From positions 1 to 42,657 of the forward strand of contig JAYTAD010000014.1 in the NCBI GenBank assembly GCA_043737705.1: a stretch of DNA of 42,657 bases. The letters are read 5' to 3'. Source of the stretch: Candidatus Saccharimonadota bacterium. GTDB taxonomy: Bacteria; Patescibacteriota; Saccharimonadia; Saccharimonadales; Saccharimonadaceae. This document shows, one piece after another, positions 1 through 42,657 of this stretch (position 1 is the stretch's first letter; each line of letters begins with the position of its first letter). A model generated the notes under the pieces. It was not told where the DNA came from. It did no database searches and saw only the letters and a program-made list of their open reading frames with translations. Both the position numbers and the translations under genes were made by a program.

Positions 1-90
1 GCGAGCTTTAGCTCGTGAGTTCCGCAACCGACAAAGAATTGAAGGTGCTACGCTGAGCGCGGACTGGGAGCAACCCCAGTGATTTTCTCA

Positions 91-222
91 CTTTTGACAC
101 CAAAAGAGAGGCTTTTGTTTCTTTTAGCCTAAAAAGAAAGGATTATACTTTTGCAGTCAAAAGAAGCGCGTTTGATTACTTTCCGCGGGGAAAGTAAGGA
201 TTATACTTTTACACATAAAAAG
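91..222. repeat. Array of five short palindromic hairpin units spaced about 29 bp apart
   Basis: The units are CTTTTG-acac-CAAAAG (91-106), CTTTTA-gcc-TAAAAG (121-136), CTTTTG-cagt-CAAAAG (148-163), ACTTTCC-gcgg-GGAAAGT (178-195) and CTTTTA-caca-TAAAAAG (206-222). An exact 15-nt direct repeat, AAGGATTATACTTTT, occurs at 138-152 and 196-210; its reverse complement contains TATAAT. Confidence 0.6.
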
Positions 223-230
223 AAGTCTCG

Positions 231-1181
231 CTATATCTTTGCTAACAATTGACGCACTTCATCTGTAGTTTCAGTATGCATTAACTGTTCACGTAACTCG
301 CTGGCGCCAGGAAAATCACGGATATATATTTTGAAGAATCGCTTTAGCGGATTGAATTTACGCGGTTCTAGCTCGCGGGTGTAACGATCATGAAGGTCAA
401 GCTGAAAAAGTAACAGTTCAATGAGTTCGTCGCGGCTGTGCTCGCGTTTTTCAGTCTCGAATGCAAATGGATTATGAAAAACTCCACGGCCAATCATAAT
501 TCCGTCAACTCCATATTCGCGTACTAATTCTTCGCCGTGTTGACGGTCGCGAATATCGCCGTTAATCGTGAGAAGCGTTTGCGGGGCTATTTCATCTCGT
601 ATTTTTTTTATTTCTGGGATAAGTTCATGGTGTGCATCGACTTTGCACATTTCTTTGCGGGTACGTAAATGTATTGTCAAATTGGCAATATCTTGTTTCA
701 ATATGTACGTAATCCACTCGCGCCATTCATCGATGTTTGCATCACCCAGACGGGTTTTAACGCTGACCGGCAAGCCACTCGTCTTGACGGCTGCAATAAG
801 TTCACCAGCCAGCTTTGGCGTTCGAATAAGTGCGCTGCCCGACCCACCGCGAACGACTGCTTTATCCGGGCAGCCCATGTTTATGTCAATACCCCTATAC
901 CCCATATCGGCAAGTCCCTGTGCCATCAAGGCGAATTGATCAGGTCTATTACCCCAGATTTGGACTAATATTGGTTGCTCGTCAGCTGTAAAAGCCAGTC
1001 GGCCACGAGCACTATGAATCCCCTTCTCGCTGCAATAGCTGGCGGCATTGGTAAACTCAGTCACGAAGACGTCCGGACGAGCGGCGTGAGCAATCACGTG
1101 GCGAAAAACAATATCAGTCACCGCTTCCATCGGAGCGAGGATAAAAAAAGGTTTTGGCAGTTCATCCCAAAGGGTTGTCAT
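231..1181 (-). CDS. dus: tRNA-dihydrouridine synthase (Dus family, FMN TIM barrel)
   Basis: Taken from ORF 231..1301. Motifs seen: [17 protein letters not shown] (catalytic Cys), SVKTRLG, TIHLRT, INGDI and GIMIGRG. I trimmed the start to Met41 ([12 protein letters not shown]) because Dus proteins normally begin just before the LAPM motif. Starts at 1208 or 1301 remain possible. Confidence 0.85.
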
Positions 1182-1333
1182 CGTGCTACCTATTATTCCA
1201 TAATGCATAGTAAAATGTAAACCGCTCACATTGCTCACAACCGTAGTTATGAAAAATGGGAGTGGGACAGAGATAGTGATTTTTCTGACCCGGTGTTGCA
1301 TATGGCTTATGCAAGCTGCTCCGAGAACTCAGT

Positions 1334-1486
1334 TCAACGAACTTCCTTTTGGCCAGCTCGGCGGAGAGACTCATTGAGCTTTCCTCGAGCGGTTGCTTCG
1401 GCGGTTTGGAGGGTTCGATTGCTGGGATCTCGCTTGAGATCCTCTTTGGCCCTGTCCCAGGCTTTGCCTTGATTTCCTGCAGTCAC
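1334..1486 (-). CDS. Hypothetical 50-aa hydrophilic protein with a GTG start
   Basis: Not in the ORF track because it is under 60 aa and starts with GTG. The minus strand reads TAGGAGGTGATTTT-GTG, a perfect AGGAGGTGA Shine-Dalgarno 4 nt before the GTG. The translation is (M)TAGNQGKAWDRAKEDLKRDPSNRTLQTAEATARGKLNESLRRAGQKEVR, ending at TGA (1334-1336). No family was recognised, and the stretch could instead be part of the structured RNA. Confidence 0.4.
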   Translation of the reverse strand: MTAGNQGKAWDRAKEDLKRDPSNRTLQTAEATARGKLNESLRRAGQKEVR

Positions 1487-1872
1487 AAAATCACCTCCTA
1501 AGGATGAGTTGTGTCGGATGTAAAGAAATTAGACGAGCAGGCCGCCACGGTTGAGCCGTATCGGCTTACTTCACGTGGCGTGCATAGGTTCGTATTAAAG
1601 GTACGTAACCAGTGCATCAAGGCCTGCTCGTCGGCTTAAAGCGGCTCTGCCGTCAACAATCACGAAGTGTAGCGGTTACACGTGATTGGACGGCAGAGCC
1701 ATTCCGTTAGTCTTGGCTTGTGGCCACAATCGTCGTCAAGGAGAACCGAAAAACCAACGATTGTTTTACCGTAACGGAACATTTTCACTATCTCTGTCAA
1801 TGTGCAAACAGAGAGATTGTGAAAAACTGACACGATTATTCTTGTCGGTTTTTCACAACCTCAATCTGCGTA
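1487..1872 (-). ncRNA. Highly structured RNA or long 5' leader of unknown class
   Basis: A 424-bp non-coding gap in a compact genome holds at least five strong helices. These are 1819-1827/1848-1856 (9 bp), 1791-1797/1808-1814 (7 bp), nested 1702-1709/1772-1779 and 1726-1733/1757-1764 (8 bp each), 1643-1664/1681-1700 (20 bp with a 2-nt bulge) and 1532-1543/1621-1632 (12 bp perfect, closing a multi-hairpin junction). The strand is assigned from the promoter at 1879-1907. Confidence 0.4.
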
Positions 1873-1878
1873 TCGTTA

Positions 1879-1907
1879 ATAATATCAAAAAAAAGGTTAC
1901 GCGTCAA
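1879..1907 (-). promoter_or_regulatory. Sigma70-like promoter (TTGACG, 17-nt spacer, TATTAT)
   Basis: On the minus strand, TTGACG lies at 1907-1902 and TATTAT at 1884-1879 with an exact 17-nt spacer. It sits directly after the helicase stop codon (1911-1913). The predicted TSS is near 1872. Confidence 0.45.
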
Positions 1908-1910
1908 TGC

Positions 1911-4900
1911 TTAGACAGTATTGTCAATCAAGTCTTGTTCGAAAGCCTGAATGCCTTTTAGCGTTGGGCTATAAGCCGAGACGTCGGGCAAGCTAAATTC
2001 AATAATGTGATGCCAAACAGCGTTGATTAGTAACGTGAATTGTTTTTGCTCGGCTGTGGTAAATTCTGCGACCAACGCGACGATATCTCCGGAGCGCGTC
2101 GGCTCAATAAATTGTATAACGCCATTTTTAACGGTATGTCCACGATAATCTCGAGCATTTTCGACAAGCAATTTATAAAACATCAACTGTTGTTTGTATT
2201 TATGGAGCTTTATTTTTTCGTAGTTTGTTTTTCCAGTCCAATCTCGTGATGGTTTGCCAGTCTTGTAGTCGGTAACGGTTACTGTTTTGTCGCCGGCTAT
2301 GTCAATCAAGTCCAGAGCACCAGATAGATGCGCGTCGCCTACGATGACGTGTTGAGATTTGAAGTTTAGCTCGGTTTTTTGTGAGTCGGTGAACGTGTCG
2401 TAGTGAGACGTAAGGAATACTTGCAGGTCATCACTTCCCTTTTGTAGATAGGTTTTAAAATCAATTCGCGACAAATGTTGTTCTTCAAGAGCTGTTTCGA
2501 AATTGTGCAGGATATCTTCGACGGCTTGTCTTTGGCTATGGGCGGCTAAATGGGCGTGGGCTCGCTGGAGTGTCTTGTGAATGGCTGACCCGTAGGCAGA
2601 GGCCGGGCTCATTGCCTGCGGGAACCTTAATAGATTTTGCATCAAAAAATTCTGCGGGCCACCTCGAGTGACGTCTAAGAAATTAGTCAAATGCGTGACG
2701 CTTAGTTGATATTGCTCGAGTTGCGGTGCTAACAGTTCTTTTAACGTGTGTTGATTCGGCTGTGTCAGCGATTCGTACCAACGTATTTCGGCCGTCTCGA
2801 GCGCATGGGTGGTGTTGTGTTGAGCGCTAATCACCGTTGGCTGCAACGTGTTATCGACTAAGAAGCTGGCGCGAGCTGTTGTTTTGTTGCTGTCATCGGT
2901 GAGGCTATAGCTGATAAATAACTCGTTTTTAGCTCGAGTAGCGCCGACGTAAAATAAACGCAAGCGTTCGTTGCTGGTATCACCGACAGGCGCGAGAGGA
3001 AGGTTTTCTGGGTATCCAATTAAACGATTACGGCTACGCGCCCGCTCGCCCCAGACAGTATCGATTCCGTTAATAATATAGACCGTATCAAACTCGAGTC
3101 CTTTAGATTTATGGACTGTCATCAGCTGAACGGCATTATCTTTTTGCGAAGCAGAGCGCGTGCTGGTAATACCGCTACCAATACTACGATGCAGATTGAT
3201 AAATTCTACAAACGTCTTTAAATTTGGTGTTTCAATCGGGTTATAATCACGAAGTTTTGTACGAATAGTTCGGAGTGCCTCAAGGTACCGCACGTAATCT
3301 TCGCTGTGGTCCAATAAGTTCTGCTCGGAAAAGAAATATCTATAGAGCGGACTGGTAAATTCTTTTTCTCGTAGCACGGCTATCTCTTCTTCGTCCTCGT
3401 GTTCGGTGTCACCGATTTGGGCATCGAATTTACCAATAAGTATATCGAGGATGTTTTCTAACGGTTGGTGTGGAATCGATAAAGCGGTTGTTACAAGCCA
3501 TTTCTGTAATGGAATAAATTCAGGTATTATTGCCATGGCATCGAGCCAATGTGACCTTTTCTCGTAGGCCGAAAGACTTAGTTTCCATAGTGATATAGGA
3601 TCAATTCCCCAGGCTGGATGAGACAAGACTTGTGGTAATTGCGCATTAACTTCTTTGTATTGTCCCAACTGAAGGCCAATAAGGACTCGTGCCAGCTGCT
3701 CAATCAAAAGAATCGGAGCTTGGTCCAGGACATTGTCTCGTCGTTCGTATTGGACGGCAATATTAGCGCGGACAAAATAAGGCAACAGACTTTCAATTTC
3801 TTTGTGTTTGCGAGTCAGAACAGCAATATCGGACGGTTTTTTGCCTTTAGCGATACTTTTTTTGATGTGTTCGACGACCCAATGGCGTTCATCGGCGTTA
3901 GTTTCTGCCTCGAGCAATTCGACGGTGCCAGGACCTGTCGTGGTTTGAGCCGTCAGGTTTTTGTCTAGTTCGTCGATATGGTTTTCGAGTCGCTCGCTTC
4001 CTTGAATGATAATATTTCTGGCACTACTCAAAATAGATTCACCAGATCTATAATTTTCGGTCAGTGCGATAATACGTACCTTTGGATAATTCGTTTGGAA
4101 ATTGATAATATTGCTAATGTCGGCACCTTGAAAGCTATAAATGGCCTGGTCGTCATCACCTACGACCAGGATGTTCGGGGTATCTCCATGTGCAATATTA
4201 TTTGTCAGGTTATGAACAATACGCATTTGGGCCATATTGGTATCTTGGAACTCGTCAACCATAATGTATTGGTATTTCTCTTGGAGGTTGAACCGAAGTT
4301 CGTCAAATACTTCCATGCCGTGTACGACCCGCAGGATCATATCATCAAAATCATACAACTCGGCTTCTTCCATGCGTGTCAAATATTGTTCGTATATTGA
4401 GCTGACAGCCCGTAGTTTTGATTGGCGGTCGCGAGATTTGAGAATAAATTCTCCGTCATCGTCTTTTTTAAACCATTGGTTACGCCACGCCGTGACTGGC
4501 TTGGTTGAATTGGTATTGCCAGCGACTTCGATGGCGTCAGATAGTGAATCGGCCAGTATTATCGACAGCGGTACGATGGTTTGTAGTGCAATCTTTACAG
4601 CACTGTCGCGGATAGTGTCAATTTGAGCTGCTAGTCGGCCGGCTGTTGTTTTATTGATTTTTTCGGCGAAGATTGGACTCAGGAGTTGTTCGGTCTTTTG
4701 TATAACGCTATCATTCGCGTCAAGAATTTCAAGCAGCTCGTCGCTGGTAAGGCCACTTTTTTTAAGTTCAGATATCACCGTCAAAGTGTCAGATAAATAG
4801 GTGTATTCACCGTTCATTTTTGTATTTAATTTATTGCTATACCCAAGACCATCAAAAATAGAGTGAATAATTTCATAACGGCTCAACTCATCAGCTGGAC

Positions 4901-5234
4901 GGAAATGAGCACCTTGGTAAAAATACTCGCCGTATTGATTGATGACTTCGCTGCCAAAACTATGAAAGGTATGGATTGCGACCTTGTAGGCATCTTTGCC
5001 GATAATTCCGACCAGTCGTTCGCGCATTGCATTGGCCCCACTCTCGGTGAACGTCAAGCATAAAATATTTTCGGGTAGTGCGTCAGTTTTTTGCAAGATA
5101 TTTGCCGTACGGACACTCAGCAGCTCGGTCTTGCCCGTCCCCGGGCCAGCAATCACCATAACAGGCCCGTCGATTGTATCAACCGCTTGCTTTTGCGCCT
5201 TGTTAAGCGTGGTGTATCGTTTTATAAAATCCAT
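1911..5234 (-). CDS. UvrD/PcrA-type SF1 helicase fused to a C-terminal PD-(D/E)xK (RecB-like) nuclease
   Basis: Helicase motifs seen: AGPGTGKTELL (Walker A), MVDEFQDTN, VGDDDQAIYSFQGA, LTENYRS, VHKSKGLEFD and YVGATRAKNEL. The C-terminus carries GALDLID...VTDYKTGKP...QLMFYKLL, which is the RecB-family nuclease signature. Confidence 0.85.
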   Translation of the reverse strand: MDFIKRYTTLNKAQKQAVDTIDGPVMVIAGPGTGKTELLSVRTANILQKTDALPENILCLTFTESGANAMRERLVGIIGKDAYKVAIHTFHSFGSEVINQYGEYFYQGAHFRPADELSRYEIIHSIFDGLGYSNKLNTKMNGEYTYLSDTLTVISELKKSGLTSDELLEILDANDSVIQKTEQLLSPIFAEKINKTTAGRLAAQIDTIRDSAVKIALQTIVPLSIILADSLSDAIEVAGNTNSTKPVTAWRNQWFKKDDDGEFILKSRDRQSKLRAVSSIYEQYLTRMEEAELYDFDDMILRVVHGMEVFDELRFNLQEKYQYIMVDEFQDTNMAQMRIVHNLTNNIAHGDTPNILVVGDDDQAIYSFQGADISNIINFQTNYPKVRIIALTENYRSGESILSSARNIIIQGSERLENHIDELDKNLTAQTTTGPGTVELLEAETNADERHWVVEHIKKSIAKGKKPSDIAVLTRKHKEIESLLPYFVRANIAVQYERRDNVLDQAPILLIEQLARVLIGLQLGQYKEVNAQLPQVLSHPAWGIDPISLWKLSLSAYEKRSHWLDAMAIIPEFIPLQKWLVTTALSIPHQPLENILDILIGKFDAQIGDTEHEDEEEIAVLREKEFTSPLYRYFFSEQNLLDHSEDYVRYLEALRTIRTKLRDYNPIETPNLKTFVEFINLHRSIGSGITSTRSASQKDNAVQLMTVHKSKGLEFDTVYIINGIDTVWGERARSRNRLIGYPENLPLAPVGDTSNERLRLFYVGATRAKNELFISYSLTDDSNKTTARASFLVDNTLQPTVISAQHNTTHALETAEIRWYESLTQPNQHTLKELLAPQLEQYQLSVTHLTNFLDVTRGGPQNFLMQNLLRFPQAMSPASAYGSAIHKTLQRAHAHLAAHSQRQAVEDILHNFETALEEQHLSRIDFKTYLQKGSDDLQVFLTSHYDTFTDSQKTELNFKSQHVIVGDAHLSGALDLIDIAGDKTVTVTDYKTGKPSRDWTGKTNYEKIKLHKYKQQLMFYKLLVENARDYRGHTVKNGVIQFIEPTRSGDIVALVAEFTTAEQKQFTLLINAVWHHIIEFSLPDVSAYSPTLKGIQAFEQDLIDNTV

Positions 5235-5308
5235 TAAGACTTATTGTAATAGACTTACTAGGTCTCGTCGAGGGCTGCTAAAGTGAAGGTGTTACAATAG
5301 AGGTATAT

Positions 5309-5797
5309 ATGAGCAACAAAATGTATGATGAGCTGGCACTTGAGCGCAGTATCCGCGAACGATTTGGGGTTGAGGTGACTGTACGTCAGACAATTATCGC
5401 TCACTCACCTGTCGGTTATAGTGCCGAGGCAACACTCTTTTTGACTAATAAAAAACAGCTCTACTTGTACATTACCTGTCAGTCAAAATTATTACTGAGT
5501 GATATAAAAAAACTCGTCTCGCGTATGGGGCTGAAGGCTGAACTATACTTTCCGCCTAAAGGCCGCCCGCTCTATTTCGACGAGATTGGTCGCAGCAAGT
5601 TTTATGAAGTTTTTCCGGGGCGTAGCCATGTGACGAGCGATGATATTATATTTTATCGAACCCTTGCGCCATACAACCCCGCGCTTATTTTGATAAGTGA
5701 AGTAAAGCACGGGGAAGTCTATCAGTTTGATACCGATGCTAGTGGCCAATGGCGCGTGGCGGCTAAGTTCACCTACCGCCGCATCAAGACGAGCTAG
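5309..5797 (+). CDS. Hypothetical protein (162 aa, soluble)
   Basis: Clean ORF. TACAAT at 5292-5297 and AGAGG precede the ATG. No recognisable motif. Confidence 0.55.
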   Translation: MSNKMYDELALERSIRERFGVEVTVRQTIIAHSPVGYSAEATLFLTNKKQLYLYITCQSKLLLSDIKKLVSRMGLKAELYFPPKGRPLYFDEIGRSKFYEVFPGRSHVTSDDIIFYRTLAPYNPALILISEVKHGEVYQFDTDASGQWRVAAKFTYRRIKTS

Positions 5798-5818
5798 CGC
5801 CTCAGGCTCAAGTTTTAC

Positions 5819-6700
5819 CTATGGAAGAGGCGGCGGTACGTAAGTAATAACCGCATGTGTCGGACCGGCGCTACCGGTCGAGATGTTCGTCAGGCCGGGA
5901 TAGGTAATGCCCTGTCTGGGATCCATTTCACAATCGCAGTTGTCAGCTCCTTCACCACCCACTCCTATCAATAGAGCGCTTGCGACCGGCCGGTTGATCC
6001 AGGTGGCACCACCGTCGCTTTTATTCGAGCTACAGGATGAAGGAATAATGGGGCCGTCGCCACCGACGGTGACGTTCAGGACGTCGTCCGCCATAACCGC
6101 CAGGGTGCCCTTGGCGTAGCCGCCGATGCCGCCAGTTCCACCCATGTCGTAAGAGCAGTGACTACCTCTGCCGCCCCAGACTTGCAATGTGACGGATGTG
6201 ACTCCTGCAGGAACAGTAAAGCTCTGCGTGGAGGCAATGTACACGTCGACCGGAGGAAGAATAATGTTACACGAGCCGGGTTGAGATTCTTTTTTTATCG
6301 CCGTTGCCAATGATTTATAGGTAGCTGCCTGGGGATTATAGGCGCGAATACAGTACCCTGTACCGTTCGTCGATACGTCGAGGACATTACCAGGACTTGG
6401 GGTAAAGTTGAGACTGCTGTCTAGTCCGCTGGCCGAATTCCAGACCTTGGCCTCGGTTCCAGTTTCAATGCCGTACTGGGTCTCTATACCATCCAAGCGA
6501 TCTACATCTGCCAGTAGAGATTTGTCCCGGGTGCGTTGTTGTACGCCGTTATAAGACATGAAAGATATCGTAGCCAAGGCGCCGATTATAGCGATTACAA
6601 CGAGTATTTCGGTAATCGTAAAGCCAGCCGAGTAGAAACGGCCTCCGCGATGCTGCTGCTGTGTTTGAGCCAAATAAGTTTTTTGGGCGAGGCGATTCAT
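5819..6700 (-). CDS. Type IV pilin-like protein with a C-terminal glycine-rich domain
   Basis: The prepilin signature G|FTITEILVVIAIIGALA is present. I moved the start to 6700 because GAAGGAG lies 5 nt upstream. The C-terminal FTVPAGVTSVTLQVWGGRGS...GGTGGIGGYAKGTLAV...LNVTVGGDG resembles the Gly_rich protein family (recalled as PF12810). Confidence 0.75.
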   Translation of the reverse strand: MNRLAQKTYLAQTQQQHRGGRFYSAGFTITEILVVIAIIGALATISFMSYNGVQQRTRDKSLLADVDRLDGIETQYGIETGTEAKVWNSASGLDSSLNFTPSPGNVLDVSTNGTGYCIRAYNPQAATYKSLATAIKKESQPGSCNIILPPVDVYIASTQSFTVPAGVTSVTLQVWGGRGSHCSYDMGGTGGIGGYAKGTLAVMADDVLNVTVGGDGPIIPSSCSSNKSDGGATWINRPVASALLIGVGGEGADNCDCEMDPRQGITYPGLTNISTGSAGPTHAVITYVPPPLP

Positions 6701-6770
6701 ACGACTCCTTCTTTGTTTTATTATTTCGTCGATAGTACTCATGGATGAGATGTGGCAGAGCAAGAAAAGG

Positions 6771-8459
6771 CTAAGGCGATATCACCAATATGGGAGCGGA
6801 GCTGCTGGTAGTCGAGTTGTTGCCGAGCTGGCCGTAGAAATTTGAGCCCCAGCAGTAGGCGCTGCCATCGGTAACGACGGCGCAGCTGTGTGCGTTAGAG
6901 CTCATCGATGAGATTGGCTCTCCTCCACTAAAGCCACTGACTGCTACGGGATTGGAGCTGTTAACAGTCGTGCTATTGCCGAGCTCGCCGAAGTTGTAAT
7001 CGGTTTGGATCCAGTTGTAATTTTCGTCCTCGTATCCATAGTAGGCGCCTCCCCAACAATAGGCTTTACCGGTGGTATCGATGACGCAGCTGTGGTTATC
7101 GCCCACGCTAATAGACACGAGTGTCTTACCGTTGAGGACGCCGGTAGACATGACCGCTATAGGAACAGCGCTCTGGATAGTCGTGCTGCCGAGCTGGCTC
7201 GTACCATCAGGATAACCGTAAATATTGTTTAGGCTACCGCCCCAGCAGTACGCTTTGCCATCGGAAGTAACGACACACACCTGGTCGTAGGCGGCCCCGA
7301 TGGATACAATCGTCTTGCCGCTTAGCGCGCCGCTGGTGTCGACGGCCGTAGGGATCAAGGAACTATATTGAGGATTTCCAAACTGCTTATTAAAGGCGTA
7401 ACCCCAACAATAGGCCTTGCCGCCCGAATCCAGCGCGCAGCTGTAAAAACCAGCTGTCGTCATCTTTGTAATCGCCTTGCCGCTCAGCACGCCGCTGGTA
7501 TCAACGGCTACCGGAACGGAGCTGCTGGTGGTCGAGTTGTTGCCGAGCTCTCCAGACACGTTCCGGCCCCAACAATAGGCTTTGCTGTCATACGTGACGG
7601 CGCACGTCTGACTGCCGCCGGCGGAAATAGAAGCAATCGCCTTGCCGCTCAGCACGCCGCTGGTATCAACGGCTACCGGAACGGAGCTGCTGGTGGTCGA
7701 GTTGTTGCCGAGCCCGCCATATCCGTTATCTCCCCAGCAGTAGGCTTTGCCGTTGGAGTCGACGGCACAGGACTTGGCGCCGCCAGTAGCTATCGACACA
7801 ATCGTCTTGCCGCTTAGCACGCCGCTGGTATCAACGGCTACCGGAACTTTGCTGTTGGTAGTCGAGTTATTACCGAGCTGAGCCTGTCCGTTATATCCCC
7901 AGCAGTAGGCTTTGCCGTTGGAGTCGACAGCACAGGTGTGGTACCTTGCGGCTGAAATTGTTGCCCAGACAGGTTTGGCGCCGGCGACGTAGCGCCGACT
8001 GGTCATTGATTTGATGGTCCCGGTAATCTCGTCTTTGTATTTCAAGGTCCACCCCAGACAGGCCGAACCGCTCGAGCAGGCCACGCTGCCATCCCCAACG
8101 TAGGCAAATATGTCCGCTTCGCCGCTATCACCGGTTAGATCGGTACATTTGATGGAGTTGGTGTCACCGCTAGCGCTATTGGGCGTCAGTAGTATATTCA
8201 CACTGAGCCCGGGCAGTATGGTCGTGGTGACGATCGCCGAGTCTTTGACGATATCCAGGCAGCCGGGATATTCGCCATTTTGGTCGTAGTACTTCTCTAG
8301 GGCTTCTGCCAGGATAGTCGTTTTGGACAAGCGTTGGGTATCCCGAGTGCTGGCTTGGTAACGGGTAAAGCTGGAGAATCCAAAGGTAGCGAGGATGCCA
8401 ATAATTGCTATAACTACCAAGACTTCGACTATAGTGAAGCCGTTAACGCTTTTTCTCAT
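6771..8459 (-). CDS. Type IV pilin-like protein fused to a multi-blade RCC1-like beta-propeller
   Basis: The leader MRKSVNG|FTIVEVLVVIAIIGILA is present. It is followed by about 7 repeats of the form KAYCWG-N-GQLGN-STT-S-VPVAVDTSGVLSGK-I, which is the RCC1 repeat pattern. Confidence 0.8.
   Translation of the reverse strand: MRKSVNGFTIVEVLVVIAIIGILATFGFSSFTRYQASTRDTQRLSKTTILAEALEKYYDQNGEYPGCLDIVKDSAIVTTTILPGLSVNILLTPNSASGDTNSIKCTDLTGDSGEADIFAYVGDGSVACSSGSACLGWTLKYKDEITGTIKSMTSRRYVAGAKPVWATISAARYHTCAVDSNGKAYCWGYNGQAQLGNNSTTNSKVPVAVDTSGVLSGKTIVSIATGGAKSCAVDSNGKAYCWGDNGYGGLGNNSTTSSSVPVAVDTSGVLSGKAIASISAGGSQTCAVTYDSKAYCWGRNVSGELGNNSTTSSSVPVAVDTSGVLSGKAITKMTTAGFYSCALDSGGKAYCWGYAFNKQFGNPQYSSLIPTAVDTSGALSGKTIVSIGAAYDQVCVVTSDGKAYCWGGSLNNIYGYPDGTSQLGSTTIQSAVPIAVMSTGVLNGKTLVSISVGDNHSCVIDTTGKAYCWGGAYYGYEDENYNWIQTDYNFGELGNSTTVNSSNPVAVSGFSGGEPISSMSSNAHSCAVVTDGSAYCWGSNFYGQLGNNSTTSSSAPILVISP
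7470..7713. repeat. Intragenic tandem repeat: two 79-bp identical copies 165 bp apart
   Basis: 7470-7548 is identical to 7635-7713 (AATCGCCTTGCCGCTCAGCACGCCGCTGGTATCAACGGCTACCGGAACGGAGCTGCTGGTGGTCGAGTTGTTGCCGAGC). More diverged copies start near 7310 and 7800. The period equals one 55-aa RCC1 blade. Confidence 0.9.
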
Positions 8460-8465
8460 TTTTTC

Positions 8466-8471
8466 ATTGTA
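8466..8471 (-). promoter_or_regulatory. -10 box (TACAAT) 6 nt upstream of the pilin ATG; leaderless-type promoter
   Basis: The minus strand reads TTGTTACAATGAAAAA-ATG, and no SD is possible in that space. Confidence 0.35.
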
Positions 8472-8519
8472 ACAAAGATAGATAAAAGAATACAGCTCCG
8501 GACATAAGGGATATGGCCG

Positions 8520-9845
8520 CTACGGCATAACAAGGCGGTCGAGCACAACCAGGTGTTCGATGTGCGGTGTTCGTGGAAAAAAGTTGTATCCGCGGTGTGA
8601 TTTAACGCCGTAGGATTCGGCTAGCCGGGCAACGTCGCGGGCCTGGGTGACTGGATTACATGATAGGTAAATAATGCGATCAGGTTTGGTTTCGAGCAGT
8701 TTCTTGACGACGTCCTCATGCAGGCCGGCTCGCGGCGGGTCAACAATAATAGTTGCATCGCTCGTAATATACTCAAGCGCGCTCTCGCTTGGTGCCAAGA
8801 TTGCCTTGGCGGCTTTTTCGCGGTCAAGAGCGGTAATGTTACGCTTCATCTCGCGAACGGCATGCTCGTTTATTTCTACCATGGTGACGTTTTCACCACC
8901 AATAGTCAGACCAATCGTACCTACTCCGCTATACAGGTCAACCGCTGGTTTATCGGCACTCACCCACTGTTGCATGTCGCGCAAGGCTTGTTCGTAAACT
9001 GGAATATTGATTTGAAAAAACCCTTCAACAGCGTATGTGAACGGAACTTCGAGAATCGTATCGGTTAGATTCGTAGTTCCCCACGATTGCAGTCGTTCGG
9101 TAATAACACTGGCGGGGCTTTTTGGGTTAGAAAAAATCAGTTCAAAGCCAATAATGTTGCCGTTTTCCTTAAGTAATTCTAGTTCAGATCCGGTTAGTTG
9201 GACGAAGGCTTGGTCTTTGACGTAGAGCTGCAAGGCAACATTGCCCTTGGCGTCACAGCGGACCAGGACGGTTTTAAGCATAAAAGCGCGCAGGTCTGAC
9301 TTGGTACGCAACAAATCCCGAAGGGCTCGGGCAGCCTGGTTTATGCTAGGGTGCGCCAAACTAGTTCCGTTAACTGGGATTTTACCGTGAGTGCCACGCC
9401 TAAAAAAAGACAAATCGAGGCGGTCTTTTTCTTTGTCCCAGTACCAACTAAACTCAATCTTATTGCGGTATTCGTATTGTTTGTCGTCACTATAAACTTC
9501 GATGGTCTCGGGTAGGACGATGTCGTGTAATTCAAAAGCTTCTTCTATAAGAGCTGCCTTATAGTGCTGTTCGTCTTCGAAGCTCATTATCTGCCACGGA
9601 CTAGTTGAAAGATAACTCTCCTCATCACGCGGGATAACACGCTTGTCGCTCGGAATAATTACTTCCATAACGACACCTTCAGCCAAGTTTGATTTCTTTT
9701 TGGTGATTTGAACTTCAACGGTTTCGCCCGGAAGTCCGCCCCATACGAAAAGTTTGCGACCGCCTTCCAGGGTGCCAAGCGACTGCCCTCCTCCGACAAT
9801 TTTATCCAGCTTAACGTTAACTATAGGTAAAGATTTTTTGCTCAT
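8520..9845 (-). CDS. TRAM-domain RNA (uracil-5-)-methyltransferase (RlmD/RumA/TrmA family)
   Basis: Motifs seen: SAM motif DLYSGVGTIGL, DPPRAGL and the catalytic YLSCNP. There is an N-terminal TRAM-like beta barrel. TATACT lies 6 nt upstream of the ATG. Confidence 0.85.
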   Translation of the reverse strand: MSKKSLPIVNVKLDKIVGGGQSLGTLEGGRKLFVWGGLPGETVEVQITKKKSNLAEGVVMEVIIPSDKRVIPRDEESYLSTSPWQIMSFEDEQHYKAALIEEAFELHDIVLPETIEVYSDDKQYEYRNKIEFSWYWDKEKDRLDLSFFRRGTHGKIPVNGTSLAHPSINQAARALRDLLRTKSDLRAFMLKTVLVRCDAKGNVALQLYVKDQAFVQLTGSELELLKENGNIIGFELIFSNPKSPASVITERLQSWGTTNLTDTILEVPFTYAVEGFFQINIPVYEQALRDMQQWVSADKPAVDLYSGVGTIGLTIGGENVTMVEINEHAVREMKRNITALDREKAAKAILAPSESALEYITSDATIIVDPPRAGLHEDVVKKLLETKPDRIIYLSCNPVTQARDVARLAESYGVKSHRGYNFFPRTPHIEHLVVLDRLVMP

Positions 9846-9867
9846 CTATCCAGTATACCTGATGTCA

Positions 9868-9876
9868 TGGTATAAT
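9868..9876 (+). promoter_or_regulatory. Extended -10 promoter (TGGTATAAT) upstream of tRNA-Gln
   Basis: A perfect TGnTATAAT lies about 70 nt upstream of the tRNA 5' end. Confidence 0.4.
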
Positions 9877-9947
9877 TACCCATGTTTTGGTTGTGTCGTA
9901 AAGTGTTAAACGCGTATCGTCATAATCCAAAACAGTGACACTACTAA

Positions 9948-10022
9948 TGGGATGTGGCCAAGTGGTAAGGCGCTGGTTTCTGGTACCAGTATTCGGGGGT
10001 TCGAATCCCTCCATCCCAGCCA
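9948..10022 (+). tRNA. tRNA-Gln (anticodon CUG), CCA encoded
   Basis: The cloverleaf folds by hand. Acceptor stem TGGGATG/CATCCCA has the U1-A72 pair typical of tRNA-Gln. The anticodon arm is CTGGT-TTCTGGT-ACCAG, the T arm is GGGGG-TTCGAAT-CCCTC, the discriminator is G, and CCA follows. Confidence 0.9.
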
Positions 10023-10030
10023 AGAAAAAT

Positions 10031-10055
10031 GACGAGCATCTGCTCGTCGTTTTTC
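10031..10055 (+). terminator. Rho-independent terminator after tRNA-Gln
   Basis: GACGAGCA-tc-TGCTCGTC is followed by GTTTTTC. Confidence 0.8.
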
Positions 10056-10098
10056 TTGCCGGTGGTCGGGATCCGAATCCCCGAAGGCTTTAGCCGAT

Positions 10099-10118
10099 AT
10101 CCCTCCATCCCACCCAAG
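10099..10118 (+). repeat. Direct repeat of the tRNA-Gln 3' end (19 of 20 nt)
   Basis: ATCCCTCCATCCCAcCCAAG (10099-10118) compares with ATCCCTCCATCCCAgCCAAG (10005-10024). Confidence 0.8.
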
Positions 10119-10215
10119 CATAAGCCGCTCTTGGTGGTTTATTCGTGCATTTACTATCAATATGATTAACTATAAAAGGATTTAAATTACCCGAACCAAA
10201 TTAATTGGAGATATT

Positions 10216-10914
10216 ATGGTTGCTATAGAAACAACAAATCAAACGTTACGTAGAGCTGGTCTAGTCGCAGGAATTGGGCTTTTATTAATGGCTGTACTGG
10301 CTGGTTTTGCTAACTTCGGTGTCATAGAAGGTCTTGTTGCCCAAGGAGACGCCGCAAGAACAGCTCAAAACATAATCGCCTCTGAGGGATTATTCCGTTT
10401 CGGTGTAGTTAGCCTGATTTTGGTAGCTATCCTTGACGTTGTAGTAGCTTGGGCGCTTAAAACATTTTTTAAACCTGTACATAAAGGTCTTTCGGCGCTT
10501 GCAGCATGGTTTAGGCTCATGTACACAGGAGTCTTCGTGGTTGCAATCAGCCAACTCGCTGCAGTGCCCCACCTTTTGAGCAACGCCGGATACTTGAAGG
10601 CTTTCAGTACAGACCAGCTACAGACACAGGCATTGTTAAACATAAATACATTTCAAAATATTTGGGACGTTGGTCTGATTTTGTTTGGCATACACCTAGT
10701 GCTACTTGGGTATCTGGCGTACAAATCAGGCTACGTACCTAAGCTAGTGGGTGCCCTGCTAGCCATTGCAGGAAGTGGCTATCTTATTGACAGTTTAGGT
10801 ACATTGCTTGTTTCGGGTTATTCGGCCAAGATCGCCACACTTACCTTTGTAGGTGAAGTGGTGCTTATGGTATGGCTTTTGGTTAAAGCCAGGAAGGTTA
10901 CTTTAAGCAAGTAA
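10216..10914 (+). CDS. Multi-TM membrane protein, DUF4386-like
   Basis: It has 6 predicted TM helices. The N-terminal pattern (AG..LLLMAVLAGFANF...GDAARTAQNIIASEGLFRFG) matches my recollection of the DUF4386 family. Confidence 0.55.
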   Translation: MVAIETTNQTLRRAGLVAGIGLLLMAVLAGFANFGVIEGLVAQGDAARTAQNIIASEGLFRFGVVSLILVAILDVVVAWALKTFFKPVHKGLSALAAWFRLMYTGVFVVAISQLAAVPHLLSNAGYLKAFSTDQLQTQALLNINTFQNIWDVGLILFGIHLVLLGYLAYKSGYVPKLVGALLAIAGSGYLIDSLGTLLVSGYSAKIATLTFVGEVVLMVWLLVKARKVTLSK

Positions 10915-10981
10915 AGAACGGGCCTGATCGTTTTTAGGGAATTGAATTCTTCCTGGAACATATCCACTAACGCTACCAAAG

Positions 10982-11015
10982 AAAAACGACTCACCTTTTT
11001 GGTAAGTCGTTTTTC
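10982..11015. terminator. Bidirectional terminator between convergent genes
   Basis: AAAAACGACTCACC-ttttt-GGTAAGTCGTTTTT, with one mismatch in the stem. Confidence 0.7.
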
Positions 11016-11026
11016 ATATCGTAAAA

Positions 11027-11839
11027 CTATTTAGTTGGTTTTATGTTTTTTGCAAAGTAATAAAGTGCTACCGCGGCAACTAGTACAATACTAGAAAGGA
11101 TTACCATAGGAGCTGCCGTGCTTACGCCTGTTCCAGCCACAATAACAATCATTGCAGCCACAACGCTCATGCCCATTAATACTGTGAAGGCTAACCACGG
11201 CACAACAAAGAATAGCCCAATAGGCCGTGCCTTCAGGGCTAGTATGCCCGTAACTATCATTCCTGGCAGTACTGTCGATAGATCAATGACGTGTACGGGG
11301 TTTACTATAAGACCCGCGTCAGTGAGGCTTTTAGGAACTACACCCGATATAAGTGCTGGAATGATTTCGCTGAGCCATAATAGCGTAAATAAGACGCCGG
11401 TTACGATAAGCACGTATGCAGAGAACGTGAGAACTCGTGTTTTAGGATAAATGTCAGTATTTTTTTGAATAGTATTAGTTAAGAACCAAAAAATAAGGCT
11501 ATAAACTATTAACCCAAGAATAACTACGTAAAGCAAGAAAAAGACGCCGAAGTGTAGCGCCGCTGCGTAAATAAGGTACGCGTACAAGAGATAAAATAAA
11601 GTGCCAACCCATATCAGGCGGGACGTATAAGATTTTCGACCTATCCCATAAGCACTTACAAGCAAGAATACAACTGCAAACAAATTGCCGATATCTTGCC
11701 CTTGAGCTTGCAGCCGCCAATTCTCTGTTTCGAATTGATACGTGCCTGAATATATTAACCCTGCCACGCTAGCTAGTGTGACCAATATTGAAATAATTAC
11801 AGAAACAATCATTATGCCTCGGGATAGTTGAGTTTTCAT
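11027..11839 (-). CDS. Integral membrane protein (about 8 TM), function unknown
   Basis: Long hydrophobic ORF with no motif recognised. Confidence 0.6.
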   Translation of the reverse strand: MKTQLSRGIMIVSVIISILVTLASVAGLIYSGTYQFETENWRLQAQGQDIGNLFAVVFLLVSAYGIGRKSYTSRLIWVGTLFYLLYAYLIYAAALHFGVFFLLYVVILGLIVYSLIFWFLTNTIQKNTDIYPKTRVLTFSAYVLIVTGVLFTLLWLSEIIPALISGVVPKSLTDAGLIVNPVHVIDLSTVLPGMIVTGILALKARPIGLFFVVPWLAFTVLMGMSVVAAMIVIVAGTGVSTAAPMVILSSIVLVAAVALYYFAKNIKPTK

Positions 11840-12065
11840 TCACTTCTTTCCTTGTTATTTAATATTTCTTTTCTCACATTAACATAGAAGTTTGCGAAAA
11901 AGCATTAATTTATTAGTTAATGCCGCACACAGTAAGCGGAATTATATTTTTACTATTGTGTATGTGTGGAATGTTGAGGTTTTTCTTGAAACGCGGCCAA
12001 TCTCTGTTGACGAGTGCTACACTAATGACAGAAACTACAGTCTACGGTTAAAAAGAAGGTCTATT

Positions 12066-12719
12066 ATGGAACAAATATATAAGGCGTCTCGCCTACTTAA
12101 CAAGGGCTCAGAAATTGCTACCAAAAATCCTCCGGAAAGCTCTGTCGACCTGTACTGGATACCGTTAGGAGCTGGTGCGCATGTCGTTAGGGTAAGTGGA
12201 TCTATTTTTGAAGCCATATATGCGGCTAAAGAACATCGATCACGAGCACATCTATATCATTCTGCGTTGGTGGTTAATGTTCCTGACGGCAGATACATAA
12301 TAGAACAGACGCCTGTTCCCGATAATAAAAACCAAGATCGTGGTGTTGTAGCAGAGGGTCCAGTGGGTATGCGCTGGCTAGGGCATCTTCGGATGTTCCG
12401 TTATGAAGTGCGTTGCTGGAAAGACGGAATCATACCCGATCTTAGCTATGCGGTTGGCGGGGCGGTTAAGGCTACAAATAACATAGAACAGGCAGAAGGT
12501 ATTATCGAAAATATACGTTCGATTCCAACCCTGGTTTGGGGGCGTGATGAAAACCATACAGGAGAAATGTGGAACTCGAATTCTGTAATATCATGGGTGC
12601 TTACACAGAGCGGGATAGACACGTCTTCTTTAAGCCCACCCGATGGAGGTCGTGCCCCAGGTTGGGATGCGGGCACCGAGGTGGCCTGTAAATATAGTTC
12701 GCGGGCTGACGAGTCGTAA
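12066..12719 (+). CDS. Hypothetical protein (217 aa)
   Basis: Taken from ORF 11892..12719, trimmed to Met59 (MEQIYK) because AAGAAGG precedes it. The core includes LYWIPLGAG...LYHSALVV...EMWNSNSVISWVL. No confident family assignment. Confidence 0.55.
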   Translation: MEQIYKASRLLNKGSEIATKNPPESSVDLYWIPLGAGAHVVRVSGSIFEAIYAAKEHRSRAHLYHSALVVNVPDGRYIIEQTPVPDNKNQDRGVVAEGPVGMRWLGHLRMFRYEVRCWKDGIIPDLSYAVGGAVKATNNIEQAEGIIENIRSIPTLVWGRDENHTGEMWNSNSVISWVLTQSGIDTSSLSPPDGGRAPGWDAGTEVACKYSSRADES

Positions 12720-12826
12720 ATTCTTCTCAGAACGTATCCACTACCTCCCATTTGACAACTATTGGATAATACGACTATGCCACCATTTAATCCTGTATAA
12801 TAAAAACGAAACAGGAGCCAGTATTT

Positions 12827-14269
12827 GTGAAGTATTTAAATAATATGCTACCGCAGCACGAATTGACGTTTAATGATGTGTTTATGGTGCCGTCTTTGAG
12901 TGATATTGAATCACGTATGGACGTGGATCTTGCCCCGCCAGACGGAGTTGGTATGACCTTCCCGTTAGTTGTTTCTAACATGAACGCAGTATCGGGTAGA
13001 CGTATGGCTGAATCTGTGGCCAGGCGTGGTGGCATTGCTATTTTGCCCCAAGATATGCCAGATAATGAGCTAAAAAAGAGCATCGACTACGTTAAATCTT
13101 GCCACAAAATTTATGAGACTCCCTTAACCTTGAGAGTTAACGATCGCTTGCAGGATGCGCTAAACATTATTCACAAGAGATCTCACGGTGCAATTGTTAT
13201 TGTTGATGAGCACAAAAAGCCAATAGGCATATTTACCGAAAAAGATGCTGTTGATAAAGACCGATTTGCTCAAATTAGCGAGGCTATGACACCGTCGGTA
13301 TTTTCGTTCGAGGAAGGTACAGACCTTGGTGAAATGCATAACGAGTTAAGCGGAAGAAACCTTCGGTTTGCTCCGATTGTTGATAAAAAAGGTGTGCTTA
13401 TTGGTGCCATTACTAAAAAAGGGACTGTTAGATCCAAGATGTTTACGCCCGCACTTGACCTGAAAGGCCGACTGATGATTGGCGCAGCTATCGGCATTAA
13501 CGGTGATGTAGCTGCCAAGGCGGCGCGTGCTTTGGAACTAGGCGCAGATGTACTAGTGGTTGATACTGCCCACGGGCATCAGAAAAAAATGATACGTGCG
13601 CTGAAGGCTGTGAAAGCTATTAACCCCAAAGTTCCAATTGTGGCTGGAAATATCGTTAGCGCCAAGGCTGCGCAAGATTTACTGGATGCAGGAGCCGATA
13701 TCTTAAAAGTTGGCATTGGCCCAGGCGCTATGTGTACTACTCGTACGATGACAGGTGTCGGTCGACCGCAGTTCTCTGCCCTATTGGAATGTGCTGAGGT
13801 TGCTCGTAAAGCTGGTAAGCAAATTTGGGCGGATGGCGGCGTGCGTTATCCTCGTGACGTTGCTTTGGCGCTAGCGGCCGGTTCATCAAGCGTGATGATT
13901 GGTAGCTGGCTAGCGGGGACCCACGAGAGCGTCAGCGATGTATTTACCGATGAAAATGGACGCCTTTATAAAGTTAATTTTGGTATGGCGAGCAAACGTG
14001 CGGTTACCAACAGAACAGCCAAACAAGATGAGTTTGCTATAGCCCAAAAAGAACTATTTCAAGAAGGTATTAGCAGATCCCGTATGTATATTGACCCCGA
14101 ACATCCAGGAGTCGAAGATATAATTGACCAGATCGCTGCAGGCGTAAGGAGTTCACTGACCTACGCGGGTGCTCGAAATATCAACGAATTCCACAAAAAG
14201 GCTATTGTTGGCATACAGTCTAATGCTGGTTTTGCCGAGGGCAAAGCCCTAGACTCCTCTTGGTCATAG
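12827..14269 (+). CDS. IMP dehydrogenase/GMP reductase family protein with CBS pair (GuaB1-like)
   Basis: GTG start with ACAGGAG 7 nt upstream and TGTATAAT at 12793-12800. The active-site loop GIGPGAMCTTR, a CBS insert and the phosphate-binding GGVRYPRD are present. Confidence 0.85.
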   Translation: MKYLNNMLPQHELTFNDVFMVPSLSDIESRMDVDLAPPDGVGMTFPLVVSNMNAVSGRRMAESVARRGGIAILPQDMPDNELKKSIDYVKSCHKIYETPLTLRVNDRLQDALNIIHKRSHGAIVIVDEHKKPIGIFTEKDAVDKDRFAQISEAMTPSVFSFEEGTDLGEMHNELSGRNLRFAPIVDKKGVLIGAITKKGTVRSKMFTPALDLKGRLMIGAAIGINGDVAAKAARALELGADVLVVDTAHGHQKKMIRALKAVKAINPKVPIVAGNIVSAKAAQDLLDAGADILKVGIGPGAMCTTRTMTGVGRPQFSALLECAEVARKAGKQIWADGGVRYPRDVALALAAGSSSVMIGSWLAGTHESVSDVFTDENGRLYKVNFGMASKRAVTNRTAKQDEFAIAQKELFQEGISRSRMYIDPEHPGVEDIIDQIAAGVRSSLTYAGARNINEFHKKAIVGIQSNAGFAEGKALDSSWS

Positions 14270-14314
14270 AAACTAAGTAGAATCTCTATAAAATTTATTT
14301 CAAGAGCAATAAAA

Positions 14315-14340
14315 AATAGAATCTCCGAAGCGATTCTATT
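14315..14340. terminator. Bidirectional terminator hairpin
   Basis: AATAGAATC-tccgaagc-GATTCTATT is flanked by an A-run (14311-14316). That flank gives a T-run on the minus strand. Confidence 0.6.
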
Positions 14341-14370
14341 CTCTTATGTAGTTTCGCCCTTTCAGACTAA

Positions 14371-14448
14371 CTATTTTTTCTCTGCTTTGAGTTTTTTCTT
14401 TAAAAGGCGTTTGCGCGTTGCGCCGTGCCAGTTCTTGTGCTTAGCCAT
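14371..14448 (-). CDS. 25-aa highly basic micro-protein (MAKHKNWHGATRKRLLKKKLKAEKK)
   Basis: Not in the ORF track. The ATG is at 14448 and the TAG at 14371-14373. It has its own extended -10 promoter and a terminator, forming a self-contained unit of about 165 nt. 11 of 25 residues are K or R. No clear SD. Confidence 0.35.
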   Translation of the reverse strand: MAKHKNWHGATRKRLLKKKLKAEKK

Positions 14449-14481
14449 AATTATGTAGTCCGATTATTTTGTATCTATCTG

Positions 14482-14490
14482 ATTATACCA
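14482..14490 (-). promoter_or_regulatory. Extended -10 promoter (TGGTATAAT) for the micro-protein unit
   Basis: The minus strand reads CGTGGTATAATCAG, about 34 nt upstream of the ATG at 14448. Confidence 0.4.
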
Positions 14491-14618
14491 CGTCACAAGG
14501 GTCGAACTCTAAAGATTTTGTATAGTTGGTGCCACTCTCACCCACCATAGGACTTTTAATCTACCTGGCGATGGTATCGTCAAATAATTACTATGTAAAT
14601 TCATTGTATAATTAGATA

Positions 14619-14882
14619 GTGAAACAACCACTTACAGTAGTAAAAAAAATCGCGATTGCCTTAATCGGTTTTCCGTTGTTGATATTTGGCATTATTTTAA
14701 TTCCCCTGCCCGGCCCAGGATTGGTCGTCTGCTTCCTAGCGCTATTGATACTTTCGGCAGAGTTTGATTGGAGCAAGACTTACCTAGACAGAGCCCGCCT
14801 GGAGATAAAGAATATATTTAATATCGCTAAATCTCGCGATGACAAAATTGAGCAAGCGAACGATAAAAAGAATCGTGGCTAG
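14619..14882 (+). CDS. PGPGW-domain small membrane protein
   Basis: The IPLPGPGLVV motif sits in the first TM hairpin. GTG start. TGTATAAT lies 6 nt upstream. Confidence 0.6.
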   Translation: MKQPLTVVKKIAIALIGFPLLIFGIILIPLPGPGLVVCFLALLILSAEFDWSKTYLDRARLEIKNIFNIAKSRDDKIEQANDKKNRG

Positions 14883-14983
14883 CTAATTATATATACATCG
14901 AATTCTACGACTATATTATTGGTAAATTTGATGTTAATCGCCACCTGGAACCACCCCATTTATTAAGATATAATTAAGTCAGG

Positions 14984-15868
14984 ATGAAAAAAATTTCTCA
15001 AATAATAATCATCTTTAACCCCAATAGCACTGGTAATAGTAAAAAGAATGCCCAAGAACTGCGCGAGTCTTTGAAAAAAGAAATGCCTGGTTCGGTCAAA
15101 ATTTCTATCAAAAGTACAAGCTATGCTGGTCATGCCGAAAAGATTGCCGGCTCGTATGCAAAACAAACTAGCGCAACACTTGTTGTGTCGTCGAGCGGTG
15201 ATGGCGGGTACAACGAAGTAATAAACGGAGCTTTGTCACATTACCCTAATAATGTATTTACAAGTGTCCTGCCTTCGGGAAATGCCAATGATCATTTTAA
15301 TGCTGTCGCAAACAATAATTTAATTACAGACATTCTGAATAATAACTATCGAACCATGGATGTCCTTAAGGTAACATCGATTATAAACAAAAAACTTTGG
15401 CACCGATACGCACATTCGTATGTCGGGATTGGATTGACTCCCGTGATTGGTAAACAATTAACTTCCGTCGATTTGAATTGGTTTAACGAAAAATGGCTTT
15501 TGATAAAATATCTTTTTAAGTTCAAATATTCAAAAGTGATAGTTAACGGACAGGTTGTTAAGTATAGTAGTTTGGTGTTTAGCAATGTAGATAGGATGTC
15601 AAAGGTACTTCGCCTTTCGGATGAAGCGTCGATAAATGATGGTAAATTTGAAATCAATTCTATCAAACATCAATCCAAGTTTACGCTTTTATTGTATTTA
15701 TTTAGAGCTGCGACGCTAGGTTTGAGTGAGTCTGTATCTAAGAAATCATTTACCTTTACGACAATCAATCCACTGCTCGTTCAACTTGATGGAGAAGTGT
15801 ACACGCTTGATGTAGATTCAAAAGTTTTAGTCGAGTCTGTCCCTAAAGTTTTAAAAATCATTATGTAA
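14984..15868 (+). CDS. Diacylglycerol/lipid kinase catalytic-domain protein (YegS/BmrU-like)
   Basis: Starts with IIIFNP.S, followed by the SSSGDGGYNEVINGAL (GGDG-type) motif. Confidence 0.7.
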   Translation: MKKISQIIIIFNPNSTGNSKKNAQELRESLKKEMPGSVKISIKSTSYAGHAEKIAGSYAKQTSATLVVSSSGDGGYNEVINGALSHYPNNVFTSVLPSGNANDHFNAVANNNLITDILNNNYRTMDVLKVTSIINKKLWHRYAHSYVGIGLTPVIGKQLTSVDLNWFNEKWLLIKYLFKFKYSKVIVNGQVVKYSSLVFSNVDRMSKVLRLSDEASINDGKFEINSIKHQSKFTLLLYLFRAATLGLSESVSKKSFTFTTINPLLVQLDGEVYTLDVDSKVLVESVPKVLKIIM

Positions 15869-15957
15869 TAATATACCAAGCGGTTTGCCTAATTGTTTTT
15901 TCTATAATCTCCGGGCATAATTAAGATGTACATAAACGCTAAAAAGAAAGGTGGCTC

Positions 15958-16131
15958 ATGGAACGGTTTTCTCTAGGTAGTGTTATATATATTATAATTG
16001 GTTTAATCGTCGCCAGTAACCAAGGTTATCTGGGAGATGTGGGCTCAATTCCTAATCTAATTTCGGCTTTACTTGCAGTTGTTTTGTGGCCATTGGTGTT
16101 GCTAGGAATAAACTTACACCTGGTATTTTAA
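15958..16131 (+). CDS. 57-aa two-TM membrane peptide
   Basis: Not in the ORF track. AAAGGTGG SD lies 5 nt upstream. Translation: MERFSLGSVIYIIIGLIVASNQGYLGDVGSIPNLISALLAVVLWPLVLLGINLHLVF. Confidence 0.45.
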   Translation: MERFSLGSVIYIIIGLIVASNQGYLGDVGSIPNLISALLAVVLWPLVLLGINLHLVF

Positions 16132-16291
16132 CCGGGTAATGTCATCAGTTAACAATCAATTGGAGTGATGTGCTAGTCTAACCTCTTTTATCAAGTATCA
16201 ATTATAAAAAATACAATAAGTCTTTGGTAAATCAATTTATATCCCACTGTCACAATTTTTATTTGCAAAACCACAACGATGCGCGTACTAT

Positions 16292-16711
16292 ATGAACATG
16301 ACTTCATATAGTTGCTGTGATACGGCTTCAAATAAATCTACCGAAATCCAATCTTTGTCCAGCCTGCTAAAACTTGTAGGTGACGAAACACGGCTTCGAT
16401 TGCTGTGTATTTTGAAAGATGGAGGTGAGCATTGCGTGTGTGAGTTGATTGAACATGCCAAAGATCTATCTCAAAGTCTCGTATCGCACCATCTTGCCGA
16501 CCTCAAAAAGGCCGGACTAGTCAAGTCGAAGAAGGTTGGTTTGCGTGTCTACTACACCCTAGCCCACGAAGGTACTTACATTGTCGAAACAATTTTTAAA
16601 TTAACAGAAAAGGAGAATAATATTAATGAAAAAAATACAGATAGAAGTTGTCGGAACGGGATGTGCAACGTGTCAGCAACTACACCAAATAACCAAAGTT
16701 GTTGCAGCTGA
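16292..16711 (+). CDS. arsR: ArsR/SmtB-family metalloid-responsive repressor
   Basis: It carries the wHTH LSQSLVSHHLADLKKAGLV and the classical CVC site (GEHCVCELIEH). A Cys-rich tail (SCRNGMCNVSATTPNNQSCCS) overlaps the next gene by 86 nt. Confidence 0.75.
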   Translation: MNMTSYSCCDTASNKSTEIQSLSSLLKLVGDETRLRLLCILKDGGEHCVCELIEHAKDLSQSLVSHHLADLKKAGLVKSKKVGLRVYYTLAHEGTYIVETIFKLTEKENNINEKNTDRSCRNGMCNVSATTPNNQSCCS

Positions 16712-16883
16712 GATTGGCCCCGACGTATCGGTTGACTATATATCCGGTCAGGACGGCATGAAGCGCCTCATGGCGTTAGGTCTGATGCAGTCGCCAGCCC
16801 TAGTGGTCAACGGTAAGGTTGTCATGGTGGGCTACAATTCTAGTACCGAAAAAATTAGAGCTTTGATTTTAGAAAACACCTAA
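16626..16883 (+). CDS. Small thioredoxin-fold protein (redox-active disulfide protein 2 type)
   Basis: AAGGAG SD is present, with a GTGCATCQQ CxxC motif. It is 85 aa and is the typical partner of ArsP-type permeases. Confidence 0.75.
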   Translation: MKKIQIEVVGTGCATCQQLHQITKVVAAEIGPDVSVDYISGQDGMKRLMALGLMQSPALVVNGKVVMVGYNSSTEKIRALILENT

Positions 16884-16886
16884 ACC

Positions 16887-17870
16887 GTGGATATTTTTGC
16901 CCCCCTGCAGTCTTTCGCTGACTGGTTGACCTATAGCGTCTTTTCGCTTCAACACGGTACCAGGCTGGCTGGTACTATAAACTTTTTTGTGTACGATAGC
17001 GTAAAAATTGTCCTACTTCTCTTGGTAATTAATTACATTATGGCGGTCATTCGTTACTACCTTCCGATTGAGAAAATACGAGACTTTTTACAGAGTCGTA
17101 AGTGGTACGGCGCCGATCACCTGTTGGCGGCGGGTTTTGGTGCCATCACGCCTTTTTGTTCTTGTTCCTCCATTCCGTTATTCGTCGGCTTTTTAGGAGC
17201 CGGTATCCCGATTGGTGTGACCTTTTCGTTCCTTATCACCTCGCCGCTAGTCAATGAAGCTGCTATCGCCCTGTTTATTGGCCTATTTGGCCTCAAAATA
17301 ACCGTTTTATATGTGGCCGCGGGTATTTTGCTTGGAGTGATTGGCGGCCTGGTGCTTAGTCGGGTCAATGTTAACAAACACATTAGCGCCGATATACTAG
17401 AAATGAGTAAAGGAGCAAAGATTGTCGGCCCGGCAGTTTCACAGGCTGCATTTAACCGCGAGCTCTTAGTGGCGTGGTGGGGCGAAGGCCTAACACTTAC
17501 GAAGAAGCTTATTCCCTATGTCCTTTTGGGTGTTGGGCTGGGAGCAGCTATTCACGGCTTCGTGCCGCAGGACTTTTTTGCTCACACGCTCAGCAGTGGG
17601 GCTTGGTGGACGGTCTCGCTAGCGGCAATCGTGGCTGTGCCGCTGTATTCGAATGCGGTCGCGGTTATACCAATCATGCAGGCACTGGTCGGTGTTGGGG
17701 TGCCGTTTGGGACGGCCATAGCTTTTATGATGGCAACGGTTGGCCTGTCGCTCCCCGAGGCCCTAATCTTAAAGAAAGTTATGAGCTTAAAACTCCTGGC
17801 AATGTACTTTGGGGTAGTGACCGTTGGAATTATCTGTATTGGGTACTTATTTAACCTCATACTGCCGTAA
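16887..17870 (+). CDS. arsP: ArsP-type permease (PF03773-like, TPFCSCS motif)
   Basis: GTG start and about 8 TM. The ITPFCSCSSIPLF motif contains a vicinal Cys pair, recalled as the ArsP organoarsenical efflux signature. Confidence 0.7.
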   Translation: MDIFAPLQSFADWLTYSVFSLQHGTRLAGTINFFVYDSVKIVLLLLVINYIMAVIRYYLPIEKIRDFLQSRKWYGADHLLAAGFGAITPFCSCSSIPLFVGFLGAGIPIGVTFSFLITSPLVNEAAIALFIGLFGLKITVLYVAAGILLGVIGGLVLSRVNVNKHISADILEMSKGAKIVGPAVSQAAFNRELLVAWWGEGLTLTKKLIPYVLLGVGLGAAIHGFVPQDFFAHTLSSGAWWTVSLAAIVAVPLYSNAVAVIPIMQALVGVGVPFGTAIAFMMATVGLSLPEALILKKVMSLKLLAMYFGVVTVGIICIGYLFNLILP

Positions 17871-17890
17871 GAGTATAATCGGTTATCTTA

Positions 17891-18145
17891 CTAAAATCGC
17901 TTTAATCCTAACTCAGTTGAAAATCGTTGTCTGTCAAAGCCAAGAATATTAACAGTTGAGCCGTTGTCTTTTTCGATAACACTAAAGGGTACGCCCATTT
18001 GGCCACTAATACGTACCATATTTTGAGCGGCAACTGGGTTGATGTCAACGCTGTAATCGGTGAAGTCTATATCTTTATCTTGTAGCCATGATTTGAGCGC
18101 GTGGCAATAGCCACAGGTTTTTGTACTATAGATTGTTATTTTCAT
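17891..18145 (-). CDS. Glutaredoxin-like protein (NrdH/YruB type)
   Basis: It begins MKITIYSTKTCGYCHALK (CxxC) and continues with GVPFSVI. 84 aa. Confidence 0.8.
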   Translation of the reverse strand: MKITIYSTKTCGYCHALKSWLQDKDIDFTDYSVDINPVAAQNMVRISGQMGVPFSVIEKDNGSTVNILGFDRQRFSTELGLKRF

Positions 18146-18157
18146 TTTTTAACTCCT

Positions 18158-18553
18158 TTATTTAATCTGTTTGCCACCGAGCGTAACAACGTTATCCAGG
18201 CCACCAAGGTTTATGACGTTTGTGTAGCCCGCCTGCTCTAAGATGGTTTGCGCCTCGCCTGCTCTATTGCCGCTTCGGCAGTAGAGATATAGTTTTTTAT
18301 CTTTTGCACCTGTTGGTAATTGCCCTGATTGGATGCTTGCGAGCGGAACATTCACCGCGCCGTCTATGAAACCTGCCTTAAATTCTTCGGGCGTTCGAAC
18401 GTCGATGAGCTGCCCGCCTGCTTTTATATCGGACTGTATCGTCGTTATAGACAACTCGTCTTTCGAAGTCCCGGCTGACTGGTTGTTAGTCGTAAACACA
18501 AACAGCAGTGCACCCACTAACGCTACCGCGATTGCTATGATAACTATTTTCAT
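18158..18553 (-). CDS. Membrane-anchored single-domain rhodanese (sulfurtransferase)
   Basis: N-terminal TM helix and the active-site loop YCRSGNRAG. I set the start at 18553 because of an ATGA overlap with the Fur stop. The ORF track start at 18577 is the alternative. Confidence 0.75.
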   Translation of the reverse strand: MKIVIIAIAVALVGALLFVFTTNNQSAGTSKDELSITTIQSDIKAGGQLIDVRTPEEFKAGFIDGAVNVPLASIQSGQLPTGAKDKKLYLYCRSGNRAGEAQTILEQAGYTNVINLGGLDNVVTLGGKQIK

Positions 18554-18960
18554 ACTGTAACTTTCTTTTTCAAACATCGCTCACAAGTTCCGTAAATCAC
18601 CAGGTTGCCGGTAATTTTGCAGTCACCCAGTGCGCTGCTGATTGCCGGCAAGATATCCGTCGCGACATTGATATTTCGTATGCCATCACAACCGTTACAT
18701 ATAAAATGATCGTGCGACGTTGTTGTCGCATCATAGCGCATGGAGCCGTGATTATTTACGGGCGCCTCGAACACTTTACCGTGCTCAAAAAGCCGCGCCG
18801 TAGCCCTGTGTACGGTTGTTGAACTTACTTTTGGAAACGCACTACGCAATACTGATAGTAATTCGGCATTTGTCGCATGTCCAAGGCTAGTAATAGCAAC
18901 CAAAAGTTCTTTGCTGTATTTTGTGTCACGACTTACTTTCATATTCTTATTGTAAATCAT
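18550..18960 (-). CDS. Fur-family metalloregulator (Fur/Zur/PerR type not resolved)
   Basis: wHTH N-domain, HDHFICNGCDG and GTCERC (two CxxC motifs). 136 aa. Confidence 0.8.
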   Translation of the reverse strand: MIYNKNMKVSRDTKYSKELLVAITSLGHATNAELLSVLRSAFPKVSSTTVHRATARLFEHGKVFEAPVNNHGSMRYDATTTSHDHFICNGCDGIRNINVATDILPAISSALGDCKITGNLVIYGTCERCLKKKVTV

Positions 18961-18974
18961 TTACAATAAGAATA
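18942..18974. promoter_or_regulatory. 33-bp perfect palindrome (16-1-16) with a Fur-type 7-1-7 core; candidate operator
   Basis: The sequence TATTCTTATTGTAAAT-C-ATTTACAATAAGAATA was verified base by base. It is centred on 18958, covers the fur start codon and first codons, and overlaps TACAAT boxes for the divergent rhodanese gene. Confidence 0.65.
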
Positions 18975-18996
18975 CAATGGGTAGATAACTAAAGGA

Positions 18997-19272
18997 ATGA
19001 AAAATTTAATGAACAGAATATTAATAGACGTCCGTGAGCCATCAGAGTTTGCTCGGGGTCACGCCAACGGAGCAATTAACATATCACCAATGGAAATTAT
19101 GCGTGGCGCAAAAGACTTGACTGATGTACCAAAAGACACAGAGCTAATTTTATACTGCGTGTCTGGTAGTCGCTCTAATGCTTCGATAAATATACTTCGA
19201 CAACTTGGTTTTACTAATCTTGTAAATGGAGTAAACAAAGATCAAGTTCGGGCAAAATACGGCACTATTTAG
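18997..19272 (+). CDS. Single-domain rhodanese
   Basis: Motifs DVREPSEF and the active-site loop YCVSGSRS. 91 aa. Confidence 0.8.
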   Translation: MKNLMNRILIDVREPSEFARGHANGAINISPMEIMRGAKDLTDVPKDTELILYCVSGSRSNASINILRQLGFTNLVNGVNKDQVRAKYGTI

Positions 19273-19386
19273 TTGATGTTCGAAAAAAAGACGAATGTAA
19301 TGGCGGCAACGTATTGAATATACCTCACCTCTTGGTTCTGCCCTGGTCTGTACGAGAGCAATCTTTTGAATAGAAAGAGTGTTAAC

Positions 19387-19417
19387 AAAAATCGACATTA
19401 TCTGTCGATTTTTTTTC
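19387..19417. terminator. Bidirectional terminator
   Basis: AAAAATCGACA-ttatc-TGTCGATTTTTTTT. Confidence 0.75.
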
Positions 19418-19463
19418 ACTATCAACACGTCAAAGCAACGTCAATATTGTTTTAAACATTGTC

Positions 19464-19682
19464 TTATTCGCGGACGTAAAGACTTCTAACCTTTTTCGTC
19501 ATAAGCCTAAATTCTTGTCTCATGTCTTTGATATTTCCCTTTAGCTCGGTTTCTAGCCTTGCTTGTAGTTCATCTAAAACATCTCTTGACGGTCTTATGG
19601 CTGTGTATATGTATTCTTGATAAGGTAGTCTTAGTGATTCTTGTTGCTTAACTTTTTTAGTTCTAAAATATTGAAACATCAT
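19464..19682 (-). CDS. Hypothetical 72-aa protein
   Basis: Taken from ORF 19464..19694. GAGGAG precedes the internal ATGATG, so the start is probably 19682 or 19679. Confidence 0.4.
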   Translation of the reverse strand: MMFQYFRTKKVKQQESLRLPYQEYIYTAIRPSRDVLDELQARLETELKGNIKDMRQEFRLMTKKVRSLYVRE

Positions 19683-19948
19683 TACTCCTCGCATTAGTAA
19701 TTTTTGTTAAATATGCATACCGGTCTTTGTAACATCTTCCTTTCAGGTGATGTGTGCAATAAGGTAACTTGTCATTGTATAGTGTAATGTTTCCGTTATT
19801 GTGTGTATGTAAGTATTCTTACAAAGCTAGCACATAATATATATTGGCAAAGTGAACGCACGAAAAGCACTCTTATTGCTACGAATACAGATGGTATACC
19901 GGTAGCTCAGCGGTGAATGAGAGTTGCTGGTCTTATTGCCTGTAACCT

Positions 19949-21466
19949 TTAATTTGAGCGTGAAAACAATCGAGATTTACGAGAGCTATCTTTGGAGCGA
20001 TCTGCAGTAAGCTTTTTTTTAGCAATTTCCTTTAAAGATTTTTCTTCATCTCGTTTTTTATCATTATAAGTTTTTTTCGGAGATTTGCCCTTTTCGAAAA
20101 GTTTATGACAACAAACGCAGATATCACAACCTCCAACAAGTGTTTTGTCGGACCACCAACTTAGGTTGCCGCGAGTCGGACAGTTTAGTATGCGGCAGAC
20201 GCCAATTTTTGGTTTACCAAAATTATCAGGTGTATTTTGAGCATTGAAGGCTCTTTGTATAATTGTAGATTCAGAAGTCGCGTCGGTTGTTGATACGGTT
20301 GAATTGCCTACGCTATATTCTGGACAACCATTGCTGTCGTAGGTTTCGCCGGAGGCCTTGGCCTCTCCACCGTAATGTGACAGAGCGGCGTAATTTGCCC
20401 CTTCCCCACTATCAGAACGCTCTAGGTCGCCCAAGAGCTTACTGTCGGCTTTGTCTATCACGCTGGCTATACTATGGATGACTTCGCTGATTATGTTGTG
20501 AGCCATTTCTTTGGATATGGCTTGACCCTCTTTTAGCCGATAGCTACTTCCGAACTTGTCGGTCACTCGCATTAGTTCGGCTGTCACAACACCTTGACTT
20601 GATGCAAGAGTTTTAATTGTATCTGTATAGATTGACGTCAGTTTGGGCTGACTTCGAACTTTTAACAAACCGTTCTTTTTCTCTTCGTTTTTATCTTTTT
20701 CGAGTCCAAAACTATACTGTTTATTATTCTGTTTTTCTAGTAATTGGTCATAGGTTGCCACGTAGTGATCGGTAAACTTAGCAGCTTTAGTTAAGTTGGG
20801 TGAATAGAATTCGTAGTTGTTTTGTAAGAGCTCTTGTTCAGTTGTCCCAGTTGTGGCATCGGCGTCTAGTTTTTTGCGCAGTTCATTAAATCGTTCCATG
20901 CTTGGGCTGTATAAAGACACAAAATGCCCCTCCAGCAAATCGTTACTCGTCTTTTGGTATATTCGAGAAATAGCTATTTTTTGTTTTCCAATTGGCAAAG
21001 ATTCAAATATCAAATAAGCACCAGTTGGGGCAGTTTTAAACCAAGCGGCTAATTTAGTCACTTCTTGGGCTTCTGTTTCTGCTCGCGCCAACTCATCTGC
21101 TATATCGGGATTTTTGACCGTTTCTGTTTTGAATATCTCTAAGTTTGTTTTAGTCATTGAATTCATTGAAACTCTATCTTTAACAGACACGAAATCATTG
21201 CCAGTAAACTCGAAACTGACATTATTTACGAAAGGAGTTTTTGGCAGGCGTTCAGCAATGTCTGTCTCTAAATCTTCTTTTATCCCAACGAGAGCCTTGT
21301 CGCCCTTTTCGAGATATTGGTACAAGTGTGTTAATGGATCATTGATGCCCAAATACTCTAGCCTAAGAGCCAGCCGTCCCATATACATAACATGTTCTTG
21401 ATTGATAGTTTCTGAGAGTGGACGCTTTGTCTCGAGCGTCAATCTTTTTAGTGTAGCTGTTTCCAA
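19949..21466 (-). CDS. Orphan 505-aa soluble protein with a C-terminal zinc-ribbon-like Cys cluster and a Lys-rich tail
   Basis: TTG start (21466-21464) with AGGGG 8 nt upstream. No TM helix or signal peptide. The C-terminus carries CRILNC-X17-CDICVCC followed by KKTYNDKKRDEEKSLKEIAKKK. No family recognised. Confidence 0.65.
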   Translation of the reverse strand: METATLKRLTLETKRPLSETINQEHVMYMGRLALRLEYLGINDPLTHLYQYLEKGDKALVGIKEDLETDIAERLPKTPFVNNVSFEFTGNDFVSVKDRVSMNSMTKTNLEIFKTETVKNPDIADELARAETEAQEVTKLAAWFKTAPTGAYLIFESLPIGKQKIAISRIYQKTSNDLLEGHFVSLYSPSMERFNELRKKLDADATTGTTEQELLQNNYEFYSPNLTKAAKFTDHYVATYDQLLEKQNNKQYSFGLEKDKNEEKKNGLLKVRSQPKLTSIYTDTIKTLASSQGVVTAELMRVTDKFGSSYRLKEGQAISKEMAHNIISEVIHSIASVIDKADSKLLGDLERSDSGEGANYAALSHYGGEAKASGETYDSNGCPEYSVGNSTVSTTDATSESTIIQRAFNAQNTPDNFGKPKIGVCRILNCPTRGNLSWWSDKTLVGGCDICVCCHKLFEKGKSPKKTYNDKKRDEEKSLKEIAKKKLTADRSKDSSRKSRLFSRSN

Positions 21467-21469
21467 TTT

Positions 21470-21615
21470 AATAACCCCTACTTACGAGCAGGGGCCATTA
21501 AAAATAACGACTACTCCTGCTCGGAAGATTTATAACTGTATCGGACTTAGCATTTCTGCCTTACCGTTGCGGCACAGTCCCGGATTTACACCGGGTTCCA
21601 GTATGTTTACTTGTT
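21470..21615 (-). promoter_or_regulatory. Cobalamin (B12) riboswitch, compact variant, plus SD-sequestering expression platform
   Basis: The minus-strand RNA reads ACUGGAACCCGGUGUAAAUCCGGGACUGUGCCGCAACGGUAAGGCAGAAAUGCUAAGUCCGAUACAGU. This fits the recalled consensus GGAA-N-CnGGUG-n-AAAUCCnG-n-CnG-n-CC-GCnACnGUAA and a B12-box-like AAGUCCGAUAC. Downstream, the helix CGAGCAGG/CCUGCUCG (21516-21523/21485-21492) competes with CCCCU (21490-21494) pairing to the SD AGGGG (21475-21479). Confidence 0.7.
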
Positions 21616-21749
21616 AATACTAATGAGTATGCGTTATTAGTGTCGCTTTGTCGAGTGGTAACGCTATATATAGCTATTTTTGTCTCAAAATTGTCTTCAA
21701 AGTGATCGATAGCTGCAGGACTGAGCCCTTTTTGCTATAATTCATAAAT

Positions 21750-22472
21750 ATGCACACAACTCCAAATCCCTATCTCCATGTCGAATCACACAACGGTAAC
21801 ATCAGTGGTAAATCAAACTGGCTCAGGGCCGCTGTCTTAGGTGCTAATGACGGTATTGTCTCGATTGCCGGGCTTGTAGTTGGCGTCGCTGGAGCGACGA
21901 GTTCAAAACTCATTATCCTGACGGCCGGAATTGCCGGTATCGTTGCTGGCGCCTTATCGATGGCGGCTGGTGAATACGTGTCGGTTAGTACCCAGCGAGA
22001 TATCGAAAAAGCCTTATTAGAAAAAGAACGGCAGGAGTTAATTGACAACCCTGAAGAAGAACTAGAAGAATTAAAGTTACTCTATCAAGCCAAAGGTCTC
22101 ACCGAAGGTACTGCGCTAATAGTTGCTAAAGAATTAACAGAGCATGATGCTTTTGCGGCCCACGTTGACATCGAGTTACATATCGATCCGAATAACTTAA
22201 CTAACCCGTGGCATGCCGCCTACGCCTCATCTGCTTCGTTCTTGGTTGGAGCGATGATTCCACTGGGTGTAATTATGCTTCCGTTGGGATCATCGACGGT
22301 AGCCATTACCTTTTTGTCTGTCGTCGTCGCTTTGATTATTACTGGTTTCTTAAGCGCTAAAGCTGGCGGAGCTAATATACGAGCATCTGTCATACGTGTT
22401 GTTGCCGGTGGTGTGCTGGCTATGGTTGTAACTTACGCAATTGGCCGTCTATTTAATATTTCGGGTGTTTGA
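21750..22472 (+). CDS. VIT1/CCC1-family Fe/Mn transporter
   Basis: The motif NWLRAAVLGANDGIVSIAGLVVGVAG is followed by an acidic cytosolic helix region and C-terminal TM helices. TATAAT lies about 8 nt upstream of the ATG. Confidence 0.8.
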   Translation: MHTTPNPYLHVESHNGNISGKSNWLRAAVLGANDGIVSIAGLVVGVAGATSSKLIILTAGIAGIVAGALSMAAGEYVSVSTQRDIEKALLEKERQELIDNPEEELEELKLLYQAKGLTEGTALIVAKELTEHDAFAAHVDIELHIDPNNLTNPWHAAYASSASFLVGAMIPLGVIMLPLGSSTVAITFLSVVVALIITGFLSAKAGGANIRASVIRVVAGGVLAMVVTYAIGRLFNISGV

Positions 22473-22786
22473 GCGCTCCATTTTAGCTAGACGCAACCCA
22501 CCGGCTAGGTATATACTAAAGGCAGTCATGTAGGTACTGGTGGGAATACCTTTCTACTTACAGACTTATGCGAGAAGTCACCTTGCGTCGATATGCACAC
22601 TGGTAGTTATTTACTTCTAAGCGCCCCTGTTGAACGCACACATTTACATGGTAAATCAGTAACAAGAACACGTTGAACGGCTCGTTGTTCCTATCTGTTT
22701 TGCTTCACTCCAAAATCCGTTCGCTGACCGAATATCTAGTTGTCAGCTTTTTGTCATATAAACTTATTTTCTTGGAGTATAAAACT

Positions 22787-23038
22787 ATGGATCGTATCAA
22801 TATCAACGAACAAGTTCTTGTTACCGTAATGGGATTCAAAAAAGACCTCGCTGCTTATCCGCGCCGTATGGAATATCAAGGCGCGACCTATGACTTTTTA
22901 GACGCTGGTCTGCGCTGCCTCGTCCGTACTGGTGGGCGAATCGCTGAAATAATTACATTGTCTGACGGCAGTGCCAACTTTCGCTTACGTAGCGACAATC
23001 GTGGCGGTAACTGGACACTGCTCAGTATCACGGCTTAA
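22787..23038 (+). CDS. Hypothetical 83-aa protein
   Basis: Taken from ORF 22673..23038, trimmed to the Met preceded by a GGAG SD (CTTGGAGTATAAAACT-ATG). It follows a 314-nt non-coding gap. Confidence 0.5.
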   Translation: MDRININEQVLVTVMGFKKDLAAYPRRMEYQGATYDFLDAGLRCLVRTGGRIAEIITLSDGSANFRLRSDNRGGNWTLLSITA

Positions 23039-23058
23039 ACTCTGGCACAAAGGTTATT

Positions 23059-23092
23059 AAAAAAGGAGTTACAATACGTAACTCCTTTTTTG
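23059..23092. terminator. Bidirectional terminator
   Basis: AAAAAAGGAGTTAC-aatac-GTAACTCCTTTTTT. Confidence 0.8.
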
Positions 23093-23120
23093 TTAGCAAT
23101 ATAGGAATATCTTTGGCTGT

Positions 23121-23516
23121 TTAGCCGAAGAAGAAGTTGTATACGACAGAAAAAACGTTATTGTTACCACTTTGGTTATTAGTAAGGTTGGTCTTTATGG
23201 AATTTTTGTTGCCACCACCGTAACCGCTCCCGCCGCCGTAGCCGTGGTTGCCGTTGTTGGAGTGATGTTCTTTGTCTCTTTGGTTAGCGTGATGCGGCTT
23301 GTCTCTCTGGTTTTGATCGTTCTTTTCATTCTCCTTATTGTTGTCTTTTTCGAGAGACGTTGCATCTTTGTCTTTGTTAGAGTCTTTGAGCGGCGTTGCA
23401 CCGGCAATCGTAGCTGAGCTGACGACAGTCAGTAGCATAAGTGAAGCTGCACCAAGCGCAAGCTTACTAGCTGCACCCTTTGTATTTAGTGTTAATGTAT
23501 GTATGCGGTTACCCAT
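23121..23516 (-). CDS. Secreted or anchored low-complexity protein (Asn/Lys/His/Gly-rich)
   Basis: AAGGAGG SD, N-terminal hydrophobic segment, an HH..HH and GYGGGSGYGGG region, and an aromatic C-terminus. Confidence 0.5.
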   Translation of the reverse strand: MGNRIHTLTLNTKGAASKLALGAASLMLLTVVSSATIAGATPLKDSNKDKDATSLEKDNNKENEKNDQNQRDKPHHANQRDKEHHSNNGNHGYGGGSGYGGGNKNSIKTNLTNNQSGNNNVFSVVYNFFFG

Positions 23517-23651
23517 AGGCCCTCCTTGTTATTTTGATGCACCAACATCAAGGTAACCACGTATAAGCTTAACCAGCAATGCATTGGAACGTCTTATTGT
23601 GGACGGTTTAGTGTTTAACCCTAGGGTTTTACTCATATTAATTGTGTAGTA

Positions 23652-24206
23652 TTATCTACGACGCGAAGCCTTGTCGCGGATAACCATACGTCGGGTTTCT
23701 CTCGTTAAACAGACTAAGCCAATACACAGTAAAAAAAATACAAATAGTGCACTATTGTTGACTTGTCCTGTTCCTCGCAATAATAGGAATTGGATACCGA
23801 TACCGGCCAACACTACGGTGGCTAGCCAAAAAGAGACGCGACTTGGGATGCGCCGTATAACTGCCAATAGACCGTATGCAAAGATAAAGCCTTCGGCGAC
23901 AACCGGAATAGTAGATAGCTGTATGCTGGCAATAATGATAAACGGCGCTCCCACAACAAGGGTATGCTCTTGAAGCCATTGGATTAAACGTCTTTTCCAT
24001 AAAACGATTTTTGTCTGCACAGGACGCACGCTATGAGATACTATGGGTGTTACTACTACAGGCTGGGCCTCAGGCTGTATAGCGGCGGCCGTGTGGCGTG
24101 TTTGACGTGGGCGCACGTCTTGGATGAGACCCCAGCCAGGACGTCGTAGCGGCCGGTTGTTAGCGTCATGCGGCAATTGGCTCGATGCTTGCAGCGTGTC
24201 TGTCAT
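23652..24206 (-). CDS. Membrane protein (3-4 TM) with a Pro/Arg-rich N-terminus
   Basis: ATGA overlap with the upstream gene makes it the last gene of the glycan operon. Confidence 0.5.
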   Translation of the reverse strand: MTDTLQASSQLPHDANNRPLRRPGWGLIQDVRPRQTRHTAAAIQPEAQPVVVTPIVSHSVRPVQTKIVLWKRRLIQWLQEHTLVVGAPFIIIASIQLSTIPVVAEGFIFAYGLLAVIRRIPSRVSFWLATVVLAGIGIQFLLLRGTGQVNNSALFVFFLLCIGLVCLTRETRRMVIRDKASRRR

Positions 24207-25867
24207 TTACTCTCCTCTTTGAACGCGGTGTTGCGATATAACTTTAGTGTCGCAGTGTCGGTTATTAGCTGAATGTCAGTTTGGTGGTCCAGGTAACTGT
24301 ACGCTTGATAATCATCATCTTTGGCCAATAGAATGTACTTTACTTGTAGTGGTACTAGTCGCTGACCTAGTGTGTATGATTGGGACGCTTGGGGTAAAAT
24401 TCGTGTCGTTAAAAGCTGTTTCTGAGTATTAACTACGGCTGGTTTTATGTTGCCTAGCTCTGGGTTGTCGCTTATTAACAACGGCTTATCAAAAAAACTT
24501 TCTCCTGGGTTTGCAATCAACCGCCCGGCGAATTGATAGCGCATATACAAATGCCACGGTAAAAACAATACTTGATATGTACCGGCATCTGTATTAAGTC
24601 GCTCGTTGACCGCATACCAGTCAGCTGGATAGTGCCGCGGCGTCAGTTGGCCGTCAAACCCTCGGAACATGACGGGCGTCAAACCGATTAATAGGAGCGC
24701 GAAAACGATGCCACTAGCCAGTCGTCCGGCTTTTGAATGGACTTTTGCCAAAAGTTCGGATATCGCAAACCCAATAAATACCGCGTAACCAAGCGCCACT
24801 AGCGCGACGAACTTATGGGGCTCACGGTATCCGGCAAAAAATGGCAGGTTCTCCGCCAACCACGTCGTGCCGACACCAGCCGCCAGCAAAACTGCAATGG
24901 ATATACTAGCAGTAAATAGTATGCCTGTCTCGCGCTTCTGTCGCCAGGCAATTACAGCACCGGTTATGATAAGTGCCCATATTAAGCTAACAACCAAGCC
25001 CCACCCAGTTAGTTTGTCCTGCGGAAGCGCGAACAAGTCGTGACGCTCTCCCCAGAATCCCTGGAGGCGTAAAACATGCATTAATTTTCCACCTATTCCC
25101 TCGCCTTCCGTCGCAAACTCAGACTGATCACTATCACGAAAAGTAACGATAGAGGCCGCCGTCGTGCCACTCCCCTGCACAAGAGGTACTAACCAATAAC
25201 TACTGGTGAGTAAAAAGATTAAACTGGCAGCTCCACCGTATTTTGCCAGTTTTTTAAGATACGGGGCGTTTGCACGGTTATGCCATAACGATTGCAGTAG
25301 CGCAACAACCGTAATGACAACGACTAACCCAAGAGTGTGAATTGACACAATACTGATACCAACAGTTACTAATGTCAACAGCATCGCTTTTTTGAATGAC
25401 GGGTCTGATAGAAACTGCAATAGCGCTACTACAAAAAATGGCAAAAGCGCATAGCCGAGCAGTACCGAGTATTGGCCAGCCATAAACCGTGAATACGTAA
25501 ATGGATTTATCATATAGATTAGTCCGCTGGCGTAGGCTGCCCATGTCGTAACAACGACTGGCGTATTTCTCATTTGTAAGAAGTTCATTAATTGGTGCAT
25601 GCCTAATCCTGAAATCACTAAAATAGCAAACAGTACTAGCTTTTGGATTATGTCGCTTGGAATAATAAGGCTTAGTATGTGCAAACCAGCTCGAAACAAG
25701 TAGCTGCTAGTGACCGTTTGGGGCAGAGCTAGGTTTGGCGTAAAAACCATGTCGAGCGTCAGGATAAATCCGGGACCTAGTAGCGGCCACAGGATGAGTA
25801 AAGCTACGGCACTGTAAAAAAACATTATTATCCAATTATTTTTAATTACTTTCGGGAAACCGTTCAT
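24203..25867 (-). CDS. Large polytopic membrane protein, GT-C-like glycosyltransferase candidate
   Basis: About 12 TM, an acidic first-loop motif (LDMVFTP) and a soluble C-terminal domain. The assignment is by architecture only. Confidence 0.45.
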   Translation of the reverse strand: MNGFPKVIKNNWIIMFFYSAVALLILWPLLGPGFILTLDMVFTPNLALPQTVTSSYLFRAGLHILSLIIPSDIIQKLVLFAILVISGLGMHQLMNFLQMRNTPVVVTTWAAYASGLIYMINPFTYSRFMAGQYSVLLGYALLPFFVVALLQFLSDPSFKKAMLLTLVTVGISIVSIHTLGLVVVITVVALLQSLWHNRANAPYLKKLAKYGGAASLIFLLTSSYWLVPLVQGSGTTAASIVTFRDSDQSEFATEGEGIGGKLMHVLRLQGFWGERHDLFALPQDKLTGWGLVVSLIWALIITGAVIAWRQKRETGILFTASISIAVLLAAGVGTTWLAENLPFFAGYREPHKFVALVALGYAVFIGFAISELLAKVHSKAGRLASGIVFALLLIGLTPVMFRGFDGQLTPRHYPADWYAVNERLNTDAGTYQVLFLPWHLYMRYQFAGRLIANPGESFFDKPLLISDNPELGNIKPAVVNTQKQLLTTRILPQASQSYTLGQRLVPLQVKYILLAKDDDYQAYSYLDHQTDIQLITDTATLKLYRNTAFKEESK

Positions 25868-28689
25868 TATCGATACTTCCCTCGTGCATGCTTTTCGGTG
25901 ATAGACATGTGCTTTCTTTTATATATAAAATAGCCAATAATTACCAAGAGTGTCAACGTGCTTATAGCGGCGCCAACATACAGCCAGCGCTGCGGAGCAA
26001 ATTCCATGACTAAGGTCAAATCATACGACCCGTCGCTATTTTGCTTGCAAGAAGATTTACATAGTTCGCTTGGGTCAACCAACCAACCATTCATAGAGTT
26101 GTTAATTTTAATATGATCCTTATCTGTTACCAAAGTGCCGTTATTCAATCCTAAGCTCCAGCGGGGACTATAACTTTCCTTGGTTTCAAGATAAAAAGCC
26201 GAGCGAGCCCCTTCTATATGTACAACGCTTTTAGTGGGGTCTATTGTCTTAAAACTTACTTTCTTCGGTTGTTGTAAGACTTTTTTAGGCTCACTCACTA
26301 GGTAAAAACGGTTTTGGATGTTTGGGGTTGCAATCAGCCGAAAGTTATCATATCGAGTAAGACCCGTATCGATACCGGAATTATCGGGGTAAGCGTAGAG
26401 CAGTATTCTCAAATTATGCGCGCCAGGTGGAGCCACAATGTTTTTTGTTAGCGTGTTCCACTTTCCAGGGGTATCATCTAGGCGTTGGAAGATTGAAGTG
26501 TTTGCTTCATCGTCAAAACTAATGTTATAGGCCGCGAATCGCCCATTTAAACTTTTATAATCGAAACTTAACAGGTAATGTTGTTCTGCTTGCACGGGAA
26601 TATCATTTGGTCCTGTACAGGCAACGTGATTTTGTGCCTCAAGCTGTAAAGACGAAGTGCCATCCGTTTGATCATTCTTCGCCGTACTCATACCGATTTC
26701 CCCGTCGTTACCATATGCGTAACAATCACTCACTTGCCGTTGCCATAGTCCTTGTTCTAAGGATGGGTTCGGAAAGATATTTTTAAAATCGTATTTTTGG
26801 TCGTTATAGTCAAGGTGTAGTTTGCTTGAGGGCGGTATATTGATGGTCTGGTCTTCGCCGTTAGAGCTTAGTGGCTGGTAGCTTTGCCGCTGCTCGGGCG
26901 TAAGGAAAAGTTGGCTACCTGTTAAATTGTAGTTAAGATTATCGGTATTTCTTAGGTAGAGGGTTTGCTTCCCGGAGTTCATCGATGAGGGTAAGCTTGT
27001 TTTAATCGAGCCTTCCTTTAGATCTTTAAACGTCATGTTTTCGTAGGCGTTTTGCAGCCCAGTAGTAGTAGCCGTTGCGCCAGCCGGGGTATCGGTAAAA
27101 TCAAATTCTGAGTTTAGTGTTTTTGTAATCAACCGATACTTGTTGCCTATTTGTTGGGGTTTTTCGAGTGCGAAAACTTTTTGATTCGAGTAGATGTATG
27201 CTTTTGGCCTATTGTTACGATAAAGCTGGAAGGCATTGTCGACAAACGTGTCCTGCGGGCTGAAGTCATAATCTTGTAGTGTCGGCGCCGCGGTATTTTG
27301 GCAACCTAGGACATAGTCATATGAGCCCAAATTGACAGTGTCGGCAACGTCTAGCCCCATTTGTTTTACCTGAACATTTTTTGACGTCAGTATTTGGTTT
27401 AGTTCAGTTATGATTTGCGGATGGCTTGAGGCATAAGAAAAACAACTCTCGTCGTTGACGATTAACAGGTTCTTTTGATTGAGGTCGGTTTGCTGCAGCG
27501 CGCCAAAATAACTAATTTCACGAGGCGTCAACAGCTTGTTATAGACATCCAGGCCGATATAGGTGTTCATAAACAAGAAACTTACCGCCAAGCCTGAATA
27601 TAAAACTATTCGATTGGATTTTTTAGTCACGTTGGCTAACACTATAGCCAGCATAGTAGCAATGGCGAATGGCATATATAACTGCCATTTTAAGGGTGAA
27701 CGAAACATCCAGCCGCCCGGTAAGCCAACGACAATCTTAATAAGATCTTTGACAAATAAATAGTTTACAGCTGCCAACAGCAGTAGGATTAAAAATGCGG
27801 CTAATGCCCAAGCAAAACACTTCCTATCTGACACATTTAACTTTTTTTCAACACGTACGTAGGCCCCGAATAAAATGACGTAGAAACTAAAAATACCAAG
27901 GAAGTACAGCGCCTGAGTGTTATCGTTATAAAATTCATAGTCCTTAAGTACTCCTTTGGCGAGAGACATACCGGTGAAAATATCTCCGGTATTAGACACA
28001 TCAATAAGTGAAGTGTAGTCCGTCGGTGTCGATGCGACGCTCGAAGACAACACGTCTTTGTTGACTGAACCAAGGCTTGTTAATGGCAGCAGAAAGTAGG
28101 CGTTGAGTAAAAGCCCTATCAGGCCTAGCAGCAGTAACTTGGGGATATTTTTAAACATGAAGGACTTGTCCTTAAGAGTCATATAGAGCAGATAACTAAC
28201 GGATACAAGAAGGTTCACTGTGAACGTAAATGGGTGGATGAGGGAAATATTGAGACAGGCTATCCATAGCAGAAAGTATCGCAGCTGTTGTCTTTCAAAG
28301 GCTTTTTGTATGGCGATTAGACACAGTGGCAGCATTGCTGCGGCGAGAACAAGACCGATCTTCGAGGCGTTGCCTAAGAAGATCGGGTTAATCGTGAAAA
28401 AGAGCGCAGCGACGATACTCAACGGAATACTGGTAATTTTTAAGAATAGTTTTGAAAAATAGAAGAAAGCTACAAAAACAATCGCGAAACAGGAAAGCAA
28501 ATAAAAAATGCTAACCGGTATGTTGCCCAGCAGTGCAAAAACGAGGACGTCAATGATCCTGCCCGGTATCCTGATGATACCTTCGGGATTAGCCGAGCCC
28601 GTTTGATACGACCAAACATAGACCAACTTCATCCAGTAAAATTGGACATCAAAAGGAAAAATATAATCGCCGTTCGATATAAAACTCAT
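25867..28689 (-). CDS. 940-aa polytopic membrane protein, GT-C/AftD-like candidate with an extracytoplasmic jelly-roll (CBM-like) domain and a C-terminal TM anchor
   Basis: The N-terminal ~430 aa are multi-TM. The central and C-terminal parts are soluble and include LEQGLW...LSFDYKS...RYDNFRLI, which is CBM-like. A terminal TM helix follows. The family call is tentative. Confidence 0.45.
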   Translation of the reverse strand: MSFISNGDYIFPFDVQFYWMKLVYVWSYQTGSANPEGIIRIPGRIIDVLVFALLGNIPVSIFYLLSCFAIVFVAFFYFSKLFLKITSIPLSIVAALFFTINPIFLGNASKIGLVLAAAMLPLCLIAIQKAFERQQLRYFLLWIACLNISLIHPFTFTVNLLVSVSYLLYMTLKDKSFMFKNIPKLLLLGLIGLLLNAYFLLPLTSLGSVNKDVLSSSVASTPTDYTSLIDVSNTGDIFTGMSLAKGVLKDYEFYNDNTQALYFLGIFSFYVILFGAYVRVEKKLNVSDRKCFAWALAAFLILLLLAAVNYLFVKDLIKIVVGLPGGWMFRSPLKWQLYMPFAIATMLAIVLANVTKKSNRIVLYSGLAVSFLFMNTYIGLDVYNKLLTPREISYFGALQQTDLNQKNLLIVNDESCFSYASSHPQIITELNQILTSKNVQVKQMGLDVADTVNLGSYDYVLGCQNTAAPTLQDYDFSPQDTFVDNAFQLYRNNRPKAYIYSNQKVFALEKPQQIGNKYRLITKTLNSEFDFTDTPAGATATTTGLQNAYENMTFKDLKEGSIKTSLPSSMNSGKQTLYLRNTDNLNYNLTGSQLFLTPEQRQSYQPLSSNGEDQTINIPPSSKLHLDYNDQKYDFKNIFPNPSLEQGLWQRQVSDCYAYGNDGEIGMSTAKNDQTDGTSSLQLEAQNHVACTGPNDIPVQAEQHYLLSFDYKSLNGRFAAYNISFDDEANTSIFQRLDDTPGKWNTLTKNIVAPPGAHNLRILLYAYPDNSGIDTGLTRYDNFRLIATPNIQNRFYLVSEPKKVLQQPKKVSFKTIDPTKSVVHIEGARSAFYLETKESYSPRWSLGLNNGTLVTDKDHIKINNSMNGWLVDPSELCKSSCKQNSDGSYDLTLVMEFAPQRWLYVGAAISTLTLLVIIGYFIYKRKHMSITEKHARGKYR

Positions 28690-28693
28690 GAAC

Positions 28694-29752
28694 TTATTTA
28701 ACGGCCTGTTTAAATTTATCTATGAACAGTTGTAGTTCGTGTTGCGAAAGATCGTTGATTTGAATTGGTCGTGTCTTCGTCGTCTTTTTCAATAGTTCGA
28801 GTACTTTGTTGTCATATACTACAGGCAGAAACGTGACGCCAGTCAGGAGGGCAATGATTATGGCGTGAAACTGCGGCCCTATCAGGGCAAGTTGTTCTTT
28901 GTTCTTTTGAAAAAACAAAAACAAAGCGACAGGATTATAGGAAAAATCAAGCGCTTGAACGTTTTGATATTGCTTTTGCCACTTATTGATAAGCTTATAG
29001 CCCGTTGAATCAATTTCGCGTGGCTCTAAAGTCGCGACAATAATGTTGATGTCCTGGTTGTGCGCGAGACAGGCCTCGATGTTTTTGGCGAAGTCATTGT
29101 TTTGGTGTGGTTTGAATCGTCGGAGGGTAATAAACAGCGTTTTGCTATCTATACGTATTGCTTGATCGAGCGCAACAAAGTCTGGTCGGTAGGGCTTCAG
29201 ATTAAGCGACGGAACATGGTAGGCGATGTCGGCGTCTTGGGATACATGCGTACTTACCTTTTGGAAGTTCTGCAGTGACTCCTGGTCGCGAACGATAATG
29301 TAGTTAGCGGCTTTGCCCGCAAGCCAGGCGCTGGCATGACCTAGTTTGTTCGTCGAGTCATAATACCCCACTCCCAACAAATACACTTTTTTTCGCAGAA
29401 AGAAGCGGCTGATAAACAACAGGCTGCTAAAAAGAAAAATATTCGCGTTAACATCGAGTCCCCACAGTCCCCCACCGCCAATAATGACGTTTTTATTCTT
29501 AGCAATAGCTTTAAGTACCGACCATTTGTCTGTCATGTCTATTAGGCCAAAGCCAAAATTGTGGTGGTAGGTAGAATAACGTTCGGCGTGCAAATAAGCC
29601 ACTGTCAACGAATGTACATCGTGCTTTGTAAATAGATTCATTAGCACCTCCAATAACAGTTCGTCGCCAAAGTTACCGCCGCCATAATAGCCGAGTAATA
29701 CACTGTGTTCTAAATCTTCTTTTTGAAATACATCGGCAATAGTCTTATTCAT
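28694..29752 (-). CDS. Polysaccharide pyruvyl transferase family protein
   Basis: The N-terminal GYYGGGNFGDELLLEVL motif is typical of PS_pyruv_trans (CsaB/WcaK-like). Confidence 0.7.
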   Translation of the reverse strand: MNKTIADVFQKEDLEHSVLLGYYGGGNFGDELLLEVLMNLFTKHDVHSLTVAYLHAERYSTYHHNFGFGLIDMTDKWSVLKAIAKNKNVIIGGGGLWGLDVNANIFLFSSLLFISRFFLRKKVYLLGVGYYDSTNKLGHASAWLAGKAANYIIVRDQESLQNFQKVSTHVSQDADIAYHVPSLNLKPYRPDFVALDQAIRIDSKTLFITLRRFKPHQNNDFAKNIEACLAHNQDINIIVATLEPREIDSTGYKLINKWQKQYQNVQALDFSYNPVALFLFFQKNKEQLALIGPQFHAIIIALLTGVTFLPVVYDNKVLELLKKTTKTRPIQINDLSQHELQLFIDKFKQAVK

Positions 29753-30852
29753 ATCTTAATTTCCTCTTTGAACTGTTGGTAACTAGTTTCAAAATTAATA
29801 GCCTTGCTCCACTGCCAAGCATTATTTTGCAGTGTTTGGTAGTTTACTTTATCGGATAATAACCCAACGATGTTTTGTGCCAAATCTGAAGGCGTATTTT
29901 GGTTGCAGATAGTCCCGGTCTTGCCGTTTCTGACACTATCGCGCAGACCATCCACGTTATAAACAACAGCTGGAGTGCCTTGACTGGCGGCTTCGGTGAC
30001 AATTAACCCCCACCCTTCTTTGATGCTTGTGACGGTAATGACATGAGCTTTTTGAAGTAAATCGGATTTTTTTGCCGCTGAAATTCTTCCCAAGTATTCG
30101 ATATCTTGTTTGTATGGACTATTTTTTATGGCCATCAGGACTCTCTGGCCATAACGCCCACTTGCGTCACCGGCAATTTTCATCTGTAATGTCGGCAACG
30201 TTACTTTGGCCAGCTCAAAAGCTCGCACTTGGTCGAGTGTTCGTTTCATGTGTCTGATGCTACCGAGCGATACAACCGTCGGTTTATCATATTTACTAGA
30301 AGGTACAATTTTACGTATTGCCTCAAGCTGGATACCTTCTGATATGACAGCGACATTCTGCGCACGAAAGCCATAGCGGAGTAAATCTTGCTTGGTACTG
30401 TCCGACATAGCTATCGCCTTGTCTTTACTTAAAAACTTCAAGTAGATAGGCTCAAGCACATAACCGATGAGGCTCGCCGGTAGAGGTAATTGATAGAACC
30501 AAATCTCGCGACAGAGCATATGAAAAAACAATAATCGCGGTACTCGACGTAAATAGAGACGACTGATAAACGGTAGTGTGTTGACCTCTTCGACCACAAA
30601 ATCCGGCCAGTCCATTAAGTGTTGGTTAATATAGCGATAGGCTTGCCAATAAACACTGACGCGTCCTCCCACTCTCACTACGCTGTAGCCATCAATACTA
30701 GCCTTCGGTTTGGCTCCAGGGTAACTAGCGGTCACAAGTATGACTTCGTGGCCTTCTTTGACGAGCCGCTTTATGAGTTCCGAGGTGACTGTCTCAGCCC
30801 CGCCGGCCTGTGGGTGTTGAATATCTTTCCAGCTTAGCCACAGTATACGCAC
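29749..30852 (-). CDS. Glycosyltransferase family 4 (GT-B, Glycos_transf_1)
   Basis: The N-terminus GGAETV and the C-terminus EGWGLIVTEAASQGTPAVV (EX7E region) are present. Confidence 0.8.
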   Translation of the reverse strand: MRILWLSWKDIQHPQAGGAETVTSELIKRLVKEGHEVILVTASYPGAKPKASIDGYSVVRVGGRVSVYWQAYRYINQHLMDWPDFVVEEVNTLPFISRLYLRRVPRLLFFHMLCREIWFYQLPLPASLIGYVLEPIYLKFLSKDKAIAMSDSTKQDLLRYGFRAQNVAVISEGIQLEAIRKIVPSSKYDKPTVVSLGSIRHMKRTLDQVRAFELAKVTLPTLQMKIAGDASGRYGQRVLMAIKNSPYKQDIEYLGRISAAKKSDLLQKAHVITVTSIKEGWGLIVTEAASQGTPAVVYNVDGLRDSVRNGKTGTICNQNTPSDLAQNIVGLLSDKVNYQTLQNNAWQWSKAINFETSYQQFKEEIKI

Positions 30853-31847
30853 TACAGACGCTCCTTGTTGGCTCGCTTGATCTTGCGGCGGTTAGGGCGT
30901 ACGACGTAGAGCGGCCGGTTGGCGACTTCTTGATGAATGTTGGCGATATAGAGAGACATGAGGCCTAAACAGCTTAAGGTAATGCCTGATAAAAACAAGC
31001 TAATCACGGCAAGTATTGCGTTACTGCTAAAGACGAAGCCGAAGAATGAATTACCAAGTAAGTAGCGGTTAACGAACATAAACATTCCTAGCGGTATCGA
31101 GATAACTGTTATCAATGTACCAAGATAACCCGCCAAACGTAGTGGCAGTAAACTGTGGCCAACAAAACTGTCGATACCCAAGCGGACGAGCTTAACAAAG
31201 CTATAGCTGGCTGTTCCGTGCTGGCGTTCGTCGGCAACAAAATAGACAAAATCGCGCCTGTAGCCAAGCCAGTCAAACAAACCGCGCGTAATACGGTTAC
31301 GCTCAGTGAACTGATTAAAAGCTTGGATCACTTGCCTGTCGACCAGTCGAAAATCGGTTGCATGAGGTGTTAAATTAATATCAGAAATTTTATTCATACT
31401 GGAATAAAATAGACGTGATAGCAGTCGTTTGCGCCATGATGTCTTGTATTCTTTTCGAACACCCACCACAACATCGGCACCCTTTTCCCATTTTTGGATG
31501 AACTCGGGTATGTGGTCTGGTGGATGCTGCAAATCGGCATCGAGCATAATAGCTGCTTCGCCTTTGGCAGCGTGTAAACCGGCAGTGAGGGCAATCTCTT
31601 TGCCGAAATTACGGGCCAGCTCGATCGGTACTACCTGCGGGTCTGACTGGGCAAGCTCGAGTAAACGTTCGGTCGTCTTGTCGCTACTGCCGTCATTTAC
31701 GAATAGATACTCGAACCTATAGGCTAGATTTCGCGTAGCTTTCTTGACCGCTTCATGGACGTGACAGACGTTGTCCTCTTCGTTGTACATGGGAATGATG
31801 ACAGAAATAAACGGTTGGTTGGTTACTATTTTTTGGTTTCTATGCAT
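30852..31847 (-). CDS. GT2 polyprenyl-phosphate glycosyltransferase (GtrB/ArnC/DPM1-like) with 2 C-terminal TM helices
   Basis: Motifs ISVIIPMYNEEDN and DADLQHPP, plus a C-terminal TM pair. Confidence 0.8.
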   Translation of the reverse strand: MHRNQKIVTNQPFISVIIPMYNEEDNVCHVHEAVKKATRNLAYRFEYLFVNDGSSDKTTERLLELAQSDPQVVPIELARNFGKEIALTAGLHAAKGEAAIMLDADLQHPPDHIPEFIQKWEKGADVVVGVRKEYKTSWRKRLLSRLFYSSMNKISDINLTPHATDFRLVDRQVIQAFNQFTERNRITRGLFDWLGYRRDFVYFVADERQHGTASYSFVKLVRLGIDSFVGHSLLPLRLAGYLGTLITVISIPLGMFMFVNRYLLGNSFFGFVFSSNAILAVISLFLSGITLSCLGLMSLYIANIHQEVANRPLYVVRPNRRKIKRANKERL

Positions 31848-33141
31848 TGTCCTCCCTAAGTTGGTGATGGTAAAAAAATAAATTCTGCAGCACGGTTATA
31901 ATCAGTAAAATCAAACTTCCTAGTAGGATATTGTTAATTACATCTCCTATTTTACCATGGTTCAGCTGCATAAGCGCAAGCACGACAGCGCAAATAGGAA
32001 TACTGATGAGGCTATATTTGTAGCGCTTCAGAGCTATGTGGTACATCATGAACATGTTGGCAATAGCTAAAAACAGCATCGCCAGACCGACGCGTGGTAA
32101 ATACATTGCATTGCTCAAATATTTCGATCCAACTAAAATAGCAATAATTATTTCTGGAAATAAAGTCATGGCGAGTAATGCCCCGCCACCTAAAAGCAAC
32201 ATAAGAACGAGTGACGCTTTAAGTCGCGCTTGGTTTTTTTGAAGGGTCTGGTTGGTGCTCGCCATCGTAATGAGAACGGCCGTAACGGGCGCCATTAAGA
32301 AGTAGACGATACCAGCTATAATGGTAATACCAGCGTATAGTCCAGCTTCAGTTGGCGAAAAGTAGTGCTTGATTGTAATGATGTCTAAAGTCTGTATGAC
32401 TGTTACTCCGCCGACACCAAGTAGTATTGCCACGGCGTGCTTTAGATAGGGCTTGATCAAATCGAGGCGAAGTGGTCCACTGCCTAAGACAGAGCCGTAG
32501 AAGCCGGCTTTACGTGCCCACGCTATGCCCACAATTAGTGATAACACTTGCGAAACAGCCAGGGCTCCAATAGCTCCAAAGCTGTGATACCCCAGTAAAA
32601 CAAAAATTGGCGCCAGCAATAGTTTGGCGGCAGAGCCGGTACCGTCAGTCAGAGATGCTCGAAAAAATTGTTTTTTGCCTCGCAAGAAAGCCATTCGAAA
32701 GGCTAACGGTATGCTAAAAGCTAAGGCAGCTATTAGTGCTACGAAAGGCCAAATTTCTGTAAAATTTAAAAAAATACGTAGCTGGTCGACAGATAGGAGG
32801 GCAATAAGTAGCAGGCTGTAGCCAACTATCATCGCTATTTTCTCGAGGCCGAGCAGTGTTTGGTTGCGCTCCTTTTCGTCAAGTGTATTGACGGTTATAT
32901 GAATTGTCACATAGGTTAAAATTGTCAAAAATATTGCCGCTTGGGTGAAAAGTGATATCAAGGTTTGAACTTCGCCGAAATCGGCTGGCGACATTAAACG
33001 GCCGAGTATCGGATAAAACAGATAGTTAAGACCGGCAACCCCTAGTGAACCTGCTAAAAAAATCGCGTTATGACGCAAAAATGGACTTGTTTTAACCAGC
33101 ACTGAGCCGTGGTTTATCCACTTGTTTATACGTTTAGGCAT
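31840..33141 (-). CDS. MOP-superfamily oligosaccharide flippase (Wzx-like)
   Basis: About 12-14 TM, with a polysaccharide-biosynthesis-protein topology. It is the first gene of the operon. Confidence 0.7.
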   Translation of the reverse strand: MPKRINKWINHGSVLVKTSPFLRHNAIFLAGSLGVAGLNYLFYPILGRLMSPADFGEVQTLISLFTQAAIFLTILTYVTIHITVNTLDEKERNQTLLGLEKIAMIVGYSLLLIALLSVDQLRIFLNFTEIWPFVALIAALAFSIPLAFRMAFLRGKKQFFRASLTDGTGSAAKLLLAPIFVLLGYHSFGAIGALAVSQVLSLIVGIAWARKAGFYGSVLGSGPLRLDLIKPYLKHAVAILLGVGGVTVIQTLDIITIKHYFSPTEAGLYAGITIIAGIVYFLMAPVTAVLITMASTNQTLQKNQARLKASLVLMLLLGGGALLAMTLFPEIIIAILVGSKYLSNAMYLPRVGLAMLFLAIANMFMMYHIALKRYKYSLISIPICAVVLALMQLNHGKIGDVINNILLGSLILLIITVLQNLFFYHHQLREDNA

Positions 33142-33230
33142 CTATCTATCATAACTGACTTATGCTTTGACTTCACGTTTCAGGCTAATATCATACTGAT
33201 TTGGTCGGGCTTTTATTAACAAAATATATG

Positions 33231-34571
33231 TTAAATGACCGTAATAGTGCCGCGTGGAATTCCCATAGCGCAGGTGATTTTATAGGTGCCAGGGCCTTTT
33301 GTTTCGAAGCTAAGGATTTGTTTTTTACCTTTTTCGAGCAGAAGCGGTGTTTCGAAAAGACCTGGAATCATAATAGTACTCATACAACCTTCACCGTCGT
33401 CTTTGGAGTCGACGACTAGCTTGTACGAGGTTCGCGATTTAAGTGTAAAACTAGCAGGAATAATATCTTGTTTAAGCGTATAAGTCGTTTCAAGAGCTTG
33501 TCCGGCAATACTTGAGGCATCTGAGGTATTTGACCTAGCAAACGATGGCATTTGAAAGCCCGAGAGGTTGTACCCACTGTTGATATTAAGCAGAGCCATC
33601 GCCATAACGGCGACACCAGCTAGTTTAAAGAAGCGTTTTGATGACTTGCCTTTTATAAATGACGTTAAACTACCGACACCCAGTAAACCTGGCGCTGTAC
33701 CAATCGCGAAGAAGCCCATGACAAGTGCACCAGTCGTGAAGCTACCGGTGCTAATGGCGTAAAGTTGCATAACCTGGGTAAACCCACATGGCAGAAAAAA
33801 ACTAATGGCGCCAAGCGCGACAGCACTTTTGTGGTTATATTCTTTTTCGGTATGTTTTTTAAGACCTAAGAATTTCGCTACAGCCGGAGGCAATGTTAAG
33901 CCACCGGCGCTTACTCGGGGCATAATACTAGTTAGTTGTAGCCCCAAGCCGAACATGACAATTCCTACGACAATCATCAAGACACCAAGTGGTGCGCCTT
34001 GAAGCTGGATTGACGCACCCAGTATGCCAATGAGACCACCTAGTAAAAAGAAAGAGATGATACGACTAAGATTGAAAAAAATATGAGGGCGGAATTTTTG
34101 CATGGCAGTTGCGTTCGGATGCTTTTTGGCGTGGCGAGCAGAAAGGCCCAGGACTAGCCCGCCGACTACCGCCATACAGGTTGATATTCCGGCCGCAAGA
34201 CCGGTTAGTAGGGCTACGCCTATGCCACCGCTAGATATACTACCAATCGAAATTATTTTATTAATTTCGAAGATATTATATAACACCGCCAATGTACCGA
34301 TGATAAGAATACCAATACAGAGATCTCGGTAGTCTTTTGGATTTCGACTCACCCATGGCCGTTTGCTGGTGCCGATGTTGTACCCGGCCGCTTGTACGGC
34401 TTTTAGCAGTTCAGCGTGGCTGGGCGGTGACGTGGCCATAATGGTGGCGGTTTTTGACTTAAGGTTGACTGAGGCAGAGGTGACTCGTGGGACTTTTTCG
34501 AGGTGTTGTCCTAGTGTAATCTCACACGACCTACAATGCATACCTTCTATGGGTAATGTAATTCTAATCAT
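33231..34571 (-). CDS. Tri-domain copper protein: N-terminal HMA, 6-TM DsbD_2/TauE-like core and C-terminal cupredoxin-like Cys/Met domain (paralog 2)
   Basis: It carries the HMA motif GMHCRSCE, the TM core motif FFLPCGFTQVMQL, and the C-terminal GEGCMSTIMIPGL...ITCAMGIPRGTITVI. Confidence 0.7.
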   Translation of the reverse strand: MIRITLPIEGMHCRSCEITLGQHLEKVPRVTSASVNLKSKTATIMATSPPSHAELLKAVQAAGYNIGTSKRPWVSRNPKDYRDLCIGILIIGTLAVLYNIFEINKIISIGSISSGGIGVALLTGLAAGISTCMAVVGGLVLGLSARHAKKHPNATAMQKFRPHIFFNLSRIISFFLLGGLIGILGASIQLQGAPLGVLMIVVGIVMFGLGLQLTSIMPRVSAGGLTLPPAVAKFLGLKKHTEKEYNHKSAVALGAISFFLPCGFTQVMQLYAISTGSFTTGALVMGFFAIGTAPGLLGVGSLTSFIKGKSSKRFFKLAGVAVMAMALLNINSGYNLSGFQMPSFARSNTSDASSIAGQALETTYTLKQDIIPASFTLKSRTSYKLVVDSKDDGEGCMSTIMIPGLFETPLLLEKGKKQILSFETKGPGTYKITCAMGIPRGTITVI

Positions 34572-34581
34572 TATAAACAGT

Positions 34582-37296
34582 TTATCCTATTGAGTTGGTT
34601 ATTGTTAGTGCGTTAGCTTTAGTATCTTTTGAGTCCATCAGTGAACTAGCTTTTGCAAATTGGAAAAAAGTAAATCCGAATACGAGGACCATAACTATTG
34701 GGGCAACGATAGAGATGTAGTTTCTCTTGCCGGGGCGGAAATAACGGAGTAACAGTGAATTGCTCACCACAGATATAGAGCTTAGGGCCATAGCTAGTCC
34801 GGCTAATTCGGGTTTTAGAAATAGTCCAAAAGTCATAAAGACACGCGCGGCAATCGGTATCCCCATGATGTTATAAAACAGTGCGAAAAATATGTTTTGT
34901 TTTATTTTACTCATTGTTTCACGCGATAATTGTATGGCGGTAATAACTGCGTTTAAATCATTTTTCATCATGACAATACCGCCCGCTTCCATGGCAACAT
35001 CAGTTCCACTTCCCATGGCGATACCAACGTTTGCTTGGGCGAGTGCAGGAGCGTCATTGATACCATCTCCTACCATCGCAACGTTTTTGCCAGCATCTTG
35101 AAGTATCTTAACGTTGGCAGCTTTGTCTTCGGGTAGTACCTCCGCCAGTACATTAGTGATTCCAAGCTGACTAGCGATTGCAAGTGCAGTCCGTCTGTTG
35201 TCGCCAGTAATCATGTATACTTCTATACCCATTTTTTCTAATTTTGCTACGACTTCTTTTGAGGTATCTTTGACAGTGTCTGCCACGGCAATGACCCCAA
35301 GTATGTCTTTTTGGGTCGCCAAAATCATGGCTGTTTTGCCTTGATTTTCTAATTTCTCAAGGTCTTGCTCGATACTAGTTACTAATGCTTCGGTAAAGTC
35401 AGTAATAAGTTTGCGGTTGCCCATAAAATACGTTGTACCGTTAACGACAGCTTTGACGCCATGTCCAGGAATTGCGTTAAAGCCTTCGATATCGAGTGCC
35501 TCAAGATTTTCTTGATCGGCGTAGGCTACGATTGCTTCCGCAAGTGGGTGTTCGCTAGAGCGTTCAAGAGCTGCTGTAATTTGCAGAACTTCGCGTTCCT
35601 TGGCGCCGCCGTAAGCCACAAGATCGGTGACTTCAGGTTTACCTTTTGTTAGCGTACCGGTCTTGTCGAACACGATTACGTCAATGTGACAGGCCGCCTC
35701 GAGCGGTTCACCACCCTTAATAAGGATGCCCTGCTCCGCTCCCTTGCCAGTACCAACCATAATAGCCGTTGGTGTCGCTAGGCCAAGGGCACACGGACAT
35801 GCAATAACAATAACTGCAGTAAAGGCCATGACCGAGAAGGCAAAGCTAGCACCAAGGATAAAAAACCAGACTACAAAAGTTAGTAGGGCGACACTAATTA
35901 CTATCGGTACAAACCAACTAGATATTTTATCGGCTCTTGCTTGAATTGGTGCTTTCGAGTTTTGAGCATCTTCTATTAACCTGACAATTTGAGCAAGAGT
36001 TGTTTCGGACCCAATCTTAGTGGCAATAAACTCAACGCTACCGGTTTTATTGATGGTGGCGCCAATCACAATATCACCGACTTGTTTTTCGGTAGGTAAA
36101 CTTTCACCCGTAATCATTGATTCATCAATACTGGAAGAGCCTTTTGTAATCTCGCCGTCGACAGGTACTTTTTCGCCAGGACGGACGACAATAATATCTC
36201 CATGTACGACATCATCAATGGCGACGTCGAGGGTTTTACCGCCTCGAATAACGCGGGCAGTTTTTGCTTGCAAGCTCATCAATTTTTTAATTGCATCGCT
36301 AGTTTTACCTTTAGCGCGAGCCTCTAATAATTTGCCCAAAATTACGAACGTGATTAAGAAAGCGGCCGTTTCAAAATATAATTCAGGTATTTTTTCGCCA
36401 CCTAGTCCTATAAGACTATTATTACTGACGGCATAGATAATAAAGTAAATAAGGCTATAGAAAAACGCGGTTGATGTACCAACTGCTATTAAAGTATCCA
36501 TATTTGACGTTTTCATTCGGAGTGCCGAGAACATGCCTTTGTAAAAACCCGCACCAATATAAAATTGAATTGGTATCGTTAAGATTACCGATACAATACC
36601 AAAGTACGGTGGTAGTACGTTTCCTCCGGGTAGTGACGGAAAGAAGTCAAGGATCATAAAATAAAGCATCGGTAAGCTAAGGACGAGGCTTAAAAGGAAT
36701 TTCTTCCAAAGTGCTGTTAGTGCACGTTCGCGTTTTGCTGATTCGTCTTTAGTGTTTCCTTCGATGATGAGCTCGGCTGTATAGCCAGCTTTTTTGACAG
36801 CTTCAATAAGTTGGTCGGTTGTGGTTGTAGCGGCATCGTAGAATATAGAAGCTTTTTCGGCAGAAAAGTTTACGTTTGCTTTTGAAACGCCGGCAACTTT
36901 TTTGACCTGGCGTTCGATGAGTCCTGCACAGGAACTACAATGCATGCCATAGAGAGCGAAATTGGCACTGTCGTTTTTCGCATTACTATTGACGACAGTT
37001 TGTTGCACGTCAGTAATTTGTGGCGTAATGTTTGCAGCAACTTCCTCGTCGAACGGTTCACTGGTTATTGTAGCTTTGTAGCCTGCCTGTTTGACGGCAT
37101 CGAGTACGTCACCGGTACTAGTCTTTGAGCCGTCTATGTCAATTATTCCGCTTCCTTTGGGCTGGGAAATTAATGCGCGCGTAACTCCTGGGAGGTCTTG
37201 TAATTGATTTGCAATAATTTTTTCACAGGACTGGCAGGTCATACCTGAAATCTTTAGAGTAATTGTCTGAGTGGGCATGATATTGTTCTCCATCAT
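34582..37296 (-). CDS. copA: Cu(I)-exporting P1B-1 ATPase with two N-terminal HMA domains
   Basis: Motifs seen: GMTCQSC and [37 protein letters not shown] and GDGINDAP. An alternative start is Met7 at 37278, preceded by GGAG. Confidence 0.9.
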
Positions 37297-37308
37297 TTTA
37301 ATAAAATA

Positions 37309-38667
37309 CTATATAACTTTTAAGGTGCCGCGAGGGACGCCCATTGCACAAGTAATTTGATAGTTCCCTTTTTTCTTTGGGGTGAAATTAAGAACAATTT
37401 TTTCTCCACCTTTTAGAAACTGCGGACTGTTGTCTAGACCGGGTATCATAATAGTACTCATGCACCCTTGGCCATCCTCTTTGACGTCAACTTCAAGTGT
37501 TGTCGGTTGTCCGACGTTTGTAGTAAAAGTGCTTGGAATGATGTCTTTTTTTAGCGTGTAGCTTGTTTTAAGTACGTTTTTTTCAGAAAACGAACCGGAT
37601 GACGCCGTTGTCTCAGATTGAGTCCACAATTGAGCAAAGGGGTTGCCTATGCCTAGTAGGTTGTATCCATTGGAAATATTCAAAAAGGCCATAGCTACTA
37701 CCGCAACTCCGACTATCCTAAAGAATTTTTTAGCAAAAGCGCCTTTAATAACTGAGGTTAGTCCGCCAACACCCAACAGACCAGGTGCCGTCCCTAGGGC
37801 GAAAGCTCCCATAATAAGCGCACCGGTAATCGGGCTACCGGTACTGATCGCAAATAGCTGCATAGCTTGCGTAAAGCCGCAAGGCAAGAAAAACGTAGCG
37901 CCGCCAATAAGCATTGAATTTTTATGGCTATATTCTTTTTCGCCGCGCTGTTTAATGCCTAGTTTTTTAGCTAAGCCGCTAGGGAGAGTGAACTTGCCGT
38001 TAGTAAGCCGCGGGAACAGCTCGGTAAGCTGTAGGCCAAGTAGAAACATAACGATGCCTACAAAAACTAGCAATCCTCCCAAAAGACCACCTTTTAACTG
38101 AAAGGCGGCACCAAGTGCGCCTATAACTGCCCCAAAGACAACAAAAGATATAAAGCGTCCTAAGTTAAAGAAGAGATGGGGGCGGAACTTTTCGGATGCA
38201 GTTGCGGTTGGGTGTTTTTCGGCATGACGGGCTGATATGCCCAGTACTAAGCCGCCGATAAGGGCCATACATGTAGAAAATCCAGCAGTCAGTCCAAGTG
38301 TGAGCGCAATCATTCCTGCACTGGCGCCAGTGGTGCTGATATTTGAAAGCTTCGTGAGTCCCAAAATGTTCAATATAACAGCAAGGGATATGACGATAAT
38401 TACCCCTATTGCGACGTCTCTATAGATATTCTTGTTGCTGGTTATTACAGGTGGTTTTGCTTCGTAGCCTACTTCGTAACCCGCCTCTGCGATGGCGCGT
38501 TTTAGGGCACTTTGTGGCGGCATGTGGTTAGCGTAAACGACAGCAGTCTTTGACTTGAGGCTCACTTCGGCTTTTTTCACATCCCGTAGTTCTTCAAGTT
38601 GCTCGGTAATCATTATTTCACACGACCGGCAATGCATCCCTTTGATTGGTATCGTTAATTTATCCAT
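37309..38667 (-). CDS. Tri-domain copper protein: HMA, 6-TM core and cupredoxin-like domain (paralog 1)
   Basis: Same architecture as 33231..34571, with GMHCRSCE, FFLPCGFTQAMQL and GQGCMSTIMIPGL...ITCAMGVPRGTLKVI. Confidence 0.7.
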   Translation of the reverse strand: MDKLTIPIKGMHCRSCEIMITEQLEELRDVKKAEVSLKSKTAVVYANHMPPQSALKRAIAEAGYEVGYEAKPPVITSNKNIYRDVAIGVIIVISLAVILNILGLTKLSNISTTGASAGMIALTLGLTAGFSTCMALIGGLVLGISARHAEKHPTATASEKFRPHLFFNLGRFISFVVFGAVIGALGAAFQLKGGLLGGLLVFVGIVMFLLGLQLTELFPRLTNGKFTLPSGLAKKLGIKQRGEKEYSHKNSMLIGGATFFLPCGFTQAMQLFAISTGSPITGALIMGAFALGTAPGLLGVGGLTSVIKGAFAKKFFRIVGVAVVAMAFLNISNGYNLLGIGNPFAQLWTQSETTASSGSFSEKNVLKTSYTLKKDIIPSTFTTNVGQPTTLEVDVKEDGQGCMSTIMIPGLDNSPQFLKGGEKIVLNFTPKKKGNYQITCAMGVPRGTLKVI

Positions 38668-38683
38668 AGTTCTAATTTTCTTT

Positions 38684-39118
38684 CTACCACTTAGCGCAGC
38701 ATTGTATTACATTTTTAACAATTTGATTAACGCCAGCTTTATTGCGGTACGCATAAGCAAAAATCATGACTATCCAAACAGTAGCTATTAACGATATGGC
38801 GGGCAAATTTATTATGAGCGTTATTATCATATACGCGATTAACAATGAGGACAGCAAGAAAGGTAGGCGAAAAACAGTCAGTTCAGTTGGTACTCTTTTT
38901 TCTACTGCGTAATAGATTCCGACTACGCTTCCCCCCATAAGAAGGGCGAGAATAACAGGGTCGTTAAACACAGATAATCGATACAGAACCAGTAAACTTA
39001 CCCACGTCAAACTGATACTGACACAGATAGCGCATAGTTTAAACGGTAAGTGCTTTTTAAGTCCTAACAGCGATACAAACAGTATCACTATAGTTGCAAA
39101 AATAGAGAATAAAATCAT
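38684..39118 (-). CDS. 4-TM membrane protein with an intramembrane CAIC motif and a C-terminal CC
   Basis: Motifs LPFKLCAICVS and VIQCCAKW. ATGA overlap with the upstream gene. Confidence 0.5.
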   Translation of the reverse strand: MILFSIFATIVILFVSLLGLKKHLPFKLCAICVSISLTWVSLLVLYRLSVFNDPVILALLMGGSVVGIYYAVEKRVPTELTVFRLPFLLSSLLIAYMIITLIINLPAISLIATVWIVMIFAYAYRNKAGVNQIVKNVIQCCAKW

Positions 39119-39648
39119 CGAAGTACCTGCATAATAACCGCAGCCAAAATGAGGCTTGCGAAGGTAATTATCATACCTTGAAATGGAATCATTTTACTTT
39201 TTCGAAAGTTCGTCAGTTGTCGACTAAGCCAAGGAGAGGTAAACAAAATAACCGTTCCTATAATAACCCCAATCGAAAACAGGTCAATAAGGTAGGTGCT
39301 GTTAAGGGGAGAGCCATAGTCCCCTCCTAGCGATATATAGACAGAGGTATAGTCATGTGTAAACCACATTATAGGCAGGACAGTTGATGCGTACAGCGCA
39401 ACAAACAGTAGCTTATTTTGATGCGGGATGTAACGCTTTCTAACAAGCCTCGGTATCCAGAGTGCCATAGCAGCAGCAAATGCTCCTATGAATACACCTA
39501 TTGCTCCGAATTCGACGCCCAAAAGTGAGGCGATGCCAGCAGCTGCCCCTGCCCCACCGACACAAAGCGGACAGTGCGCATAGGTGGGAACTGGTACTAA
39601 TGACAGCAAGCTAGCGGCAATCAAGGATGAAGTAACTATTTTTTTCAT
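39115..39648 (-). CDS. Signal-peptide membrane protein with HCPLC directly after the predicted cleavage site
   Basis: The N-terminus reads MKKIV...PTYA|HCPLCVGGAGAAAG and is followed by 4-5 TM helices. Confidence 0.5.
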   Translation of the reverse strand: MKKIVTSSLIAASLLSLVPVPTYAHCPLCVGGAGAAAGIASLLGVEFGAIGVFIGAFAAAMALWIPRLVRKRYIPHQNKLLFVALYASTVLPIMWFTHDYTSVYISLGGDYGSPLNSTYLIDLFSIGVIIGTVILFTSPWLSRQLTNFRKSKMIPFQGMIITFASLILAAVIMQVLR

Positions 39649-39662
39649 TAGTATTTTTTCCT

Positions 39663-40139
39663 TTAAATTGTCATATACGAAGACGTTGTGCCGTCAGTCG
39701 ATACTTGGCTTATGTTAAACGGTTCGATTTTTGCACCTGGCATTCCTGGTGATGCTGATGGCATTCCGGGCATACCGATACCTTTAAACTGGGGTTTGCT
39801 GGCAAGCATTTTTTCTACCGCTTCTAAAGGAATGTGTCCTTCTACAAAATACTTTTCTTGATTAAATACGGTAGTATGGCAACTATCTAGTGAACTAGGA
39901 ACGCCAATTTTTCGCTTTTCATCAGTCAGTCGATCGCTTGTGCTGTGGTTTATCACCTCTACTTCGTAGCCGTTTTTACGCAAGTAACCTACGTAATTTG
40001 CGCAACAACCACAAGTCGCTGTTTTGTGAACAGTCACCGACGATTTGATTGCTACGGGAGTCTCTGACTTTTTTGCGACAATAACCATACCGCCGATCAG
40101 TCCAAAAATTACCGCAACTGCTAAAACAACTCGTTTCAT
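39663..40139 (-). CDS. copG: DUF411/CopG-family copper-binding protein with a Met-rich tail
   Basis: N-terminal anchor, ATCGCCANYVGYL, DSCHTT, YFVEGHIP and a C-terminal GMPGMPSASPGMPG. AAGGAG SD is present. Confidence 0.75.
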   Translation of the reverse strand: MKRVVLAVAVIFGLIGGMVIVAKKSETPVAIKSSVTVHKTATCGCCANYVGYLRKNGYEVEVINHSTSDRLTDEKRKIGVPSSLDSCHTTVFNQEKYFVEGHIPLEAVEKMLASKPQFKGIGMPGMPSASPGMPGAKIEPFNISQVSTDGTTSSYMTI

Positions 40140-40223
40140 ATATTTTTCATGCTCCTTATCCTTATGTGCCCTATGATAGCACTCATATAATATATATTCA
40201 AGTATTCTAATATAAGAATGTAT

Positions 40224-40231
40224 TGTATAAT
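40224..40231 (+). promoter_or_regulatory. Extended -10 (TGTATAAT) exactly 6 nt upstream of the regulator ATG; leaderless promoter
   Basis: The sequence reads TTGTATAATGGCTTT-ATG. The ORF-track TTG start at 40223 lies inside the -10 element. Confidence 0.5.
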
Positions 40232-40237
40232 GGCTTT

Positions 40238-40744
40238 ATGCACCAAAAACTATTTGCCCTACAAGAAGAGATATTCAAAACGCTCGCTAATCAAAAGCGT
40301 TTAGAAATTGTACAATTACTCACACAGCGCGAATTAACCGTAACAGAGATGGTTGATATGCTAGGTATTCCGCAATCAAACTTATCTCAACACCTTGGGG
40401 TACTTCGTCACGTAAAGATTGTGTCTACTCGAAAGCAAGGTCTTCGAGTGTATTATAGATTGACTGACGAACACATCGGAGCAGTTATAAAAGCAATGCG
40501 TGATTTCTTAAAAATTCAATATGCCAATGAGCCTGAAATTTCCAAAATAGTGTCTCAAGGCAACACCCCGCTCTACCCTATTGTCCGCGACGTTGTATGT
40601 GGCATGCGCTTCAATATTCACGAGGCAGGTGAATCTGTTTCTCTTGGTGGCACGGAACATTATTTTTGTGCTCAGGGCTGTAAAGAAACTTTTACGGCAG
40701 ACCCTGATAAATATGCACACGTATTATCTGGTGGCAAAGCATGA
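40238..40744 (+). CDS. ArsR/SmtB-family regulator fused to a C-terminal YHS/TRASH metal-binding domain
   Basis: It has the wHTH LSQHLGVLRHVKIV and the C-terminal VCGMRF...EHYFCAQGCKETFTADPDKY. Confidence 0.75.
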   Translation: MHQKLFALQEEIFKTLANQKRLEIVQLLTQRELTVTEMVDMLGIPQSNLSQHLGVLRHVKIVSTRKQGLRVYYRLTDEHIGAVIKAMRDFLKIQYANEPEISKIVSQGNTPLYPIVRDVVCGMRFNIHEAGESVSLGGTEHYFCAQGCKETFTADPDKYAHVLSGGKA

Positions 40745-40842
40745 AAAAGGATCAACATTCTCGCTATCAAAAAGTTCTGTACGTCGTCTGTTGGGTTATA
40801 CTAGTGCTATTCCTGGTTGTTGCAGCAATAAACATAATATAA
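40741..40842 (+). CDS. 33-aa single-TM peptide (MKKDQHSRYQKVLYVVCWVILVLFLVVAAINII)
   Basis: Not in the ORF track. ATGA overlap with the regulator stop. Confidence 0.35.
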   Translation: MKKDQHSRYQKVLYVVCWVILVLFLVVAAINII

Positions 40843-40852
40843 AGGTAAAAAA

Positions 40853-41047
40853 ATGCATAAAAATAAAAATATGATGTCCGCTAACTATAGTGAATGGCTC
40901 GCTTCTTTACTGGGTGCATGCATAGTGGCCTTTGCGCTTGGTGTGCTACTAAGTCAATACTTTACGGCACTCCTATGGCCCATACTTGTCATCGGCGTAT
41001 TGCTGCATGCTTGGGGTATGCGCAAGACTTACCAAAGGAATCGTTAA
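40853..41047 (+). CDS. 64-aa two-TM membrane peptide
   Basis: An ORF in the track, located between the regulator and the ATPase. Confidence 0.45.
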   Translation: MHKNKNMMSANYSEWLASLLGACIVAFALGVLLSQYFTALLWPILVIGVLLHAWGMRKTYQRNR

Positions 41048-41049
41048 TA

Positions 41050-42657
41050 ATGAAGCCAGAAGATCATATGAACATGGACCATAATTCTCATAATCAACAT
41101 GTTATGCCAAGTGGTAAAATGGGTTTTTGGAGCAAGCTTAAGATGAGTATGTCTATGAAAATGGGCATGGATCATACCGGCTTAGCCGGGCGTCAAATGG
41201 CAAAAATGATGGAACTTGATATACGAAACAAGTTCTTTTTTTCACTTTTTCTATCTATACCTATTATCCTCTACTCGCCTTTAGGAGAAAAAATACTTGG
41301 CGTCAGTCTGCCCGAGCCAATCCCTGCTACGTGGATACTCCTTATCCTCACGACACCCGTGTTGTTTTACTCTGGCTGGATATTCTTATATTCAAGTTAT
41401 CATGCTTTAAGGCAAAAAACTCTCAATATGGCGGTCCTCGTTGCCGTGGGTATTTTGGCGGCGTACCTTACGAGTGTGCTACTGACTAGTATCGGTAGCG
41501 AAGAATCGTATTACGAAGCCGCTGCTTTACTTATTACTTTTGTACTGTTTGGTCACTGGATGGAAATGAAGTCACGGCGCGGTACGACCGACGCCTTGCA
41601 GGCCTTATTTAATCTTGTGCCGCCTCAGGCTCGCGTTTTAAAAAATGGCAAAGAAGTCCTTATATCAACGGGCGATGTGCAGCTAGGCGATGTGATTATC
41701 CTGAAACCAGGCGATAAAGTACCGGTCGATGGCGAGGTCATACAAGGTGAATCTGCTATTGACGAAGCACTCGTAACAGGCGAATCGCTGCCAGTTAGTA
41801 AGCAGGCTGGTGATCCTGTGATTGGAGGCTCGATAAATCTGTCAGGCACCGTACGATTTAAGGCCACGAAAGTTGGGTCCGACACGGCACTGGCGCAGAT
41901 AGTAAAATTGGTGGAAAATGCCCAGAACTCCAAAGCACCGGGGCAACGAATAGCTGATAAATTTGCCGGCTATCTTGTCATTCTGGCGGTTGGTTCTGGA
42001 TTACTGACCTTCGCCGCTTGGTCCCTATTTTCCGACACTGGTTGGTTAGTTGCCCTTACTTTTGCCATCTCAGCCGTGGTAATTGCCTGTCCGGATGCTT
42101 TGGGCCTCGCGACACCGACGGCTGTTGCTGTGGGAACAGGTCTTGGTGCAAAACACAATATTCTCATAAAAGACGCATCAACGCTGGAAGAAGCTTCTAA
42201 AATCCAAGCGGTGGTCCTCGACAAGACGGGTACCTTAACTGAAGGTAGGCCGACCGTAACCGATGTTGTTGTAGCATCTCATATGAGTGAGTCGGAGCTG
42301 ATTAGGCTCGTCGCTGCGGCCGAGTCAGGTTCGAGCCATCCCCTAGCACAGTCAGTTATTAATGAAGCAACGAAGCGCACTATCGTTGTACCTCAGGCAA
42401 CGAAGTTTATGAATCTTGCCGGCCACGGCGTCGAGGCGGTTATCGATGGACACAAAGTGCTGGTTGGAACTGCAAGACTAATGAAGGACAGAGATATCGA
42501 TACAACAGCTATTAATGACAGTGTCGAGAAGCTACTTGATGAGGGAAAAACACTTATGATAGCGGCAATCGACGGAACAGCAGCTGGTGTGTTGGCGGCA
42601 TCCGATCCACTAAAACCAACAGCAAAAGCGGCTATAGCTGCAATGAAAAAAGCCGGC
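41050..42657 (+). CDS. P1B-type heavy-metal ATPase, CopB-like, with a His/Met-rich N-terminus and a CPD transmembrane motif; 3' end truncated by the window
   Basis: Not in the ORF track because it runs off the window. The ATG is at 41050. Motifs seen: MKPEDHMNMDHNSHNQH...MSMSMKMGMDH, TGESLP, ACPDALGLATP, DKTGTLT and SSHPLA. The antisense ORFs 41625..41933 and 41970..42224 are shadows of this gene. Confidence 0.9.
   Translation, partial: MKPEDHMNMDHNSHNQHVMPSGKMGFWSKLKMSMSMKMGMDHTGLAGRQMAKMMELDIRNKFFFSLFLSIPIILYSPLGEKILGVSLPEPIPATWILLILTTPVLFYSGWIFLYSSYHALRQKTLNMAVLVAVGILAAYLTSVLLTSIGSEESYYEAAALLITFVLFGHWMEMKSRRGTTDALQALFNLVPPQARVLKNGKEVLISTGDVQLGDVIILKPGDKVPVDGEVIQGESAIDEALVTGESLPVSKQAGDPVIGGSINLSGTVRFKATKVGSDTALAQIVKLVENAQNSKAPGQRIADKFAGYLVILAVGSGLLTFAAWSLFSDTGWLVALTFAISAVVIACPDALGLATPTAVAVGTGLGAKHNILIKDASTLEEASKIQAVVLDKTGTLTEGRPTVTDVVVASHMSESELIRLVAAAESGSSHPLAQSVINEATKRTIVVPQATKFMNLAGHGVEAVIDGHKVLVGTARLMKDRDIDTTAINDSVEKLLDEGKTLMIAAIDGTAAGVLAASDPLKPTAKAAIAAMKKAG

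What the first reader, a model, noticed from the sequence alone, without database searches (positions are those of the whole stretch)
1334..1907. Promoter-driven, ~385-nt multi-helix RNA of unknown class upstream of a perfectly SD-ed 50-aa ORF and dus
Immediately after the helicase stop codon there is a near-consensus promoter on the minus strand (TTGACG, 17-nt spacer, TATTAT). Five strong helices follow, including a 20-bp stem, a 12-bp perfect stem closing a three-way junction, and nested 8-bp stems. The region ends at UAGGAGGUGAUUUU-GUG, which opens a 50-codon ORF. The next gene on the strand is the tRNA-modifying enzyme Dus. A 424-bp non-coding, locally GC-enriched region is exceptional in this compact window. 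I could not match it to RNase P, tmRNA, SRP, 6S or the common riboswitch cores. It may be a new riboswitch or leader, a stand-alone ncRNA, or a dual-function RNA with a micro-protein.
Basis: seen in the sequence. Interest (0 to 1): 0.62.

Follow-up and report, generated by a model that had tools for sequence, protein, structure and literature searches.

The report
Hairpin-rich leader of small-protein mRNA
The structured RNA is real, but it is the long 5' leader of a self-contained 50-amino-acid protein gene whose two untranslated ends pair with each other, a cassette design conserved in many Saccharibacteria and closest to the Bacillus subtilis hbs mRNA, not a riboswitch and not a leader of dus.

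Summary
No Rfam family matches.

It is one transcription unit, about 1907-1222 on the minus strand:
- promoter
- 5' hairpin P1
- 14-nt motif C
- variable hairpin array S1-S3
- small hairpin holding the ribosome-binding site
- 50-aa ORF
- motif D, the perfect complement of C
- long terminator hairpin T

dus then has its own promoter.

Homologous units lie between the same helicase and dus in many Saccharibacteria. Six syntenic loci lack any spacer.

P1, C:D and T show compensatory changes. The ORF is under purifying selection (dN/dS about 0.11). The S1-S3 region is mosaic, poorly conserved and dispensable. The ORFs are swappable too. That argues against a riboswitch.

The closest known case is B. 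subtilis hbs mRNA, which has a 14-nt fully complementary 5'/3'-UTR interaction next to the terminator, a strong ribosome-binding site and a small protein.

I read the unit as an mRNA chassis that controls stability and processing. No RNA-seq data were available. I class it as a new variant of a known kind, of moderate interest.

The parts
1879..1907 (-). Sigma-70-type promoter of the unit: -35 TTGACG (1907-1902), 17-nt spacer, TG-extended -10 TATTAT (1884-1879). Predicted start near 1873-1871.
   Evidence: 10 of 12 matches, TG present. The same TTGAC...TGnTATAAT is conserved at this position in related loci.
1804..1869 (-). P1: 5'-terminal long hairpin of about 21-25 bp with bulges. Core arms are 1862-1848 and 1827-1813. 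It starts within a few nt of the predicted 5' end.
   Evidence: (I1). In an alignment of 11 units, 19 of 26 predicted pairs show compensatory changes, and many G.U pairs fit only this strand.
1799..1803 (-). 3' end of the conserved single-stranded junction between P1 and C (consensus GCACWUUGA; its GCAC is drawn into the base of P1 in the predicted folds).
   Evidence: Conserved across units.
1785..1798 (-). Motif C (GACAGAGAUAGUGA): 5' arm of the long-range helix.
   Evidence: Exact complement of 1266-1279. It pairs with D in both the MFE and the centroid of the full transcript. Covariation.
1701..1780 (-). S1: multi-branch stem. The base GUUCCGUUA/UAACGGAA is conserved as GUUCCG in many units.
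   Evidence: (I16, I18).
1643..1700 (-). S2: long hairpin made of a 12-bp perfect base, an 8-bp stem and an apical stem.
   Evidence: I4, I15. Against L001 there is a U-A to C-G double change in the base (GGCUCUG.../...CAGAGCC versus GGCCCUG.../...CAGGGCC).
1532..1632 (-). S3: 12-bp perfect stem closing a junction with two hairpins.
   Evidence: I3. Against L001 there is an A-U to G-C double change (GACGAGCAGGCC/GGCCUGCUCGUC versus GACGGGCAGGCC/GGCCUGCCCGUC). This stem is replaced by a different one in L161.
1487..1531 (-). G-poor linker and the ribosome-binding-site (SD) box. UCAUC (1507-1503) pairs with GGUGA (1495-1491) around the SD AGGAGGUGAU (1499-1490).
   Evidence: The UCACC...GGUGA mini-hairpin is conserved in most units and shows compensatory changes, for example CAUC/GAUG in L090 (SD regions listed).
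1334..1486 (-). 50-aa ORF with a GTG start (MTAGNQGKAWDRAKEDLK...). Real small-protein gene, predicted to be a helical hairpin.
   Evidence: dN/dS 0.11 against L161. 13 clusters at E <= 0.001, most about 50 aa. AlphaFold2 pLDDT 88.6 with two helices. No Pfam or NCBIfam hit.
1296..1314 (-). Small 3'-UTR hairpin (UUGCAUA-AGCC-AUAUGCAA) between the stop codon and D.
   Evidence: Conserved in L001 and L161. Other units have a GC-rich hairpin at the same position.
1266..1279 (-). Motif D (UCACUAUCUCUGUC): 3' arm of the long-range helix. It lies 54 nt after the stop codon and directly abuts hairpin T.
   Evidence: Duplex energy -22.3 kcal/mol.
1222..1265 (-). T: conserved long 3' hairpin. It acts as a terminator in relatives, where GUUUUUAUUU follows. 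In the window the tail UUUACAUUUUAC is weaker.
   Evidence: In an alignment of 22 units, 11 of 15 pairs show compensatory changes and U.G pairs are conserved. The window's T was not flagged by the simple terminator scan.
1179..1221 (-). Not part of the unit: the separate dus promoter (TTTACA 1221-1216, 18-nt spacer, TG-extended AATAAT 1197-1192) and the dus ATG at 1181, which leaves almost no leader.
   Evidence: The conserved TGAGATAAT lies 8-10 nt before the dus ATG in unit-bearing relatives.

Best explanation
The region is the 5' untranslated leader of a self-contained small-protein transcription unit that sits between the helicase and dus in many Saccharibacteria.

The predicted transcript runs from about 1872 to about 1215 on the minus strand. 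It starts with a long hairpin (P1) and ends with a long terminator hairpin (T). A 14-nt sequence just after P1 (C) pairs perfectly with a 14-nt sequence just before T (D). This pairing closes the leader and the ORF into a loop and joins P1, C:D and T in one junction.

Inside the loop are three elements:
- a variable array of very stable hairpins (S1-S3);
- a G-poor linker with an exceptionally strong ribosome-binding site held in a small hairpin;
- a 50-aa ORF that ends about 50 nt before D, so terminating ribosomes should not open C:D.

I infer that this frame works like the B. subtilis hbs mRNA. Hairpins at both ends and the 5'/3' pairing limit access of ribonucleases to the leader and the 3' end. 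The ribosome bound at the strong site protects the coding part. The result would be a stable, heavily translated small-protein mRNA whose decay or maturation is set by whether C:D is formed.

Shown here: the parts, their conservation, the covariation of P1, C:D and T, the coding status of the ORF, the independence from dus, and the modular, variable nature of S1-S3 and of the ORF.

Inferred: that the RNA is made as drawn, that C:D forms in vivo, and that its role is control of stability and processing.
For: Architecture and fold:
- The MFE and the centroid of the 664-nt transcript both contain P1, C:D, S1-S3 and T, with z = -11.6.

C:D pairing:
- Perfect 10-16-bp complements lie at the homologous position in 19 units, plus L161.
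- 12 of 17 pairs change on both sides, and 0 of 500 shuffles reach the observed covariation.
- Duplex energies run from -17 to -27 kcal/mol.
- 21 more distant helicase-dus spacers contain no long-range perfect repeat of 13 nt or more.

P1 and T are RNA on this strand:
- P1: 19 of 26 pairs are compensatory. T: 11 of 15.
- Their G.U and U.G pairs would be A.C mismatches on the other strand.
- Loops in the leaders are G-poor (234 G against 721 C).

The ORF is coding:
- dN/dS is 0.11, and the family keeps a length of about 50 aa.
- The spacing from the stop codon to D is 41-67 nt in 12 units.

Independence from dus:
- dus has its own promoter.
- 6 of 52 syntenic loci have a helicase-dus gap under 35 nt.
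- One metagenome contig joins helicase and dus directly.

Known precedent:
- hbs mRNA has a 14-nt fully complementary sequence just downstream of a 5' hairpin and just upstream of the terminator (-19 kcal/mol).
- It also has a strong ribosome-binding site. Its pairing restricts RNase Y cleavage, and this was proven with compensatory mutants (PMC5737220).
Against: - No transcript data: no RNA run holding this or a related unit could be listed. The start, the end, any processing and the pairing in vivo are therefore all predictions.
- In the window, hairpin T has a weak U tail and was not flagged as a terminator, so some read-through into dus is possible.
- C:D contains no G.U pair in about 20 units, whereas the leader helices have 7.8%. 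That is unusual for a helix kept only by RNA-level selection and leaves room for a DNA-level or enzyme-specific constraint.
- The model does not explain why the leader carries a 250-nt variable hairpin array, or why some relatives carry tRNA-like elements there.
- Whether this organism has RNase Y, J or III was not checked.
Confidence: 0.6

Rival explanations
1. Processing-stem or dual-function RNA. C:D, stacked on P1 and T, is an RNase III-type processing site like the stems that flank rRNAs. The hairpin array, and the tRNA-like elements in relatives, are released as stable non-coding RNAs with a role of their own, while the ORF is a co-transcribed passenger.
For: - P1, T and the S stems are all dsRNA helices of about 12-25 bp, and C:D is strictly Watson-Crick.
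- tRNA genes or tRNA-like elements lie inside homologous units. Three have abnormal anticodon loops: L135, L162 and L103. They imply RNase P or RNase Z cuts within the transcript.
- The leaders of most relatives carry unpaired C-rich loops: 29 unpaired C4+ runs against 2 G4+ runs. Such loops are used by some sRNAs to bind ribosome-binding sites; this last point is my own knowledge.
Against: - The array is not conserved between close relatives (52% against L161) and is absent from mini-units. A functional ncRNA would be expected to be the conserved part.
- The window's leader has no C4+ run and no tRNA-like element.
- There are no data on processing.
Confidence: 0.17
2. Riboswitch or other ligand- or protein-sensing cis-regulatory leader. 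S1-S3 form an aptamer that controls transcription or translation of the ORF.
For: - The leader is long and highly structured and sits before a ribosome-binding site.
- S3 is followed by a U-rich stretch that the scan flagged as terminator-like.
- Some junction sequences are shared between the window and L001, and a linker motif (AAxUUUCCCAAACUG) is shared among L083, L089, L090 and L091.
Against: - No conserved core: the array is replaced in L161 although the ORF is kept. Across units the leader runs from 15 to 689 nt between C and the start codon.
- ORF families occur both with and without the array (L014 and L085), and one leader serves two ORF families (L090 and L091).
- The U-rich tail after S3 is not conserved.
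- The ribosome-binding site is not sequestered by the array in any predicted fold.
- No Rfam match.
Confidence: 0.07
3. DNA-level element. C and D are inverted repeats of an invertible segment, a mobile insertion cassette or a recombination cassette, and their perfect complementarity reflects DNA recombination rather than RNA pairing.
For: - C and D are strictly Watson-Crick in every unit.
- The interior is mosaic and is swapped between strains. L090 and L091 differ only in the ORF cassette, a leaf-litter contig shows the swap, and contigs in the source sample share P1, C and D with a different interior.
Against: - The repeats sit just inside the transcript ends, after the 5' hairpin and before the terminator, as expected for an RNA function.
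- Every unit examined has the ORF in the promoter's direction, and no strand-changing joint was seen in eight metagenome runs. Those data are contigs only, so this is weak.
- There is a single copy in the 42.6-kb window, and the unit always lies at the same locus.
- I saw no target-site duplication at the C and D ends in the sequence.
- The arm sequences differ between lineages while staying complementary. Direct pairing explains that more simply than a co-evolving protein site.
Confidence: 0.07
4. Leader or regulator of dus: the structured RNA controls the downstream tRNA-dihydrouridine synthase gene.
For: - The unit always lies directly upstream of dus.
- The window's hairpin T has a weak U tail, so read-through is conceivable.
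- tRNA-like elements occur in related units.
Against: - In most relatives T is a strong terminator followed by GUUUUUAUUU.
- dus has its own conserved extended -10 box 8-10 nt before the ATG.
- Relatives without the unit couple dus directly to the helicase.
- Further genes or units can lie between the unit and dus (L082, L085, L135, L140).
Confidence: 0.04

Closest known systems
Bacillus subtilis hbs mRNA 5'/3'-UTR long-range interaction (Braun, Durand and Condon 2017, PMC5737220)
   Same: - Structured 5' UTR with hairpins.
[quoted passage not shown]
- A very strong ribosome-binding site.
- A small protein product.

In hbs the pairing restricts RNase Y cleavage of the leader, and the initiating ribosome blocks RNase J1.
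   Different: - No sequence homology, and a different phylum.
- The product is not HU.
- Here the design is a conserved, locus-specific chassis that serves at least four unrelated small-ORF families.
- It carries a large variable hairpin array, and sometimes tRNA-like elements, between the pairing site and the ribosome-binding site.
- There is no experimental evidence here.
Staphylococcus aureus icaR mRNA 3'-UTR/5'-UTR pairing (Ruiz de los Mozos et al. 2013, PMC3868564)
   Same: [quoted passage not shown] It creates a double-stranded region that is an RNase III substrate.
   Different: In icaR the 3' UTR pairs with the ribosome-binding site itself and represses translation. Here D pairs with C, far upstream of that site. 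D-to-site pairing is no better than for shuffled D sequences (mean z = -0.35).
Dual-function RNAs that encode small proteins (S. aureus RNAIII/hld, B. subtilis SR1/SR1P; from my own knowledge)
   Same: A long RNA with many hairpins, helices that bring distant parts together, and a translated micro-ORF.
   Different: Those RNAs have conserved trans-acting pairing domains. Here the non-coding hairpin array is the least conserved part, and no target-pairing domain is evident in the window's copy.
rRNA-operon processing stems and phage T7 RNase III sites (from my own knowledge)
   Same: Long-range complementary sequences that flank a functional RNA and form an RNase III substrate which defines the mature ends.
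   Different: Those stems are longer and imperfect and flank stable RNAs or several genes. Here a 10-16-bp perfect helix flanks a leader plus one micro-ORF. Cleavage has not been tested.

Membership tests
Any described RNA family (RNase P, tmRNA, SRP, 6S, T-box, riboswitches, OLE/GOLLD/ROOL/raiA, YrlA, 6C and others) | Match to the family covariance model | tested here: not met
   Rfam 15 cmscan found nothing in 1150-2000 at gathering thresholds, and only chance-level microRNA, CRISPR-repeat and snoRNA matches at E <= 10. In related units only tRNA models matched. ARAGORN found no tmRNA.
Riboswitch | Aptamer core with conserved sequence and structure across lineages | tested here: not met
   S1-S3 is 52% identical to L161 with an 81-nt length difference, while the frame is 84% and the ORF 78% identical. 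L161 has a different stem set. Across units the leader runs from 15 to 689 nt.
Riboswitch | Association with a coherent gene function, and an expression platform that competes with the aptamer | tested here: not met
   At least four unrelated small-ORF families follow the same frame. No conserved terminator or ribosome-binding-site sequestration is linked to S1-S3.
hbs-type mRNA with 5'/3'-UTR long-range interaction | 5' arm just downstream of a 5'-UTR hairpin; fully complementary 3' arm of about 14 nt just upstream of the terminator | tested here: met
   C lies at 1798-1785, 5 nt after P1. D lies at 1279-1266 and abuts T. The 14 bp are perfect, at -22.3 kcal/mol. The geometry in hbs is described.
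hbs-type mRNA with 5'/3'-UTR long-range interaction | Strong ribosome-binding site in front of a small ORF | tested here: met
   AGGAGGUGAU is a 10-nt match to the complement of the usual 16S rRNA 3' end (my own knowledge of that sequence). It lies 4 nt before the GUG start and is conserved across units. The ORF is coding.
hbs-type mRNA with 5'/3'-UTR long-range interaction | Pairing maintained as a functional constraint (in hbs shown with compensatory mutants) | tested here: met
   The natural equivalent is seen here: 12 of 17 pairs show double-sided changes, and 0 of 500 shuffles reach the observed score. This is comparative evidence, not experimental.
hbs-type mRNA with 5'/3'-UTR long-range interaction | The pairing modulates RNase Y and RNase J1 action and mRNA stability | not testable with these tools
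   No RNA data are available. The ribonuclease set of the organism was not examined.
icaR-type 3'-UTR anti-SD pairing | The 3'-UTR motif pairs with the ribosome-binding-site region | tested here: not met
   D-to-site duplex energies are no better than for shuffled D sequences (mean z = -0.35 over 22 units). The two outliers are mini-units in which the tested window overlaps C itself.
Invertible DNA segment (inverton) | Both orientations of the segment between the inverted repeats occur | tested here: inconclusive
   Every unit examined is in one orientation. No strand-change joints were seen, but only assembled contigs could be laid.
MITE or mobile insertion cassette | Many copies at different loci, with terminal inverted repeats and target-site duplications | tested here: not met
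   There is one copy in the window. All homologues lie at the helicase-dus locus. I saw no duplication flanking C and D in the sequence.
Bacterial Y RNA (YrlA) | tRNA-like domain plus a Ro-binding stem formed by the 5' and 3' ends; encoded near rsr | tested here: not met
   No YrlA or Y RNA model match. The window's unit has no tRNA-like element. Here the transcript ends lie in P1 and T rather than pairing with each other. The neighbours are a helicase and dus; rsr was not searched for elsewhere.

The most novel reading that the evidence does not exclude
The helicase-dus spacer of Saccharibacteria holds a modular RNA chassis: promoter, P1 and C on one side, D and T on the other. Populations load this chassis with exchangeable cargo, namely unrelated micro-protein ORFs and exchangeable structured RNA modules, including tRNA mimics with non-decoding anticodon loops and hairpins with C-rich loops.

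In this reading C:D is a processing stem and the leader modules are released as stable RNAs with functions of their own, for example decoys for tRNA-modifying or RNA-processing enzymes, or regulators that bind ribosome-binding sites. The locus would then be a hypervariable RNA and micro-protein expression site in an episymbiotic bacterium.
Probability: 0.15. Interest if true: 0.75.

Novelty: new variant of a known kind. Interest (0 to 1): 0.5.

Why it matters
Only a few bacterial mRNAs are known to pair their 5' and 3' untranslated regions; hbs and icaR are the ones retrieved here, and each was found as a single case.

Here the same design is a conserved frame, supported by covariation, in about 20 diverged lineages of an uncultivated-majority phylum. 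It serves several unrelated micro-protein families and is exchanged as modules between strains.

That would give natural compensatory evidence that end-to-end mRNA pairing is a selectable, reusable expression device. It would also provide a compact chassis to test in reporter systems and point to a set of unannotated micro-proteins. These include the 50-aa helical hairpin here and CxxCxGxG zinc-ribbon peptides the size of anti-TRAP in relatives.

For genome annotation, it shows that this exceptional non-coding gap is a small gene with long untranslated regions, not a new riboswitch.

Tried and rejected
**Known RNA families**
- Rfam at gathering thresholds and at permissive E-values, on the window and on 20 related loci, gave nothing but tRNAs.
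- ARAGORN found no tmRNA.

**Homologue search**
- A word-index search with the 50-aa ORF found only one homologue.
- The exhaustive HMMER search then found 13 clusters at E <= 0.001.

**Function of the small proteins**
- Pfam and NCBIfam gave no significant hit for any small-ORF family. There were only sub-threshold DnaJ CxxCxGxG and anti-TRAP matches for the Cys-rich family.
- The AlphaFold2 model of the 50-aa protein is a confident helical hairpin.
- Foldseek against PDB gave only generic helical hairpins with E > 0.8, so there is no functional lead.

**Pairing and copy number**
- An icaR-like idea, that D acts as an anti-SD element pairing with the ribosome-binding site, was rejected. The pairing is no better than for shuffled sequences.
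- Searches with profiles of the 5' and 3' modules found no further copy in the window.

**Inversion and transcription**
- No strand-change joints were seen, but only contigs were available.
- No RNA runs could be listed for the window's unit or for L090's.

**Other**
- Literature searches for a described Saccharibacteria or Patescibacteria RNA motif of this kind found nothing relevant.
- Retron, integron attC, type I and type III toxin-antitoxin, and group I and II intron readings were considered. They were dropped on anatomy alone: there is no reverse transcriptase, integrase, tandem repeats, hydrophobic peptide or intron core.
Full report
**1. Observation**

- The upstream gene on the minus strand is a UvrD-type helicase with a PD-(D/E)XK nuclease domain. 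Its stop codon is at 1913-1911.
- It is followed by TTGACG, a 17-nt spacer and a TG-extended TATTAT (1907-1879).
- A 424-nt non-coding stretch then leads to UAGGAGGUGAUUUU-GUG and a 50-codon ORF at 1486-1334.
- The next gene is Dus (PF01207, E = 1e-52).
- The region folds far better than shuffled sequence: z = -10.2 for 1480-1880 and z = -11.6 for the whole predicted transcript.
- GC enrichment is modest.
- No Rfam family matches at gathering or at permissive thresholds, and there is no tmRNA.

**2. The feature is larger than reported**

Related loci were fetched with the Dus protein from species genomes and from metagenomes. The organism is a member of the Saccharibacteria (TM7). The order helicase, spacer, dus recurs in 52 loci.

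In the spacer of the window and of about 20 diverged relatives, the same ordered frame is found:
- a promoter (TTGAC...TGnTATAAT);
- a long 5' hairpin, P1;
- a conserved junction (GCACWUUGA);
- a 10-16-nt motif C;
- a variable hairpin array;
- a G-poor linker and a very strong ribosome-binding site inside a small UCACC/GGUGA hairpin;
- a small ORF;
- a short 3' hairpin;
- motif D;
- a long conserved hairpin T, usually followed by GUUUUUAUUU.

In the window, D is at 1279-1266 and T at 1265-1222.

**3. C and D pair**

- D is the exact reverse complement of C in the window: 14 nt, 505 nt apart.
- In 19 units a perfect complement of 10-16 nt lies at the homologous place, although the sequence differs. 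Examples are GACAGAGAUAGUGA, GACAGGAAUAGC, GGCAGGAAUGGUA, GACAGAGAGAAUGAGA and GACAGGGAUG.
- On an anchored alignment of 20 units (these 19 plus L161), 12 of 17 pairs change on both sides. None of 500 column shuffles reaches the observed covariation, and sliding the partner destroys the signal.
- Duplex energies run from -17 to -27 kcal/mol.
- The MFE and the centroid of the window's full transcript both contain the helix.
- As a negative control, 21 more distant helicase-dus spacers of 680-1950 nt contain no long-range perfect repeat of 13 nt or more.

**4. P1 and T are RNA hairpins on this strand**

- P1: 19 of 26 predicted pairs show compensatory changes, with many G.U pairs.
- T: 11 of 15 pairs show compensatory changes, with two conserved U.G positions.
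- On the other strand these pairs would be A.C mismatches.
- Loops of the leaders are G-poor (234 G against 721 C).

One feature remains unexplained. C:D itself has no G.U pair in any unit, whereas the leader helices have 7.8%.

**5. The ORF is a gene**

- Between the window and L161 the ORF has pS = 0.68 and pN = 0.17, giving dN/dS of about 0.11.
- An exhaustive profile search finds 13 clusters at E <= 0.001, most about 50 aa long. They share the pattern MTAGNQGKAxDxAxEALKxxPxNxxLQ...ALNxSLxxAGQK.
- AlphaFold2 predicts a helical hairpin (pLDDT 88.6). Only generic structural neighbours were found.
- No Pfam or NCBIfam family matches.
- In 12 units the stop codon lies 41-67 nt before D. A terminating ribosome should therefore leave C:D intact.

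**6. The unit is independent of dus**

- Directly after T, the window has TTTACA, an 18-nt spacer and a TG-extended AATAAT that ends 10 nt before the dus ATG.
- Relatives with a unit have a conserved TGAGATAAT 8-10 nt before the ATG.
- Six syntenic loci have no spacer. In three of them (L081, L088, L131) the helicase end meets or overlaps the dus start.
- One soil contig joins helicase and dus with 19 nt in between.
- Some loci carry two or three units in tandem, or other genes between the unit and dus (L085, L140, L082, L135).

**7. The hairpin array is variable cargo, not an aptamer**

Identity between the window and two relatives, by segment:

| Relative | Frame (promoter to C) | Array S1-S3 | ORF |
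|---|---|---|---|
| L161 | 84% | 52%, with an 81-nt length difference and a different stem set | 78% |
| L001 | 89% | 71% | 65% |

- This is a mosaic pattern: one relative shares the ORF with the window, the other shares the array.
- L090 and L091 share the whole leader but carry ORFs of different families.
- A leaf-litter contig shows that same ORF swap within one habitat.
- Contigs in the source sample share P1, C and D with a different interior.
- Across units the distance from C to the start codon runs from 15 to 689 nt.
- The CTWCCPYTHRGAGG family occurs with the array in L014 and without it in L085.
- At least four small-ORF families use the frame:
  - the helical family of the window;
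  - a CxxCxGxG zinc-ribbon family with sub-threshold DnaJ and anti-TRAP similarity;
  - an NANHEAERQ family;
  - a CxWCCP family.
- All members of the CxxCxGxG family whose contigs could be fetched lie at the same helicase-dus site.
- Where the array is homologous, stems are kept by double changes. Between the window and L001 these are A-U to G-C in S3 and U-A to C-G in S2. The hairpins are therefore selected as hairpins, but no conserved core exists.

**8. Mechanism**

The geometry matches the B. subtilis hbs mRNA, the closest known case:
- a 14-nt sequence just downstream of a 5'-UTR hairpin is fully complementary to a sequence just upstream of the terminator (-19 kcal/mol);
- the ribosome-binding site is strong and the product is small;
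- compensatory mutants showed that the pairing restricts RNase Y cleavage of the leader;
- the initiating ribosome blocks RNase J1 (PMC5737220).

By analogy I propose the following.
- P1 and T cap the two ends of the transcript.
- C:D closes the transcript.
- The ribosome at the strong site protects the ORF.
- The result is a stable, heavily translated micro-protein mRNA whose maturation or decay depends on C:D.

This is inference. No RNA-seq run containing this unit or a related one could be listed.

An icaR-like variant, in which D pairs with the ribosome-binding site, was tested and rejected (PMC3868564).

**9. Rivals**

- A processing-stem or dual-function reading keeps some weight, about 0.17.
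  - All helices are dsRNA of about 12-25 bp, and C:D is strictly Watson-Crick.
  - Several related units contain tRNA genes or tRNA-like elements. Three have abnormal anticodon loops: L135, L162 and L103.
- A riboswitch (0.07) is disfavoured by section 7.
- A DNA-level inverted-repeat element (0.07) is disfavoured for three reasons:
  - the repeats sit just inside the transcript ends;
  - all units have one orientation;
  - the unit is single-copy and locus-specific.
  - Only contigs could be examined for inversion.
- A dus leader (0.04) is disfavoured by section 6.

**10. Verdict**

- It is the leader of a conserved, modular, end-pairing micro-protein mRNA.
- I class it as a new variant of a known kind (hbs-type 5'/3'-UTR interaction). 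As far as Rfam 15 and the paper searches show, it has not been described.
- Interest is moderate. The covariation-backed end pairing, the module swapping and the tRNA-like inserts are worth an experiment. The window's own copy shows no sign of ligand sensing or of a new ncRNA class.

Noticed in passing
window 21491-21651 (-): Candidate cobalamin riboswitch just above the Rfam gathering score (32.3 against 31.5 bits, E = 1.3e-4). It lies directly upstream of a 505-aa ORF (19949-21466, minus strand) that has no Pfam domain.
   Followed up: partly
L135:1377-1451; L162:333-403; L103:2282-2355; L002:3844-3914; L165:2378-2458: tRNA genes or tRNA-like elements lie inside or next to homologous units. 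ARAGORN calls three of them tRNA-??? with abnormal anticodon loops: a 4-nt anticodon in L135 and 2-nt anticodon calls in L162 and L103. By eye the last two have a tetraloop in place of the anticodon loop, GAAA in L103. D- and T-arms are canonical. The window's own unit has none.
   Followed up: partly
window 231-1181 (-) and loci L010-L080: The window's Dus protein is 62-69% identical to Dus proteins of Bacillales (Halobacillus, Paenibacillus, Neobacillus and others). That is nearly as close as many Saccharibacteria copies and hints at horizontal transfer.
   Followed up: no
window 1179-1221 (-); related loci just upstream of dus: dus appears to be nearly leaderless. An extended -10 box (TGGAATAAT here, TGAGATAAT in relatives) ends 8-10 nt before the ATG. 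In relatives without the unit, the helicase stop overlaps the dus ATG (ATAATG).
   Followed up: partly
leaders of L001, L008, L014, L044, L089, L090, L091, L097, L161, L163: The apical loops of the leader hairpins are often runs of C (CCCCC, CCUCCCC). There are 29 mostly unpaired C4+ runs against 2 G4+ runs. This recalls the C-rich loops of some sRNAs that bind ribosome-binding sites. The window's leader has none.
   Followed up: partly
L090:2152-2413 against run X15; window 1278-1771 against runs X1 and X2: Metagenome contigs from the same habitats carry the same frame with a different interior. In X15, 287 other letters replace 260; in X1 and X2, 414 replace 492. Cassette replacement is therefore polymorphic within populations.
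   Followed up: partly
L087, L090, L006, L162-L166 (small ORFs): A family of 51-55-aa peptides, MFKSEDQKRQ...CxKCNGTGTVGIGGRGA...CGxCGGSG, carries two CxxCxGxG motifs. It has sub-threshold similarity to the DnaJ zinc domain and to anti-TRAP (E about 0.005-0.02). All members whose contigs could be fetched lie at the helicase-dus site.
   Followed up: partly
L135:3767-3821 (-): Sub-threshold match to the type III hammerhead ribozyme: 34.3 bits against a gathering score of 48.5, E = 0.0013.
   Followed up: no
window 1334-1486 (-): The predicted helical hairpin of the 50-aa protein has a conserved (D/N)P(S/G)(N/D) turn. Its best, non-significant, Foldseek neighbours include type III secretion needle protomers, which have a similar PSDP turn (E of 1.7 or worse, query-normalised TM-score up to 0.80). 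This is probably a generic resemblance.
   Followed up: partly
window 6771-8459 (-) and 8520-9845 (-): A pilin-like protein (N-terminal methylation motif plus RCC1 repeats) and a TRAM/tRNA(U5)-methyltransferase-family gene lie a few kb upstream. tRNA-Gln is at 9948-10022.
   Followed up: no

What the first reader, a model, noticed from the sequence alone, without database searches (positions are those of the whole stretch)
19949..21615. Compact cobalamin-riboswitch-like leader controlling an orphan zinc-ribbon protein
Read on the minus strand, 21612->21533 is ACUGGAACCCGGUGUAAAUCCGGGACUGUGCCGCAACGGUAAGGCAGAAAUGCUAAGUCCGAUACAGUUAU. From memory, the E. coli btuB leader core is GGGAAUCCAGUGCGAAUCUGGAGCUGACGCGCAGCGGUAAGG with B12 box AAGCCCGAAGACC. 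The window sequence reproduces the GGAA / CnGGUG-AAAUCC-nG hairpin / GCnACnGUAAGG / AGYCCGAnAC blocks in the same order and spacing. It lacks a long peripheral extension, as class-II (Cbl-II) aptamers do. Internal pairings are present: CCCGG/CCGGG, UGCC/GGCA and ACUGU/ACAGU. The expression platform offers two exclusive structures. One is the helix CGAGCAGG/CCUGCUCG. The other is CCCCU pairing with the AGGGG Shine-Dalgarno 8 nt upstream of the TTG start. The controlled gene has no TM segment, signal peptide or recognisable enzyme motif. It shows only a CX4C-X17-CX2CXCC cluster and a Lys-rich tail. B12 riboswitches normally control transporters, cob genes or B12-independent isozymes. This protein is therefore a candidate for a new cobalamin-linked function such as binding, trafficking, a B12-independent substitute enzyme or a regulator.
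Basis: partly seen in the sequence, partly recalled or inferred. Interest (0 to 1): 0.78.

Follow-up and report, generated by a model that had tools for sequence, protein, structure and literature searches.

The report
B12 riboswitch controlling orphan Saccharibacteria protein
A genuine, compact vitamin-B12-sensing RNA switch sits in front of a 505-residue cysteine-rich protein found only in Saccharibacteria; the protein resembles nothing known, and switch and gene stay together across the whole family, so the protein probably has a new B12-related role.

Summary
Rfam RF00174 (Cobalamin) hits the minus strand at 21651-21491 with 32.3 bits, just above the 31.5 gathering score. On its own that is marginal, but comparative evidence settles it.

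- **Synteny:** a cobalamin-clan hit lies directly 5' of the homologue, on the same strand, in all 24 homologue loci with upstream sequence. The same holds in five divergent subfamilies sharing only about 20% protein identity.
- **Covariation:** stems P3, P4, P6 and a P13 hairpin covary (94% of cells paired, 0 of 500 shuffles reach the score).
- **Class:** the aptamer is Cbl-II-like, with no P2 module and only a short hairpin on P6.
- **Switch:** an invariant segment (CCGAGCAGGAG) can form the P13 hairpin or pair with an anti-SD segment. The anti-SD otherwise sequesters the Shine-Dalgarno in a stable, often terminator-like hairpin. This predicts repression by B12.
- **Protein:** it has no Pfam, NCBIfam, PHROG, PADLOC, PDB-sequence or Foldseek match. 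It has no TM segment. Cys381, Cys450 and Cys453 are invariant, and the tail is Lys-rich.

No B12 gene is linked to it, and its function remains unknown. My best guess is corrinoid handling. The riboswitch is ordinary; its exclusive pairing with an orphan family of the candidate phyla radiation (CPR) is the interesting part.

The parts
21626..21654 (-). Sigma-70-like promoter TCGACA-17-CATACT; predicted transcription start near 21619
   Evidence: The same relative position holds TTAACA-16-TATAAT in L012 (11/12) and TTGAGC-17-TATAAT in L023 (10/12). A TATAAT-like box is visible at this place in nearly all leaders.
21611..21618 (-). Conserved 5'-leader motif AUUAACAA, role unexplained (possibly P1 or J1/3, or the initiating region)
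   Evidence: Nearly invariant columns in alignment A3. The motif is retained in divergent leaders L032, L034, L038 and L040.
21535..21602 (-). Cobalamin aptamer core: P3 (21602-21599 with 21538-21535), P4 with T-loop-like L4 (21595-21579), P5/L5 GUGCCGC (21576-21568), P6 with a short tip hairpin (21566-21542), B12 box AAGUCCGAUACAGU (21548-21535)
   Evidence: RF00174 at 32.3 bits; family model R1 at 125.4 bits; covariation in P3, P4 and P6.
21514..21527 (-). P13 hairpin CUUC-CGAGCA-GGAG. The L13 loop is invariant. The hairpin contains switching segment A (CCGAGCAGGAG, 21524-21514).
   Evidence: The stem covaries (CUCC/GGAG, CUCU/AGAG, CUUC/GAAG, AUCC/GGAU, AUCU/AGAU, GUCUU/AAGAC) while the loop is invariant.
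21500..21504 (-). U-run between P13 and the anti-SD; possible RNA polymerase pause site (inferred)
   Evidence: A run of at least 5 U is present here in 14 of 23 leaders.
21485..21494 (-). Segment B, the anti-SD CCCCUGCUCG. It pairs either with segment A (antisequestor or antiterminator) or with the SD.
   Evidence: A:B is the minimum-energy fold of the transcript truncated before the SD arm in 23 of 23 leaders. B:C is the minimum-energy fold of the complete platform in most.
21475..21482 (-). Segment C, AGUAGGGG, containing the Shine-Dalgarno AGGGG 8 nt before the TTG; followed by a U/A-rich tail (UUAUUAAAUU)
   Evidence: Anti-SD and SD change together between orthologues (window CCCCUGCU/AGUAGGGG, L001 CUCCUACU/AGUAGGAG).
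19949..21466 (-). CDS of the 505-aa orphan protein (TTG start). Disordered N-terminus, alpha/beta body, Cys cluster (381, 424, 429, 447, 450, 452, 453, plus His454), Lys-rich C-terminal helix.

Best explanation
The leader at 21619-21467 (minus strand) is a functional, compact (Cbl-II-type) cobalamin riboswitch. It represses the 505-aa gene when a corrinoid, most likely adenosylcobalamin, is abundant.

Shown computationally:
- The aptamer is conserved and covaries.
- A P13 hairpin follows it, with an invariant CGAGCA loop and a covarying stem.
- The P13 sequence (segment A) is complementary to an anti-SD segment (B).
- B is in turn complementary to the Shine-Dalgarno segment (C).

Inferred mechanism:
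- With ligand bound, L13 docks on L5 (the kissing loop common to all cobalamin riboswitches). This holds A in the P13 hairpin, so B pairs with C.
- The resulting stable hairpin buries the SD. In about half of the orthologues it is followed by a U-tract and should also terminate transcription.
- Without ligand, A pairs with B as soon as B is transcribed, and the SD stays free.
- Because B:C is thermodynamically stronger than A:B, the decision must be kinetic (co-transcriptional).

The controlled gene encodes a cytosolic, Cys-rich, probably metal-binding protein restricted to Saccharibacteria. Its unbroken linkage to the riboswitch implies a B12-related role. The role I consider most likely (about 0.35) is intracellular corrinoid handling: capture, processing such as reduction or adenosylation, or delivery to a B12 enzyme. 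A B12-sparing substitute function is about 0.25. A nucleic-acid-binding or regulatory role is about 0.2.

The stated confidence of 0.78 applies to the riboswitch, its OFF logic and the B12-regulated orphan family, not to the specific protein role.
For: - **Rfam:** RF00174 is above its gathering score in the window. A cobalamin-clan hit lies on the same strand immediately 5' of the homologue in 24 of 24 loci with upstream sequence, and 15 of these are above a gathering score.
- **Divergent subfamilies:** the same holds for subfamilies at about 20% identity, with RF01482 at 47.1 bits and RF00174 at 32.4, 27.5 and 24.0 bits.
- **Family model:** model R1 finds exactly one copy per locus in 283 kb, including six non-training loci at 41-56 bits, and no second copy in the window.
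- **Covariation:** 94.1% of cells are paired, 9 pairs change on both sides (44 cells), and the score is 0.264 against a shuffle mean of 0.124 (0 of 500 reach it) and at most 0.10 for slid controls. Divergent leaders add more compensatory changes.
- **Promoter:** it is conserved at a fixed distance.
- **Platform:** the SD is paired in the final fold of most leaders. A:B is the minimum-energy fold of the truncated transcript in 23 of 23, favoured by 2.5-12.7 kcal/mol over P13 alone. The SD hairpin is called a terminator in L023, and 12 of 23 have at least 5 U in the 8 nt after the hairpin.
- **Class:** the class definitions and the universality of the L5-L13 kissing loop come from PMC7367189.
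- **Protein:** there are 95 close and about 159 total relatives among 1.84 billion representatives. All named ones are from Saccharibacteria apart from one contig labelled Nomurabacteria. Invariant residues include C381, C450 and C453. There is no TM segment.
Against: - The window's own Rfam score exceeds the cut-off by only 0.8 bits.
- The L5-L13 kissing loop cannot be tested by covariation because both loops are invariant. The proposed GCCG x CG(A)GC pairing is my own reading.
- In isolation the B:C hairpin is more stable than A:B in most leaders (the window's fold containing B:C is -24.8 kcal/mol), so an equilibrium switch would always be OFF. The kinetic model is inferred.
- The window's own hairpin does not meet the terminator criteria.
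- No B12-dependent enzyme, transporter or cob gene is linked to the gene in any locus. I could not establish that these organisms use B12.
- Nothing ties the protein biochemically to corrinoids. No member matches any B12-related Pfam family even at E<=1.
Confidence: 0.78

Rival explanations
1. The riboswitch is real, but the protein is a B12-independent substitute. It is switched on when B12 is scarce to replace or bypass a B12-dependent step, following the logic of metE or nrdDG.
For: The predicted OFF logic fits. The protein is cytosolic with conserved Cys, Ser and Asp residues that could be catalytic. From established knowledge of B12 regulons, isozymes are a classic class of B12-riboswitch targets.
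Against: There is no similarity to MetE, any RNR class or QueH in Pfam, NCBIfam, PDB sequences or Foldseek. The family is confined to one phylum, whereas known B12-independent isozymes are widespread. Reduced Saccharibacteria genomes offer few B12-dependent reactions to replace; that last point is my knowledge and was not tested here.
Confidence: 0.25
2. The riboswitch is real, but the protein is a nucleic-acid-binding or regulatory factor. Its Zn-ribbon-like Cys knuckles and Lys-rich tail would serve that role, and B12 would act mainly as a host-derived or nutritional signal rather than as a substrate.
For: The sequence shows a C-X4-C...C-X2-C pattern and a basic tail of pI 10.2, predicted to be a long helix. 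In some lineages the neighbours are RNase H and a PIF1 helicase. Weak low-complexity hits to IF2_N and Topoisom_I occur in single members.
Against: The first Cys knuckle is missing in one subfamily, and the tail is poorly conserved in length and sequence. The RNase H and PIF1 neighbours are not conserved across the family. No DNA- or RNA-binding domain is detected.
Confidence: 0.2
3. The element acts as an ON switch, or it senses a ligand other than a corrinoid despite being homologous to the cobalamin aptamer.
For: The SD-sequestering hairpin is the thermodynamic ground state even without forcing P13. One could therefore imagine ligand binding being needed to open it. An activating corrinoid riboswitch has been described (title and abstract of PMC10327014, listed).
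Against: The conserved core nucleotides match RF00174, RF01689 and RF01482. P13 formation, which the kissing loop requires, excludes the A:B antisequestor in all 23 leaders, and that is the arrangement of a repressing switch.
Confidence: 0.07
4. The Rfam hit is a chance match just over the threshold, and the leader is an ordinary 5' UTR.
For: The score is 32.3 bits against a 31.5 cut-off. The 5' and 3' parts of cmscan's global alignment are poorly paired and extend upstream of the likely transcription start.
Against: The association with the gene is universal, stem covariation is strong, and loops are invariant across deeply diverged loci.
Confidence: 0.02

Closest known systems
Cbl-IIb / AdoCbl-II cobalamin riboswitches (Rfam RF01689; class definition in PMC7367189)
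   Same: P3-P6 four-way junction core. No P2 module between P1 and P3. No P7-P11 extension. A short hairpin on P6. A P13 hairpin in the expression platform. One orthologue (L027) scores above RF01689's own gathering score, 37.9 against 36.5 bits.
   Different: Most members score best with the general RF00174 model, and one (L032) scores best with RF01482. No P1 helix could be demonstrated. A conserved 5' AUUAACAA motif is unexplained. Ligand selectivity is unknown.
env8 hydroxocobalamin riboswitch (Cbl-IIa, PDB 4FRN, as summarised in PMC7367189)
   Same: Compact aptamer. As I recall that system, regulation works through an L5-L13 kissing loop that controls access to the ribosome-binding site.
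   Different: Here P6 carries a short hairpin rather than a loop. The SD is not in P13 itself but in a third segment (an A/B/C relay). In about half of the orthologues the final hairpin looks like a terminator.
   Same: Conserved core blocks (GGUG..CC, GCCGCAAC-GU-AA, B12 box) and repression by B12.
   Different: It has the large peripheral extension and P2 module, and it controls an outer-membrane transporter. The window element lacks both and controls a soluble orphan protein.
M. tuberculosis ppe2 B12 riboswitch (PMC11260477, abstract seen)
   Same: A B12 riboswitch in front of a lineage-specific gene of uncertain function.
   Different: PPE2 is unrelated in sequence. I did not read beyond that paper's abstract.
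Cys-dependent corrinoid-handling proteins (BtuM, CblC/MMACHC, EutT-type adenosyltransferase); from my own knowledge, not tested
   Same: They use conserved Cys or metal sites to bind or process cobalamin, and some are B12-regulated. This is only a functional analogy for the proposed role.
   Different: No sequence or fold similarity was detected. The protein is larger, soluble, and has a Lys-rich tail.

Membership tests
Cobalamin riboswitch (Rfam clan CL00101 / RF00174) | Covariance-model score at or above the curated gathering score | tested here: met
   Window 32.3 against 31.5 bits. Orthologues reach up to 41.3 bits, and 15 of 24 homologue loci are above a gathering score.
Cobalamin riboswitch (Rfam clan CL00101 / RF00174) | Four-way junction P3-P6 with conserved core and B12 box, supported by covariation | tested here: met
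   94.1% of cells paired; 9 pairs with compensatory change; 0 of 500 shuffles reach the score. Divergent leaders add covariation in P3, P4 and P6a.
Cobalamin riboswitch (Rfam clan CL00101 / RF00174) | L5-L13 kissing loop linking the aptamer to the expression platform (PMC7367189) | tested here: inconclusive
   A P13 hairpin with a covarying stem and an invariant CGAGCA loop exists, and L5 (GUGCCGC) is invariant. A GCCG x CG(A)GC pairing is possible, but there is no variation to test it.
Cobalamin riboswitch (Rfam clan CL00101 / RF00174) | Binds a corrinoid and changes structure or expression in response | not testable with these tools
   Needs in-line probing, ITC and reporter assays.
Cbl-II class (against Cbl-I) | No P2 loop-stem-loop between P1 and P3; only a simple stem-loop on P6, with no P7-P11 extension (PMC7367189) | tested here: met
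   P6 is capped by a 4-bp hairpin. The predicted transcription start lies only about 17 nt 5' of P3, which leaves no room for P2. Some orthologues have a longer but still simple P6 hairpin.
Cbl-IIb (AdoCbl-selective) against Cbl-IIa (HyCbl/MeCbl-selective) | Short hairpin on P6 and a short paired or mismatched J1/3 (IIb), against a loop and a bulged J1/3 (IIa); ligand selectivity | tested here: inconclusive
   The P6 hairpin and the RF01689 and RF01482 best hits in two orthologues point to IIb. P1 and J1/3 could not be defined, and selectivity is experimental.
Zinc-ribbon domain (protein C-terminus) | Two Cys knuckles (CX2-4C ... CX2C) on a small beta-hairpin fold, conserved across the family | tested here: inconclusive
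   C424-X4-C429 ... C447-X2-C450 is present, with short strands at 420-422 and 442-444. However, C424 and C429 are absent in one subfamily, and only C381, C450 and C453 are invariant. Only 1 of 34 members touches a Pfam zinc-ribbon model, at E=0.016. An Fe-S site (CxxCxxC plus a remote C-P) is equally possible.
Cytochrome c (CXXCH haem attachment) | CXXCH motif in an exported protein that matches the Pfam model above its cut-off | tested here: not met
   C450-V-C-C453-H454 reads as CXXCH and gives weak PF00034 hits in 5 of 34 members (best E=0.0039). No signal peptide or TM segment is present. His454 is not conserved in distant relatives.
Known B12-related protein families (transport, adenosyltransferases, CblC, CbiZ, MetE, RNR classes, QueG/QueH) | Detectable sequence or fold homology | tested here: not met
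   No family was found in Pfam (34 members at E<=1), NCBIfam, PHROGs or PADLOC. The PDB sequence profile search found nothing. Foldseek gave a best E of 0.14 against the PDB and 0.016 against BFVD, with TM scores no higher than 0.16 normalised to the query.

The most novel reading that the evidence does not exclude
The 505-aa protein founds a new class of B12-linked proteins unique to Saccharibacteria. It would be either a cytosolic metalloprotein that captures or processes host-derived corrinoids by an unprecedented fold, or a non-homologous replacement for a B12-dependent step. These ultra-small episymbionts would then monitor B12, which they cannot make, and rewire themselves when the supply fails.
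Probability: 0.45. Interest if true: 0.75.

Novelty: new variant of a known kind. Interest (0 to 1): 0.6.

Why it matters
Unknown genes controlled by a riboswitch have repeatedly led to new transporters and enzymes for the sensed metabolite. In this case the ligand class is known. The linkage is exclusive and ancient, holding down to about 20% protein identity. The target has no detectable homologue or fold. It belongs to CPR bacteria, whose cofactor economy and dependence on hosts are poorly understood. The RNA provides a ready-made handle for experiments on what the protein does: B12-dependent expression. If the protein handles corrinoids, it would be a new B12-binding or processing fold. 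If it is a B12-sparing enzyme, it would reveal a B12-dependent step in Saccharibacteria. If neither holds, it is simply another cobalamin riboswitch in front of a hypothetical protein.

Tried and rejected
- **Protein homology.** I tried Pfam on the protein, on 34 family members at E<=1 and on 10 distant relatives. I also tried NCBIfam, PHROGs, PADLOC, PDB sequence searches (single sequence and profile), and Foldseek of a pLDDT-81 model against the PDB and BFVD. All were negative.
- **Cytochrome c reading of CXXCH.** Rejected: the protein has no export signal, the hits are below cut-off, and the His is not conserved.
- **Riboswitch controlling the divergent VIT1 gene.** Rejected: VIT1 is on the opposite strand and is a neighbour only in the two closest relatives.
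- **Conserved operon partners.** None found. PIF1/CofD, the 76-aa ORF, VIT1 and Na/H-exchanger neighbours are each specific to one lineage.
- **cmscan's global alignment.** I rejected its P1 strand and its placement of the B12 box on CCGAGCAGGAG. The 5' strand lies upstream of the conserved promoter's start site. The P3 and P6 pairings fit AAGUCCGAUACAGU instead.
- **Pure equilibrium SD switch.** Rejected: B:C is more stable than A:B.
- **Literature.** Searches for Saccharibacteria, Patescibacteria or TM7 combined with cobalamin riboswitch, NrdJ or ribonucleotide reductase found nothing relevant.
Full report
**1. Observation**

One correction applies: the 70-nt string runs from 21602 to 21533, not from 21612.

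A scan of the whole window with Rfam 15 at gathering thresholds returns two hits. One is a tRNA-Gln at 9948-10022. The other is RF00174 (Cobalamin) at 21651-21491 on the minus strand, at 32.3 bits against a cut-off of 31.5, E=1.3e-4. That is a pass, but a marginal one.

The downstream ORF, 21466-19949, has a TTG start 8 nt after AGGGG and encodes 505 aa.
- It has no hydrophobic segment (highest 19-residue Kyte-Doolittle mean 0.79).
- The last 50 residues hold 18 K/R, with pI 10.2.

**2. The riboswitch is real: comparative evidence**

The protein has 95 relatives in a database of 5.8 billion clusters. All are unnamed or 'hypothetical protein', and every named one is from Candidatus Saccharibacteria.

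I fetched 28 loci encoding relatives from genome and metagenome collections.
- In all 24 loci with enough upstream sequence, a cobalamin-clan model hits the same strand immediately 5' of the gene.
- Ten hits exceed the RF00174 gathering score in the first scan.
- Eight more score 22.9-31.3 bits.
- Six more follow, five of them above a gathering score. These include one hit to AdoCbl-II, RF01689, at 37.9 against 36.5 bits.

A profile search of 1.84 billion representatives found about 159 relatives. These include full-length proteins at only about 20% identity that again belong to Saccharibacteria or Saccharimonadales MAGs, apart from one contig labelled Nomurabacteria. Their loci carry the riboswitch too:
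- RF01482 at 47.1 bits;
- RF00174 at 32.4, 27.5 and 24.0 bits.

A family-specific covariance model (R1) finds exactly one copy per locus in 283 kb. It is always in front of the gene. Six of these loci were not used for training and score 41-56 bits. There is no second copy in the window.

**3. Anatomy of the RNA**

A σ70-like promoter lies at 21654-21626 (TCGACA-17-CATACT). It occupies the same relative position in orthologues, where the match is 10-11 of 12. Transcription should therefore start near 21619.

This means the 5' 'P1' strand in cmscan's global alignment is upstream of the RNA. cmscan also aligned the B12 box to CCGAGCAGGAG.

I scored a manual structure (P3, P4, P5, P6a, P6b, P13) on 22 distinct leaders:

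| Measure | Result |
|---|---|
| Cells forming a standard pair | 94.1% |
| Pairs changed on both sides | 9 (44 cells) |
| Covariation score | 0.264 |
| Shuffle mean | 0.124 (0 of 500 shuffles reach the observed score) |
| Slid controls | at most 0.10 |

The divergent leaders add further compensatory changes:
- P3: ACUG/CAGU, UAAUG/CAUUA, UGAUG/CAUCA.
- P6a: CGG/CCG against CUG/CAG.
- P13 stem: six different variants.
- L5 (GUGCCGC) and the L13 loop (CGAGCA) never change.

By the definitions in PMC7367189, the element is Cbl-II-like. It has a P3-P6 junction, no P2 module, no P7-P11 extension and a P13 hairpin. The short hairpin on P6 and the RF01689 and RF01482 best hits lean towards the AdoCbl-binding IIb type. 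That point is not settled.

**4. Expression platform and mechanism**

Three segments relay the signal:
- **A**, CCGAGCAGGAG (21524-21514), which lies inside P13.
- **B**, CCCCUGCUCG (21494-21485), the anti-SD.
- **C**, AGUAGGGG (21482-21475), which contains the SD.

B and C change together between orthologues (window CCCCUGCU/AGUAGGGG; L001 CUCCUACU/AGUAGGAG).

When the transcript is folded only up to the loop before C, A:B is the minimum-energy structure in 23 of 23 leaders. It has 6-10 pairs and is 2.5-12.7 kcal/mol better than P13 alone.

In the complete platform, B:C is the most stable fold in most leaders, and the SD is buried (the window's fold is -24.8 kcal/mol).

The B:C hairpin has a U-rich tail in many orthologues. 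Twelve of 23 have at least 5 U in the next 8 nt. It meets the terminator criteria in L023 but not in the window.

I therefore infer a kinetic OFF switch:
- Ligand-dependent docking of L13 on L5 keeps A in P13.
- B is then free to sequester the SD and, in many orthologues, to terminate transcription.
- Without ligand, A captures B co-transcriptionally and the SD stays free.

A U-run between P13 and B, present in 14 of 23 leaders, may be a pause site. The kissing loop itself is untestable by covariation. A possible GCCG x CG(A)GC pairing is my own reading.

**5. The protein**

The AlphaFold2 model has mean pLDDT 80.9 and pTM 0.66. It shows:
- a disordered N-terminus (residues 1-38);
- an α/β body;
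- a low-confidence loop after Cys381;
- small β-strands around the Cys knuckles;
- a long basic C-terminal helix.

Foldseek finds nothing in the PDB (best E=0.14) or BFVD (best E=0.016), with TM scores no higher than 0.16 normalised to the query. Pfam, NCBIfam, PHROGs, PADLOC and PDB sequence searches are all empty.

The only recurrent signal is a weak Cytochrom_C hit in 5 of 34 members. It is caused by C450-x-x-C453-H454. I reject a cytochrome c assignment because the protein has no export signal and the His is not conserved.

Across the superfamily, only F79, S156, D240, G254, A369, C381, C450 and C453 are invariant. The first Cys knuckle is absent in one subfamily. The metal site may therefore be a zinc ribbon, or an Fe-S-type site built from CxxCxxC plus a remote Cys-Pro. 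This is undecided.

**6. Context**

No B12 enzyme, transporter or biosynthesis gene is linked to the gene in any locus.
- In the window the gene sits among metal and redox genes: VIT1, a Fur-family regulator, rhodaneses, glutaredoxin, ArsR and ArsP, and a copper ATPase.
- In other lineages it lies between RNase H and PIF1/CofD.
- In others it lies next to a Na/H exchanger and DsbA.
- Only the riboswitch travels with the gene.

**7. Interpretation and novelty**

The RNA is a new member of a well-known class. What is unusual is its exclusive and ancient coupling to an orphan protein family with an unrecognisable fold, restricted to Saccharibacteria.

Literature searches found no description of this.

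The function is not determined. My estimates are:
- corrinoid handling, about 0.35;
- a B12-sparing substitute, about 0.25;
- a nucleic-acid-binding or regulatory role, about 0.2.

I could not check whether these genomes encode B12-dependent enzymes. That inventory, and the biochemical tests listed under next steps, are the decisive experiments.

Noticed in passing
window 21611-21618 (-), and the same place in all loci: An AUUAACAA motif about 6 nt after the -10 box, at the very 5' end of the leader. It is nearly invariant even in the most divergent leaders. No pairing partner was found. It could be P1 or J1/3 of the riboswitch, or an initiation element.
   Followed up: partly
window 21500-21504 (-); orthologous leaders: A U-run of at least 5 between the P13 hairpin and the anti-SD in 14 of 23 leaders. 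It may be a transcriptional pause site that gives time for ligand binding.
   Followed up: partly
window 16292-19272 and 21750-22472: A cluster of metal and thiol homeostasis genes surrounds the locus: ArsR, ArsP-type permease, an 84-aa glutaredoxin/NrdH-like protein (CGYC), two rhodaneses, a Fur-family regulator and a VIT1 transporter. Rhodanese, glutaredoxin and Fur genes also lie 1.5-2 kb downstream of the homologue in L003 and L004.
   Followed up: partly
window 33231-40744: A copper-type module: two paralogous HMA-DsbD_2-cupredoxin fusion proteins flank a P-type ATPase with two HMA domains. Next to them are a DUF411 protein and an ArsR-YHS regulator.
   Followed up: no
window 5819-8459 (-): Two pilin-like proteins with the N-terminal methylation motif. 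One is fused to RCC1 beta-propeller repeats (562 aa) and the other to a glycine-rich domain (314 aa). These are unusual pilin cargo domains for an episymbiont.
   Followed up: no
window 24203-28689 (-): Two large ORFs (554 aa and 940 aa) with no Pfam match, immediately upstream of a polysaccharide and glycosyltransferase cluster (28694-33141).
   Followed up: no
window 19464-19694 (-); L001 5721-5909; L010 5722-5932: A 76-aa ORF about 250 nt downstream of the riboswitch-controlled gene, on the same strand. It is conserved (about 70% identity) in the two closest relatives, so it is probably a real small gene. It is not found in more distant loci.
   Followed up: partly
window 23121-23516 (-): A 131-aa ORF with a hydrophobic N-terminus and an Asn/Gly/His/Lys-rich low-complexity body (repeated 'NQRDK..HH' units). 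It has no family match and could be a metal-binding secreted protein.
   Followed up: no
L034 2841-2986 and L036 404-551: In this divergent subfamily the riboswitch hit overlaps the first ~100 nt of the called gene (start 2876). The public gene call probably starts too far upstream.
   Followed up: no
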